Shown piece after piece: positions 1 to 64,000 of a stretch of DNA of 64,000 nt (position 1 is its first letter; each line of letters starts with the position of its first letter). Source of the DNA: Podarcis liolepis (Eukaryota); assembly GCA_965112155.1 (NCBI GenBank), contig OZ218098.1. One strand, 5' to 3'. The notes beneath the pieces were generated by a model. That model was not told the origin of the DNA. It was given only the letters and a program-made list of their open reading frames with translations, and made no database searches. The position numbers and the translations under genes are program-made.

Positions 1-346
1 ATATATTAGAGTTACTGTCCCACCCTGGGTTAAAACTAATACCTCAAGTATCTTCTCTCTCCACCCCCCCCCCAATGTATGAAAGAACCCCCTTTCCATG
101 TTTTGCTGTTGTAACATTGGCAAGAAGAGCAAGTGCTGTTTCACACCCGGGTGTTGCTATAAATAGAAGTGGAACCACCCGCCTCAAGAACACTCAATGG
201 CACTAACAGTACGTCCTAACCCAGCCTGCATGGAGAACTTCATTGTAACCATTAACTCAGATCAAACAGACTTGGGAATCGTTAGAGATCTGGCAGTGCT
301 GTTTACGGCATACGTAGCTTACTGCACGCACACACATATATATGTG

Positions 347-438
347 GTTGATTGTTGTTGTTTAGTCGTTTAGTCATGTCTGACTCTTCGTGACCCCATG
401 GACCAGAGCACGCCAGGCACTCCTGTCTTCCACTGCCT
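347..438 (-). mobile_element. BovB/RTE LINE 3' end fragment
   Basis: Minus strand reads ..GGCGTGCTCTGGTCCATGGGGTCACGAAGAGTCAGACATGACTAAACGACTAAACAACAACAA, the typical BovB 3' terminus with (CAA)n tail. Confidence 0.8.
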
Positions 439-1800
439 AAACTCGACACAAGTATTTCCAAGGTGGGAAGAGTGAGTGTGTACATTGATGTTTGGGTGAT
501 GGGCACCATTTTGAATGAAAATAGTGAACCAAGACATTATTTTGGTGTTACTTTGCCCATTTTTGGCACAGGTTCAGTCATCTGTCGAGATCATAACGAA
601 ACATTGCACAAGGGTTCCCAAGATGGGGGCAGCAATCTTTGGCAATGTTTGGCTGCTGGATGCCAAGCCTGTGCAGAGCTTGTCTGAGACCCATGGCAGA
701 AGTCCCCTGTTGACTGGGAGGAATGGGGTATTATTGGCATGACAGTCCAGCAAGCCCCTGCCCCGTCCCCCAGCTGGCTTAGCCCTCTGAGGCCCGGGGC
801 AGGTATGCCTGGCTCCCCCCACTCTACACAGGCTTCCTGGACACCATCTTGAATCATGATGGCAGACCAAAACATGACTTTGGCATGACTTCACCCAATT
901 TTTGGCGGGACATGTCTAAACTCACAAATTACACTCCGTTTAAAAATAACAGGTTTCTAAAAATTCCCAGGCAGCGCCAAGCACCCCCTGCTAATAAAAG
1001 TGGCGGAACCATCTTAGTGATATTTTATATTAAATCCTGATGGGGTTGTGTGCCTTGTCTCTTACAACACATATCTTCCATCTAATAGATAAGAGCAGAG
1101 GTTAGACATATAATGGTCACAAGTTATCTCTGCTTTGTTGCCTTTGCAGTAAGTTTCACTCACTGTAGGAAGCAGCATTGCCAGATCTCCAAGCCAAGTC
1201 ACAATAAAGAGCTTCTCAGTCCTTTGAATTTAGCTAACAGTTCCAATAACTGTAAGTGACCCTAGGCCAGTACATACTGTCTATGCTTCCATAGATAGCC
1301 AGGTTTCCCCTGCAATGAGTACCTATTAGCGCCGGGAACAGAACAAACAGTGAGCTTCTTCTAAAAATATCCCATGCACACATAATGTGTAGGGAGTTCT
1401 CTCCATTCAAAACAGTGATCAGTAATGGACAATCGGTGTTCTGTTTAATAAATATAATGAAACCAGTAAGGAAGTATCAACAGAGTTTCTATGGAATCTA
1501 CAGTGCAATCCTATACTCAGAAGTGAAGTGAGCCTTGCTGAGTTCAATGGACCTTACTCCCAGCTCAGGTAAATGTGTATGGTATGACATCCTTAGAATC
1601 CCAATATTTTTAAAGCTGACCAATCAGCTCTTTCCCCCATTAAATCTGGGCACCAAATTAGCAAATGCATTCTATTCAGCTCAATATCCATTCTGTGTTT
1701 TTAATCATAATCTTGGCTGGCAGGGATGAGGGACTAACCTTCAGAAATAGGTTATGGACCTAGGTTTCCTTGGCATTCATGGAATTGCCATTATAATATG

Positions 1801-1975
1801 CAGTGCTTTTTTCTGGGGGAATGCAGGGGTATGCACACCCCTAAGCATTTTGTGAATCTTTGTACTTTTGTCATTTACTGTTTTTATTTTTCCCAATTTG
1901 AGCTATAAAATGGTGGTTTTCTTGAGTCAAAATGAGAGTACCCCGAAACGGTTTTTTAGAGGAGGGGAAGCACTG
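1801..1975. mobile_element. Non-autonomous hAT-type MITE
   Basis: TIRs CAGTGCTT..AAGCACTG with perfect 8-bp TSD ATAATATG (1793-1800 and 1976-1983). Confidence 0.85.
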
Positions 1976-2637
1976 ATAATATGTTTGCACGGTGTATAAT
2001 AATTGCCTGAAATAGTGGGTTTTCATCATGACACATGTGGAGTACGGAGCCGATGTGATGTGTGAGGTGGATTCCATTTGATGCCTTTCCACTCACAGAG
2101 AAGGCATCTGATAATGGAAGAACACAATTCACTGTGTTCTAGAGGGTTCTTCAACCCCCCCTGGAAACTGATTCTTTGGGGGTACAGGGGGAATTAGCAA
2201 AAACTGCCGTTCCCTCCTCCTCCATTGGGCACCATGGGCATCTCTCCCAGATCCAAAGCCCTTCCATGAGCACAGGTGCGCCAACTGGATCCAACCATGT
2301 GAATTTTTTTGTTTTCTGGCCCACGTTTTTGTCCTTTAAGGCCTAGCAAGGAGGACTGGATCAGGGTAAAATCTGAGGCATTAAAATATTCCAGTGTTCT
2401 TTGTTCGTTATTTCAAAATGTGGTCTTAACAGAGGCAGAGGAGGCACAAAGCACATGAAGACTTTTTGTAGCGCACTCACACATATTCTTATTTTATCTG
2501 ATTGGGCCTAAACACCTCCTCAGAGGGGCACATCATTGTGCAAACAAAACTCAATTTGAAATGTTCATAACATCCAGTCCAATCCCAGCAAATTCCACTC
2601 TGGCTCATTCTACTCCTTCCCCCAGTGCCGTCCCTTT

Positions 2638-2643
2638 TATAAA
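2638..2643 (+). promoter_or_regulatory. TATA box of the OLFM4-like gene
   Basis: TATAAA(G) about 60 nt upstream of the signal-peptide ATG at 2700. Confidence 0.6.
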
Positions 2644-2699
2644 GAGGGTTCAACAAAAACGTCCCAGACCAACTTAGCAAACCCTCTGAAACAATTAGG

Positions 2700-5600
2700 A
2701 TGTTTGGGCTGCTCCTGTGCCTCGCTGTGGCTTCCTTAGTGAGTATTTTGCCCAGTGAGGGAATGCAAACCAACTGGTGGAAGTGAGATAACCTAGGGTT
2801 GCCATTTTTCAAAAAGTAAAAATCAGGACACCCCAAAAATTGTTTGTTTGTTTTTTAAAAAAATGCCCCAAACACATGATTTTTCGATTGACTTGCCTAA
2901 GATCCAGGACAAAGTGCTGCCTTTCAGAAATTCCCTCGGAGGTCAATTCTGCCTTTGAAATCCCTAGATAATCCCAGCCCACCCTTCAAAATGTAGTACT
3001 TCCAGAAAGTGGCTTAATATTGTAAATGGGTTGTCCAGATATCACAAATGTAGTGGTGTGTTTTTTTAATTTACCAGATTTTCCGTAGCAAGGAGGGAAA
3101 TACAGGCTAACAATCTGATGCTGATGTACTGGGGATGCTGAGAAAATTATTCCGTTCATGAATGAGGAACACTTACCTGTGATTCCTGCATAGCAGGGGT
3201 GGAATAAATGACCTTTGAAATCCCTTTCAAGTCTACAGTTCTACGACCCCACAATAAACACCCACCTGGAAGCATCCCAAAAGCCCAAGATGTACGAGAA
3301 AACAAATGATTATTTCCCTTTGGCTTTGACACATCAAACAGGGTTTTAGATGCAACAATTCCTACTTGGAAATAATTTATACAGTGGTATAAAGAGCAGA
3401 AAACAATGCAAAGACTTGTGGGAGCAAAGAAGGCATGACATGGGTCTGGAGATTCTTGCATTTCATTCAATATTGTGAAACCATGTTTTTGTTCAGGAAT
3501 CACATGAGAAGCAACCAGAACTCAGTACTAAAGTGAGTTACTTAAGCTGCACATATACCTTTAAAGCATTTTCTGCTTCTGGGCACTGTCCTTTACTCCT
3601 TGCAGAGTTACGATTCCCAGCAACCCTTAAAAAACTGCAGCATCTAGAATTCTTTGAGGGAAAGAATGTGCTTTGAATATAAAAGTGTAGTGGATATACT
3701 CCAGTGGGAAGGGAAGGGAAGGGCAGGAGAGTAGAGTGTGAAGGGATTGTGGTTTAGCACGAGCAAGCGTAGATTGAAAGGAGTGGATTGAGGCTGTAGG
3801 AGAGCAATCAGCTCATAGGCCAAACGAACTACAGTGGCACCTCAGGTTAAGTACTTAATTTGTTCCAGAAGTCCGTACTTAACCTGAAACTGTTCTGAAC
3901 CTGAAGCACCACTCTAGCTAATGGGGCCTCCTGCTGCCGCCGACCCGCCGGAGCACGATTTCTGTTCTCATCCTGAAGCAAAGTTCTTAACCTGAAGCAC
4001 TATTTCTGGGTTAGCGGAGTCTGTAACCTGAAGCGTATGTAACCTGAAGCGTATGTAACCTGAGGTACCACTGTAGAAGCTTTATTCTTTCAAATGGTAA
4101 CTACCTAGACTCAAGTACAATCTGTTGGAAGAGACTTTACCCAAAAAACACAATGTAGAAGGCTCAGTCTAGTGGTGAATGGGGAGCATTTCCTGGCTAA
4201 AGGATGTGGTGGGGAGGTTGCTGTTCTCAGGAAACTATCCTGACCTTAGTTGACTATCAGGTTATGAGAAAGGGCTAAATCAAGCGATGAAGCATCCCAT
4301 TTGCCTTTCTGCATCCATCGTCCCAGGTTGCTGCAGATCAGATCATCTTCCACGATGGACCAATAGCAAGTGATGACGAAGACAATAAATGTATCTGCAG
4401 CATAGAGCTCCCCGACACTACTTTTCCTTCACATCTGATGGTTATCCTGGAAAACGCTTATAAGAACCTGACTGATATTTATGAAGAAGAAGGGAGCAAG
4501 GTAAGGGGGCACACTTCGGCACATAGACAGCATGCCAAATATTTATTCCCTGCCTAGAATCACTAATGCTGTCTAGTTCTGACTGTTTCCAGCAGCTGAA
4601 CAATATAACACAATCAGTGACTACAGTATCATATGAGCACTGATCCTGAGCATATTTTCTACAGTGTTTATATTTGCTTACATGTAAGATTGGCTTGTTA
4701 AGAAACTGAACTGCATCCTTCTCATATTAATTCTTGCAAGTCTGGCTGATGAAGCATTGAACGAAACAGATTGGTTATCCGGAAACTCTGTTCTGGAGAT
4801 ATTTGGTGACAGATTATGTATATATCAAACTTTTGAATTATTCTACCGCGACTGGTGAAGAAGATTTAGAGACTTTGGTTGTAATTTCTGATCATTTGTA
4901 TTAGTCTATAAATAGTGTTTAGTGCCATTGTTATTGGCCATCATGCTGTGTTATATTGTTCAGCTTGTCTATATTGTAACACAGGGGAATGGTACTGGCG
5001 GGGGGGCGTGTGTGTGACAGAATGTGGCTCACAGCTCACAGATCTTTCAAGGCATGTTAACCCTTCCTCCAAAGCACTGTTACTGGATAGCCCTGGTAAA
5101 ATAGTCCACCACCACCCACTATAAACTAAATTTGTCAGTCACAGAAGTGCTCCGAATTCTCCCGTCTCCACAGCCCAATGTTTGTGAAAGTGCAAAGTTG
5201 AAGTCTACTCATTGTCTGGATACACCTTCAAAACTGAGTGATAAAAGAATGGTTGTTCCAGAGAAAAGGACAAGCATGGAAGCAACAATTGTAATGAAAT
5301 GGTTGTTCATGATTTGTGGAAAGATGTTTTCAGTATCCTGCTAAGTGTGTGTCCTGTAAATTTCTCTAGGCTATGAAACTCCAGACAGACTTGGCATCAT
5401 TTAATAGTACCTTGAAGAAATTAACCGCAACAGTGCGTCAGGTTGAGATGGAAGGTATCAAGGATGAAGAAACTTATCAAGACCTCCTAGAAAAAATTAA
5501 TCATACGAAGCGATGGGCTCGGGATCTGACTAATGCTCTAAGTGCAACTGGTGCGGGCATTACATCTTTAACCGAACAGGTAGGTACAAAATGTTTGGGA

Positions 5601-7163
5601 GCACAGCAGTTTGAATTGTGCTTGCACATTGTACTGAATACACCAAGAGTGGTGCTCCTGTTTGAGAGGATTCAAACCTGCTTTAGAAAGAGCATTTGGG
5701 GGACTGTTTGGGGCTCCTCAAGGAAACTTTTAAAATATTTCTGTGCAATGCTGAGTCCTCCATGGCTAGAGAGCTGCTTCAGGGAGCAGGAAAACATGGG
5801 ATGAGAATTTTGCCTATTTTAATGCTTACCACTAGCATAAAGTCTCAAAAGAGGTTATTCCTTCCTTACCTCTCCTCGTTATTTTTTTACAAAAAAACAG
5901 ACACTTTCAACATTCCATGGCTCATGGACCTACCGTAATTAAGAATGTTGTGAGCAAAGGCAAAAACCTCTGCTCCAAGGCATGTAAGATGGAGCCAAGC
6001 ATCATTTTCATCAGGGATTTGGGGACTGGTAGTCCTACTAACTTAGTAGCACTAAGCCCATCCCTGAGCCAAAGGATGCTCTGCCAAGGCTCTTTGAGCA
6101 CCTGCTGCCACAACCACTATCCTCTTTCCTGGCCTCAAAGGTGATTTCTTAGCAATTGAGGACAGGGATGTGAGGAAGGAGGCTGTGCAGAACACAAGTG
6201 CCTTCAAGCCTTTTGCAAGTGCTTGCACTGACTTCTTGCAGAAAGCTTAAGCTCACAAAAGTGCAATCCTTTGGAATTCAAACAGTGAGATATTCATGCA
6301 TCCCTAAACTTAATGACTAGATGCACCTAAGTCCTGTTCAAATGTTCTTCAAAAGTGGGTGAGAATAGCACATGGAGGGGAGGGGAGTTGGGGCCATGCA
6401 CTCACATCTCCATCTACAGCATCCCCACTGCCCCTCCTCTGACATACACACATTGAATGAGGAGGTCTGGAAAGGGGACCTCAGTGGCTGAGCATATTGT
6501 AGATCCTCCCTGCAACTGGAAAACCAGTACTAGCAGGTTTCCTGATCTCAAGGAGGATTCTAAGGGCATTCCCTTAGGCAACATCCACACCATACATTTG
6601 AAGCACATGGCTTCCTCCAGAGAATCCTAGGAAATGTGTTTTGTGAAAGGTACTGGGAACTGTAGCTCTGGGAGGTGTAAACTACAGTTCTCAGGACACT
6701 AACTGCACAATTTCTGGTTGAAGCCAATTGGGCCTCTGGTTGATCTCAGTGATGAGATATAAGGGCTCAGGCAGGCCTTAAGATATCCTGGACCCAAGTT
6801 GTTCAGGGTTTTGAATTTTTGTGAAAACTGCAGGTTCTTTTCACACATAGTACATCTTTATTGTATGATGCTTAGCTGGGGGGTAGGATTTGAGAAATAA
6901 AGGCATGCCCCCTTAGCACCTTTGAGATATTTCCCAGCCGTTCAGAAGCCTTGGAGAAGATCCAGCTATTAAGAACAATCAGTCAGTGTCTCTGGGTCAT
7001 AGAATTATAGAGTTGGAAGGGACCGCAAAAGTCATTTAGTCCAACTTCCTGCAATGCAGGATCCTTTTGCCCAATGTGGGGCTTAAACTCATATCCCAGA
7101 GATTAAGAGTCTCATGCTCAATCCATACAATAACAAGAGAGGTAATTGGTTACATCATCATCA

Positions 7164-7215
<52 letters not shown>

Positions 7216-9663
7216 TGTGTGTGTTTGTGCATGCTTTAGCCTCTCTCATTCAATCACTCATGAAGCTGTCAAACACATCTACTACCACAACACACAGGGA
7301 GACGCTGCAGTAGAAAATTGCTTGGGGCTGTTCAATTAAACATGTGCTAATATGTTTCAGGTCTCCAATGTCTTCAGTATTGTGTGGGAACTAGAAAAGT
7401 TTGACGAGAACAATGTGTTGTTGACACATAGGGAAATAGCCACTCTCAAGAAACAACTGGCCGATTGCGAAGACTCTGTTACAAATCCCAATTCTGGCCT
7501 CTCTCCCTCTGGAAACTGGACTCCAGAGTTTGGTGAGTCCTACCGTGTGATTGTGGGCTGGAACGTCTCCTTACATTGGTTTGTCTATAAGCTACATTAT
7601 CATCATCATCATCATTATCATCACCATTATCACCGTCACCAGTATTAATATTTATTTGTTGCTTTTTTCACAAAAGTGACTGAAAGCAGCTTGCACTGTA
7701 AAAACCACCATTAAAAACAAATCTAAGAAAAAGAATAACATCACGGCATAAAATGCTCATTGTATATAAAAGAGCAGATCCAAGTCAATCTGCCCCACTA
7801 AAAATGTGAGTGGAAGAAGACACCACAAACATAGTTAAGTACTCTCCCAAATGAACGGCCAAAAGCCTAGGAGAATAAAAAAAATGTTTTTGCCTGGGAC
7901 CTAAAAGCAGATAACACAACCAGGCATGCCTCCCTGGGGAAAGCACTCTACAAACGGGGAGCCACCACTGAGAAGGCTTGCTTCAGTCTGGTCACCCCAC
8001 AAACTTAACCCAGCTTCTTCTCACAACTAGCACATCCTCAGCGAGCTATTTGAGGCACCAGCTGACCCAGGAAAATTTTACCGTCATTTAAGCTTTGAGC
8101 TCTTTCACTAGATCAGTTCTCAGTTTGTACCGGTAGAGATCAGGGTAAAAGGAATTTCCTAATAATTACTGGATTACCTCCCACTTAATAGTTCTTTATA
8201 TTATAAAGAGGCCTGCAGAGCCCTTCTGGTGCCACAGGGTCCCCCCGCCATTTGACATTAGACTTGAAAGAAGCATTCTGTTGCACTTACTAATAGAATG
8301 TAGCATGTGCTTGTGCTTAGTGCTCACAGCAGTTCTCAGGTTTGCAAATGATCCCAAAAGGGATGATGACCACCTGCTTTAGTGAGAATTTTGGAAGGCA
8401 AACATGTAATGAACAGCTGATCAATGACAGTACAGAGGAGGAATTGGGAAGCATTATGCAGAGAAAACACAGCAGGGCAGAGGAGTCTGGGTTGGGGGGC
8501 CTGTCCCGTTTTCTAAACGCAGTGGGATAAAACTTGGCAAAGCTTTTGAAACCAACAGAATGCCTAACATGATCACAGAAAACAAAGATGATTTAGTTAC
8601 TTATCTTGTAAAATTTATGCACCTCTTGTTTATTAAAAAAACCAAAAAAAACCCAAAACCCTCAGAGCAGTTTGATGAAGGCGGAGAAAAACTTGTCAAG
8701 AGGAGCCACAAACAAAAGTAATTCCCTTTCTATTCCCTGGCAGGTAACTGCAACAACAAGGTGTTGATAAACGTTAGCAAGCCACTTATAGTGAAACTCA
8801 ACTGGCAAGGTTTAAGCTACAAATTCAGAGCTTGGGGAAAGGACTTTGCTGTTGGAAACAAGAATCCTGACGCATACTGGGTTGCCCCGCTCAACACAGA
8901 CGAGCGTTTGTTGGAAACCTACCGCATCTACAACTCCTATTCCGACCTGCTGCTCTACAAAAGCCAAATAGAGAAAAGCCTTTCTCAATTTGTTGGGTTC
9001 ACCTGGAACTACATCAACTGTGGGCAGGGAAGCGGGACTATTTTGTACAACGGCAGCTTCTATTACAACTGCTACAACTCCAGGAACCTGTGCAAGCTGG
9101 ATGTGGCAACCAGTAAGGTCCACCGCAAGACCGTCGAAGACGCCGTGTTCAACAACTGGTACTCTTATAGCGGAATCAATTGGCTGGACTTTGATTTCTC
9201 CGGGGATGAGAATGGACTGTGGCTCATTTACTCCATGGAAAAAAGCAAGGGGAAAATATCGATTGGGCAGCTGGATCCCAATACTCTGACAATAGTCGGG
9301 TCATAGCAAACCTCACTGTACAAGCCTAAGGCAACCGGCACCTTCATGATCTGTGGGGTGATGTATGCCTTGATGCAGGTGAGTGAACACAATGAGAAGA
9401 TCTTTTACAAATATGACACTAACACAGCCACAGAAGGCTCTATGGACATCATCCTGGAAAAGCTCACAGGCACACCGCAAAGCATAATGTACAACCCCAA
9501 TGACCACAAGCTATACATGTACAATGATGGCTACCTGGTCAGTTATGATGTGATATTCCGACGCGTACCCCTGTTCCAAAAGAGGAGCGTGGTCAGTGTG
9601 AAGAGCCAGATACTTTTGCATTGGTCAGTAAAAAACACTTCAGCTCACGAGACTTTGCCATAG
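2700..9663 (+). CDS. Olfactomedin-4-like secreted glycoprotein, 5 coding exons; in-frame TAG at 9304-9306 (null allele, young pseudogene, recoded site or sequencing error)
   Basis: Exons 2700-2738 (MFGLLLCLAVASL, signal-peptide-like, gtgagt donor), 4327-4500 (CICSIELPDTTFP, cf. OLFM4 CQCSVSLPDTTFP), 5370-5579 (coiled-coil), 7361-7532 (LEKFDENNVLLTHREIATLKKQLADCE) and 8744-9663 (olfactomedin domain: NVSKPLIVKLNW, AWGKD, YWVAPLNTD, GQGSG, DENGLWLIYS, FMICGVMYA, YNPNDHKLYMYNDGYL). All introns are GT-AG and phases join to 1515 nt. Codon 386 is TAG. Confidence 0.9.
3832..4073. mobile_element. Tc1/mariner (Tigger-like) MITE
   Basis: TIRs CAGTGG(C/T)ACCTCAGGTTA, TA on both flanks; inverted sister copy at 28455-28680. 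Confidence 0.85.
7165..7228. repeat. Compound (CT)n(GT)n microsatellite
   Basis: Direct inspection. Confidence 0.95.
7645..8000 (-). mobile_element. Decayed L2 LINE 3' fragment
   Basis: Reverse complement resembles the 3' part of the 37600-38520 element (GCCTTCTCAGTGGTGGCTCCCCGTTTG..CTTTCCCCAGGGAGGC). Confidence 0.6.
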
Positions 9664-9781
9664 CCTGAAAGAGAAAAAAGGCCAGGCACGCACAACATTT
9701 ACCTATTGGCAAATACATATTTTAAATGGTAAAAGTCTTGATTGTAAGGCCAGCAGACAGATTCTATCTTTAAAGGGTATA

Positions 9782-9787
9782 ATTAAA
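9782..9787 (+). terminator. Candidate polyadenylation signal (ATTAAA) of the OLFM4-like gene
   Basis: ATTAAA about 120 nt after the terminal stop at 9663. Confidence 0.4.
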
Positions 9788-10128
9788 CAAGCCCTTTTCT
9801 TCACAGTGGACTCAAGTGTCTACGTGTGTGAAGAGAACATGTCACAGGGTTGGCTGCTCTCACCATTGAACCTCCACTGCCTTTCCCTCGCACCAAATGA
9901 TTCTGGCAGTAACAGGATTAGGGCTTTGGTGTGGAATCTGCTATAGATCATGCCACTGAGTAACTAGGAGTTCATAAACAGCAGACATACACCCTGAAAT
10001 CACCTTGCGTGTGTTGTGCTTGTGTGTGTCTGTCCCCTCCGCCTAGTTATGACACCTTTTGGGCCTCTCCTCAGGTGTTAACATTTGCCATCTGGAGGAC
10101 ATAAGTTCCACAACACCTGAGCTTCACA

Positions 10129-10183
10129 TTTATTCATTTTCAAGAGTTGCATTGTAGGAGTTAATGTTGGGTTGCTCTTTATT
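10129..10183 (-). terminator. Two AATAAA polyadenylation signals of BCS1L
   Basis: TTTATT on + at 10129-10134 and 10178-10183, 150-200 nt downstream of the BCS1L stop. Confidence 0.6.
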
Positions 10184-10332
10184 TTCTTTACAAAAAGGTG
10201 GCCTCACTGAGGTGGACATGTGGATGGCATCATCCTCATGATTATCTCATCCCGCCTAAACAAATCCATGCATGCAAACAACCCTTTTCCTGGGGAAGCC
10301 ATATGCAAAGCGGTCTCGGGGTTTGTTCAACG

Positions 10333-11987
10333 TCAGGATATAAGAGCTTGCACGTTCTTAAGGGCTGCGTCCGGATCCGCCTTGTATAGCATGAAGTGGC
10401 CTTGGACTTGCGCGGCACTGATCTGATCAGAGGCGGACACGGCCTGTTTGGCAAACTCCTCGGCCGCAGCTGCTGGCTGGTCTGGGTAGAACCTCTGGAA
10501 CATGCGCCCGAGCTGCCACTCTGAGCAGTACCCCACGTACTGCTTCAGGTCCACCCGGCCAGGGCGAACTAGGGCTGGATCGAGCCTGCAGGGAAAGAGA
10601 AGAAGACAAATGAGGCTCAGCAAATGCTCAGGTGGGAAATATGGTCTCTATGCTCCTCTCACTTGGGGTATCATCTCCTTGTTCTCTCTCTAACCCCAAG
10701 AAGATACAGGGCTAGGGGAATCTGCTTTCCCCTTTATTTTTTTGAGCTACTCTCTAAAAGAATATAAAGTAACAGTGCCTTGTAATTTAACTACACCCAC
10801 GTCTTGCTGCACTCACCCATCATGCTCCTCTTTCTCCATACCTGCCAAGTTACCCATCCCCTCCTACAATCTCAGAGGAGCCTGCATGGAACCAGGAACA
10901 GTAAACAAGGACAGAACCAGATCTTCAGTTTCTGTATTAAATGCTGCAAACCAGCATGACCAAAGGAGCCAGAAGTCCATATGTATATATACCCCAGACC
11001 ACTCCCTAGAAAGCATGACCCCAGTGTTACCCAAAGCCTTACCCAGCCAGTTTTAACTGGCTGACCCTGTCTGCTGAGCATTTGCTCTTCTACCCCGCAC
11101 ATGACTCCTTCAGCACCAGGCTTACATGGCTGGCAGAGTCCTGTGCTTGTGGGAGAGGATGTGTCACAGGTCTTGGAGACTACAAGAGCCCCAAGATAAG
11201 ATTCTCTTCCGTCTTCTCCTATAGTATCATCTTCTGGAACAGGAAGTGTGTCTTCATTCCTGCTGCCTTCCTCCTTTTTGTACTTAAAATAGTTACCAGC
11301 TGGTCCCCAGAAAGGCAGACTTTGCCTCATAAAGACAGCACTTCCAAGGGGTGGGACACAAACTGCCCTCCTCTGTTACTCACTGCAATCTCCTTCTTGA
11401 CTGAGTTACAAGGAAGCTCATGGAGTTGCCTTGTGTGAGCTAGGGATGGACGGATCAGTTTATTTCGGGTCCATGTCCAAAGTGTTACAGGTGTTAAGTC
11501 TGCTCTGTTGCTTTTCCACTTTAAGATCTGTATTTTTTTTATTTAAAAAATCCATACAAAAATTCGTATTTAAAAATGCATTTTATTATAAATGCATATT
11601 TAAATAGTATTTATCACAGGGTATGCATCTCTAAATGCATTTCCTCCTAAAAAAATAAATCTTAATGCATTTTGGGAACCAAGGACTGTATTGCAAAATT
11701 TGGAGGAGGTGAAGGATAATTGTGAATTCGTTTGGGAGGTACAAATTTGGCTAGCTTGCTTGAAAATGCAGACAAAACAAAACTCTCCTCCACCCCTAGC
11801 TTGTCTTCACCTCAAAAACACCAATGGAGACATCTTAGGCACTGTGTTACTTGAGGAATCCTTGGTCCCACCAAGGGAAGTGAACCCTTTGGATCGAACT
11901 GGCCTACCACCAAAGGGACTCCATTTGCAGGCTTCCTCCCAGCCACTGAGCGGTGAAGTAGGCTGATTTGCTGGAATACTGGTCCTT

Positions 11988-12018
<31 letters not shown>

Positions 12019-15000
12019 CGCTGTTTCCCTGGCAAAACAACAGTCCTGCTCCTGTCTGTGTTTGGGCTACCGAGGGATTCAAAAACCTGTCTCAGGGGAT
12101 ACCTAGCTTCTCCTCGTGGCATGCTTTGGCACCGAATGTGAGAGGGTTGAGTGGAATGGGTTGGGCGAGGTTATCATGGTGTTAGTGTCCTCACCACATG
12201 CCGGCTGGTGGTTTCAATGCGTCACCAGTGTGGGACTTCATGTTGTGAGGGGAAGGTGATGAAGGAATTTCTCTATGGGACTGTCAGTTGTTGCTACATT
12301 GTTTCCTCCCCCTCCCCCTCCCCCTTTCCCCTTCCTAATTCTGTTACAACAGTTTTGATTTAGCTGCTGGAGGAACGTAGAATCCTAAACCACTGTAGAC
12401 TCCAGCCTATCAGCCACTACCTTCCTTGGGTGCCATTAAATGATCCTTCCCAAGCAAAAGGTTATCTTCTGCAGCTAACAACCTCTCTATCTGCCCCATT
12501 TTCTGTGCAACGCTTCTGACCTGTCCACATGATTGGTGGTCATGAATACAATCCTTGCTTCGGAGGAAGCCACACCATCCAACGCGTTGAGAAGGCCACT
12601 GAAAGTCAGGCGTCCCATGCCTTGGTATGCGCTGGGGTCTGGAAGGAAACACAGCGGCACAGAGACAGCTCAGAGGGAGACACTATAGGTACAGTTGTGA
12701 CCAAGGGCTGCCCAATTTCTGTCTAGGTTTATAGCCTTCCAGGGGAAGGGCAACAATCCCACCGTTGTGGTCTTATGTCACAGTAGTACCAGCTTTATGT
12801 TCCCTGCCTGATGTGCAGTGGCTTGCGAAATGTTCCTGACACACTGCTGTCCAAATAGATACATGAAGGGGTCGGAGAAAATCATGCCACCTGGTGGCAA
12901 AATGCAAGTCGACAGAAAGCAGGACAATAAACAGTCAGGATCCTATGTCCAAAGAAGGCTGGCAAAAAGAAGTGCCTCTAGGATCTCTGCTGGCAAATCT
13001 CTTCCACAGTGCAAAAGCTGTAAACTTGTCCCCAAGCGCCTGTCTTGTTTCAAGTCTCTCTTTGTATATGGATAACTGAATTGGAATAGGTGTCACATTA
13101 AAGCCTGCAGATAATTATTTATCATTATATTTATTCAATCTATTGGTAGCTTGCTACGTAAAAAGTATTGAAGTAACTCACAAAGTTTTAAAGACATAAA
13201 GCAAAAACAAGAACAAAAAAAAACCACTCAATAAGAAGAAAAGAGAGCAATACGTTGCATTTAAAAAGAAACTGTACCAAAAACCAGAGAACAGACACAG
13301 TAAAGCAGCAGGGGGGGAAACTTGGCAGCAAAGCATACCATCCAGCAAATCATCACCACCATCTGTCAAATACCTGAGTTAAGTTTTTACCTGGTGCCAA
13401 AAGAATTTTAATGATAGCCCCAAGAGGACCCCACTGTGAAGAGCATTCCACAAGTGGGGAGCCCTGACTGGAACACCCTCTTCCTTGTCACCACACTCCA
13501 GACCTCCCTCAGAGTGGACACCAGTAGAGGATCAAAAAATGAAGGGTCTGGTAGACATTTTCCAAAAGACATTGGTGTCCTGAGTCATTGACCCCTCTTT
13601 GTCAGTACCAGGTCACCAACCCGAATCCCATTGCAAAGTGCAGCTTGGAGGAAGGAGCTACTATTCAGCTCTCATTCCCCCCACTCTGAATGAACAATTA
13701 GCTTGGGAAAGTTGCTGCAGTGCAGCACTTAATCAGGATGCCTCCACAGAGTTACAACACAGGGGTGATGAACGCTTGGTCCCAGCTCAGTAAGAGGCAG
13801 CAGAAAAGGGCAGCCTGGAACAAAAGAGTGGGGAGGCGCCATCTGCCTGTCACTCACTTTCGGTAGCAAGATCCCGGCTGACGAAAGCAGCATCCACGTC
13901 CTCCAGGAGGATGATGCTCTGTTGAGGAGCTACGCTCAGGAGGTGGTTAAGACGATCATCAGAGAGGCTGTGGTCGCTCAGGCTCAGGAGACAGATGCTG
14001 TACTCAAGTTCTCCAGCAAGGGCTGTGCTGTGATAGACAGAGGACAATGTTTCCGCTGAAGAAAACTATGACAACGCCTTGTGCAAAGCTAAGCAGGGTA
14101 AGCTGTAGGGGAGTGATTCCTGACCAGGAGCTACACAAGTGCCCAGGGAGGTACCCTCAGAGACTGTATCCATGGGCAAATCCTTTGAGAAAAGGGGTTT
14201 TTTTGGAAGGAAAGCTGAGGACATGGTACTCACATGAAACTGCTCTTTCCACAACCTGGGGGCCCGTACAGCAGGTATCCTCTCCGATAGGGGATTCCTA
14301 CAGACAAAGAGGCTAGTCAAAAGGCAGAAAACGCAGCCTATTCCAACTTCTTTTGAAATCTGAGCTACTATCTCACACCCGAGAATAAGAATGAGCTGAT
14401 CGATGATGCCTTGAGCTCACCCCATAGTGGCCAATTCCAGTTGCTGAGAAAGAAATATATTGCACAGGGCCCTGACAGAGTACCCAATATCCTGCCACCC
14501 TAAAGGTTTAGCACTACTTTAACCAACTTGGCAAACAGTTGATACAAAGTATTGTGGCAAATGCCAGAAACTTAGTAAACATTTGGTTTATCAGTACTTG
14601 GCTGTGCAGAGACGAGCCAGGACAGTCTCTCTCGTAGGAAAGTAAGGGATAGTTCCTAATTCTCAAGGCCTGGGACTTTGCAGGGGCTGTTGTAGAGACA
14701 GCAATGAGGTTAGAAGAGGCTTCCCACTACACCCATGTCAGAGATGAGTTGTGAGTGCTAGTGGAGATAAGAGTCTGGGAATCCAGCCATATTTACAAGA
14801 TTTATTGCTTCTTTCGTGCTATGTACAATCAGCTTTGAAAGTCCGTTCCGGTCATGGCAAGTCAGTTGCCTCGACTAAAGCTGCTTTCGGTTTTCCCCAG
14901 CATAACCACCTCCTAAGCCCAACCCCCCTCCTTCCTCTCTTACGAGTGTGGCTTGGCCCCGGAAGTGCCTCCCCCCTCTCAGATTCATTGCCTCCTGACA

Positions 15001-16817
15001 GCCTGTCGTCACCTTCCTCGTCCGAGGAAGAACAGCTACTAATTAATGGAGGTTTGTCTCAATACGTTTCCATTCTCTCCCCCTTCTCTGCCTCCCATTC
15101 CCTGACAACTCATAAGATGAGAGAGGTCCCGCTGCACTCATAAGAACAGAGAGACATCAGCACAGTTGGGAGTCCAAAGCAGGAAGAAGGCGCAGGCAGG
15201 TTGGAAATGACAGGGATGCAGAAGGCAGCAGAGATGCCTTTGGGCACAATAGCAGAGGACATTGAGAATGATAATCTGGGCTAAATAATGGGATACGCTG
15301 GCTCTGCAAGTGGCATCCCACCTGCCTTAATTTAGTTCATAAAGGAAAAGCTCAGGTTGTGAGGGTATCTGAATGTCGCTCCCTGAAAAGTAAACTCACC
15401 TCGATCAATGTACCACTTGGGGTTACCAGTGAACTCTTGCACATCCCGCACAATTCTCTCGGACACTCCTTTCTCAAGCACTACAGAGGTGAGCGGACGC
15501 CGACGTCGTGGGAAACCAAATGGCCGCCATTCAGCCCCCATGGCTGTGTACATGACCGTCTTTCCTTCTTGCTGCCTCAGAGCCAATTCTTTGGCTGCAG
15601 AGAAAGGAACAAAGCTGAGGAAAGGGAGCTAACTGCACATCTGGATACAGATGGGAAGGAGGAAGAGGGAAATCGCCTGTCTGCTAAATATAACAAAGAA
15701 GCAAGGAAGCATCACCAAAGAGAATGTGTCAGTTTGGAGGGTAGCCCCAGCTCTAAGTAGGGGTACTTAAGGAACTGGAGTTCTGTGAATTCTGATGCAG
15801 AGTGATATAATTTGTACCTCCTGGAATCAGGTGCAGAACAGAACATAACTAGCCATCAGACTTTGGCCTTCTCTAAATTTTGAAATACAGTTTTCAGTTC
15901 AAAAAATGCCCAACGGCATGAAAAATGCATAATTTGGAATAAAATACATTTAGAAGTGCATAGAATGAGCTACAATTGTAGCTACTTCATAAAAATATAT
16001 TTAGGTATGTATTTAAACATGATTTTTTGCATATATATTTTTTTTTAATTGTAGATTAATGCAGAAACAGGATGGAATGGACTTACTAAAGAACACATGT
16101 AAAACAAACCTGGGTCCAGAAATAGACTGATCTATTCATCCCTAGCGCCAACATCATCATTAAATGTATTACCCACCCTTGCCAGCCTACAACCAAGGAG
16201 AGCTATTGTACCTTCCTGCAGGATGTTGAAGAAAACCTCTCGGTTGCTACCGATTGCTGTGAAGGTGACAGATTCCCAGGGGGTGCCCGTATGCAGGTCA
16301 ACCATTTGTTTCTCTCGGTTCCGTTCAATGCGGATCCACTTCCTTTTATACCTGGAGGCGGAGCAGGGAACATGTGAACAGGAACTGGTGGTGGGGAGAC
16401 AACTGGACGAGCAAGCATGCAATATTCATGACACCACTTCCTTATTAGCCCTGCAATACATCTGTCCATCCCAAAGACATTCCATGGCCTCACTTACCAA
16501 ATGAAATGGTTCCCAGGGCTGGGGATAAAGTCAAACTTGGTACTGATACGGCCACTCTCATGCTGCAGGTATGAGGTCTCCACGCTCAGGTGCTGGGTGT
16601 GCTTTGCATGGTGAGAGATCCAGCTCAGCAGCCAGTGGTAACTCTTGTCCTTGCTTGGCACCTCTAGGGTGATCATACAATGCCGCCTGAAAGCCACCAA
16701 GCCAAGCTGTGCCCCTTTACGGGCCAGGGCCAAGGCTGTACCTACACCCACCAGGCCAAAGCCTGCTCCGAAGTATGGATTGTCCTTCAGGGCCGAGACA
16801 AAGTCAGAAAAGGGCAT
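10333..16817 (-). CDS. BCS1L: Mitochondrial chaperone BCS1 (AAA ATPase, complex III Rieske protein insertase), 419 aa
   Basis: Exons (-) 16817-16498, 16351-16212, 15594-15400, 14297-14234, 14027-13858, 12638-12521, 10585-10333 total 1260 nt, all GT-AG. Motifs: N-terminus [30 protein letters not shown], Walker A GPPGCGKS, Walker [21 protein letters not shown]. Confidence 0.98.
11993..12018. repeat. (GT)n microsatellite
   Basis: Direct inspection. Confidence 0.95.
13110..13550 (-). mobile_element. Decayed L2 LINE 3' fragment
   Basis: Minus strand GGCTCCCCACTTGTGGAATGCTCT..TTTTGGCACCAGGTAAAAAC, same L2 3' motifs. Confidence 0.55.
14736..15107 (-). mobile_element. Solo LTR (Gypsy/ERV-like) in a BCS1L intron
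   Basis: TGTCAG..CTGACA inverted termini, 5-bp TSD ACCCA/ACTCA (1 mismatch), AATAAA on the minus strand at 14801-14806. Confidence 0.75.
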
Positions 16818-16996
16818 TGTTGTGGGTGGGGAAATAACTCCAGTGCTAAAGAGCCATTCCCAGCAGCATTTCTTCTAAACACCATAACAACACATGGAGA
16901 GGAAGAGAAAAAAACCAACAAATTAATTATGAAGTTATGGGTGGCAAGTATATTGGTTACCAGAAGACAAGCTTTATTGACAAATTCTCTTTAACC

Positions 16997-17129
16997 CAGG
17001 TGTGGGGAACTTTGACCCTCCAGATGTTGCTGAACTACAACACCTTCCCTGGCCATTGGCTATGCTTGCTGGGGCTGATGGGAGTTGGAGTTCAGCAACA
17101 TCTGGAGAGCCAAAGTCTCACCACACCTG
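16997..17129. repeat. Short palindromic squamate interspersed repeat (MITE-like); about 9 copies in the window
   Basis: CTCCAGATGTTGCTGAACTACAA..GGGAGTTGGAGTTCAGCAACATCTGGAG. Related copies near 36945, 37140, 40480-40790, 44130, 50290, 51975, 56765, 61615. Confidence 0.7.
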
Positions 17130-18859
17130 CTTTAGCCTCTTTCATGCTACCTTATTTTAGCAAAATAAATACCCTGGCAGATCCCTCTCCACTGGAAAAC
17201 CAGAATACAAGTAATTATGCATACATACTCACAAATTCAGCTTCCTTCTCTATAGTAGTTTGAAAGATTGCAAAGCAAGGCTGCTGCCATTTTGGCTTGT
17301 GTAAAGAAAACTGGATATTCCCTAGCTTGCTTTTGTTGGTGTAATCTGGAAAAATTGGTGAAATTGCACTCCGTGCTTGGGCCGTGTCTTCAGCAGCCCA
17401 TTTCCCATTCTGTTAAGTTAGCACACCGGCTTCACTGGGTGGCTTAAAATAGTTGAAGGCTAAATGCCTAGAGCGTCACTCGTTCATCTTCTCTTTCTCT
17501 AATGTGTGTATGTGCAAAGATGGGTATAAAGCCAAGGCTGCAGCAGCATTGGCGGGAGTATGAGGTATTCACCGAGAAGAGGCTTTGCTCAGTGCAAGGT
17601 ACCAGCAGAGAAGCTGAAGGTTACATGCTGTGTGGTTCCGTATAGCATGCTGAGCTTGTTAGGATTCTTGCTCTGTGCTTGCAGTCATGGGATTGTTTTA
17701 TGTTACATGATGGTGTATGTTTTCATTCCACATTGTGGGAAGTGGCGGAGACAGAGCTAGCGTGGTAAAGTTTTACTTCTAATTAGTCAAACCTTGGTTG
17801 TCGAACATAATCCATTCTGGAAGACCGTTCAACTTCCGAAATGTTCGATAACCGAGGTGTGGCTTCTGATTGGTTGCAAGAGCTTCTTGCACTTGGGTTC
17901 CGAAAAATGTTCAAAAACCAGAGCATTTACTTTCAGGTTTTCAGCATTTGGAAGGTGAAACGTATGATAACGGAAGTGTTTGGGAACTGAGATTTGACTG
18001 TGTAGTAGAATAGTTCATGATGTACCAGCATCTCTTAAAAGTTTATGTAGCTAGGGTGTTTATATTTATCTTAAACACAATAAACACTTTATACTTTGAA
18101 TTGAACTGAATGGGGAAGAAGTCTTCTTAACCAGGAATTCTATCTGCTTTCTCCACATCATGCATAATTTTATATAACATGGTCCCCTTTACCTGTTTTT
18201 TTCCTGAACTAACGTTCCCCCCCACCCCCACCATTGTAGTTCTTTATCATAGGGAAGTTGCTCTATTTGGACTGCCCTTTTCTAGCTCAAATGCTTAGGC
18301 ATGCCCAATGAAGTTTTTGATTTCTTGGGCAGACCCCCTCCCCATGCTACCACAATCAAATTTTGAAAGGTCACTCAAAAGTAGCTTGTTGTGTGACCCA
18401 GAAAGCTAGCTATCGGTATTTGAGAAACATAGCTCAGCAACTAGTTACTGTGCCAAATACATGGGCACCAAATAGTAGATCAACCATGTTTTGCAGCTCA
18501 TAATCACTTTGAATTTCTTCTGTTTGTGAGTTAGCATTTTGTCTGCTCTGTGGAGCTTGATGTTTATTTCCAATAGCATTTGTGGAAAGTAGAAACTGAA
18601 AAGATGCTCTCTGAACAATTTCATTACTTGTGTGTGTGTCTTTTTGGAAAGTCAGCCACAGCCCAAATGTTGGTTGCTGGTCTGGAAACATTTGCCTACC
18701 ACTACTAGAGATAGGAAGATTTATAATACTTTTCTCCACACTTTTAAAAGGGGTGCGATGCTGAGGAGGAAACCTCTCTATGGGGTTAAGTCCCATTGAG
18801 TCCAATGGAACTGACTCCCGGCTGAAATGATGCAGGATCTCAGGCTCAATTTCCTGTCT

Positions 18860-19860
18860 CGAAAGGAGAATCGTCTGAACCCGCCACCCTTTTCTCTTGC
18901 AGCACTTAATCGCCCCCATAGCATCAAGAGGGTCCTCTCCTTCGTGCCCCCTTCCACACGCCCGGCATAAAGGAACAACACCCGCAGACACGGACTATGG
19001 AACACGCTCTCCACGCATTAAAGTTCGCCTCCCCAATAGACCTCACCTCCGGATAGCGCCTCTCTTTCCTTGCTTTTCTCTATGGTTCTTTTGACCGGAA
19101 ACAATTCTTTTCTCTACTCTATTGTCCCCTTAGATATAGAGATATGAAAATGTATAAAGTTTTAAATGTATATTGGAATAAATATCTTTTGATGATGATT
19201 ATCTACAAATGTATAATGACAGTCGTTTTGACATCTTCGGGGTGAATCCTCTGTATATCTTGCAGTAGGAACGAGAATTCGCTCCTAAATCAGAAGTAAC
19301 GATAAGGGTAGTGTGCAACTCTTACCTTTTTCTATCTCTACGATAACCTCCAGCTTCAAAAGGCGTGAGTTGAACCGAAGTCAGCATTTCCTGTGCTTAT
19401 ATGTGACAGCAGAGCGGACGCGTTTTCCGGCACTCTATGGTCCCTGAGGGAGCGTTACGTGTCTATATTTTTTCCTTCCCGGTCGCGCCATCCCAACCAT
19501 TTGCCTGCCTGCCTGGGTTCTGGACTTGCGAGGTGAAGATTAACCCCTTTAAAGCGGTTACGGCAATCCCTGGAAGTCGCTCTGGAAAGCTTCCCTTTAT
19601 GGTGCCGCCTCTAGTCCTGGAACGTCAGTCAGCAGTTACCATAGAGTTGCGGGGTGGGAGCGGGCTCTGGGCGGCACAAAGGGGGGAGGGGGGACGAGTC
19701 TCGCTCTTCCTTCGGTGGGGGGGGGGAGTGAAAGGAAGAGCTTTTGTTTTGTTTTAATTGGGGAGGGGCTGTGGGGCTCCTCGTTGGCCTAGGAAGGCGG
19801 TGGGCAAGCAAGCCAAAGAGGGAAAGGGAAGGAGGTGCCCAGTGGTGAGTTGACTTGGGT
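18860..19860. promoter_or_regulatory. CpG-rich bidirectional promoter region shared by BCS1L (-) and ZNF142 (+)
   Basis: Local CpG enrichment between divergent genes. ETS-like CCGGAA cores near 19095 and 19425. Minus-strand splice donors after 19047 (GAG|gtgagg) and 19326 (AAG|gtaag); plus-strand gtgagt donor near 19845. Confidence 0.7.
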
Positions 19861-20216
19861 GGGCCCTCCAAGACTCTCACGGCATAGCTGTCAACTTTTC
19901 CCTTTTCTTGCAAGGAATCCTATTCGGAATAAGGGAACTTCCCTTAAAAAAAGGGAAACGTTGGCAACTATGTCTCACGGGGTGCAAGGAAGGCAAAAGG
20001 TGCTCCCAGAGACTCACTGGCCCCCTAATGCTGTTGTATGTGTGCTTTGTGATGGGGTTGGGGCGGGCAGGTCATGGCCTGAAAAGGAAGGGGCCCCCAC
20101 AGGGCTAAGCTGAGCCCTGGAGTTGGTTACTGGCCATTCTGCCTCAGGAATCCTCGTTCATCCTTTCCCTTAAAATATCCGTGATTTTTCTCTCTTTCTC
20201 TTCCCTTGCACTTCAG

Positions 20217-20304
20217 AGAGCAGTAAAGATGGCCCAAGCCTGGCACTGGGAGCCTGAACGGCTGCAGAAGAAGCCCACCAGGAGAAGGAGAGGAAACCGG
20301 GTGT
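20217..20304 (+). other. Putative 5'UTR exon of ZNF142
   Basis: Strong polypyrimidine tract plus cag acceptor before 20217 and gtaagt donor at 20305. Confidence 0.5.
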
Positions 20305-20429
20305 GTAAGTTCAGCCTCATTGTCTTAAAGCCCACTTCACCACCCAGTCAGGTGGCTAGATTCCTGCAGGGCTGCTTTACCCCAGCTAGTTGGGATCACT
20401 TGCCAACTGCTATCCAAAAACATGCAGGA

Positions 20430-20790
20430 GAGGGGATATGGTAAGATGTGTATAAAACAATGCATGGTGTAGAGAAGGCAAACAGAACCATGCTTTTCCC
20501 CTTCCCTCCTAATACTGGAACCTGGGGTCATCTAATGGAGCTGAAGAATAGGAGATTCAGTATATACAGAAGGAAGGACTTCTTTATACAGTGTGTAATT
20601 AAGGTATGGAACTCACCGCCACAATATGTAGTGGTAGCCAGTAGCTCGTGTTACTTTAAGAAGGGAGCTTGACAAATTCACAGACAATAAGGCTATTAGT
20701 GGCTTCTAGGTGTGATGGCTGTATTTTGCCTCTAGGTTCAGGGATATCATGTTTCTAAATACCATTTACAGGGGAACAATAGTGGGCGAA
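20430..20790 (+). mobile_element. CR1 LINE 3' fragment
   Basis: Degenerate ORF2 C-terminus YKTMHGVEK..TWGHLMEL..RRKDFFIQCVIKVWNSPP..VVVA..FKKG. Confidence 0.8.
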
Positions 20791-22045
20791 AGTTTGGCAG
20801 AAGCTGACAGAACTTTTAATTCTAAATGGGCAGTGCACTTCATTTTTTCTGGAAGTTTTGCTAATCGTAGAAATAACTATATCATCAAGCATACATGGCA
20901 CTTGCATATCTAGCACACTGTTACTTATGTTAATTTGGTCTGGAATCTTTCCTCTAAACAGTCTTGGGCGTGATTATCTACAGATGCATGCCAAAATGAT
21001 TAGGTAACATATTTGTGAGTTTTACTGTGTGCCAGTAGGCAGTTCTGTGTGCTGTTCTTACAGGAAGCAAATTCAAACCCCCAAAATGTATGTCCCAGTG
21101 TGAGTCTAATCCTGGAAATTAGCTTTTCATCCAGTTACAACTGCCCATCTCTGAGCCAGGTTTATCTGGAATAAATGCAGTGGAGTTCAGCTCTATGTGA
21201 AACTATTACAAAGGTGTTTAGACTCCAAGTTTTGAAGAAAAAATTCTGGAGCGAGTGTTCCTATTGATTAAAGTACTGGGCCCTACACAGGAAGAATTAA
21301 CATACCTTTACCAGCTAGAGTGAAAAAGAACAGCTTGGATTTATATATATATAATCTTGTACAGGAAGAAGTCTGCAGGATTGTAGTGTTGCGCTCTGCT
21401 GTGTTGCTAAAGCAGAACATTCTGCATATTGGTTCTGGGATGTAAAATGTTTTGCAGTAATGGAGATGCTTTAAACTGAGCTAATAGAAGACAGTAGACT
21501 GTCCTGGCCCGTGGAAGTAGACTGGCAAAACCTCTTCAGGCTGTGAGGGTGGGCTGCAAATAACCCAATAAATTGCTATCTTATCTAATGGTAGAGCAAG
21601 CGATAAAGACTATTAAAGTGTTTTCAGCTCTAAATTCTTCAGCAGTTTGCCTTAAGCCCTCCATACGGTTGGGTTTTAGTCTATTCCAGAGTTGATTGTA
21701 AAAACCACTGACATAGCTGCATAAACTTTCATCTTTCCTCTGTGCTTCTCTTCTCCAGGAAAGTAAATCTGTGAATATCCTGAATTTTCCCATCCTGAAC
21801 CAAATACTGTCCTGTTGAGCTTCCTACTTAAGCAGACATAGTTGCCAACTCTAATAGCTGCCTAATACTAACAAAGCTAACAGTTAATATTGGGCATTAC
21901 AAAACCACCCCATGCTCATTTATTTGAAAAACTTAATCCTTGGTTGCTTCTCTTCAGGCCAGCAATGGTACCATTTTCTTGCTATGTTTTTAACAGGAGC
22001 TGTACCCCACTTTATGTCATGGTGCAAGGCTACACTGAGGAGTGA

Positions 22046-23373
22046 ATGACAATGAGCACAGGAGCAGTTACAACGGAACCTGTGGGAGGAGACAAGATGA
22101 ACGCACTATGCCAGGAGCTCTTGCTACCCGGCTCAACAGATGCAGGAAATGAGAACAGCCATGGCATCTCCAGTGAGAACTTAGTGGTGGGACAAAGCTT
22201 GCTTTTAACAGAGGCTTCTGTGGTAGGAAGAGAAACTGCTGGTGTTGAAATATTTGTAGAAGCCGTGACTAGCAGCATGTCCCTCAGCAATCCTGGCAGC
22301 ACTACAGGTATGTTGTGCCCTGATAGGTCTTCGTAACCATGTAAGAATGAACCACTTTGTCACTGTCATCTTTTAGTGTGAGTGGTTTCTGTCATGTAGC
22401 ATTTGTATTGTAAAGGAGCAGCAGAAAGAAGCCTTAGGATCTTAGGTCTGGTACAAAAGGCCAAGAGACCTGTGAAAGAGTAGCCTGGCTTTTCTGCACC
22501 TGATGCTGTATTCTGTAATTGTAAGTTGCTTTGAGACATTTTAAGTAGTCAGCAGCGAATAAATGCAAGAAATAACGAGGGTAAGGTTTGTACATCTGTT
22601 ATCTGGGAGAAGGGATATCTGCCACATTGTGTTATCTGCTCTAGGAGTGGAGGGAATGGAGATTGTGTTCTGATCGGGGTTCCTGGGTCCTTGTTACTAT
22701 CAATTGTCCAGCAAGTCACCAAGATAAGCTTTGACTGTGGCTGGATTTGCTTGAGGCACTGTGAGCAGCTGAGATCGAAAAGGTGCGAGGTGTATTTGCC
22801 TAATAGGAGGAGGCAGGGATTTATTTTCATCGTATCTGATGGGATATTGCTGAGCTTGCAGTAGGCATGAAGCTTACTGTGGATCTGTTTGCTGCACCTT
22901 CATAAGGCTGCTTATGGGAGATACCCTTCAATGTCATGGTGATAAGTATTGGACTAATGCCATGGAATATAAGGACCAGAGGCCTTACTATGTTCTTTGA
23001 GGTCTGCAGTTTTGCCTGCAGTGCCTCTGCCATACTCAGTACAAATGACTGAACTATCTTTAGGACTAAGAAGCTAATGTCTTTATTAGGGCAAAGGGGC
23101 TGATACTGTGTGCCTCAACATCATCCTCTGCCCCTGTCTCTTTTAACAGCACAAGTGCTGAGGAGCATGAGGGGTATAGGAGATGGGAGAGTGCAGTGTG
23201 GTGCCTTGGAGCACGTTAAGAGCTTAGGAATTGCAGGGTACCATATTTACAGCAAAGTAGGGTGGGACGTTTAATTAAGGAGAAGACACCACTTACAGGG
23301 ACGTTTAGGTGGTGGCATGTGGGAAGGGGGCTTAGGTGTTGAGGAGTTGGAAGCTTACAAGGGGGTGATTGGC

Positions 23374-23414
<41 letters not shown>

Positions 23415-26400
23415 TTATTATTTATATCCCGCCCATCTGGCTGAGTTTCCTCAGCCACTCTGGGCGGCTCCCAATCAAGTGTTAAAAACCGTACAGCATT
23501 AAATATTAAAAACTTCCTGTAATGTGTATGGGTTGCTCGTGCGTAAGTTGCCGCCTCTCCAGGCTTTGTTGCCTTGCTAAACCTTTCAGTCTGGGCAGCC
23601 CTTCACTTCGTGGCTGCCTCAGTCGCTAGCAGAATCCGTCAGTGGGCGTTTCTTAAATCTTTTCCAACATAAAAGTTGTTTGACACCCAGTCTCCTCCTA
23701 CTCTCTCTGTGCGGAAGTCTTCTGCGCAGGGTGGGCGTGGGTAGCGGAGGACCCGTGCTCTCCCCGCTGGTGTCCGGTGAAGAGTCCTGGAGCCCTCTCG
23801 CCGATTCCCCCATCAGCCCCTCTATATCCCTGGTGTTGCGCTGATTTGCTTCCCCATCTGCGGAGCTGCCTCTCTCCCTGCTGGGCCCTTCTCCAGCATC
23901 ATTTGAGAGCCTTCCCTCCGCCTCTAGCTCCGATGTCAGTTCCCTGACACTTCCCTAAACAGGGCTGCCTTCAGATGTCTTTTAAAGATCCTTCAGATGT
24001 CTTTTACAGTGATCTTTTAAAGGAATTTAAGAGGCAAGATTCATATACGTGGTACACACTGAGACAGGGACACGTTTGAAAATTAAGCACTTGTCCTACC
24101 ATTGCCCTCCTTCAAATCAAAACTGGTGATCTTTTCCTGTGAAAATGTTTGGGTGTGGTTCTAAACACCTGAAGCATGGAGAGTCCCTCCCCCCACCCCC
24201 GCTCCAACCCATTTGAATTGAATCCTGTGTTCTGATAACAGTTCTTATAGATGACTCTCCACCTATATGCTGATGGCTGTGACAGAGCTTTGGAGAATCC
24301 TTGCTTGTAAGCTGACACAATTTTTAGTAATTTTTGCCTTGGATGAGATTTGAACTGAAGCATGAGGTAGGTGTGTGTGGATTTTTTTCTACCTTATTCT
24401 CAGCTGTTTTTTTAAATATCTCCTCACAGAGGTCTTGGTCAAAGTTGTGGAGCTCTATTTCTGCGAACGGTGTGGGCAGAGCTTCTCTGACCCCGGCCTG
24501 CTTTCCCAGCATCAGTGCATTGAGCTTACCAGAGGACAACTTGCAAGCATCCCTCAACTCCAAGAGCTACCACTGGGCCTTACAAGCCAGAGCCTGGCTG
24601 TCTCTGGAGAGCAGTCGACAGTCCATGAGGCGCAAGCGCAGGGCTTGCTGGATAGAAGCAGGCAGGACCCTGAATTCTGTACCGATCCCCTCTTGTGCCC
24701 TGTTTGCCAGGTGGAGTTTGCCTTGCTCACTGAGCTGAAGGAGCATTTCAGGGACCACCAAAAACCTACGGGTCCCCAAGTCTGCTTTGAGGAAGGCTGT
24801 CATTTCAGCTCGGAGGATCGCAAGCAACTCCGGGGGCACCTGCGGCACGTCCACCAGGTGTGCCCAGTCACCTGCACCTACCGTGGCTGCTCGCTCTTGT
24901 TCCGAAGCCGAGAGGACATGGACCTTCACCGCAGAAGCCACTTCCCGTTTCACTGTAGGCGCTGTGACTTCATCAGCGGCAACACCAAGCAGTTTGGGCA
25001 GCACCGACACAGCCATCTGCAGGAGGCCACACAGCAGGATGTAGAGGCAGCACTGGAGACGGGAGCAGTCGCTGAGAGCACTGAGCACAGCTTCACTGCC
25101 ATAGTGGGGAAGCGGCTCACCCATCATCTGCTTCTAACATCAGGTACTTGGGGCTGAGGAAGAGACTAGGGTGGGCAGAAGGGGGGATGCTTTGTAGTGA
25201 TGCCAGACACCTACTTCTTAAAACCCCCACTGGATCCTAGGGGTCTCTTAACTCACTTTTATGACAGCTTCCACTTCACTTAGAGACAACGCCATAGGCA
25301 GAGGTAAAGGGGTGAAGCTCCATTAGTCAGCCAGCTTTGTGGAATGATATTATTTGTGGATGTGGAAAATTATAGCATGAAGAGATGCTGGTAGATTCTG
25401 AATAGTGAACCATGGCAGGGAAAGGGATTTGAAACGGTGGGAAAGTTGGGGGGAGTGCAGTAGTCGAGAGCAGCTCTCCCTTTGAAAACGCCCAATGTTT
25501 AATCCTCCTCTCTGTCAAACTATGAAGGTCTTATTTCCACTTTTTATGTGTTCTACTTCCCTGTTCTACTTCCCTTTGCCTGGTTCTCAATATGCATTTA
25601 TTTGCATGTTATCATTTGCTCATCTCAAGCCTTTTCTCTATAAAAAAATGGAGTCCCTGGTTTATATTTCATTTTCTTTCCAAGGAAGGGAAGAACCACT
25701 GAGCAAGGCTGAGAATTGCTTGGAAGTTCAGAGTGGTTGGGATGTGACTGAAATGGAGCCTGGCCTGGGGGCACATGTTGGTAGCAGTCATGTGCCTCCT
25801 GAGGACTCAGGACCCAAGGAAGACACAGGGGATGAATTTCAGGAGGAGGAGGAGGAGGTGGTGGTGGTGGTGGAGAAGGAGAGCTTTGAGAAGAAAGCAT
25901 CTTCTAAAAGAACAAAGGCTCAGCTGATCAAAGGTAGAGACTTGCATTCATTTGCGAGCAGTACAGTTTCTGGCATTTCTTAGAAAAGCTTTTCCAAACA
26001 GCAAATGCACAGGCATATTACAGCATGCCCTATATTTGAAGAGGGTCTCCCTGCCTGAACTGGTTGTTTTCTTTCCTGAGTTCAGAGGCAAACTACTTCA
26101 CACATTAGTTCCCACTTCTGCTTGGAAATCTATTCGTGATGCTTTCTTTTCTTTGGAGTGGGGTGGAGCATTGAATGCAATGGCTATTCTCCAGTGGGTG
26201 CTAACTGATTCCCAATTATCCCTAAATATCCTGAGCTACCAGAAGCTCTTAAGCATAGGGTGGGGTTTTTAGATAAATTTTATATCTGTAAAAAACCACC
26301 TCTACTGTTATAGGCCATTGCAATAAATTTTTATTGTAGGGTAGAGAGAACACGGGAAGAGATTGCAGGAGCAACTGTTATTGCTAGGCAGGCAAAATAG

Positions 26401-29400
26401 ACTTCTGGAGCATGACCAAAGGCCCTTTTATTCATTCCTCTGCACTTAAGGCATGCTCCTCTCATTGCAGAAGGTGCGGTTGAGGACTCCAAATACCTGT
26501 TCAAGACCCACATGTGTCCCGAGTGCAAGCGTTGCTTCAAGAAGCGGACTCACCTGGTGGAACACCTTCACCTCCACTTCCCTGACCCCAGGCTGCAGTG
26601 CCCAAACTGCCAGAAGTTCTTCACCAGCAAGAGCAAGCTGAAGATCCACATGATGCGTGAGAATGGGGAGAAGGCCCACCGCTGCCCGCTCTGCCACTAC
26701 AGCTCTGTAGAGAAGAATGCCCTCAACAGGCACATGGCCAGCATGCACGAGGACATCTCCAACTTCTACTCGGACGTCTACTCCTGTCCTGTGTGCAAGG
26801 AGACGTTCAAGCTTAGCCATGCCCTCAAGGAGCACCTGAAGACCCACAAGGCAGAGCCCAAGCAGCTGAGCTGCTTTCAGGCCGACTGCAGCTACAGCAC
26901 CGAGGACCGCAAGGACTTCCTGCGGCACGTCAGGGAGGCACACTACATCAAAGCAGTAGAGTGCAAGTACTATGCCTGCTCCCTTCTCTTCCCCACCGCA
27001 GAGGTCATGGAAGCGCATCGCAAGACGCACTACGCCTTCCACTGCCAGCAGTGCGACTTCATCTGCTCCAACAAGCACGTCTTCCGCAAGCATAAGAAGC
27101 AAGGCCACCCGGGGAGCGAGCAGCTCCAGTGCAGCTTCTGCCCCTTTGCCACATTCAACTCTGTGGAATTCCACGACCACGTGGGCAAGATGCATGCCAG
27201 TGAGAAGATCCACAAGTGCACTGAGTGCAACTTTGCCACGGCGCACAAGAGGGTCCTCATCCGCCACATGCTGCTCCACACAGGCAAGTTTGCTTCCCTG
27301 CATGGGGACTCCTAGGGAAGCTCTGGAACGTGTCTGCTTGTTTGCTTGTCCCCTTTGTCTCCTGCTGTCTCATAGTGCTCTGAACGGCAGGTCTGTAGTC
27401 CTAATTTTCCTTCTCCTACTTTTACCCTTTTCCACTATGGGGTCGGTTGCCTTATTTGTATACTGCAGGACTAGGGAGACCTAGGTTAATATCCCTGATT
27501 CACAGAAGCTTTCAATGGGTTTTTTCTTGGGTCAGTCACATATTCTCAGACTTAACTTGCCTCACAGGGTTTTTGTCGGGGGAGGTGGGAGCTGAGGTGG
27601 GAACTACAGGTGCCACCTCGTGCTCCTTAGAGGAAAGATGTGAAATAATGAAATTCATACCTTCTAAACTTGAAAGGAAGCTCCTTCCAGACCTCTACTT
27701 TGATCATTGTGATGAAGGGAGACTTAAAATTTAGATATAGATTGAGCTCCCACAGGTTAGACTTGTTTTTCTTGTACAAAATCCTGGCCTTCTGGGGTCC
27801 CCTTCATGCAGGTTCTGCCCCCACACCTCTTGTTGAAAGACCTAGATTCTGTACTGGAAAGGGACTGAGATTCTTTAGTAAAATTTAGGCAGATTTGCCA
27901 GATTTCCGAACTTTAGTTTGCCAACAGAATTTCAGTTCTGGTTGTAGAGTTCAACAGTCTTCAGTATAAAGTTAGATTCCCTGACTAGGCTTTTGTTGGG
28001 GTTTGCAATTTTTGGCAGCCCATTCCCCATTTTAGTTGCAATTTCCCACCAGCCTTTCTTTTTCCCAGCTAGCAGTCTTGGATGCAGCTAGGTGAAGGTG
28101 CTTAGGGCACTGCCGCATTTACCTGCCCACCCCAACCTCCCAGCAAGCCCCTCCAGAGCAGGAAGGTCTGGCAAGCAAAGGGCAGGAAGTGGAGAAGGAC
28201 TTTCCAGTTTGTGGCCCTGCATGGCGAAGGCACTCGCCATGGTGATGCAGCGGCCAAGCAGCCCTAGCCTTTCTCCCCACTTTGGAGTGAGAAAGAAGCA
28301 GGGATTGCTGTTTAGCTGATGGGATCATTGCCACTCACCTCTACACTTGCACTGTGGGAAGGCATGCTTGTTGCTTGTTAACACTAACTTGAGGTCAGTG
28401 CCACACATGGTTGAAACTTAGGCGGCATCCATACACAGTGACAGTATAGCAATACAGTGGTACCTCGGGTTACATACGCTTCAGGTTACAGACTCCACTA
28501 ACCCAGAAATGCTACCTCGGGTTAAGAACTTTGCTTCAGGATGAGAACAGAAATTGTGCTCCGGCAGCACGGCGGCAGTGGGAGGCCCCATTAGCTAAAG
28601 TGGTGCTTCAGGTTAAGAACAGTTTCAGGTTAAGAATGGACCTCTGGAACGAATTAAGTACTTAACCCAAGGTACCACTGTATGCTGTGGGAAGGAAGTG
28701 CTACTGTTTATTTTGCGGGGGTTTTTTTGTGGGGCGGGGCAAAGTAGGGCCTCGTTTTAAATTGAAAATCTGCTGCCCTCAAGGGGCACTGCGGGCAGGA
28801 CTGTCAATCCACAGCTTCCAGTTTGCTCTGTGACTTTAGGAGAGAAGCCTCACAAATGCCAGCTGTGTGACTTCACTTGCCGAGATGTGAGCTACCTTTC
28901 CAAGCATATGCTGACCCACTCTGACGACAAGAACTACATGTGCACCGAGTGTGGCTATGTGACAAAGTGGAAGCACTACCTGAACGTTCACATGCGGAAG
29001 CACACGGGAGATCTGAGGTACTGAGAGACCCCCTTCCCATTCCCCTGGCTTGTTTCCTGTATCAGGAAGTAATCTGTATGCAGAGCTGAGGCCTTTCTCC
29101 TTCCACGGCCTTGACCCACTCTTGTTTTGTGTGCAACCAGGTATCAGTGTAACCAGTGTTCCTACCGCTGCCACCGGGCCGACCAGCTGAGCAGCCACAA
29201 GCTGCGCCACCAGGGCAAGTCCTTGATCTGCGAGGTGTGTGGCTTTGCTTGCAAGCGCAAGTATGAGCTGCAGAAGCACATGCAGGCGAAACACTCCCAG
29301 AACTACCAGTCTCCCGTCTTCCAGTGTCAGTACTGCAGCTACCAGACCAAATACAAGCAAGCCCTGCTCAACCACGAGAACTGCAAGCACACCAAGCAGA

Positions 29401-32400
29401 GGGAGTTCCGTTGCGCCCTGTGCCCTTACCGCACCTTCAGCAATACCAGCCTTTTCTTCCACAAGCGCAAGGTCCACGGCTATGTGCCCGGTGACAAGGG
29501 CTGGCAGGAGAACTATGCCAGCAAGGAGCTGGAGGTCACCTCAACGGAGGTGCTGCTCAGTTACAACCTGGCCATGACCCTCCATGCTGAGCCCAGTCCC
29601 TCCCTCCCCAGGAGGCATGACAAAACCAAGGCCCTTGTTTCAGAGGTCCAGGAGGAGGATGGCCCCCAGGAGACTTTCATCATGTCTCTCTTTGGGAGTG
29701 AAGGCAATGCTGAGACCGGGAGAGAGGAAGTGGTCGGAGAGCAAGACCATAGTAAGACAGATGCAGCCCCTTCAGAGGAACTCTCAACCAAAGCCTTTCC
29801 GAAGGGCTCAGAGGAATTGGGCAGTATTGGGAAGCCCCTTCCGACTTGCACACTGCATCTGGAGACCCTGTGCAGCTCTGACCCAGAGCAGCTGGTTGAG
29901 GAGATGCCCGCAGCAATGCCAGACAGTGGGGCGGCCCAGAATTGTAAGGAGGTGGAATCGGCCTATGAAGCATTAGGTTCCAAGGACTCCCTCCTCCTGG
30001 AGGACAGCGAATCTGCTCTCGACGACATCCCTGACTTTGAGGAGGAGGCAGAGGTCCATGAGGATAGAGAGATGGAGCTGGAGAAAGGTGCTGGGTCAAG
30101 GACTGTTGAAGAGAACAAAAAAGATGCTCAACAGGATCTGGGGGACAGTAAGGGTGATGGGCGGGACTCTGAACTTCAGCAGGCACCACCCAGCCCTGAG
30201 CAGGGATTGGGGTGCAAAGAACCCAGTATACAGGAAGCTTGGCCAAAGGGGTCAAAGCAAGATTCTCTTCGACCTGTTACTGGCCACGAGACTCTCCTTG
30301 GCCCAGAAGATATGCTTCCTCCCTCTGAAGAAGGCTCCGATTCAGAATCTGTGCTGAAAGCTCTAAGGCGGCAGGACAAGGAGCAAGCGGAAACCCTGGT
30401 CCTGGAAGGCAGGGTGCAGATGTTGGTGGTTCAGTCCGAGAGCCGCGTCTTCAAGTGCGAGAAATGCTCTTACATCACCAGGAAGGAGAAGTCAATGCTG
30501 GTGCACTGCAAAGCTGGCTGTCAGGGCAGGAAATGCCCCTTGGTGTGCCAGGAGTGTGGGGCCATTTTCAAGCAGCAGAGAGGCCTGAATACCCACCTCC
30601 TTAAGAAATGTCCGGCCCTCGTGAAGAAGACTGGCGGGAAAGCAGCCTGCTTAGACCAGCCTGCTGCAGTACAGCCCAATGGCAAGAGCCTGGAAATAGC
30701 GGAGGCTAAGAAGAATGGGACAGGAGCCCCGGACGAGGAGGTGAGCAAGCTTCAAAAGGCTTCCTGGGATGCAGAACCGAGGCCTGTGAATGCCGAGTCT
30801 ACAGCCACTGTCCTTCCCAACACACAGTCCTTGGCCATCAGTTTGCAAGAGAAGCCATCTCAGGATGTCCCTGAAACCATGGTAGAAGAACAGTTGCCAG
30901 GAGTTACCGCTGACACAGCTAGCAATCCCTTGGAGAAATACTATGTGGAGCAGAGCAAGTTCCACTGCAAAGCCTGCTCTTTTGCCTGTTCGCGGGTGTC
31001 CACCATTCGCTCCCACGTAGAGGACGGCTGCCGTGGCTCAGAGCAGTTCTGCTGCCCATTGTGCTCTAAGCCGTTCCGTTCCAAGAGGGCCGTTAAGATC
31101 CACCAGTTGGAGGGGCACGTTGAAGCTCATCCCACCCAGCTGCTGGAAAGGACCAAGCGCACGGCGGACTCAGAGGGAGGAGATCAGCAAGCAAATGGAC
31201 AAATCATCTGCAAGGAGATGGGTCAGGCCAATGAGCCAGTGGGAGCAAGCTCTCCGCGCCCTGTGGCCACACACAAGAAGCGGCACTTCTCCTGCCCCTC
31301 CTGCCCCTTCACGTGCCACCAGGAGCGTGCCCTGAAGACCCACAAGAAGCGGGGCTGCCTGAAGCTGGGCGAGTTCCGCTGCACGCTGTGCCCCTTCACC
31401 TCCAAGGCTGCGGCAGCGCTCCGACTGCACCGCAAACTCCACCGCAAGTACTACAGCAGCCGGCCGCAGCTGGCCTGCCGCCAGTGTGACTTCACCTGCA
31501 AGCAGGTGCGCTGCCTGCGCCAGCACGTGCGCATCAAGCACGAGGGCGAGAAGCCCCACAAGTGCCCTTACTGCGAGTTCAGCACCACCCGGCGCTACCG
31601 GCTGGATGCCCACCAGTCCTTGCACACGGGCGTGGGCCGCATCGCCTGCCCCACCTGCGGCCAGACTTTTGGCACCAACTCCAAGCTGCGCATCCACCGC
31701 CTGCGGGTCCACGAGAAGAAGCCCACCCACTTCTGCCCGCTCTGCGACTACAGCGGCTACATCCAGAACGACATCACCCGCCACGTCAACAGCTGCCACC
31801 AGGGGGAGCTGAACTTTGCCTGCGCCCACTGCCAAGCCCGCTTCAGCTCGGAGACGGCCCTCAAGCAGCATGCCCTGCGCCAGCACGAGGAGAAGGTCTC
31901 CTACGCCTGCCCTCGCTGCGCCTTCGTCTGCCACAGCGAGGCCACCCTCAAGTGCCACGTCCAGAAGCAGCACCCGCACCTGGAGTGCGCCACCTGCAAG
32001 GCCACGCTGGCCACCCGCGAGGAGCTGGAGGAGCACAAGAAGCTGCACTTCAGCCACCGCTGCGACATCTGCAGCTATGCGGCCAAGGAGCGGCAGCAGC
32101 TGGTGAGCCACTACTTGGAGGCCCATGAGCCCCCCGCGGCCAGCGAGAGGCTGCTCAGGTGCTCCTTCTGCGACTTCAGTTGCTGCCACCAGCTGGTCCT
32201 GGACCACCACGTGAAGGGCCACGGTGGCACCCGCATCTACAAGTGCTCCGACTGCGAGTACGCCACCAAGAACAAGCAGAAGATCACGTGGCACATCCGC
32301 ATCCACACCGGGGAGAAGCCTTACAAGTGCCACCTGTGCCAGTACGCCTGCGCTGATCCTTCACGCCTCAAGGTGAGAGCCATCCATGCTCGGGATGATG

Positions 32401-34665
32401 GTTAATAATGATTGCCTTGCCTGATTTGTCCACTCCCTGCCCAATATGTACCTATCTGTTTTCCCTTTTGGAGGGACTTAACTTTAGCTTCATTTGTTCT
32501 GGTTTTAACTTCCTGTTATAAGATTTAATTGCCACCAGTGGAGGCAAAACCTATCCAGTAATTGCCTAATACGATGACCTTTCAGTGACAGACTATATGA
32601 AACATCTGTTGCTATCTGGGTTTTTTTTTCAGCCCAGCTAGACTGGCTGCTTCCAGTCTGTGATTCTGATCTCTTCCTCCTCTCTCGAAATCTTACAACT
32701 CTCTCTTATGCTTCAGCCAGTCTTGCCCTTCTCCTGCATGCATTTTGAAAGGTGGAAATGAAAAACAAAAACAAAAAACAAAGCTAAGGAGTGCCTCAGA
32801 TGCGGTGGGTTAAGTCTGGCCTTTGTTACTGTGACTTTTCAGTGCCTTACTGTCCGTAGTATTCCCTCTCTGTCGTCGTGCAAGAGGACTATCATCCAGG
32901 TTGCCTGCTAGGACCACTGGTCCACTGAGTGAATTACTTTTTTCTTTATACAATTTATCTCCTGCCCTTCCTCCCAAAGGAGCCCAGGGTACCTGTTGAT
33001 ACATTTGCTTCACTGTTTAGTCTTCCTTGTTTCCTGGGTTCATCATAATGTTCCAGTCAAGTAACTGGATTAAACCACTTGTGAGGTTGGTGTCCCACAT
33101 GTGTGACCCCCCCCCTTTGTCTCCCTCTCTGCCCAGTATCACATGCGCATACACAAGGAGGAGAGGAAGTACCTTTGCCCGGAATGCGGCTACAAGTGCA
33201 AGTGGGTGAATCAACTGAAGTACCACATGACAAAGCATACAGGCAAGTGCTTCACTGGAATATGGAGGTCTGGGCACTCAGGAGCTAGAAAGGGCAGCCT
33301 ATGTTCCTCTTGGGGGGATAAAGCCTTGCAGGGCCATGTGTTTTGTTCACATGATGTGAAGAACAGAACCTCTTGTAGCCTTCCAAAAGCTGTATGCAGA
33401 GGCAAACAGTTGGCATGGTCCAGATTTGATAGAGATTTCTTTCATCACAATTGGACTTAAGAGAGTAGGCACGGTGATCTGTAGATTCTTGAAGAAATGT
33501 GGCAGCAGTCTGTTCTGTGAAGAACTACACAGATTATTGTTCCTTGTGAGATGGTGCTGGTCCACCAATGCATCTATTTTGGGTGGGGACATCAGAGTAA
33601 AGAACTGACTGTATACGTATCTCACCGCAGGGATTTCTTACATGCTAACAGGTTTAGCCCATACCAGTTTCATGCCTGTCCCTGGGAGCGATTGTTGGAC
33701 CCTTGCAGGCTGAATGGCACTCTTGCTTTCATTGTTCCATCTCCAATCCTACTGGTTAATAATGCACTGAATGCCACACTGATGAAACTTGGGCCGTGCT
33801 TAGAGTATACCCATTGAAATCAACAGGCTTAAGTTAGCCATGTCCATTGATTTAATAGGTCTGCTCTGAGTCTGATACAACCGCTTATTTCCATTTGAGA
33901 GCATTTCTGCCTGGTAGCATTTGGGCTGCTGAAGGAGTTTTCATTAGAATTTGGGGTATTTTTGTAGCCATAGTTCCAAGGCCAACATATGAGGCTGCAG
34001 TAAAGGGTGGAGATTTGGGGACACTCCTTTCGCCAGGGCATTCACCATCCTGCAGAACATGGATGAGCGGCAATGTTGAGCACTGTTGAGGTGGAAGACA
34101 CATGGGCTGTGGCTTGGTTTTGATGGTCTGGCATCTCCCACCTGCTTCCAGTGTGTTGCTCTGTGCTTTCTACACAGGGATTAAGCCATATCAGTGTGAC
34201 GAGTGCGAGTACTGCACCAACCGTGCCGATGCCCTGCGCATCCACAAGGAGACGCGCCACCGCGAGGCCCGCTCTTTCATCTGCGAGCAGTGCGGGAAGG
34301 CCTTTAAGACTCGCTTCCTCCTCAAGACACACCTGAAGAAGCACAGCGAGGAAAAGCCGTACGTCTGCAACGTCTGCTACCGGGGTTTCCGGTGGGCAGC
34401 CGGCTTGCGGCATCACTATCTCACGCACACCAACGAGCACCCTTTCTTCTGCCGCTACTGCAGCTACAAAGCCAAGCAGAAGTTCCAAGTGATCAAGCAT
34501 CTGCAGAGGCACCACCCTGAGCAGGGCGGGACGGAGGGAGATCTCAGCAAAGGGGTGGGCAAGGACCCTAGTACACTTCCTGTCCACCTGCATGATGCTC
34601 AGCTGGAGATTCCCCCCTCCAAGCACCCAGAGGTGATCGAGGCCCAGGTGTCACCACATGGCTAA
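22046..34665 (+). CDS. ZNF142: Zinc finger protein 142 (multi-C2H2), about 2013 aa
   Basis: Exons 22046-22307, 24430-25143, 25685-25933, 26471-27283, 28840-29017, 29141-32372, 33137-33242, 34178-34665 total 6042 nt in frame. Signature segments FKTHMCPECKRCFKKRTHLVEHLHLHFPDP, YQCNQCSYRCHRADQLSSHKLRHQGKSL and AETLVLEGRVQMLV match ZNF142. The gene lies between BCS1L and PLCD4. The start codon and the end of exon 2 are less certain. Confidence 0.95.
23375..23990 (-). mobile_element. L2-like LINE 3' end with (TAA)n tail, interrupted by the solo LTR
   Basis: After removing the LTR the minus strand encodes FKRHLKAALFREVF, followed by the GCCGCCCAGAG..GGGCGG 3'UTR and a (TAT)n tail. Confidence 0.7.
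23518..23949. mobile_element. Solo LTR nested in an L2-like LINE tail
   Basis: TGT..ACA termini, perfect 5-bp TSD CTTCC (23513-23517 and 23950-23954), CpG-rich interior. Confidence 0.8.
28455..28680. mobile_element. Tc1/mariner (Tigger-like) MITE, same family as 3832-4073
   Basis: TA|CAGTGGTACCTCGGGTTA ... TAACCCAAGGTACCACTG|TA; interior is the reverse complement of the 3832 copy. Confidence 0.85.
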
Positions 34666-37599
34666 GTCAAACCTGGGGAAAAATTGACTTTGCACATTGA
34701 GACGACACTTTGCTGTGGTTTCCATGAACTGGAAGTGGGTGGAAGCCCTCAGCCTGGAAGCACCCGATGTGCCCGTCCAGGCCTCTCTAGGTCAGGCGTA
34801 CGCCATTGTGTATGTTTTATAGTCATATCTGTACATGGGATGTAAAATATGTGACTGTATAAAAGGGATCTCCAGCTTTCTTTGCAATTTTGATGGTGTT
34901 GAATTCTTTGCTTTGCCCAATAGGGCAGTCATGGTGAAGGGTGAGTGCTGGGAGAAACAATACTTTATAGAAGTTGGGAGGGAGGATTGAGCCTGGCTTC
35001 TGAAGAAGGGTCTTGGTATGAGAATAGTTACTCATAAGGTCCCATGCTTTCTAATAAGTCTGCAGTATTGGGAAATGGTCTTCCATGCTGAAAGTTGCAT
35101 CCAAGGACCTCAGGACAGAGTTTTGTGATGCACAAAGTACATTTTTGTGCTACCAGCCTTCTGCCTGATGCATTTAAAAATGAAGTTACTCGTTTCATAT
35201 CCACCTGGACTTAACCATCCAGGAGTCCTTTACCTTTACCATTTTTTACCCCAGACATTTGTGTTACTGTGGAATGATGTTCATTTTAATCAGACAGTGC
35301 TAATTTGCAAGAGCTGCTTTCTGCTTGCAGGAATTTCAAAATTAGCATGGAAGGTCTTGTATATACTTCTTGCCAGTGGCTGTAGTGGGAAAAGCTTGGC
35401 ATTTTCTTCCTTCCTTCTAGGGAGTGCAGGGACACATGTCAATCTTACTTGGAAGTAATCAGTTTGTTCCAGCTTGCAAATGATGAGAGCATTTGATAAA
35501 GCCTCTTTATGACAGGCCAGGAGCACTTAGCAGGTTGCTGTCTTGGAAACCCTTATGACAAAGTGAGTTTATAGCTGCACTTAATTGATTTTTGACATCG
35601 TGGTACTGTGCCGCAAGACTTTCTGGGCAGCTTTACTAAACTAAGCCTTGCCTTTCAGGTTCACGTACTTTCCACCCCTGCAGTGTTTTCTATGAAGATT
35701 GCTCATGACGTGTGTGTTCACTTTTGCTGAAAGGCAAGTTAGGTGCTGAGGCTGCAGAACACTGAGAGTTGTAAAAATTTTGAGCAATAAGGTCATGGCA
35801 TACTTGTCCACTTTTTAAATTTCATGTGTGTTTACTAACTCTAGTGTACACTGTGATATGCACAGATCACTCGCCCATCCTTTATTTCCCCATAAATGAT
35901 GTGTTTGAGACCAGAAATATTCATTCTGGGCAACAGAACTGGCACCACGACCTAGAGCCATCCTTTGCCTCCTAGTTTGAGCTGCTACTCCAAGAGCTGT
36001 GTTTTGAGTGTGAGTGTGTGATGCACAAAAAGAGAGTCTCCCTCTTGTTATTGTATATGCATATGGTTGCTGTGAATGAAAGATGTCCGCTGCTTTGGAA
36101 ACTCAGCTAAGCCCAGTCTTCCTCATTTTATGGTAAACTCTAGGGGTTTGTGTTTCTTCTTTTTCTGTAGCCCACAACATTTATGAAATGCTTTGCAGCT
36201 TTGATTATGTCATGGAATGGATGTCTTCTAACAGAAAATTGAGTAGGTACTGCCATTTCCTAAGAATTGCAAATTTAAGGTTGATTTCTACTGCTGTGGT
36301 AGTCTTAAACATTGCTTTTTTGTTCCTACATGCTCATGTTTTGCTTGTGGATTTCTCATTTCTCATGGGAAATGGGATGCTGGACAACATAGGACTTCTT
36401 TGCTTCTTTTCTATAGCTCTTCATTTCCCCTGTGTTTTAATCTTTATTCCCAACCTTCAGTTAGCCAAAATCTAAATTGTGCAATGAAACGAAGCCATGA
36501 AAATGTGCATAAATTACCCCATGGCAGAATTGTATGTCTCCTCAGCTCCCCGCTTTACAGTGTTTAAAACTCCCAGCATTCTAGGCACACCTTGCAACAG
36601 GGAATTTCAGACCATTTTTAACTTGTCTTTTTATTATTTTGATAAAACCAATTTGCATATGTAGGGTCTCGGCCCTTTACAAAGGAGGCAGTATTTGGGA
36701 AGTAAATGACATTCCATGCATTGCTATAGACATTTTTAGACATATATTGCATCTGTAAACATACCTGAGTTAAACAAAGATGTACAAGTAGGAGGGTTGT
36801 GGCTAGAGAACAAGACAAGCTGACTGGATGCATAGGCATGCTGTAAACAGGCAAGCTAGCTTGCAGGTAACTGTGTCACATCTGTCACAGCCAAAGTGCT
36901 GTTTCCACATGAATTAGGTTTTTGCTCTGTGAGACTCTAGCCCAAGGGCAGCCAACCTGTCACTTTCCAGATATAGTTGAACAACATCTCCCATCATCAT
37001 CATCATCAGCAGATAGCATGTTCAGTGGCCAGGTATGCTAGGAGTTGGAGTCCAGCATTGAGGGCATCATGCTGACTATCCCTGATCTGGGACTGGCAAA
37101 GTGCAACTGGCTTCCAGTGGGGTGCATACAGGGTGTACTTCAAATGATGAGGGACTACAACTCCCATCATCCCTGGTCAACCTGGCTAATGGTAAAGGAT
37201 AATGGGAGTTGTAGTTCAGCAGCCACCACATTGGCTGCCTCACTGCTCTAGCCCATTTAGACTTAAGATGGAGACAGCTTTTATAGTATCAAATTCCTCT
37301 TCTCTTGGCTACCTTAGAGTTGCGGTGAGTTATCCTGTCTTTTGATTTTTCAACCAGCAGGCCTCTGTAGTTCTGTCTGCTATTTCTGCTTCCCAGCAAA
37401 AATCATTCCACACAAAAGGGTTGCCTCTCAGAGGCAGAAGCCTGTGGCTGCTATGTGGAAGTTGTACACGCACTATTTTGTGTGACTGGATAATTTAACA
37501 ACTGAGCACAAAAGCACTGGAGTATACCTACTGCGAGACCAGACTAAATGGTAAGGAGCTGAGCCATGGCTATAGGGGCAAGCAACCTTGTTGTTTTGC

Positions 37600-38520
37600 C
37601 TTGGTAATGGACAGGATGAGAGCAAACAAACTGAAGCTTAATCCACCTAAGACTGAAGTACTGTTAGTGGGTGATTCCCTACACCGGGTGGATGGGAGGT
37701 TCTTGATGGGGATGCACTCCCTCTGAAGGAGCAGATACATAGCTTGGGGGTACTTCAGGGTCCTTTGCTGTCGCTTGAGGCTCAGGTGGCCTGAGCAACC
37801 CAGAATGCCTTCCATCAGCTTGGGCTGATGGCCCTACCCCTATGCCCCTATCTGGGCAGGGATAGCCTAACTTCTGTCATCTATGCTCTGATAACCTATA
37901 GGTTAGTTTATTGCAACGCATTATATGTAGGGCTGCCTCTGAAGATGGTTCGGAAACTTTAGCTGGTGCAGAATTTGGCAGCCAGGCTGCTCACTGGGGC
38001 AAAACAGGTTGAGCATATTACTTCAATCCTGGCCTGACTGCACTGGCTGCCAATTAGTTTCCAGGCCCAATTCTAAGTGCTGGTTTTGACCTATAAAGCC
38101 CTAATCGGCTGAAGACTGCAATACCTCAAGGACTGCCCCTCCCCACACAAACCTACCCAAACAATGTGATCATAATCTGAGGCCTTTCTTTGTGTGCCTC
38201 CACAAGAGGTCAATAGGGTGTCAACATAAGAACAGGCGTTTTCTGTGGTGGCTCCCTGTTTGTGAAATGCTCTCCCCCGGGAAGGCCACCTGGAACCTAG
38301 GTGCCAGGTGAAAACATTTCTCTTCAACCAGGCATTCAAGTGATTAGCATTCTGTAGCCTTTTAAATGTACGGTATTCGTGGGAGGGGAATTAATGGTTT
38401 GCTTTTGTTTACGTTTTATTATGCAGTTTGTATTCTCATTTTGTATTTTTCTACTGTGAACTGCCCTGGGATTTTTGGATGAAGGGCAGGAAACAAAACT
38501 AATTAATAATAACAGTAATA
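37600..38520 (+). mobile_element. L2 LINE 3' fragment (degenerate ORF2 C-terminus plus tail)
   Basis: Decayed peptides MRANKLKLNPPKTEVLLVG, LPLKEQIHSLGVL, HITSILA*LHWLPI..VLVLTYKAL, AFSVVAP; AT-rich (AAT)n tail. Confidence 0.85.
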
Positions 38521-40334
38521 AGAATTGTGCCACTGGGTACATTTTTTGAGGAAGTGCTGCGGGTCCAGTCACAAAATGGCTGCTGTAGGAATGTGGCATA
38601 ACAGAAAATGACTACCACATGACTAAGAGAACAGACAAGGAGGACCACAAATGGTACAGATAGCCCAGCCCCCCCCCAATCATTAGGGGGAGGAGGACAC
38701 GAAAAGCGTGTACAATCCGTATCTAATGAAATAGGGTTGAACAAGAAGCTCAAATAGTCTCTTGCACATTAGGGATTTTTGAGATGTTTGCTGAGACCTT
38801 TTTTGAGCACCATAGGAACTAGTTGATGCACTGTCACCTGTGGGTTCTGTGTTGGTGACCATTGTTCTCATCACATTTTTGTGGAGCTAGCATCTTAATT
38901 GCATCAGAAAAAAGGCGTTATGTTTATGGAGCCTTTGAGAATACCAAGGCATTCCTGCTGTGGAAGAATTCTTACTGAGGAGTCAGTTGTATGAATATTG
39001 TTAGTGCTGATGCAGAAAAAGACAAGCTCATCTATAAGAATCTTATCACTTCCTACTTGGAGTTGATTTAGAGGATGATTCGAGTCTAGCCAACATCTTT
39101 CTATATAAAGGCAGAATTAGACTGTCAGAGCTCCTTGGCCAACACATACTTGACAGGAAGCCAATGGTTATTGAGCTGAGAAAAGGAGTTGTTGGCATTC
39201 CTTCTATCTTTATGGCAGTCTTCAAGGAATCAGTGGGATAAGTCCTTTCTACTCTTTCCCTGAGGGCTGATAATCATAGGCACACAATGTACATCATTTG
39301 ATGGCTTCTACCTAGCTGTGCAAACTGTCTCCATTGGAAAGTATTGTTAGCGGCTCTGTGGAAGGCTTTCCATGTGCGATGTCAGTTTCCCAGATGCATC
39401 TTGTCAAATGTTTGCTAAGCGATAAACATCCATATATACAAGCACCCTATTAGCTGCTAACTGGGTGGTGGTAACGGGAGGGCTACAGCTAGGAGACGAG
39501 GAAGGGAAAATCTTGCAGTATATCAGTACCATTCAGATTGGGCAAGGGGAATAAATAGAGCAGGGTTTCCCCTTTCTCATGCAATCTGCAAGGAAAAAGA
39601 GCAGGTGGTCCAACAGCTTAGCTTATTCCTGTCTCTTTTGCTCAGTTAGAAAGAGGAGATGCCACAAGAATCAACACCGGAATCCTTTCTCGCTTCTCTC
39701 GGTTATTGCCAAATCTTGTCAGGAGCATCCAGGAAAAGCTTGATCAGCCACCTTCTGATGCTACTTTAAAGGTGGCCAGCAGACTGGACCTACTTCTGGG
39801 CCCAGATCAGGAGAGTTGCCCTTGAAGACAGGTGGAAAAACAAAGCCCTTTGGAAAGACTTGATGGTTGGCTGACGTTATTGAAAGAAATTCACCCTTCC
39901 TTTTGAATATCGTTAAGTCTGCTTTGGGGTAGGTCCCATTCGTGGCTGCAGTACCCTGTCCTGCCCTTTTTGCACAACGGAGGTAGATTTTAAAACTGAA
40001 CCATACGAGTGGACAGATATAGTTGGAGGGTCTGGGAACTGTGCAAATCACAATAGTTTAAATTCTTTCTTTAAAAAAATAGCAGCAAAATGATACAAAA
40101 CTGTTGGGTTGGGTTTTCGTTTTGAAAAAATAATAATAATATATATATATATATATAGTAGTGCAAAGTAACTTTTCAGTCCAGTGCTGCGTAGGAACAA
40201 GAGAGGCAGGCAGATGGAGTGGGGTATGGCATCCATTCTTAAGACAACTCTTGTCCCCTTCCCTCCCCTCCCCCCACATTCTCCAACCTAAATGGGGCAG
40301 AGAGGGAAGAGCTGTATTTGGAGACACAGTTGCT

Positions 40335-43300
40335 TTAGTCACTCTCTGTTGACAACTCCCTGATTTGGATATGGACAAATAGGGAGGCTGGTGGGATCCC
40401 CGTTCCATCCTTGGAAAGAAGGTGGATGTGGCGGTATCCTGCATGGGAGACAGACAAAAAAAAAAAAAAGAGCCATGCACAGTGTTTGAAGCTGCCTTGT
40501 GTTGAGTTGGGCCAAGGGTAACCAACCATGTTGTTGGGCTCCAGCTGCCATCAGCCTCAGCCAGCACGGCCAATCAGTGGCGTAGCGTGGGTGTCAGCAC
40601 CCGGGGCAAGGCAAGTAATTTGCGCCCCCTAACCTGTGGATTTGCGCCCCCTAACCCTAACACCCAGATGTTGCGGCCGGTGCGGCCGGCCCCCCCTGCA
40701 CCCCCCACGCTACGCCACTGCGGCCAATGGCCAGTGATTGTGGGAGCTATACTTCAACAACACTTGGAGAGTCCCATGCTTGCTATCCCTGAGTTAAACC
40801 ACTGGTCCATCCAGCCCAACTCTGCCTACTATAACCAGCAGAGCCCTGCTGGGATCCTAAAAACACACACAAACCAGGGCTCATCTGCATGCATAGCCTG
40901 TGCTCTCCTGCTGACCTCTAGATAATGCTACAGGCAGAGATATGAGTGTAGCCAAGGGGGGATCGGGGGGCAGCCACTGCCCCCCCAATCCACAAAAAAT
41001 ATTGAAAAGCATTGAAAGTACATTGAGGTTCCTGGCTACACCCATGGGCAGAGAGCACATTTGTCTCTATAGTCAGCTTTTCCTGGCTGTCTCTTGAATT
41101 TCCTCTGAATGGTTACAAATTCTGGGTTTCTCCCATTCCTTTGAGTAGATTTTTTTATATATATATTCTGCTTGTCCTGCAGCAGATGCATTTATTCGGT
41201 TGATCACAGCTACAGCCTGTAGAAGTGTGTATTCTAGCACCAATACAGGGCCCAGGATTTCTCTTCTCCACTAGATGGAGGCAACATGAGCTCCCTCCCT
41301 CCCCCTACAAAAAATAAAAATTAATGTATGTACACGGGATGGAAATGCAAAACTCTGCAGTGTGATCTAGGAGCAGCTACAAGTATGGTAATAACTAATA
41401 CTAAGGAAGCAAATCCATTGATTCTGAGGATGGAATAATACATATTCCTGCCCCCCCCCCCCGGCCATCCTGCAAAGTGAGTTGTACTTCTCATGGGGGA
41501 GAGTTAATTTGTGTGTTGTGATAAACGTCAGGCCTGCTTTGGGATTAAAAGTAAAAAAAAAAAAAAAGAATTCAGGGAGCAGCTGTATAGGTTTAAAAGG
41601 GCAGCATCTTTAACTGCATCTCAATCAAACTGATTGATTGAATCCAAGCTTACAATGCACTCCTGATTCCACCTACCTGGGTAAGCCTCATTGAACTCAG
41701 TGGGATTTACCGGTACTTCTGAGAAGACATGGTTAGAAGGGCCCTGGTAGTCATTAAGGGCTCCTCCACACTTCCACTTGTCTTGTGCTTGGAAAATAGG
41801 TCCAAGTGACTATTCCTTTGCCCCACTGCTTTCCCCTGGAAAACATGCTCTTTACTGCTGAATTGGAACAAATGGCAACTCAACGAAAACCTGATTGCTG
41901 TTTGGCTCCATTTACCAGTAAACCACAGGTTTCTCCAGGGGAAAGTGGCAGGGCAAACGGAGGTGTGGATGAGCCCAGAGTCTGGATCTAATCCTATGTA
42001 CTTTTGTGTTGTGCTGTAATCATAATATCCATGTGCTGATTTACTGAGTTGTTACAGTCTCTGTTGAAGGGGGTAACTTAGTCTGCCTTCCTTATGTACA
42101 CAAATAACTGTCTCTGGCTAACCTTGACTGACCTGCCAGGGATGCATTCGTCTCTTGATCTTGGCAGCATGCTCACCTGCTTTGACACTAGTAAGAGGTA
42201 GAGTGTACTGTCCCACAAAGTCATTCCGAGATGCCTTGTCATAATCCTCCACCACAAAGCGCAGAAGTGCCAGCTCTGGTACCCAAACCTGGAACTGAAA
42301 GGCCTCATTCCACTGTGGGTTAAAACCTATCCAGGGATATTAAAGTGAAAAGAGGGTGTTGTCACAGCACATAATCTGTATGTGTCCCCCAGCCTCTCTC
42401 CATCTTCACCTCCATAAAATCTCACACAACTTCCCTCTGCATTGCTGCTTCTGAGATTCCTAAACTGCTCTGGTCAGTTTATTGTCTAACCTCAAAAACA
42501 CCTGCCCTCTTTGCATCACTTTTCTACCACTCTGAATGGTCCAACTGGGCTTTTAGCATTTTCAGGAAAAAAGAGAGAAGATGCCTTTAAGTGGGAAACC
42601 AATGTCCCCACTGTGGAAGGACGTGTGGATCCAGAATTGGTCTCCACAGTCACTTACGGACTCATTGTTAAAACTATGTTTATGGAAGACAATCTTACTC
42701 AGCTACGAGTGGTCGCCAAAGAAGAAGGAAGAAGATATGCATATACTATTGTGGGACCTTGGTGGAGAATTTACCTTTTTTGCAAAGTTCAACTTCCTTT
42801 TCAAAATGACTATGCAAATTTCTACCCTGCCTGGGTGCGAAGGAAAATAGGAAAATGTAATGGAGAATGGACACATGTTAGTCATGAGGTGAAGCTTCAC
42901 TTATGTCAATGGGACAAATCGGCTGCAACTCATTTTGTTTTATTTTAATGTATTTATGGGCTGCTCTTTAGGTAAGACATTTCAAACTGGCTAAAATAAT
43001 AAATACAATACATAAGAACAGCATAAGAACATCATCACATACCAATCCACTGTTTTCAAAGAGGCTTAGTCATACAACTCACATTTGCTGGATTGTGCCC
43101 AGTGTGGTAGGCCACAGACATGGAAACCCAAGGCTTCCAAAGGTGGCTCATATGCCCTACACATGAGTTATTTGCTTCTTTGGGGCTCCAAGTCCCCCTA
43201 ATAAATCCTTCCCCTGTTACCTGTTTCCACCTCTGCTGCTTCCTTGTACTTTACCACCCCAGTTCTTACCAAAAACAAAAACATCACAATTTAAAACCAT

Positions 43301-46300
43301 GCCTGACATGCCTAGTATTTTAAGGACATTCATTCCTATGGAAGAATTAGGTTTTTTAAAATGTAGAATCTGAGTTCCCTTGGCACAGATAACACCAGGA
43401 TATTCATTCATCCTTAAGTAAATAAGAATGAGGGGCATCCATGTTGACACATGCATGAGGTCCACATAAAACCCCATCTCAGCAGTTCTTTACAATGACC
43501 AAGAGAATTGCCTCACCGTTATCATCAATATATTTGGTTTCTTGCTTGGCACTATCTGCAGGGATCCCATGAATCTCCACTCGCACTAGTGGATCGATGA
43601 TGGAGCCTTCTTTGCTGTTGGGCATCTTGGGGAGTTGCTGCCCACTAATGATCTGGAAGAGAAGGTTATGGTGAGCATAGAAGAGCAGTCAAGTCCATAT
43701 GTGCAAACAGCAATGTGTCAGCAACTGTACCCTGCAACTCACGCAGCTCAAAACAGTGACAAAGGAAGTTGGTCACTTCGGCATATAAGCCCAAAGACAC
43801 AAAGGACTTGGAACAACACTCTGCCTGCTTGATACAGTGGTACCTTGGTTTTCGAATGTAATCTGCTCCAGAAGACCGTTCGAGTTCTGAAACGTTCAAA
43901 AACCGAAAACTCAAAACGGAAGCCTCAAAATGAAAAACTCAATTGGGAAAACTCAAAATGGAAGCTGTGTGGGATGTTCGACTTCCAAAAAGTGCTCAAA
44001 AACTGAAGCATTTACTTCCGGGTTTACGACGTTTGAAAACCAAAACGTTCATCAAGGAGACGTTCGAAAACCGAGGTACCACTTTATCCCAAACTCAGCT
44101 TTCCCAACAGAAGTTGATCTTTGACTCAACCAGGTATAGGGGAACTTTGGCCCTCCAGATATGGCTGACCTACAACTCTCATCAGCCCCAGAAGCATGGC
44201 CAGTGGCCATGTTAGTTCAGCAACATGAGAGTCAAATATTCCCCACATCTGCAGTAGGATAGTAGCACTGAGTAGCTATTAAAAGATAGCAGGGTAGATA
44301 AAGCCTCTCTCTAGGTCGGACAGAAATTTTCCAAGATGGGGGCCACATTCTCTCATGGACATCTGGAAGAAGCTTCTTATTCCAATAAGCTTTTCTCTAA
44401 AATCCTAAAAGCCCTGTTAGGCTAAGGTATGGGCAACAAACTCACACAGTACCTTAATGGCTATGTTCAGGGGGCTACCATTCTCCCTGCTTTGGGGGTT
44501 CTCAGTACTGAAGGTTGTCTCTGGGTCTTTCATGAAGCTCGGCTTTAACACGTAGCCACAGCGGCCATTTTTACTGAAGAGCCCATCGCACAAGTCCATC
44601 TCTGTACCAGCCGTTTGAAAATTCAAGGCCACTGGGAGGAGGAGGAGGAGGAGACAGGAATCTTTCAGACCAGCAGCAATTGGAGGCAAACAAGAGAGCA
44701 GTCTTCTAGCTCTTGCTAGCTTCTTCCATACAAGGCATCTTAGAAATACAAATTAAAGCCCAAACTGCACACTGTGGAGAGAGGGCCATCAACCCACATC
44801 TCCCTAATAATGGGGGAGAAAACATGACATATCATTGTCTTAGTGTTTCCCTCCCTACACCCACTTTCACTGGCTGCAGCTTATCCCATTTCTGGATCTC
44901 TATCTTTCCTCAGTTCCTGCCTTTCGAATCCGCATTTGCAAGCTTGAAGAAAGCTGAGGAAACCAACATTCAGAAGAGTTGGGGGGAAAACCCTTCCCCC
45001 ATATAAGAACAGCCATGCTGTAAAGCCCAGTTTTGACTGCTAAAGCTTGGCAATAGCAGAATAAATAACTATTATTTATAAAGCACCACTTTGAACACCC
45101 TGAAGCACACTGTATATTTATTTTACATCTTGCCTTTCTGAACCCAGTGTGGCATACATATGGCTCCCAGACAGTCACCCCCAGACCTGCAATGTCGTAA
45201 CCTTATGTGCCTTCAGATGCTGGGATCAGGTTTACTTACTTACTTACAATATCCAAGGGTGGAACAGCTTGCTACTTCAGCAAAGTTTGCTGAGACACAA
45301 ATGCAGGAGGGGATTTCCAGGAGAGGATCAGTGTAGTAGGAGTAGTTAACCCTTCCCTAGATTGCCATCTTGCCAAAAATACTCCTTGGCATATGACAAC
45401 TCGTCCCCCTCCCAGAAAGCAGGATTCTGAGGCTAGGCAAATGAAGGGGAGGCAGCATTTGTGGGAATAAGTGAATAAATATAGCCCTGTTGGCTCAAAC
45501 CAAAGGCCTGTTTAGTCAGCCTCCTGTTTCCCACAATGGTCAATCAGATGTGCAAGTGTCTCTCTGTGTCTGCGTCTCCCTCTCGTTCCCCAGTGACTGC
45601 TAGTCAGAGGAAAGCTGCTGCTGATTCTCAGGTAGCAGTCAGACATTATGACTCATAGCCATCAGTAGCCTTATCCCCCAGCAGTTTGTCTAATCTCCCT
45701 TTTAAAAGCCATCTAAAGCCCCATCTGCACTTAAAGCAGTATCGCGCCACTTTAGTCCTGGCTTCCTCCACACACACACACACAATCCTGCACTCTGTTC
45801 AAGGTGCCAAGAGATGCTAGGAGACTCTATTCCGCTCACAATCCCCAAAGTTCCGGGGGAAGAGGGTCTGATGGCTAGACCACTCTGGGAGCTGCAGCTC
45901 TGGAAAAAACACACACAAGGGTGACTTCCTCACCCACCCACCCCTTAAATCCTTCTGGGGCTGGCATACCCAGCTGGCACCCCACATTCCACATTGCCTG
46001 GGGGTTGTAATTGGAGGAGTCCGTCCGCAGACCGCTGGGGAAGATGCGTGTCAGCTGCCAGGCATTATGGCGGATGAAGTCATTTCCTGCAGGAGGTAGT
46101 TAGCACACCAAAAGTTTAGAAATCTGGTATTTGGGGAACCCCGTCTCCAGTTATTAGTGCTTGGAGAATGTGACCCTCTGCAACTAAGTGATGTGTGTGT
46201 CAGAGAAACAGTTTGCATCCAGTTTACCTAAAATGTAGACAGAGAACATGGAATTTCTAGCCGGTTAGTTGAAATTAGGGTGCGCACCCCACCCCAATGC

Positions 46301-49300
46301 GTGTGTAGGTCTTCACAAACTGCTTTCTGGGAATTTGATGCAGAATTAGAGTAGCTTTGCTGCCTGCTTACAAGAGATTATTTGCTTCCACTATGCTGTG
46401 CTGGTATGTTCTCTGACCCAAAGGAAACTGAATCAGGGAGGGCTGCCTCTGACTTTCTGACTGCTTGGCAATATGGGGCAAAACATTAACATCTTAGTGT
46501 ATGTTGGGGAGGAGTCAGAGGAGTCACGGGCCCGCCAATGCACATTCCTAATGTCTTGCCTGCTGGCTGCCTCCATCCCCGGTTTCTCACCAGCCTCTCG
46601 GATGAGCTTGCGGGCCTTGGATTCAGCAAAGGAGGACATCTCGTAAGACTTGTAGTGGCTGCGGGAGTGCTGGAAGCTGTGAAAGGGCACGCTCTTGCAG
46701 TAGACAATGCAGTCAGAAAGCTCCTGGGAGAGGGACTGTTTGGCCTTCTGCAAAGAACGTGAGACCAACTTGTAAATGATGACCATGTGTACTGCAGACA
46801 CGGGAGTAAGATTGAGTCCCACACCTGCTAAAAATAGAATCAAAATATCAGGCTTAGTGGGGGGAAGGCTCCTTTTGCCTTTAACTGGTGAGGGGCAAGT
46901 AGAGTTTTGGCCCTGGGAACTTTACCTGTCTTTTGTTAGGAGGAGTCATACCTCAGCAGGGAGCCTATGCGCTTTGCATCCCTGGCATTTCCGATTTTTA
47001 AAAAGACTAATTTAAAACCCTGCCTGGGAGCTTGGAGAGAGCTGCTAGTCAGAGAACCCAATGGACCTGTGGTTTGACTCACATACAAAGGCAGCTTCAC
47101 ATATTCCTGCGATAGGAGAAGAGCCCCCTTTTGCTCCTGAGAAAGAGCCACCAACTCCAAATGATTCAAAGGCTGTAGTGCAGTGTAAGAAAGTTTGCTT
47201 TCTCTCCAGATCAGGGTTTCCGGGTTTCCCAGTAGAATCAATGTAGCTCACATTCTATCAAAAACTAACCTGTATGTGTGTATTGTCGTCAGTCACTCCT
47301 GCTTTTGCGGGCAGGTACCTCCCACCTGTCGGTATCTGGCAGGTGAGGTTCAAGTGCATATCGCTCTACCACACTAGTGCAACCATTTTTTAAAGCAAAC
47401 AAACATAGCAGTTGGGGAAATGATGGGGAAATGCATTGAAATTGAGGGATGAGCAAACGATTAATGGGAAGACGTATCAACACTTGGCTGGCAAATTGTT
47501 GCATAACCTCCCCACAAACACATTATAATGAATGCTCATAAAGACTGGACGTACCTTAACTGCTATGTGAACTTTGTGCAGGCAACTCCAGGATGGATCC
47601 TCAAAACATAGCTGCCACTACCTCTAAAGAGCCAACTAACCAGGGTTTCCATGTACCTTCTCTTTCTTCTTGTCTTCATTGCGCAGGACTTCTTCCTCTG
47701 CCTCTGGTCCCTCTTCCTCCTCCTCCTCCTCTTCCCGCTCAGGCGGCTCATTCAGATGCCCATTCAAATAATCCTCCAGGTGTCCAATCTTCTTCCCTTT
47801 CAGGATGATCTTGCCCTTCAGTTCCTGCATGAGGACACAGGGTGGGTCATATCAGGGCAGACATGATGATGCTTTGAGTTCAGGCGATGGGGAAGGGCCT
47901 CTAGCAACACCAGCTCAGCCAGGCTGTCCTGTAAAGCTCTGCCTTGCTCCACAAGTATGACAGCCTCTTAAATATGCTCACAGCAAACATCCTGCTCAAT
48001 TAAAGGTCCCCCGATGTCCTTTTACTCAATCTTTCACCATAATTTTAACAAAGTGTCCCCAATACTTCTCCCTCCAATACCTCTGTTCCTCCAGTGCTCC
48101 TTTCTGCCTTTAATTCTCTTCTTGAAGTTCCCTTTAGTGGTTCTGACAAAAAATGCTTTAATTCCCACAATAGCTCCTTTGGAACCCCCTCCAGTCCCTT
48201 CATCTGCCTTAACCTTCACCCCTCACCTCTGGCTCCTCCCCTTCCTATGGCCACCATTTCAATACATCAGACTAATACGTAACAGAATTTGGGTCACCTG
48301 AGTGTTAAAATAACAGTCCTAGGATTGCAGTCAAGCTCTGTAAGACCAGGTTAAGGAAAGACAATTGACAACACCATGTCCCCACCTCTGGTGAAGGCAA
48401 CTGCACTGGGACACGTCCATCAATGGTGGTGGTGAGGAGCTGCTCTCCCAGAATCCCCTTCAGCTGCTGGGCCATGATGTCCTGCTGCTCTATGCTGCAG
48501 TGGTTCTCAAGAGACAGGATAATGGGGTATTTAGAAGCCTGGGAGAATGGAGACATAAGAAGTTAGGGCAGTAATAGCCCTAAAGTGTGGGAGGTTGAAG
48601 GTGGAGTTTGATGACATAATGAGGGGAATAGAACTGTTTGAGGGATAGCGAGCCACCCTTAGGATTCCTGGAGACCAGACAAGTAGGATAGAGGGAAATG
48701 AAGCCACTGCTGGGATGTGGCAAAACTATGGAACCACAACCATTTGAAACAACAAGAAGGAAAGATGGCGTGCCCTATTTAAATCTAAAAAAGGGAGGGG
48801 TTTGGGGACAACTGGAACTAAAATTAGGCTCTCACAACTTTGATGTGCCGTCTGGAGGTTGGGGGAATTTAATCAAAAGTGACACCTTGAATTCGGCTGG
48901 ATAACAAATTAGCAGCCTTCACAATTCCACCCTGCTGACCCCATCCCTTGTGGAAGAAAAGGCCAACCTACCCGGAAGGCATATTTATCGAGGGTTGTCA
49001 CAACTTCCCGGAAGGGGATCTTAGAGGTAAAGGTATGGCCATGGTAGACAATGGGCTCCCCATTAGATCCGTCCCAACAGTCCACCTCTAGGCACCGGCA
49101 GCCCCGCTTCAGAGCCCTGCAGAGGAAAAGAAGGCAATTCATGAGCCCTTCTTAGCCTCTTGGTCTGTGAGTAGCACCCTTTGCTGCTAGCTTGAAACAT
49201 GGGGGTGGGAGAATCACTTTTTACAATGCCAAATCCTTTGAGGTAAAAAGGTTCTCAGGTCATACTTTGCCTGTGCTTGCCTGAAACCAGCATTGGTTGC

Positions 49301-52300
49301 ACCAGGCATCTCTCCACTTTGGGGGCATTCAAGCTCAGTGCTTGAATATTAAACTGGAGGGGATGAAGACCAAGGTAATATAAAAGGAGAGGTCTGAGTG
49401 GGTCCCTGATTTACAGGGTGAAAGCCCAGCTTCCTTTCAACTTCATCACTGAAAAGGTACACACAGCAGCAAATCAAAGAATATCAAATGCTGGGTCACC
49501 TACTAGTTTTCCCTTCTCACCAGGGTTCAGCTGGGGTATTTTTTTTTTTAAGTGCTGCATGAATTTTCATGCATTTTATCCATTTATTAATCACCTTATT
49601 ATTTCAAAATGGGCACTTCTGAAACTACAAAACTCCTCCAGGGATTGAAGGGTCTTGGCAACATTACAGGAACGGGTGGGGAAGCCAGTCAGCACTGGAC
49701 ACAGCTATGTTCTACTTGAAACTTGCGGAACCATTTTTCAGGGGAAATAATAAGTAGCATTTCCAGCTCAGCCCCTCCACTCTGTACACATTACATCCGT
49801 CTTCACTCCAAAGGCAGGAAGTAAACGTTGTGGATAACATGAAAATGTGGGTACCTTTTTGTGAGCCCATAATTCACACTTTTCAAAAAATACACAAATT
49901 GAAACATAGTGCTTCTTTGACATTCACATTTCTCTGAATTTTGCAGTGCAGTTATCCAACCATTTAATGTGTACAATAGTGTAAAGTAAGCATAAAAACG
50001 CATATGTTCATGAAAATAGCACACCAAGATGCATTATAGTAAGGAAAGTTGCTTTGCAAAAACCTAGATTAGGCAAAATTGCATACAAAATGTATATTGG
50101 AAGAAATCATCACTAAGATGCTGATAGGTTTTCATAAAGACACTTAAAAAACAAACAAATGCAAACTGATGTGGAAATATGATGTGGAACTGAACTTAAA
50201 AAAGAGGAATTGGGAGAAATTGACAGATTCCTCCATCCTTAGATTTGCTGAACCAGAAAGTGAAGAAGAAAGTGGGAAGAGTAAAGCAGCTGTGGGAACA
50301 TCTGGCCCTCCAGATGTTGCTGGACTACAACTCTCACCACCCCTGGACATTGGCTATACTTGCTGGGACTGATGGGAGTTATAGATCAGCAACATCTGGA
50401 GAGCCAAAAATTCTGCACACTTTGAGTAAAGCCAAGTGTGGCTGTTCTGCCCCCACAAGGGTCAGTTGTTTAGTGATAGCAAACCTGTGTATTGGTATTA
50501 GGTAGAAGGAATGACAATGCTGCCCCTTTAAGAAAGGATAGTGCCTTTTAGTGGATTTTGACTTCTTGTAACCCTACCCTAGAAGGCCTGTGGTTTCCAA
50601 CACAGAAGCAATGGTTCTGGAAATTGGGCTCCAGGCCTGGTTCTGGAAGGCCCAGAATTGAAACCATACCACCAGTGGCTGACATCTCTGGCATTCTGGT
50701 GCCTTTGTCATGTCATTACTTTACTGCAGAGGAACTGCACTCTCAGGCGCAATAAGTGAGGAAAGTTTTTTGGGGGGAAGAGGTTGTAATGTTGAGGGAA
50801 TCCAATCTATGGGAATCCAATCATCAGTGTGTGAAACAATTCCAGTCAATGTTTTATAAAAAGCTGAGGAGATCTGGGGACTAGGCCTTGAGATGCAGGT
50901 TTCTGGTAGGCTTTTCTCTTGCTTAACATGTATTTGAGTTTGCTCTATATCAAGTGGTTTGGTCACCAAGCTTTGTGTAAAGAGCACATCTTACAGAGGT
51001 CATAATGGTGAAAGGTATCTTGTGAGTGGCTTTGTTATGGAAGTGAGTCAACTGCCTTTCGATTGTGATTACCTGATATATCCCTCCACGCTGCTTTGTC
51101 CTCTCAGCTGGTCCTCCATCAGGTATGTGTTGTGGGAGGAGGAGATAAAGTAATGGCAGAGGGGCTGAGACATATCCTGAAAGACCGTCCTGTGCTCAGG
51201 GTTGAAGATGGAGCCATCGGGGGAGCAGAGGTACATGAGGAACCCATCAATGCTCAGGATGTGGCGAGCCTTGGCTGTGGGAAGAGAGAGCTAGTTGGAG
51301 AGAGAACAATACTGAGGAGGAATTAGCCTCTGAAAAAAACAAAAGACACTGAACTGGACAAAGCCCATGAAAGAGGAGCCTTTGGAGTGCTGGGGGAAAG
51401 CATCAGTTTCTATGGCAATTGGTGTCATGAAACTGATACAGGTGGTGATAAGTGCTTTGTGGAGATCTAGTGGGACAAGAGAGACACACAGATACCCTCT
51501 CCCCCTCAATGCCTGGGAGCTCCTATTCTGAGAGAGGATTTGGCACTATTCAAGGGCCAACCTGTGCTAACTGGGGGCACTTGTCCAGGTTGTGGGCCCG
51601 CCAGCTCTCCCCCCTCCTCCACCCCCACCCCGCCAACCTGTCTCAGACGGCTCATATCTGTCAATCATCTCCATGGCGAGCTCATCAATGCCAGCCCCCT
51701 CCATCTGCTCCTGTTGCAAGAAGTCCACAAACTCCAACAGTGTCAGCTTTTTGCCATCTTCAGAGTACTCCTGGAACAACTCGAGCACCTCGTCCCGCTG
51801 AGTCAGTGCTTTGTAGAAGAGCACAAACTCCTCCCCCTCCAGTGTACCTGTCTCTGATTTGTCGGCCATCTGCAAGGAATGGAAGGGTCTCTGACCAAGG
51901 GGGTCCTTTGTGCAGAAAGGAGAACATTGTGATAAAAGCAATGGGGCAAGGCAGAGCCAGCCAGTGTGAGGCCATCTAGATGGCTTGGACTACAACTCCA
52001 ACCTGTCAGCTTGGCCAGTGGTTGAAGGATGGTGATGGGAGTTTGTAGTCTGCAACATCTGGAGGGTACCACATTGGCTACACAGGGCATACAGGATCAG
52101 AGGTTTACTCATTAAGACACTGCTGCTGCTGCTGCTGCTGCTACTACAGCACTAAATGTGCCCTAGCTGATGCACAGTACATCATAGCCATGTGGTCCTT
52201 GCCCAAGGAGCTTTAAACTACCATAAAATGACTATATGGAGGCAGGAGTAGTAAAGGGTCAGGGATTAAATAAAGAGTGTGGTTAGGATGGGGGGCAGCT

Positions 52301-55300
52301 TCTGGATCTGGGATGATCCACCACTGCTCTTGCCAGTGTCTATTGTCAGCCCCCATTGGGATCAACAACATAATAGAGAGACTTGGGGATGCCATGAGAT
52401 GTCTCTGCACGTGACCTGCAGTGATTTCTGTACTATATCACTGAGTTTGACTAGACAACAGACAACACACAGAGATGGGCAAGGAGCCACAGCCAGGTGG
52501 ATGATGCTTTGACGGAGAGATATAATGACACTGGACAACAGAATAGCCAGGTTTGGGGGCACAGCGTGTGAGCAAAGAAAAACAGAAGTGAATATATGTG
52601 CACTATGGTGTATCATGGGTGGAAATGAGGTGCTGTAGTCTTTTGAAGAGCAAGCTCAGGGATTTCCCTATGCAGCCCAGTACCGTAACTTCCCCACCAC
52701 AGCACCCAAATTTACTTGGAAGAGCCGGAAGGCATGGTCTTCATTCATGTCCACGTTCATCATCCTGAGCAAATGCTGCACCTCCTTGAAATTCATACGT
52801 CCATCCTTGTCCTTATCAGCTTTCATGAACCAGTCACAGATCCATGTGCAGCCCAAGACGTGGGTCAAGGAAAACAGTCTCATAGTGGCCGGGCAAAGCT
52901 AAGTCTTCAAAACTAGCCATAGCGTAAAAGTGTACTCTAGTGTTGCCCAGCCAAGATGCTTCGAGAAACAGCCCTAGAATTTGGCAACTATTAACAATTG
53001 CATCTTGTTGAAATGCACCAACACGGGTTTAATTTTCATAAGACTAAGCCCTTCATTCAAAATGTTACCTATTTATTGGCCAGTTCATTTATGTATTATT
53101 CTCCATTTAAAATCACAGAGTAGTTCACAGCAGAAATCAATAAAATACAACAACTGGCACCACCTTCCCCTGCCCATACATTCTATTCGGAATCTGTTAT
53201 CTGCAGTTTTGCATGACTTCAAGTAGTGCTTATAAAAAGAGGAAGAGCCAGAACCAAAGCAGACTGGAACAATGGGCAGTTCAGGCAAGACATAGCTGGG
53301 TAGTAGTGAAGAAAGGTTGGTTCATTGCAGGGGGAGGGACACGGTGTGACCACAGAAGTAATGAATTGATAGGGAAGAACCACAGAAGAGATAGTGGAGA
53401 CAGCTGAAGCTGTGAAGGAAAGGAGAGAAAGAGATCTAAGTGTCAGCAATTGAACACAGGAAATTACCTTATCTCAGGTCAGACCTACTGGCCCTCTAGT
53501 TCAGGATCATTTACATGGGCTGACAGCAACTGTCCAGGATTTAAGGTAGGAGTATTTGCTAGCGCTACCTAGAGACACCAGAAATTGAACCCAGTATTTC
53601 TGTGTGCAAAGCTTGTGCTCTGCTACCAAGCTACAGTTGATATCAACCTCATATTTGATATGAATCCTGGGTAGTATCTCCAGCATTGGAGAACAAATAC
53701 AAAATTGAGCTCTTAAGATTAGCTTTTACATTCATGGAAATGGACAGTGAATAATTCAACATAAGGATATTGATCCATCTTCTCCTTCTGGTCCATGTTA
53801 GTGACAATCTCCACAAGGCGCCGCAGGCCTTGGATCCAGCACTGAGCTTCCTCCGCTGAGCTGGCAATTAGGTCTAGATTGTTACGGCGCCCGTGGAAGA
53901 CGACCGTGAAGCAGCATTCGGCTGGGAACTCCTCCGCTAGACTTTGCAGGACCTCCGACTGGTGTCCCTCACGCACAGTCTCCACATCACTCACTGAGAC
54001 TTGGGAGAGAGGGATAACCACCAAGAAACATCAGCCTTCATGCAAAGATTAGAGCTTAAGGTACAAAATTAGACCCTTGCTTCTTAGGTTGGGCCCCACA
54101 CGAAACAGCATCAGCATCATTACCTAGCATTTATCTATTCACATATTCAACTTATTTAATCTGTCTGTCTATTCACCCAACTCTTTACTAGAGGTTCTAT
54201 CCAAAGCAGCACTACGTGAAGATGCCATCAGCCCAAGGATTTCAGCTTGTGCAGTGGAACCCTCTCCACTTCTTCTTCCCCTGTGCATGCTCCTTAATAC
54301 GTTCTAGGGGTTTTCCCCAACCCTCTGGAACTGATTTTGTGGGGTGCAGGACCCACATTGGGGGAGCAATGGGGTGTGTCCTGTTGCACAAGTGGAAATC
54401 CTAGCACTGATGAGATACGGTAATGGGCTTAACTGTCCAGGGGTCCTTTACCTTTACCTTAGTTGAACAACCCCGTAGGAGCATAGAAATCTGCCTTATA
54501 CTGAGTCAGATCATTGATCCATTTAGGCCTCTATTGCCTATATTGGCTCTCCAGGATTTCAGACGGGGTCTTTTCTCAGTCCAATTTAGAGATGCTGGGG
54601 ATTGACCCTAGGATTTTCTGTGTCAAAGGCAGATTTTTCTGTCACTGAACTACAAGCCCTTCCTATCCTGTCTGTCCCAAGCTACTGTGCTGTCACAGAG
54701 TTTTGACCTCCGCAGATCACAGGGGAAGAGATGAAAAAGCATTTTATTGGATCAATTAATGTTGGGAAATAATGTACATCCAGCATAAACTGATGGCGGA
54801 AGACATCTCAAAGGCAGTTGTGGGCAAGATAGTTTCACCCAGTGGACCATTAGCCTGGAGAAGTTCCAGCAGCAGGGTGAGCGTTCACAGAATCTCTAAG
54901 AGAAAATTAAACATCTCTGTGGATGACAGAACGAAAACATCCAGTACTAGGACAGATTATGCAATAGACAGAGGGAAGATGCACAACTTCCAGCACTCAA
55001 GATGAATCCAAATATAGTATATTCTCTTCCAGCCAAACATATTTTAGTGACCAAGGTGGAAAGTATAAATTGCACCACATGCATAAAAACTTCAATTAAA
55101 TTAGCTGGCAATTTGATGTTCAATACCTGCTGCCTGAGGTCATCACCTCACTTATGTTTGTGACAGGATCAGTCCCGCTTCAAGTGTCACCGTATATGAA
55201 AGTCAGGCTCAGTACACCATGCCCAGTGCTCTTTTAGTTTTTAGACAGGCACATCTAAAATGCCTCTTGCAAGACATTCAGAACATAACATGCACAGATG

Positions 55301-57745
55301 CAGATGCACACAAACATTTCCCTTTGTACTCCACATTGTGATGATCTGTTGCTGGATATCGGATAATGCCAAGTAAGTATTGGCAGCAGCTGGATGGAGA
55401 AGAAGTGTGTGCGCTTTTGTGTGTGTAGTTGAGGTAACCGTAAAATAATTGGTAGTTGTTGCAAGAATGAGCTCAAGTGTGTTTACATCCACTTGCTTTG
55501 ATGTATACTAAGTGGCTTGCGTCAATGCTATGCTTATCTGTGAACCTTGGGACGCTGGGCTCTAGCCCCTGAGAGGGGAAGAAGCCTTGGATAGCTGCCA
55601 CCCATGGCCTCACTGGCCAGATGTGATGGGAGCTTCTGAGTAAACTGGTGTATGCTGTTTTGTACATAAAGGATGTCTACATGTTTGCTTGGGTGCGGAC
55701 AAGCCATTGCCTTGCTGCAGTGTCCATCCTACATCTGTACATCTGGGAGACCTGGCAGGCTGATTTGCTGTAAGTCTACACCTTCTTTTAATAAAGCACT
55801 AGAACTGATAACTCTGGCGTTTTTTGACATCCTTCTTTGGTATCCCTGCAACCAACCACTCCCACAAGCTTTTCTTTCAGCTGGTGGATCAGGACAAGCA
55901 GTTCTTGCCAAGAGATTGAAGGTGGGCCTGAAGGTTAGATCCATTTGTATTGTTCCCAGAACATCCTGTTGGCACCCCGTGACATCAAGAGTCAGAGTTT
56001 TAACACCCCAGTCTGAAATTCAATCTAAATTTGCATCTAAATTAGCATTTATGTTATGGGCCTGTGCCCTGAATCTCTTAAATACCTGTTCCCCAGTGGA
56101 AGTCTGCTGCAGCCCAGCAATTTTAAAAATCAAGCTAAGTAGTCCTTTGGCTTGGAACTGTGTAATTTTTGCATTCTGATCTCTTTCAATGACTGGTGTT
56201 GCCAGACTGTCATTAAACAGTTTCATGTGGGGGCTTCTGCAATCTGGACATGCTCCAACCCTTATGAAAGGATCCCCGCATTGTGCTATATGCTTGCCTG
56301 AAAGTGCAAACTCAAAGACAAGGTGACATGGAAACCAGCCTTGCTAACCACCATTCAGAGCAGGGAGTGGAACTCACAGGCAGACTTGGCTTTGCCAGAC
56401 ATCTTGGATTTGTACCAGACAGTCATGCAGTCATCTTGCAGCATGAAGTACCGGGGTTTCTTCCAGTTCTTGGACTTCACTTTGCGCATCATTGTCCCCT
56501 GTTGCATCTGCTCCAGGTTCTCATCCAGCTGAAGGCCTGAGCAGGAGATTGAGGGGACTGCATTTCACATCAGAAAGCGAGTGAGGGCCACCGCCCACCC
56601 AGGATGGGGAACACAAGGAATATTTGTTTGTGTTTAAGCATACAGATAAGGAACAGAAACTGACCCTATTGAGATGGGATGTCAAATTCAAGATAGAAAG
56701 ACCCAGCTTCTGGAGGAAACATTATGCTCTGAATGAAACAGCCATTCCATAATATCTTTCTAAGCAGCCTACCCCAACCTGGTTCTCTTTGGTTGTTGTT
56801 GGACTACAACTCCCATCATCCCTGTCCATTGGAGATGGAGTCCAACAAGATCTGGAAGGCACCAGGTTGGGAAAGGCTGCTGTAGGGCAAACATATTGAT
56901 TCTACATTCAGATCTCCTTTTGCTTCCAGCAACAGTAGTCACATCCTGCCAGGTCCCCTATATTTCTCCCTTGGACTTAGAGGGTATGTGGGATGAATTA
57001 TTACTAGAGCAGTCAAGTACAACATTTTCCTTTTGTCTAGAATGGACATACAGAGGGATGTGGCTCCAGACAGGGAGGACCTCCTGTCAAACCTGCTATG
57101 GAGCTTCCTCCCCCTGTGTGTAGCCAGGTAGATGGGCGTGAGTGACCCTAGCTGACCAGATAAAAGGGCTGGTCATGCAACCATCTCACTATTACCCTCT
57201 TACTCTTGCTGGCTCTTAGCCAGCACATGGCTCACCCCACACAGGATGGAGCCTACAAGCAGAAAGTCTAAGATGTAGCTCAGACTTCTTTTCACTGTAA
57301 CCACAGGATACATCCTGCCTTCACATTACTACTGCGAACTGAATGTGAGTAAAACTTTATTCTTATTTTTGCGTTATTATTATTTTAAGAGGGAGATAAA
57401 GGGGAAACTTACCAGGAACAATCCAGACTGGATTGCTTAATTAAAGGATTCTAACGAATCATCAACTTGCTTCTGATAAGGAATGTTGCTCTGCTGTTTA
57501 CTCACTAGCGTGAGTGAGGAGGGATAATATCAAAACAATATATTCTCTCCTACCTTACTTAACATTCCCACAGGGAGAGGATGAGCAAGTGAACAAGCAC
57601 CACTGATGGCTGCAAGGGCTGTCACTCGGGAAAGATCTGCGGATGGCATTTTGCCGAAGGCCACCCAAAACCTGGAGGTAGCAATCTAGAGGTTCCCTGG
57701 AGACTCAAGAGAATACTCACGCACACTGTAGAGAACTGAAGTCAT
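40335..57745 (-). CDS. PLCD4: Phosphoinositide phospholipase C delta-4 (PH, EF-hand, X/Y catalytic, C2), 761 aa
   Basis: Exons (-) 57745-57721, 56536-56378, 53999-53771, 52845-52716, 51869-51638, 51274-51073, 49116-48972, 48538-48386, 47824-47657, 46747-46591, 46086-45970, 44631-44453, 43652-43517, 42326-42177, 40438-40335 total 2286 nt in frame. Motifs [64 protein letters not shown]. Syntenic with ZNF142. Confidence 0.96.
40575..40720. mobile_element. Young hAT MITE nested in an older hairpin repeat
   Basis: Perfect 17-bp TIR CAGTGGCGTAGCGTGGG, perfect 8-bp TSD CGGCCAAT (40567-40574 and 40721-40728). Confidence 0.9.
40941..41046. mobile_element. hAT MITE
   Basis: Imperfect TIR TATGAGTGTAGCCA..TGGCTACACCCATG with 8-bp TSD GGCAGAGA on both sides. 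Confidence 0.8.
43835..44084. mobile_element. Tc1/mariner (Tigger-like) MITE, related subfamily
   Basis: TA|CAGTGGTACCTTGGTTTTCGAA ... TTCGAAAACCGAGGTACCACTT|TA; a more decayed relative lies at about 17785-18000. Confidence 0.75.
52846..53770 (-). other. U12-type (minor spliceosome) AT-AC intron in PLCD4
   Basis: 5' end ATATCCTT at 53770, branch site TTCCTTGAC at 52872-52864, 3' end ..TGCAC at 52846. The join restores the conserved DQ-W frame. Confidence 0.93.
54490..54660 (-). mobile_element. tRNA-derived SINE (Squam3-like); second copy at about 53460-53635
   Basis: Minus strand has a tRNA-like head (TAGTTCAGTGACAGA..GGGTCAATCCCCAGCATCTC) and the 3' end TGACTCAGTATAAGGCAG. Confidence 0.65.
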
Positions 57746-59023
57746 GGTCCTTCTTCCTGTGGGTTGGCACAACAATCACCTAGAACACAGGAGAGTCAAT
57801 TGGTTTCAGAATTGCCATATCCCGTAATTTGACCTAGCATTTTCTGAAGACTCAGTATCTGATTTATTTTCTGATGTTTTGCATAAGCAATTCTAGTCCC
57901 ACAATCATACAGAAGTGCTTTTTTATCCTTAATCGCCTTATCAGTCCTTTGATAGAAGTCACAAAAATATCTTAAGGTCAAGAAATTATATCTGGTAAAA
58001 AAGGGGGGTGTTATTTGTTGCTGCTGCTGGGATTTATTTCCACAACCTCTTAGCATTACCATTAGCAGTGATAAAAATATATATTCTCTCTTCATAGCAC
58101 TTCAGGAAAATATCAGAATAAGCACCCACATTTTGATGCAGTTTTCTCTGAGACATGGAGCCGCTGCGTACTTATCTGTGTGGTTCCACATATGTTTTCA
58201 TACTTGCAATGATGTATCTTTTAGAAAATTTCCATTAAATTTCATGGTACATCCTGGTTGATCCGTCTTAATGCTCAATGCAATACAAAAAAATCTGGGA
58301 TAATGATTTGTTAGGTTTGTCCACTAAGACTTGTTCTAACTGGGTCAGTGATCAAAGGTTTCTTTACTTTGCTAACATATTAATACAAAAAGTGCCTGGT
58401 TTCAAAATACTGGGAGAGGGAGAGAGAGAGACAGGCCAAAGCACCACCAGTGACCAGTCAGATGCCTATATTGGAAGCCCACAAGCAGGAACTTCCCCTC
58501 CACCCACCAAGTTTTTATTAGGACTGCAGCACACAAAGAGAGAAGGTTTAACCTTTTCCTCCACAGCTACAATTTTAATTAAAATAGCCCCCAACCACAG
58601 CAATTAGCTTTTTTTGGGGGGGGGAGGGAGGAATTTGCTTCAGCGGTGACTTCTGTCTGGATCTCAGCTGGGAAACAAAACCAGCTCTCTTTCAATGCAG
58701 AAAACCTTCCCAACCCTATCAGATACAGAGATTTTTACTGGCCACTGGCCACTAGATGAATGGCCTGCTTTAACATCTGTCGTTTTAAAAGTGGGCAGCA
58801 CATTTACCTATTTAACCCCCTTCAAACTCCAAAGCAATTTAGAGAAGGAGAAGGCTATTCTTTTTTACAAAGGCTTTCTTTTTTGCAAATTCCAAACAGG
58901 TGGCTATGCTAGTCTGAGTGTAGAGTCTTGTGGCAGCTTAAAGACTAACACATTTATAATGTCGTCTTGTGGACCACAGTCTACTTCCATCACATGCATC
59001 CATGAAAGCTCATGCCATAACTC

Positions 59024-59024
59024 T

Positions 59025-59100
<76 letters not shown>

Positions 59101-59101
59101 T
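59024..59101. repeat. (TTTC)n tetranucleotide microsatellite
   Basis: Direct inspection. Confidence 0.95.
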
Positions 59102-59909
59102 CCTCTGTCTCTGTCTCTGTCTCAAAAAATGCACTTCTCAGTCCCCCAAGCGACAGAATGTTCCAGGACAGTCTTTCATGGGGTCTGTTTCCTTGTGAGG
59201 AGTGAATAACTGGCAAACATGCAAGGAATACTAATTCCCAGAACAGCACCAGTCCACCAAAGCAACAGGATCTGCCCAAAATTACTCCATAAGAGCTAGT
59301 GGCAAAATCCTTTTTCTCTTGCTAAATACAAAGCTGAAAAATTGTTTTTTTTTTCAGGCCCTAGAGAGCAAAACATAACTAAAATCCCTGTAGCTGGAAG
59401 TAGTCACCAGCCATCAAGGGCCATTGAAGTAAGTTCTTTCCGCCATCAAACACTACAACAGCCTAGAGTGGAAAAAAACCACCAGTTATGCATATGTAAA
59501 GAGTTCATTTGAGAAGCTGAAAGGTACTTCAAACAAAGGATAGTGTCTAGAGAGGGCACACATTTGAGCAATCTTAACAGTTGCCTCGGATGTAGGGAAG
59601 GAGATGATCCAAGGAGTACATGAAAGCAAATTTTCCATCAAAACAGTGATCTGGGAAAACCAAATGCTTTACCCTGGAGTTGGGGGTGGAAAGAAAATAA
59701 AATTCTTCAGCTGCTGAATACATAACAGAGAGCAATGGGGAAGGATCTCAATCATGGCAGAAAGCTCTGGTTATTTGCTTTTCCTATATAATTTGGCAAA
59801 GTGCATGTCCAATCATTCCAATAATGTACCACTTCATTAAATTAGTCTGAGGAACAGGCTTCCTGCAGTATCTTTCATTAAGGTAATCAAAGAACTGCAG
59901 CATCAAAAA

Positions 59910-61010
59910 TACTAGCTGTGTTAGTTTGGAAGAGCACAAACAGCAAAGTGTTTTGTGGCTCCTTCAAGGCCAACACATTTACTAGCTTTTGTGCACCAGA
60001 GTCTGCTTTTGTCAGAAGCCTGAAGGGTAATCCTGAGACGTAAGACCACCCTGTGACCTCTGGAACTGGCCTGAGACCTCTAGGTATAGGGCGGTATATA
60101 AATTCAATAAATCATCATCATCATCATCATCATCCTGAATTAGCAAGCGTACTCTGGGACAAAGAGATGTACAGGAGTGAGTTCAGACAGAAGTGAAATG
60201 CAAAAAGAACAGGCAGTAATGTTTACCTGAAATCAAGATAGTTACAGGGTCCAATTAACAAGGCAGTACTGGTAGTAAGACTAATGTTTTGTCATTGATA
60301 AGCTAATGAACCCATGTAGTGTGATGTCAAAACAAAATCAAGCCTACAATCTGGATTCAAGCCGCACGTGGCTTGAATTAATTGCCTGATAAATTGTAAT
60401 TCAGCAGTTTCCTGACAGAATTTCGTTTTGAAGTCCATATTCAGACTTCATCCCAGCTTGATGCCGCTTTTGCTTATTATTGGCATTTCAGGAAAGGATG
60501 AGAAGTGGGCAGGGGACTGCGTCTCTGGAAATAAATTTGACCCTTGGTGGTGACCCCTCTTTAAATGCTGAACCTTTCTCCTCCTAATGTACCTAGGAGG
60601 GTTTTTTTTTTTGCATCCTCTCAAAAATGGACTCTTAGGCAAACAAGGTGTACTGGGGTATCAAAATTATGGGTGTGCATTTAATGGAATGAAGCAGCTG
60701 ACTTCTGGGAAGAGGTAAAAGTCTGTAGAACATGCAGTCCTTTCCCCTGCATGACGGCGAAAGGCAAGTGCAATGTTTTGCCATGAGAAATCATCATCTC
60801 CATGCATAAGCTCATTCTTTCCCATTGCAAAGCCAGTCTGTCTTCCCCAAGGAGATGGCTATCCAGAGAGAAAGGCAGAAAAGGATATGAACCTTGAGCA
60901 AGCCCCTGAACATGCGATCTTTGTGCAATGTGACAGCTGTGAGCTGACGCTGACCTTGAAACAGCTCAAGCAACAAATTATAGACCATGTCAGGAATTGC
61001 AAGTAGCACC
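59910..61010. mobile_element. Highly decayed Penelope-like element remnants
   Basis: Penelope-like terminal motif at about 59915-60020 (also about 58905-58960). The minus strand near 60345-60415 encodes ETAELQFIRQLIQATCGLNPD, resembling the GIY-YIG C-terminus. Confidence 0.4.
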
Positions 61011-61302
61011 CTAGGAGCACACTGGCCGACAAAAGTAGGTTAAATTAATGCTAGTTTCTCTTATTTTCCTTGCCTTGTCCAAGGTGCTTTGTAATCATTA
61101 CTCTTAATAATTTACATAACACTTTTCATGTACAAAAGTGTGCCACAGTATTTTAAATTTATTGGTTCTCTCCTCCCCCAGTAATTTGAACCTGATAATA
61201 ATGATAGTAAGAGGTATTATCTGAAAGAGCATCCCACCTATTGACTGGGACCAGTGCTTTAAAAAATAAAAATAAATAAATTAAATAGCCTATCCATGAG
61301 AG

Positions 61303-61520
61303 CTAGTGGGGTATAGTGGTTACAGTCTCAGATTTAGGTGGCGGAAACCTGAGTTGAAATCAGTGCTCAGCCATAAAGCTTACCGGGTGACCTTGGGCCA
61401 ATCTGTCTCTCAGCCTAGCCTAAGCTCACAAGGTTGTCGTGAGAATAAATGTGGTTTGGGGTGAGGGGAGAGAGAGCAGTGTATACTGCCTCTTAGCTCT
61501 TTGAAGGAAGGAAATAATGT
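61303..61520 (+). mobile_element. tRNA-derived MIR/Squam2-like SINE; related copy at about 27450-27640
   Basis: A/B-box-like head GGTATAGTGGTTA..GAGTTGAAATC, core GGGTGACCTTGGGCCA..TCTCTCAGCCTAGCC..CACAAGGTTGT. Confidence 0.6.
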
Positions 61521-62575
61521 TTAAAATCTGATACGTAGAACCCATTTCCACACACTCCTTTTTAAAAATCACATCTCTTTGATAGGGAAAAGGTTTCCCA
61601 CCATGTGCTAAGCCAGGGTAGCCAATGTGATACCTCTCCAGGTGTTATCGAACCACAACTCCCACTATCTCTATTCTTCGGCCAGACTGGCTGAGGCTTA
61701 TGGAAATTGTAGTCCCCAACACCTAGAGAGCATCACACCTAACAGCATCAACATCTGCAGAGCACTACCACTGTTCTAAGCCTTCCATTGGTAACACATA
61801 ACAGACAGGATGATACTTTTAAGGAACCAGGATATCTGTGCCACTATTCAGCTTTTCTTACAAATCTGGCTAGATGTAGCCTCATGCAGAAGACTCATAC
61901 AGTAGATTGTTCACCCTCTCTCTCTCTCTTTTGGAAAGCAAATAAAATAAAACTTAAGAACAGGCACACAAAGGGGAACAGGTCCAGATGGAAGGGAGAG
62001 AGTTCTGTTGCAAATGACATCACAGACAATGTCACAGGGATGTCCATAACACTCACATAACAACATTCCACGCAGCAATAGCATCAGACAAGCTATCAGG
62101 GTTTGAGGGGGATAACCATGTACACACTGCATTGAACTCCTTGGAGAAGAGGTATTAATGTAATAACAAATGCACTGCATTTTCTCAGGCACAAAGCAGC
62201 ACACTTCAGATGCTCAGGAATACAATGTAACACCACAACACAAGCACTACCTTTAGGGCAGATATGTAGATTGTGTGCTAGATTTGGGAAGCACATATCT
62301 TAAACTGCATAAAAATGATTGTGCAGAAGATCCTGAGGAATAAGTATTTCTTCCAAAGCCACTGCATAACTCTGTGTCTGTGGATTCCAGGATTCAGCAC
62401 TCTGCATAAAAGTGCGAAGGAGCCCCACTTTTGCTATATTCATTCTTCCATTGTGACCTCTGGAAATTGTCACACTATGGTGTTGTTTTCCTCCAGAAGA
62501 AATCGCCTTGCTTGAAAAACCTATTGGGCTGAATGCAATATACCTTATCTGGAAATAATGGCTCATGTGCAGCAA

Positions 62576-62924
62576 AGGTTAAAGGTAAAGGGATCCCTGA
62601 CCATTAGGTCCAGTCACAGATGACTCTGGGGTTGCGGCTCTCATCTCACTTTATTGGCCGAGGGAGCCTTTGCACAGCTTCTGGGTCATGTGGCCAGCAT
62701 GACTAAGCCACTTCTGGCGAACCAGAGCAGCGCACAGAAACACTGTTTACCTTCCCGCCGGAGCGGTACCTATTTATCTACTTGCACTTTGACGTGCTTT
62801 CGAACTGCTAGGTTGGCAGGAGCAGGGACCAAGCAATGAGAGCTCACTCCGTTGCGGGGATTCGAACCGCCGACCTTCTGATCAGCAAGCCCCAGGCTCT
62901 GTGGTTTAGACCACAGCACCACCA
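62576..62924 (-). mobile_element. Sauria SINE (near full length)
   Basis: (ACCTTT)n tail, core GGTCATGTGGCCAGCATGACT / TTTACCTTCCCGCCGGAGCGGTACCTATTTATCTACT, B-box GGTTCGAATCCC on the minus strand. Confidence 0.9.
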
Positions 62925-64000
62925 CTAAAATCTTGTTGGAGTCAATGAAATAAGTTAATCCTAGTTCTGTACCTGGAATACTGGGATGTCTACAGGTATA
63001 TGCATAGTCAGTTATCAGTGTTCACCATCCATCAAGGATAGAAACCTCCACCCAAATTATGCATTGGAAAATGCCTTTGTACCCTACTATCCATGGCATG
63101 CAAACTTCCATTCAGCAAAAGCTCAAAATACCTTCCTCTCTCCCCCTCCCTCTGTCCCAAGAAATGCTCTTCCTTAGATGATCAAACCTTTAAGAGTTTT
63201 CTCCTCTAAGCTGTCAGTGTCTAGATTCAGATTGCTCCATGCTATTTATGGCTATAAACAATCCTCCTCTCTTTATAATAAACCACATATTCTTCAAATC
63301 CAACATCAGGTTTATTCCTAACTCACCCTTGTATAAGTTGTCCCATGACATGCTGTGACTCAAACTAGCTAAAAACCCAAACATGTGTTCCTGCTGCGCA
63401 CATGTAATCACAGACATATGTGGACGAGGACATGCAGTAACAATCCAGGTTTATACCACAGTTTATTTCACACTGTCATCAGTAATGGATATTCCTAGGA
63501 TCTGGACCTCAGTTGCCTGTGATCTGGAAGTGATTGATGAAAATGGAATTCTATTGCAGCCCAGAGCTGATAAACATTTCATCTGCAGTACTCAGAATAA
63601 TAGCCATTAGAGGATTCCAAAACCGTAATGCTCCTGGCAAGACTATGTATATGCTGAGCTTCTTGGATAGTAGCCATTTGATAACCGTATGTTCTTTACA
63701 TTCATCTGGTCTGGGGGGGTTTAACCTTGCAGTCACCAATGGTCTTTGCCATTACTGTAAATGTCATTACAACAACTGTTAAGGAGCTTCTAAGGACAAA
63801 TGTTTTAGTTGCTTAAACCCTGCATCTTATCATCACGGACCACACCATTTGTAAAGGAACAAGGTTGCTAGAGATGGAAGAATATTCAGGAAAATCCTAG
63901 GGGCTTTTTAAAAATCAAAGGGATCTGTTGTCCCTCTTAAAAACAAAAAAATCTGATCCAGCAAGTGAGTGAGTGCTTCCTTCCACCACCAAATGTTTCT

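Follow-up and report, generated by a model that had tools for sequence, protein, structure and literature searches.

A shared premature stop and the probable decay of a squamate olfactomedin-like gene in wall lizards (Podarcis)

What does one in-frame stop codon signify in a gene whose exons and splice sites look sound? The locus considered here lies in a 64,000-nt stretch of wall-lizard DNA (the window, to which all positions refer), and its TAG could be an assembly error, a recoded codon, the end of a shortened product or a mark of gene loss. We hold with high confidence that the TAG is a genuine genomic lesion, W386*, common to two species labels, in a squamate gene that is likely without purifying selection in Podarcis and likely becoming a pseudogene by separate hits in separate lineages.

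The gene and its premature stop

The TAG at 9304-9306 falls in phase with the olfactomedin frame and leaves 118 open codons before a TAG at 9661-9663, just as the earlier note on this DNA had read it. In the five-exon frame, all of whose introns have GT-AG ends, it is codon 386 of 504 and corresponds to a TGG>TAG change. The same note had described the five exons, splice sites, signal peptide and TATA box as intact, which agrees with the intron ends, the TATAAA at 2638 and the exon match to Zootoca; all cysteines are likewise intact in the window. The features of the gene are as follows.

2638..2643, + strand: TATA box candidate TATAAA, 62 nt upstream of the ATG, called by sequence
2700..2738, + strand: coding part of exon 1, start of the signal peptide, corresponding to residues 1-15 of the Zootoca orthologue
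4327..4500, + strand: exon 2, end of the signal peptide, CxC motif (C35, C37) and start of the coiled coil, 90% identity to the Zootoca orthologue
5370..5579, + strand: exon 3, coiled-coil region, placed by alignment of the Zootoca protein
7361..7532, + strand: exon 4, end of the coiled coil, C177 and S146F, its last 30 nt joined to 8743/8744 in RNA run X17
8744..9663, + strand: coding part of exon 5, the entire OLF beta-propeller domain and the C-terminal tail, by Pfam and structure model
9304..9306, + strand: premature stop W386*, TAG in the window and in runs X1 and X3, CGG (Arg) in X17
9782..9787, + strand: polyadenylation signal candidate ATTAAA, likewise from sequence
10333..16874, - strand: BCS1L, the convergent neighbour, given for context

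The intact splice sites, TATA box, signal peptide and cysteines fit a young age of the stop and also residual function.

Translated with X at the stop, exon 5 matches the Pfam OLF domain (PF02191, E=1.6e-65), and its structure model (pLDDT 91) finds the olfactomedin-1 propeller 6qhj as top Foldseek match (E=7e-24, TM 0.93 by target). The signal peptide and the CxC, DExGLW and CG motifs are all found in the translation, with the CG motif 3' of the stop; DExGLW and CG are motifs of the olfactomedin family (PMC4206993, partial text). That Trp is the normal residue at the stop was borne out: it is present in 127 of 128 aligned homologues (the best 120 of 198 matches plus eight cluster members), a lamprey protein being the sole exception, and the solved myocilin and noelin domains have Trp in the same column. 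Skipping of the TAG by splicing was considered and rejected, as the in-frame AG dinucleotides at 9305-9306, 9324 and 9330 all lack a polypyrimidine tract, skipping around the stop would remove most of the propeller, and X17 showed no joints at the stop.

The best matches carry the name olfactomedin-like and come from Podarcis muralis (94% identity over exon 5) and Zootoca vivipara (90%), and the first homologue cluster also includes P. raffonei and Lacerta agilis. In trees (FastTree, 65 sequences, 317 columns) the window gene falls within a lacertid clade with support of 1.0 and, more weakly (0.78-0.80), with the two Podarcis proteins. This clade belongs to a squamate-only clade of three subgroups (support 0.99), apart from the bird-mammal clade named OLFM4; the nodes joining the two reach only 0.44-0.55, deep nodes being weak in general and the lamprey rooting rows not forming one clade. 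Nearby genes are BCS1L, ZNF142 and one for a delta-type phospholipase C (PLC-delta), presumably a different setting from that of human OLFM4. In Phrynocephalus, genes of subgroups A and B have adjacent locus tags (JRQ81_001920 and 001921), which suggests that these subgroups are tandem neighbours. Given the separate squamate clade, the weak deep nodes and the presumably different neighbours, the gene can safely be termed a putative squamate-specific OLFM4-like paralogue adjoining BCS1L, whereas the label OLFM4 is not safe; the name OLFM4-like first given to it was fair, but one-to-one orthology with OLFM4 does not follow. A protein atlas search gave the family only.

Haplotypes bearing the stop and further lesions

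Contigs of public sequencing runs were compared with the window over 8700-9800, that is, for exon 5 at the DNA level, and 3 of 24 runs gave cover; X2, of the same sample as X1, yielded no contig. X1 (organism A; contig depth 80.5, cover 8700-9602) shows no difference at 9304-9306. Five of its 903 bases depart from the window, codon 447 is in the ancestral (S447) state, and a gap at 9603-9635 resembles an unresolved bubble; the five differences and the hole are compatible with heterozygosity. X3, from organism B and from another sample and study (depth 20, cover 8700-9550), has TAG too, on a contig with 9 differences from the window in 851 bases. Base 9305, which the earlier note had proposed to check against genomic sequence, is thus A in both contigs. 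X1 is perhaps the window's own source sample and so maybe not independent, which is the one point in favour of a consensus error, as the note had suspected; X3, with the same TAG on a haplotype of its own, refutes that suspicion. We give next to no credence to an assembly error, for which X3 would have to be both mislabelled and contaminated, and against which its own haplotype speaks.

The lesions that bear on age and constraint are these.

8765..8776, + strand: empty site in the window, corresponding to a putative 11-12 nt target-site duplication in organism E at codons 206-210, seen as a contig overlap
8827..8829, + strand: G227R at an invariant Gly (128/128), in the window and X1, absent from X3
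9184..9186, + strand: Q346L at a near-invariant Gln (126/127), in the window and X1, absent from X3
9298..9300, + strand: K384G, from two substitutions 6-7 nt upstream of the stop's A; X3 retains the Lys codon beside TAG
9600..9603, + strand: 1-nt deletion giving a tail frameshift; the orthologous tail goes on in the other frame to a stop ending at 9668

At 8752, 8807, 8827, 9185, 9236, 9298 and 9299, X3 has the outgroup state, and at 9277 a change of its own; 9277, 9298 and 9299 share one 31-mer with 9305. At least six later substitutions stand between the X3 haplotype and the window. Because X3 has TAG next to the ancestral Lys codon 384, the stop predates K384G, and because the same contig has TAG without R220Q, G227R, Q346L and T363M, it predates those changes also. 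Divergence from the window is 1.3% for organism B (15 differences in about 1,100 bases) and 3% for organism E (31 in 1,036), from which, at a substitution rate that we assume, a rough age for the stop is probably a few million years. The view that the stop is very recent or segregating was not upheld, since a second species label also has it, on another haplotype, and later substitutions have followed.

Nor is the copy otherwise intact and free of frameshifts, as had been supposed. Besides G227R and Q346L, the window has S146F in exon 4, where 14 of 14 squamate orthologues have Ser, and the Zootoca protein aligns by tblastn in two frames (residues 199-486 at 8743-9606 and 485-506 at 9600-9665), consistent with the extra A that run X17 has after 9600. 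The extra base near 9600 is missing from X3 too, although that contig is of lower depth and aligns slightly differently. With one base missing near 9601, the last ~19 of the 118 codons are out of frame, so that the 118 good olfactomedin codons of the earlier note stand as an open frame, but not as olfactomedin sequence to the end. The frameshift would be mild alone and is the weakest of the lesions, since it lies 3' of the OLF domain and Lacerta agilis, too, has a changed tail.

In X17 (organism E), exon 4 is joined to exon 5, for which reason the run behaves as RNA, and the gene is transcribed and spliced in organism E; the transcript may, alternatively, be a transcribed retrocopy from another locus. 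This allele has neither the stop nor the tail frameshift, and its codon 386 is CGG (Arg), one transition from TGG. It carries W229L, R259C, A407S, I418S and D452E at columns that are 86-99% conserved, and four of its derived residues recur only in RefSeq P. muralis, whose protein has Trp386. The lesions of X17 appear to be a hit separate from the TAG lineage. Both RefSeq Podarcis proteins have an open frame with Trp386, and both bear changes of their own: R259C, Q346H, A407S and a one-residue deletion in P. muralis, and W358C in P. raffonei.

Two X17 contigs overlap on 8765-8776 and each then runs into foreign sequence, of which 27 and 31 nt are visible, the middle of the insert being absent from the contigs. 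Of the two loose ends, one reads as (ACCTTT)2 in reverse complement, and the overlap of 11-12 nt is T-first on that strand. The Sauria SINE, which has 77,228 matches in P. muralis, ends 3' in (ACCTTT)n and makes target-site duplications of 10 nt or more that begin with T (PMC13295347 Tables 1 and 4, partial text). Both insert ends look, by eye, like an element that the window has at 62580-62925 (21 of 27 letters, and about 16 of 18 with one gap), and that element has stops in all three plus-strand frames; motif searches with the insert ends remained at chance level (2 matches, a number reached by 12 of 100 shuffles, and 1 match, reached by 18 of 100). We infer that exon 5 of organism E probably took up an antisense SINE at codons 206-210.

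Selection, product and recoding

Across four haplotypes over 8746-9600, we counted 26 nonsynonymous and 5 synonymous changes, on about 677 nonsynonymous and 175 synonymous sites by simple Nei-Gojobori counts (31 changes, without the two at codon 386, with the ambiguous 9600 scored silent and with one X17 row absent). Under neutrality this ratio has P=0.12-0.37, and an omega of 0.3 or less is rejected (P at most 4.5e-4); pN/pS between the window and X17 is 1.22, a value to be read with the caution that within-genus changes include polymorphism, which inflates pN/pS even for working genes, and that the runs were compared at this gene alone. From after 9306 to 9600, the window differs from X1 and X3 by seven residue-altering changes and at most one silent change; together with the tail frameshift, this comparison, of the dN/dS type that the earlier note had called for, gave no sign of purifying selection 3' of the stop.

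Conserved sites tell the same story. Among within-Podarcis amino-acid changes, 10 of 32 fall at columns at least 90% conserved, compared with 0 of 22 for Lacerta agilis and Zootoca (Fisher P=0.003), conservation being taken from 116 rows outside the lacertid-amphisbaenian group after seven isoform or duplicate rows were dropped. The count becomes 9/31 (P=0.007) without the stop and 6/28 (P=0.028) when three conserved-site changes found only in X17 are also left out, and the neutral expectation is 27% (70 of 259 columns). Six other squamate pairs gave 11 of 226 differences at conserved columns, a partly circular figure, as their rows helped define the columns, and one that is not relied on here. 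Within the scope of exon 5, the coding sequence appears to evolve in a way that fits neutrality.

The earlier note was right to speak of a null allele. Could it be an old, low-frequency or introgressed one that segregates beside working alleles of a gene under weak selection? The differences, ancestral S447 codon and break at 9603-9635 in X1 would suit this explanation, as would the two open RefSeq Podarcis proteins and the documented introgression among wall lizards (PMC10990284, partial text); moreover, contigs drop alleles and are blind to homozygosity, so that TAG is seen per contig and not as a homozygous or fixed genotype. Against it, TAG is present in three of three (the window and both covering genomic runs), the Podarcis alleles that keep Trp have damage of their own at near-invariant sites, and the change ratio is neutral across all haplotypes. 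We regard a null allele segregating beside working ones as unlikely, and take a gene losing its constraint as the better account.

Seven propeller strands of the model, read as one whole blade and three strands of the closing one, lie 3' of the stop, and the 385-residue chain would also lack the Cys that belongs to the invariant CG motif. A stop in the last exon escapes junction-dependent decay, and by this rule the transcript would do so. The chain, without those strands and that Cys, would misfold and then be retained or degraded, as is myocilin Q368X, from which, in the numbering that we take to apply, the lizard stop lies some 49 residues further on. Myocilin Q368X, a last-exon stop in the OLF domain, purifies only as a misfolded aggregate, is poorly secreted and is retained in the cell (PMC13750402, partial text), and by analogy the secreted dominant-negative chain once proposed for the lizard gene is unlikely. 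A secreted chain of signal peptide, CxC, coiled coil and partial propeller, preserved because it had taken on a new or dominant-negative role, would accord with the intact C35, C37, C177 and splice sites and with the oligomerisation of olfactomedins by N-terminal disulfides (PMC4206993, partial text). Yet the exon 5 changes before the stop are neutral and fall on invariant residues (R220Q, G227R, Q346L), exon 4 has S146F, and the myocilin chain shows aggregation and impaired secretion; we consider such a role highly improbable.

Rescue of the full-length protein by ADAR or readthrough, as the earlier note had envisaged, is unsupported, editing being excluded only indirectly: the frame is neutral on both sides of the stop, the C after it is inherited, and 9305 lies in no long, stable duplex. 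ADAR prefers the triplet UAG, and editing to UIG would bring back Trp and full-length protein; in a 201-nt fold, A9305 sits in a 9-bp helix (pairing probability 0.94-0.98), and only 6 of 209 exon adenosines have a helix at least as long. The partner of 9305, however, shifts with the size of the fold window (none, 9272, 9218 or 9412, in helices of 6-9 bp), and the region folds like its shuffles (z=0.01). The best pre-mRNA duplex, at -32.1 kcal/mol, is equalled or bettered at 11 of 30 control sites, a perfect duplex reaching -78.9, and the 25 longest of 56 inverted repeats all lie clear of the site. Polyadenylation-like signals of BCS1L on the minus strand at 10129 and 10178 leave no predicted antisense overlap. 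An edited product would, further, keep G227R and Q346L in a neutral frame, and the RNA run X17 has CGG rather than TGG, though it comes from another organism. We assign editing a very slight chance.

Readthrough of a leaky UAG-C, to a level of full-length protein sufficient for function, seems to us more remote again. A C after the stop makes a weak termination context, but here the C is part of the Gln codon inherited from Trp-bearing orthologues and so was not selected. The next six bases, CAAACC, agree with the readthrough motif CARYYA at 4 of 6 positions. Suppressed UAG receives Gln, Tyr or Lys, not Trp (PMC7764779, partial text), at a column with Trp in nearly all homologues; evolution is neutral on both sides of the stop, and readthrough, like editing, would leave G227R and Q346L in the protein.

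Probable loss of constraint in wall lizards and known parallels

The favoured account, gene loss in progress, is supported by the stop on two backgrounds, the later substitutions of the window, the tail frameshift, the neutral ratio and the independent lesions. In the order that we infer, selection would have been relaxed at or near the base of Podarcis; TGG>TAG would then have arisen in the line ancestral to both the A and the B haplotype, to be followed on the window's line by G227R, Q346L, K384G and others, while a line without the stop, that of organism E, would have gained W386R, W229L and the exonic SINE. The gene is not formally dead genus-wide, since RefSeq P. muralis and P. raffonei are open with Trp386. 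As a counterpoint, transcription and splicing continue in organism E.

No second copy of the gene was found by tblastn within the window. A subgroup B paralogue is present in Lacerta, Zootoca and many other lizards (searches with the Sceloporus and Lacerta paralogues), and no Podarcis subgroup B protein appeared among the 95 and 74 matches or their clusters in this word-indexed, length-limited search. No snake protein is found among the best 120 of the 198 matches to the window gene, nor in the subgroup B match lists, which we treat as a lead only. It is conceivable, and we put it forward tentatively, that wall lizards have abandoned the whole squamate olfactomedin-like cluster, with the BCS1L-side copy knocked out in several lineages and the tandem paralogue, which is intact in Lacerta and Zootoca, gone from Podarcis, as part of a repeated squamate loss of a secreted mucus-type glycoprotein. 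On such a reading, the same Trp codon was hit twice and a SINE struck once.

The mechanism is ordinary, and we did not find the loss reported before: a literature search covering few subscription journals returned no published report of the gene or its loss, and the two wall-lizard papers naming olfactomedin have it only in a reference and for OLFM2. The result closes the recoding candidate, the lone TGG>TAG being, in all likelihood, the outward sign of a loss of constraint across the genus. The locus could serve as a dated natural knock-out series (shared stop, missense decay, SINE) and as a phylogenetic or introgression marker, and the two Podarcis models that RefSeq annotates as protein-coding probably represent non-functional genes. 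Should the paralogue have been lost too, comparison of Podarcis with Lacerta and Zootoca would be a direct route to the function of an uncharacterised squamate olfactomedin.

The closest known systems are the lacertid orthologues XP_077779540.1 (P. muralis), XP_053231030.1 (P. raffonei), XP_033016803.1 (Lacerta agilis) and XP_034966191.1 (Zootoca vivipara), which share a clade with the window gene (support 1.0); exon boundaries in Zootoca are identical. All four differ from the window in having Trp386 and an open frame, and three have an unshifted tail; the two Podarcis orthologues bear near-invariant-site changes of their own, whereas those of Lacerta and Zootoca bear none. OLFM4 and bullfrog olfactomedin (subfamily V) resemble the gene in their signal peptide, CxC, coiled coil, C-terminal OLF domain, DExGLW and CG motifs, with seven N-glycosylation sequons in common and, for OLFM4, five exons as well (PMC4206993, partial text), but domain identity is only 42-49% to mammal and tinamou OLFM4-named proteins and 43% to bullfrog olfactomedin. 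By family, a working product would be a secreted, disulfide-linked glycoprotein of mucosal surfaces like bullfrog olfactomedin (PMC4206993, partial text). Myocilin Q368X is likewise a premature last-exon stop inside an OLF propeller (PMC13750402, partial text); it is, however, a human disease-associated allele in another subfamily, whereas the lizard stop is common to two species labels.

The comparison that best fits the gene as a whole is with young unitary pseudogenes, although loss here is incomplete across the genus, two RefSeq species being open. Such pseudogenes show relaxed selection, a lesion at the original locus, intact exons, neutral changes, lesions in sister lineages and continued transcription. 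In the window, X1 and X3, the inactivating mutation is in germ-line DNA at the original locus, with introns and orthology intact, and coding evolution in exon 5 is neutral by both counts (26:5, and 10/32 vs 0/22). The original-locus lesion, intact exon-intron structure, neutral pattern, independent lesions and transcription are what the lizard gene has in common with young unitary pseudogenes.

Insertion signature and repeats

Within the coding exon 5 (8744-9663) of the olfactomedin-like gene, run X17 (organism E, behaving as RNA) carries, in a spliced transcript, the signature of an antisense Sauria-type SINE insertion at window 8765-8776. The putative target-site duplication at this signature spans 11-12 nt (8765-8776); the window presents an empty site at the same position. 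Related sequence lies far downstream:

62580-62925, SINE-like element of ~345 nt, with both ends similar to loose ends of X17
54439-54460 (-), a short end of similar sequence

An element of ~220 nt is probably a non-autonomous DNA transposon, with two copies in opposite orientation that are 90% identical:

3830-4076, one copy
28465-28682, the other copy
3829-3854 and 4051-4076, terminal inverted repeats

Neighbouring genes, relatives and gene models

Three neighbouring genes were recognized by Pfam and PDB matches:

10333-16874 (-), BCS1L
about 22000-34665 (+), ZNF142
about 42500-56500 (-), phospholipase C delta-type gene

No snake proteins were among the matches listed in protein searches with the window gene and its paralogues, and paralogue groups B and C, which are other subgroups of the squamate-only olfactomedin-like clade, had no Podarcis member among the matches listed. 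In the RefSeq P. raffonei model, the first residues match an upstream frame (window 394-687) rather than the exon for the signal peptide; the model for P. muralis begins inside intron 1. The N-termini of these two models seem to be artefacts of annotation.

The C-terminal tail

Run X1 of organism A yielded two contigs separated by a hole (window 9603-9635), the start of which (9603) is the exact point where the 1-nt deletion would diverge, and the X1 sample may be heterozygous for the tail frameshift. Lacertids have FQKR or FKR at window 9570-9590, downstream of which the tail is variable; in other lizards, the tail is preceded there by R-x-R/K-R, a furin-type site.
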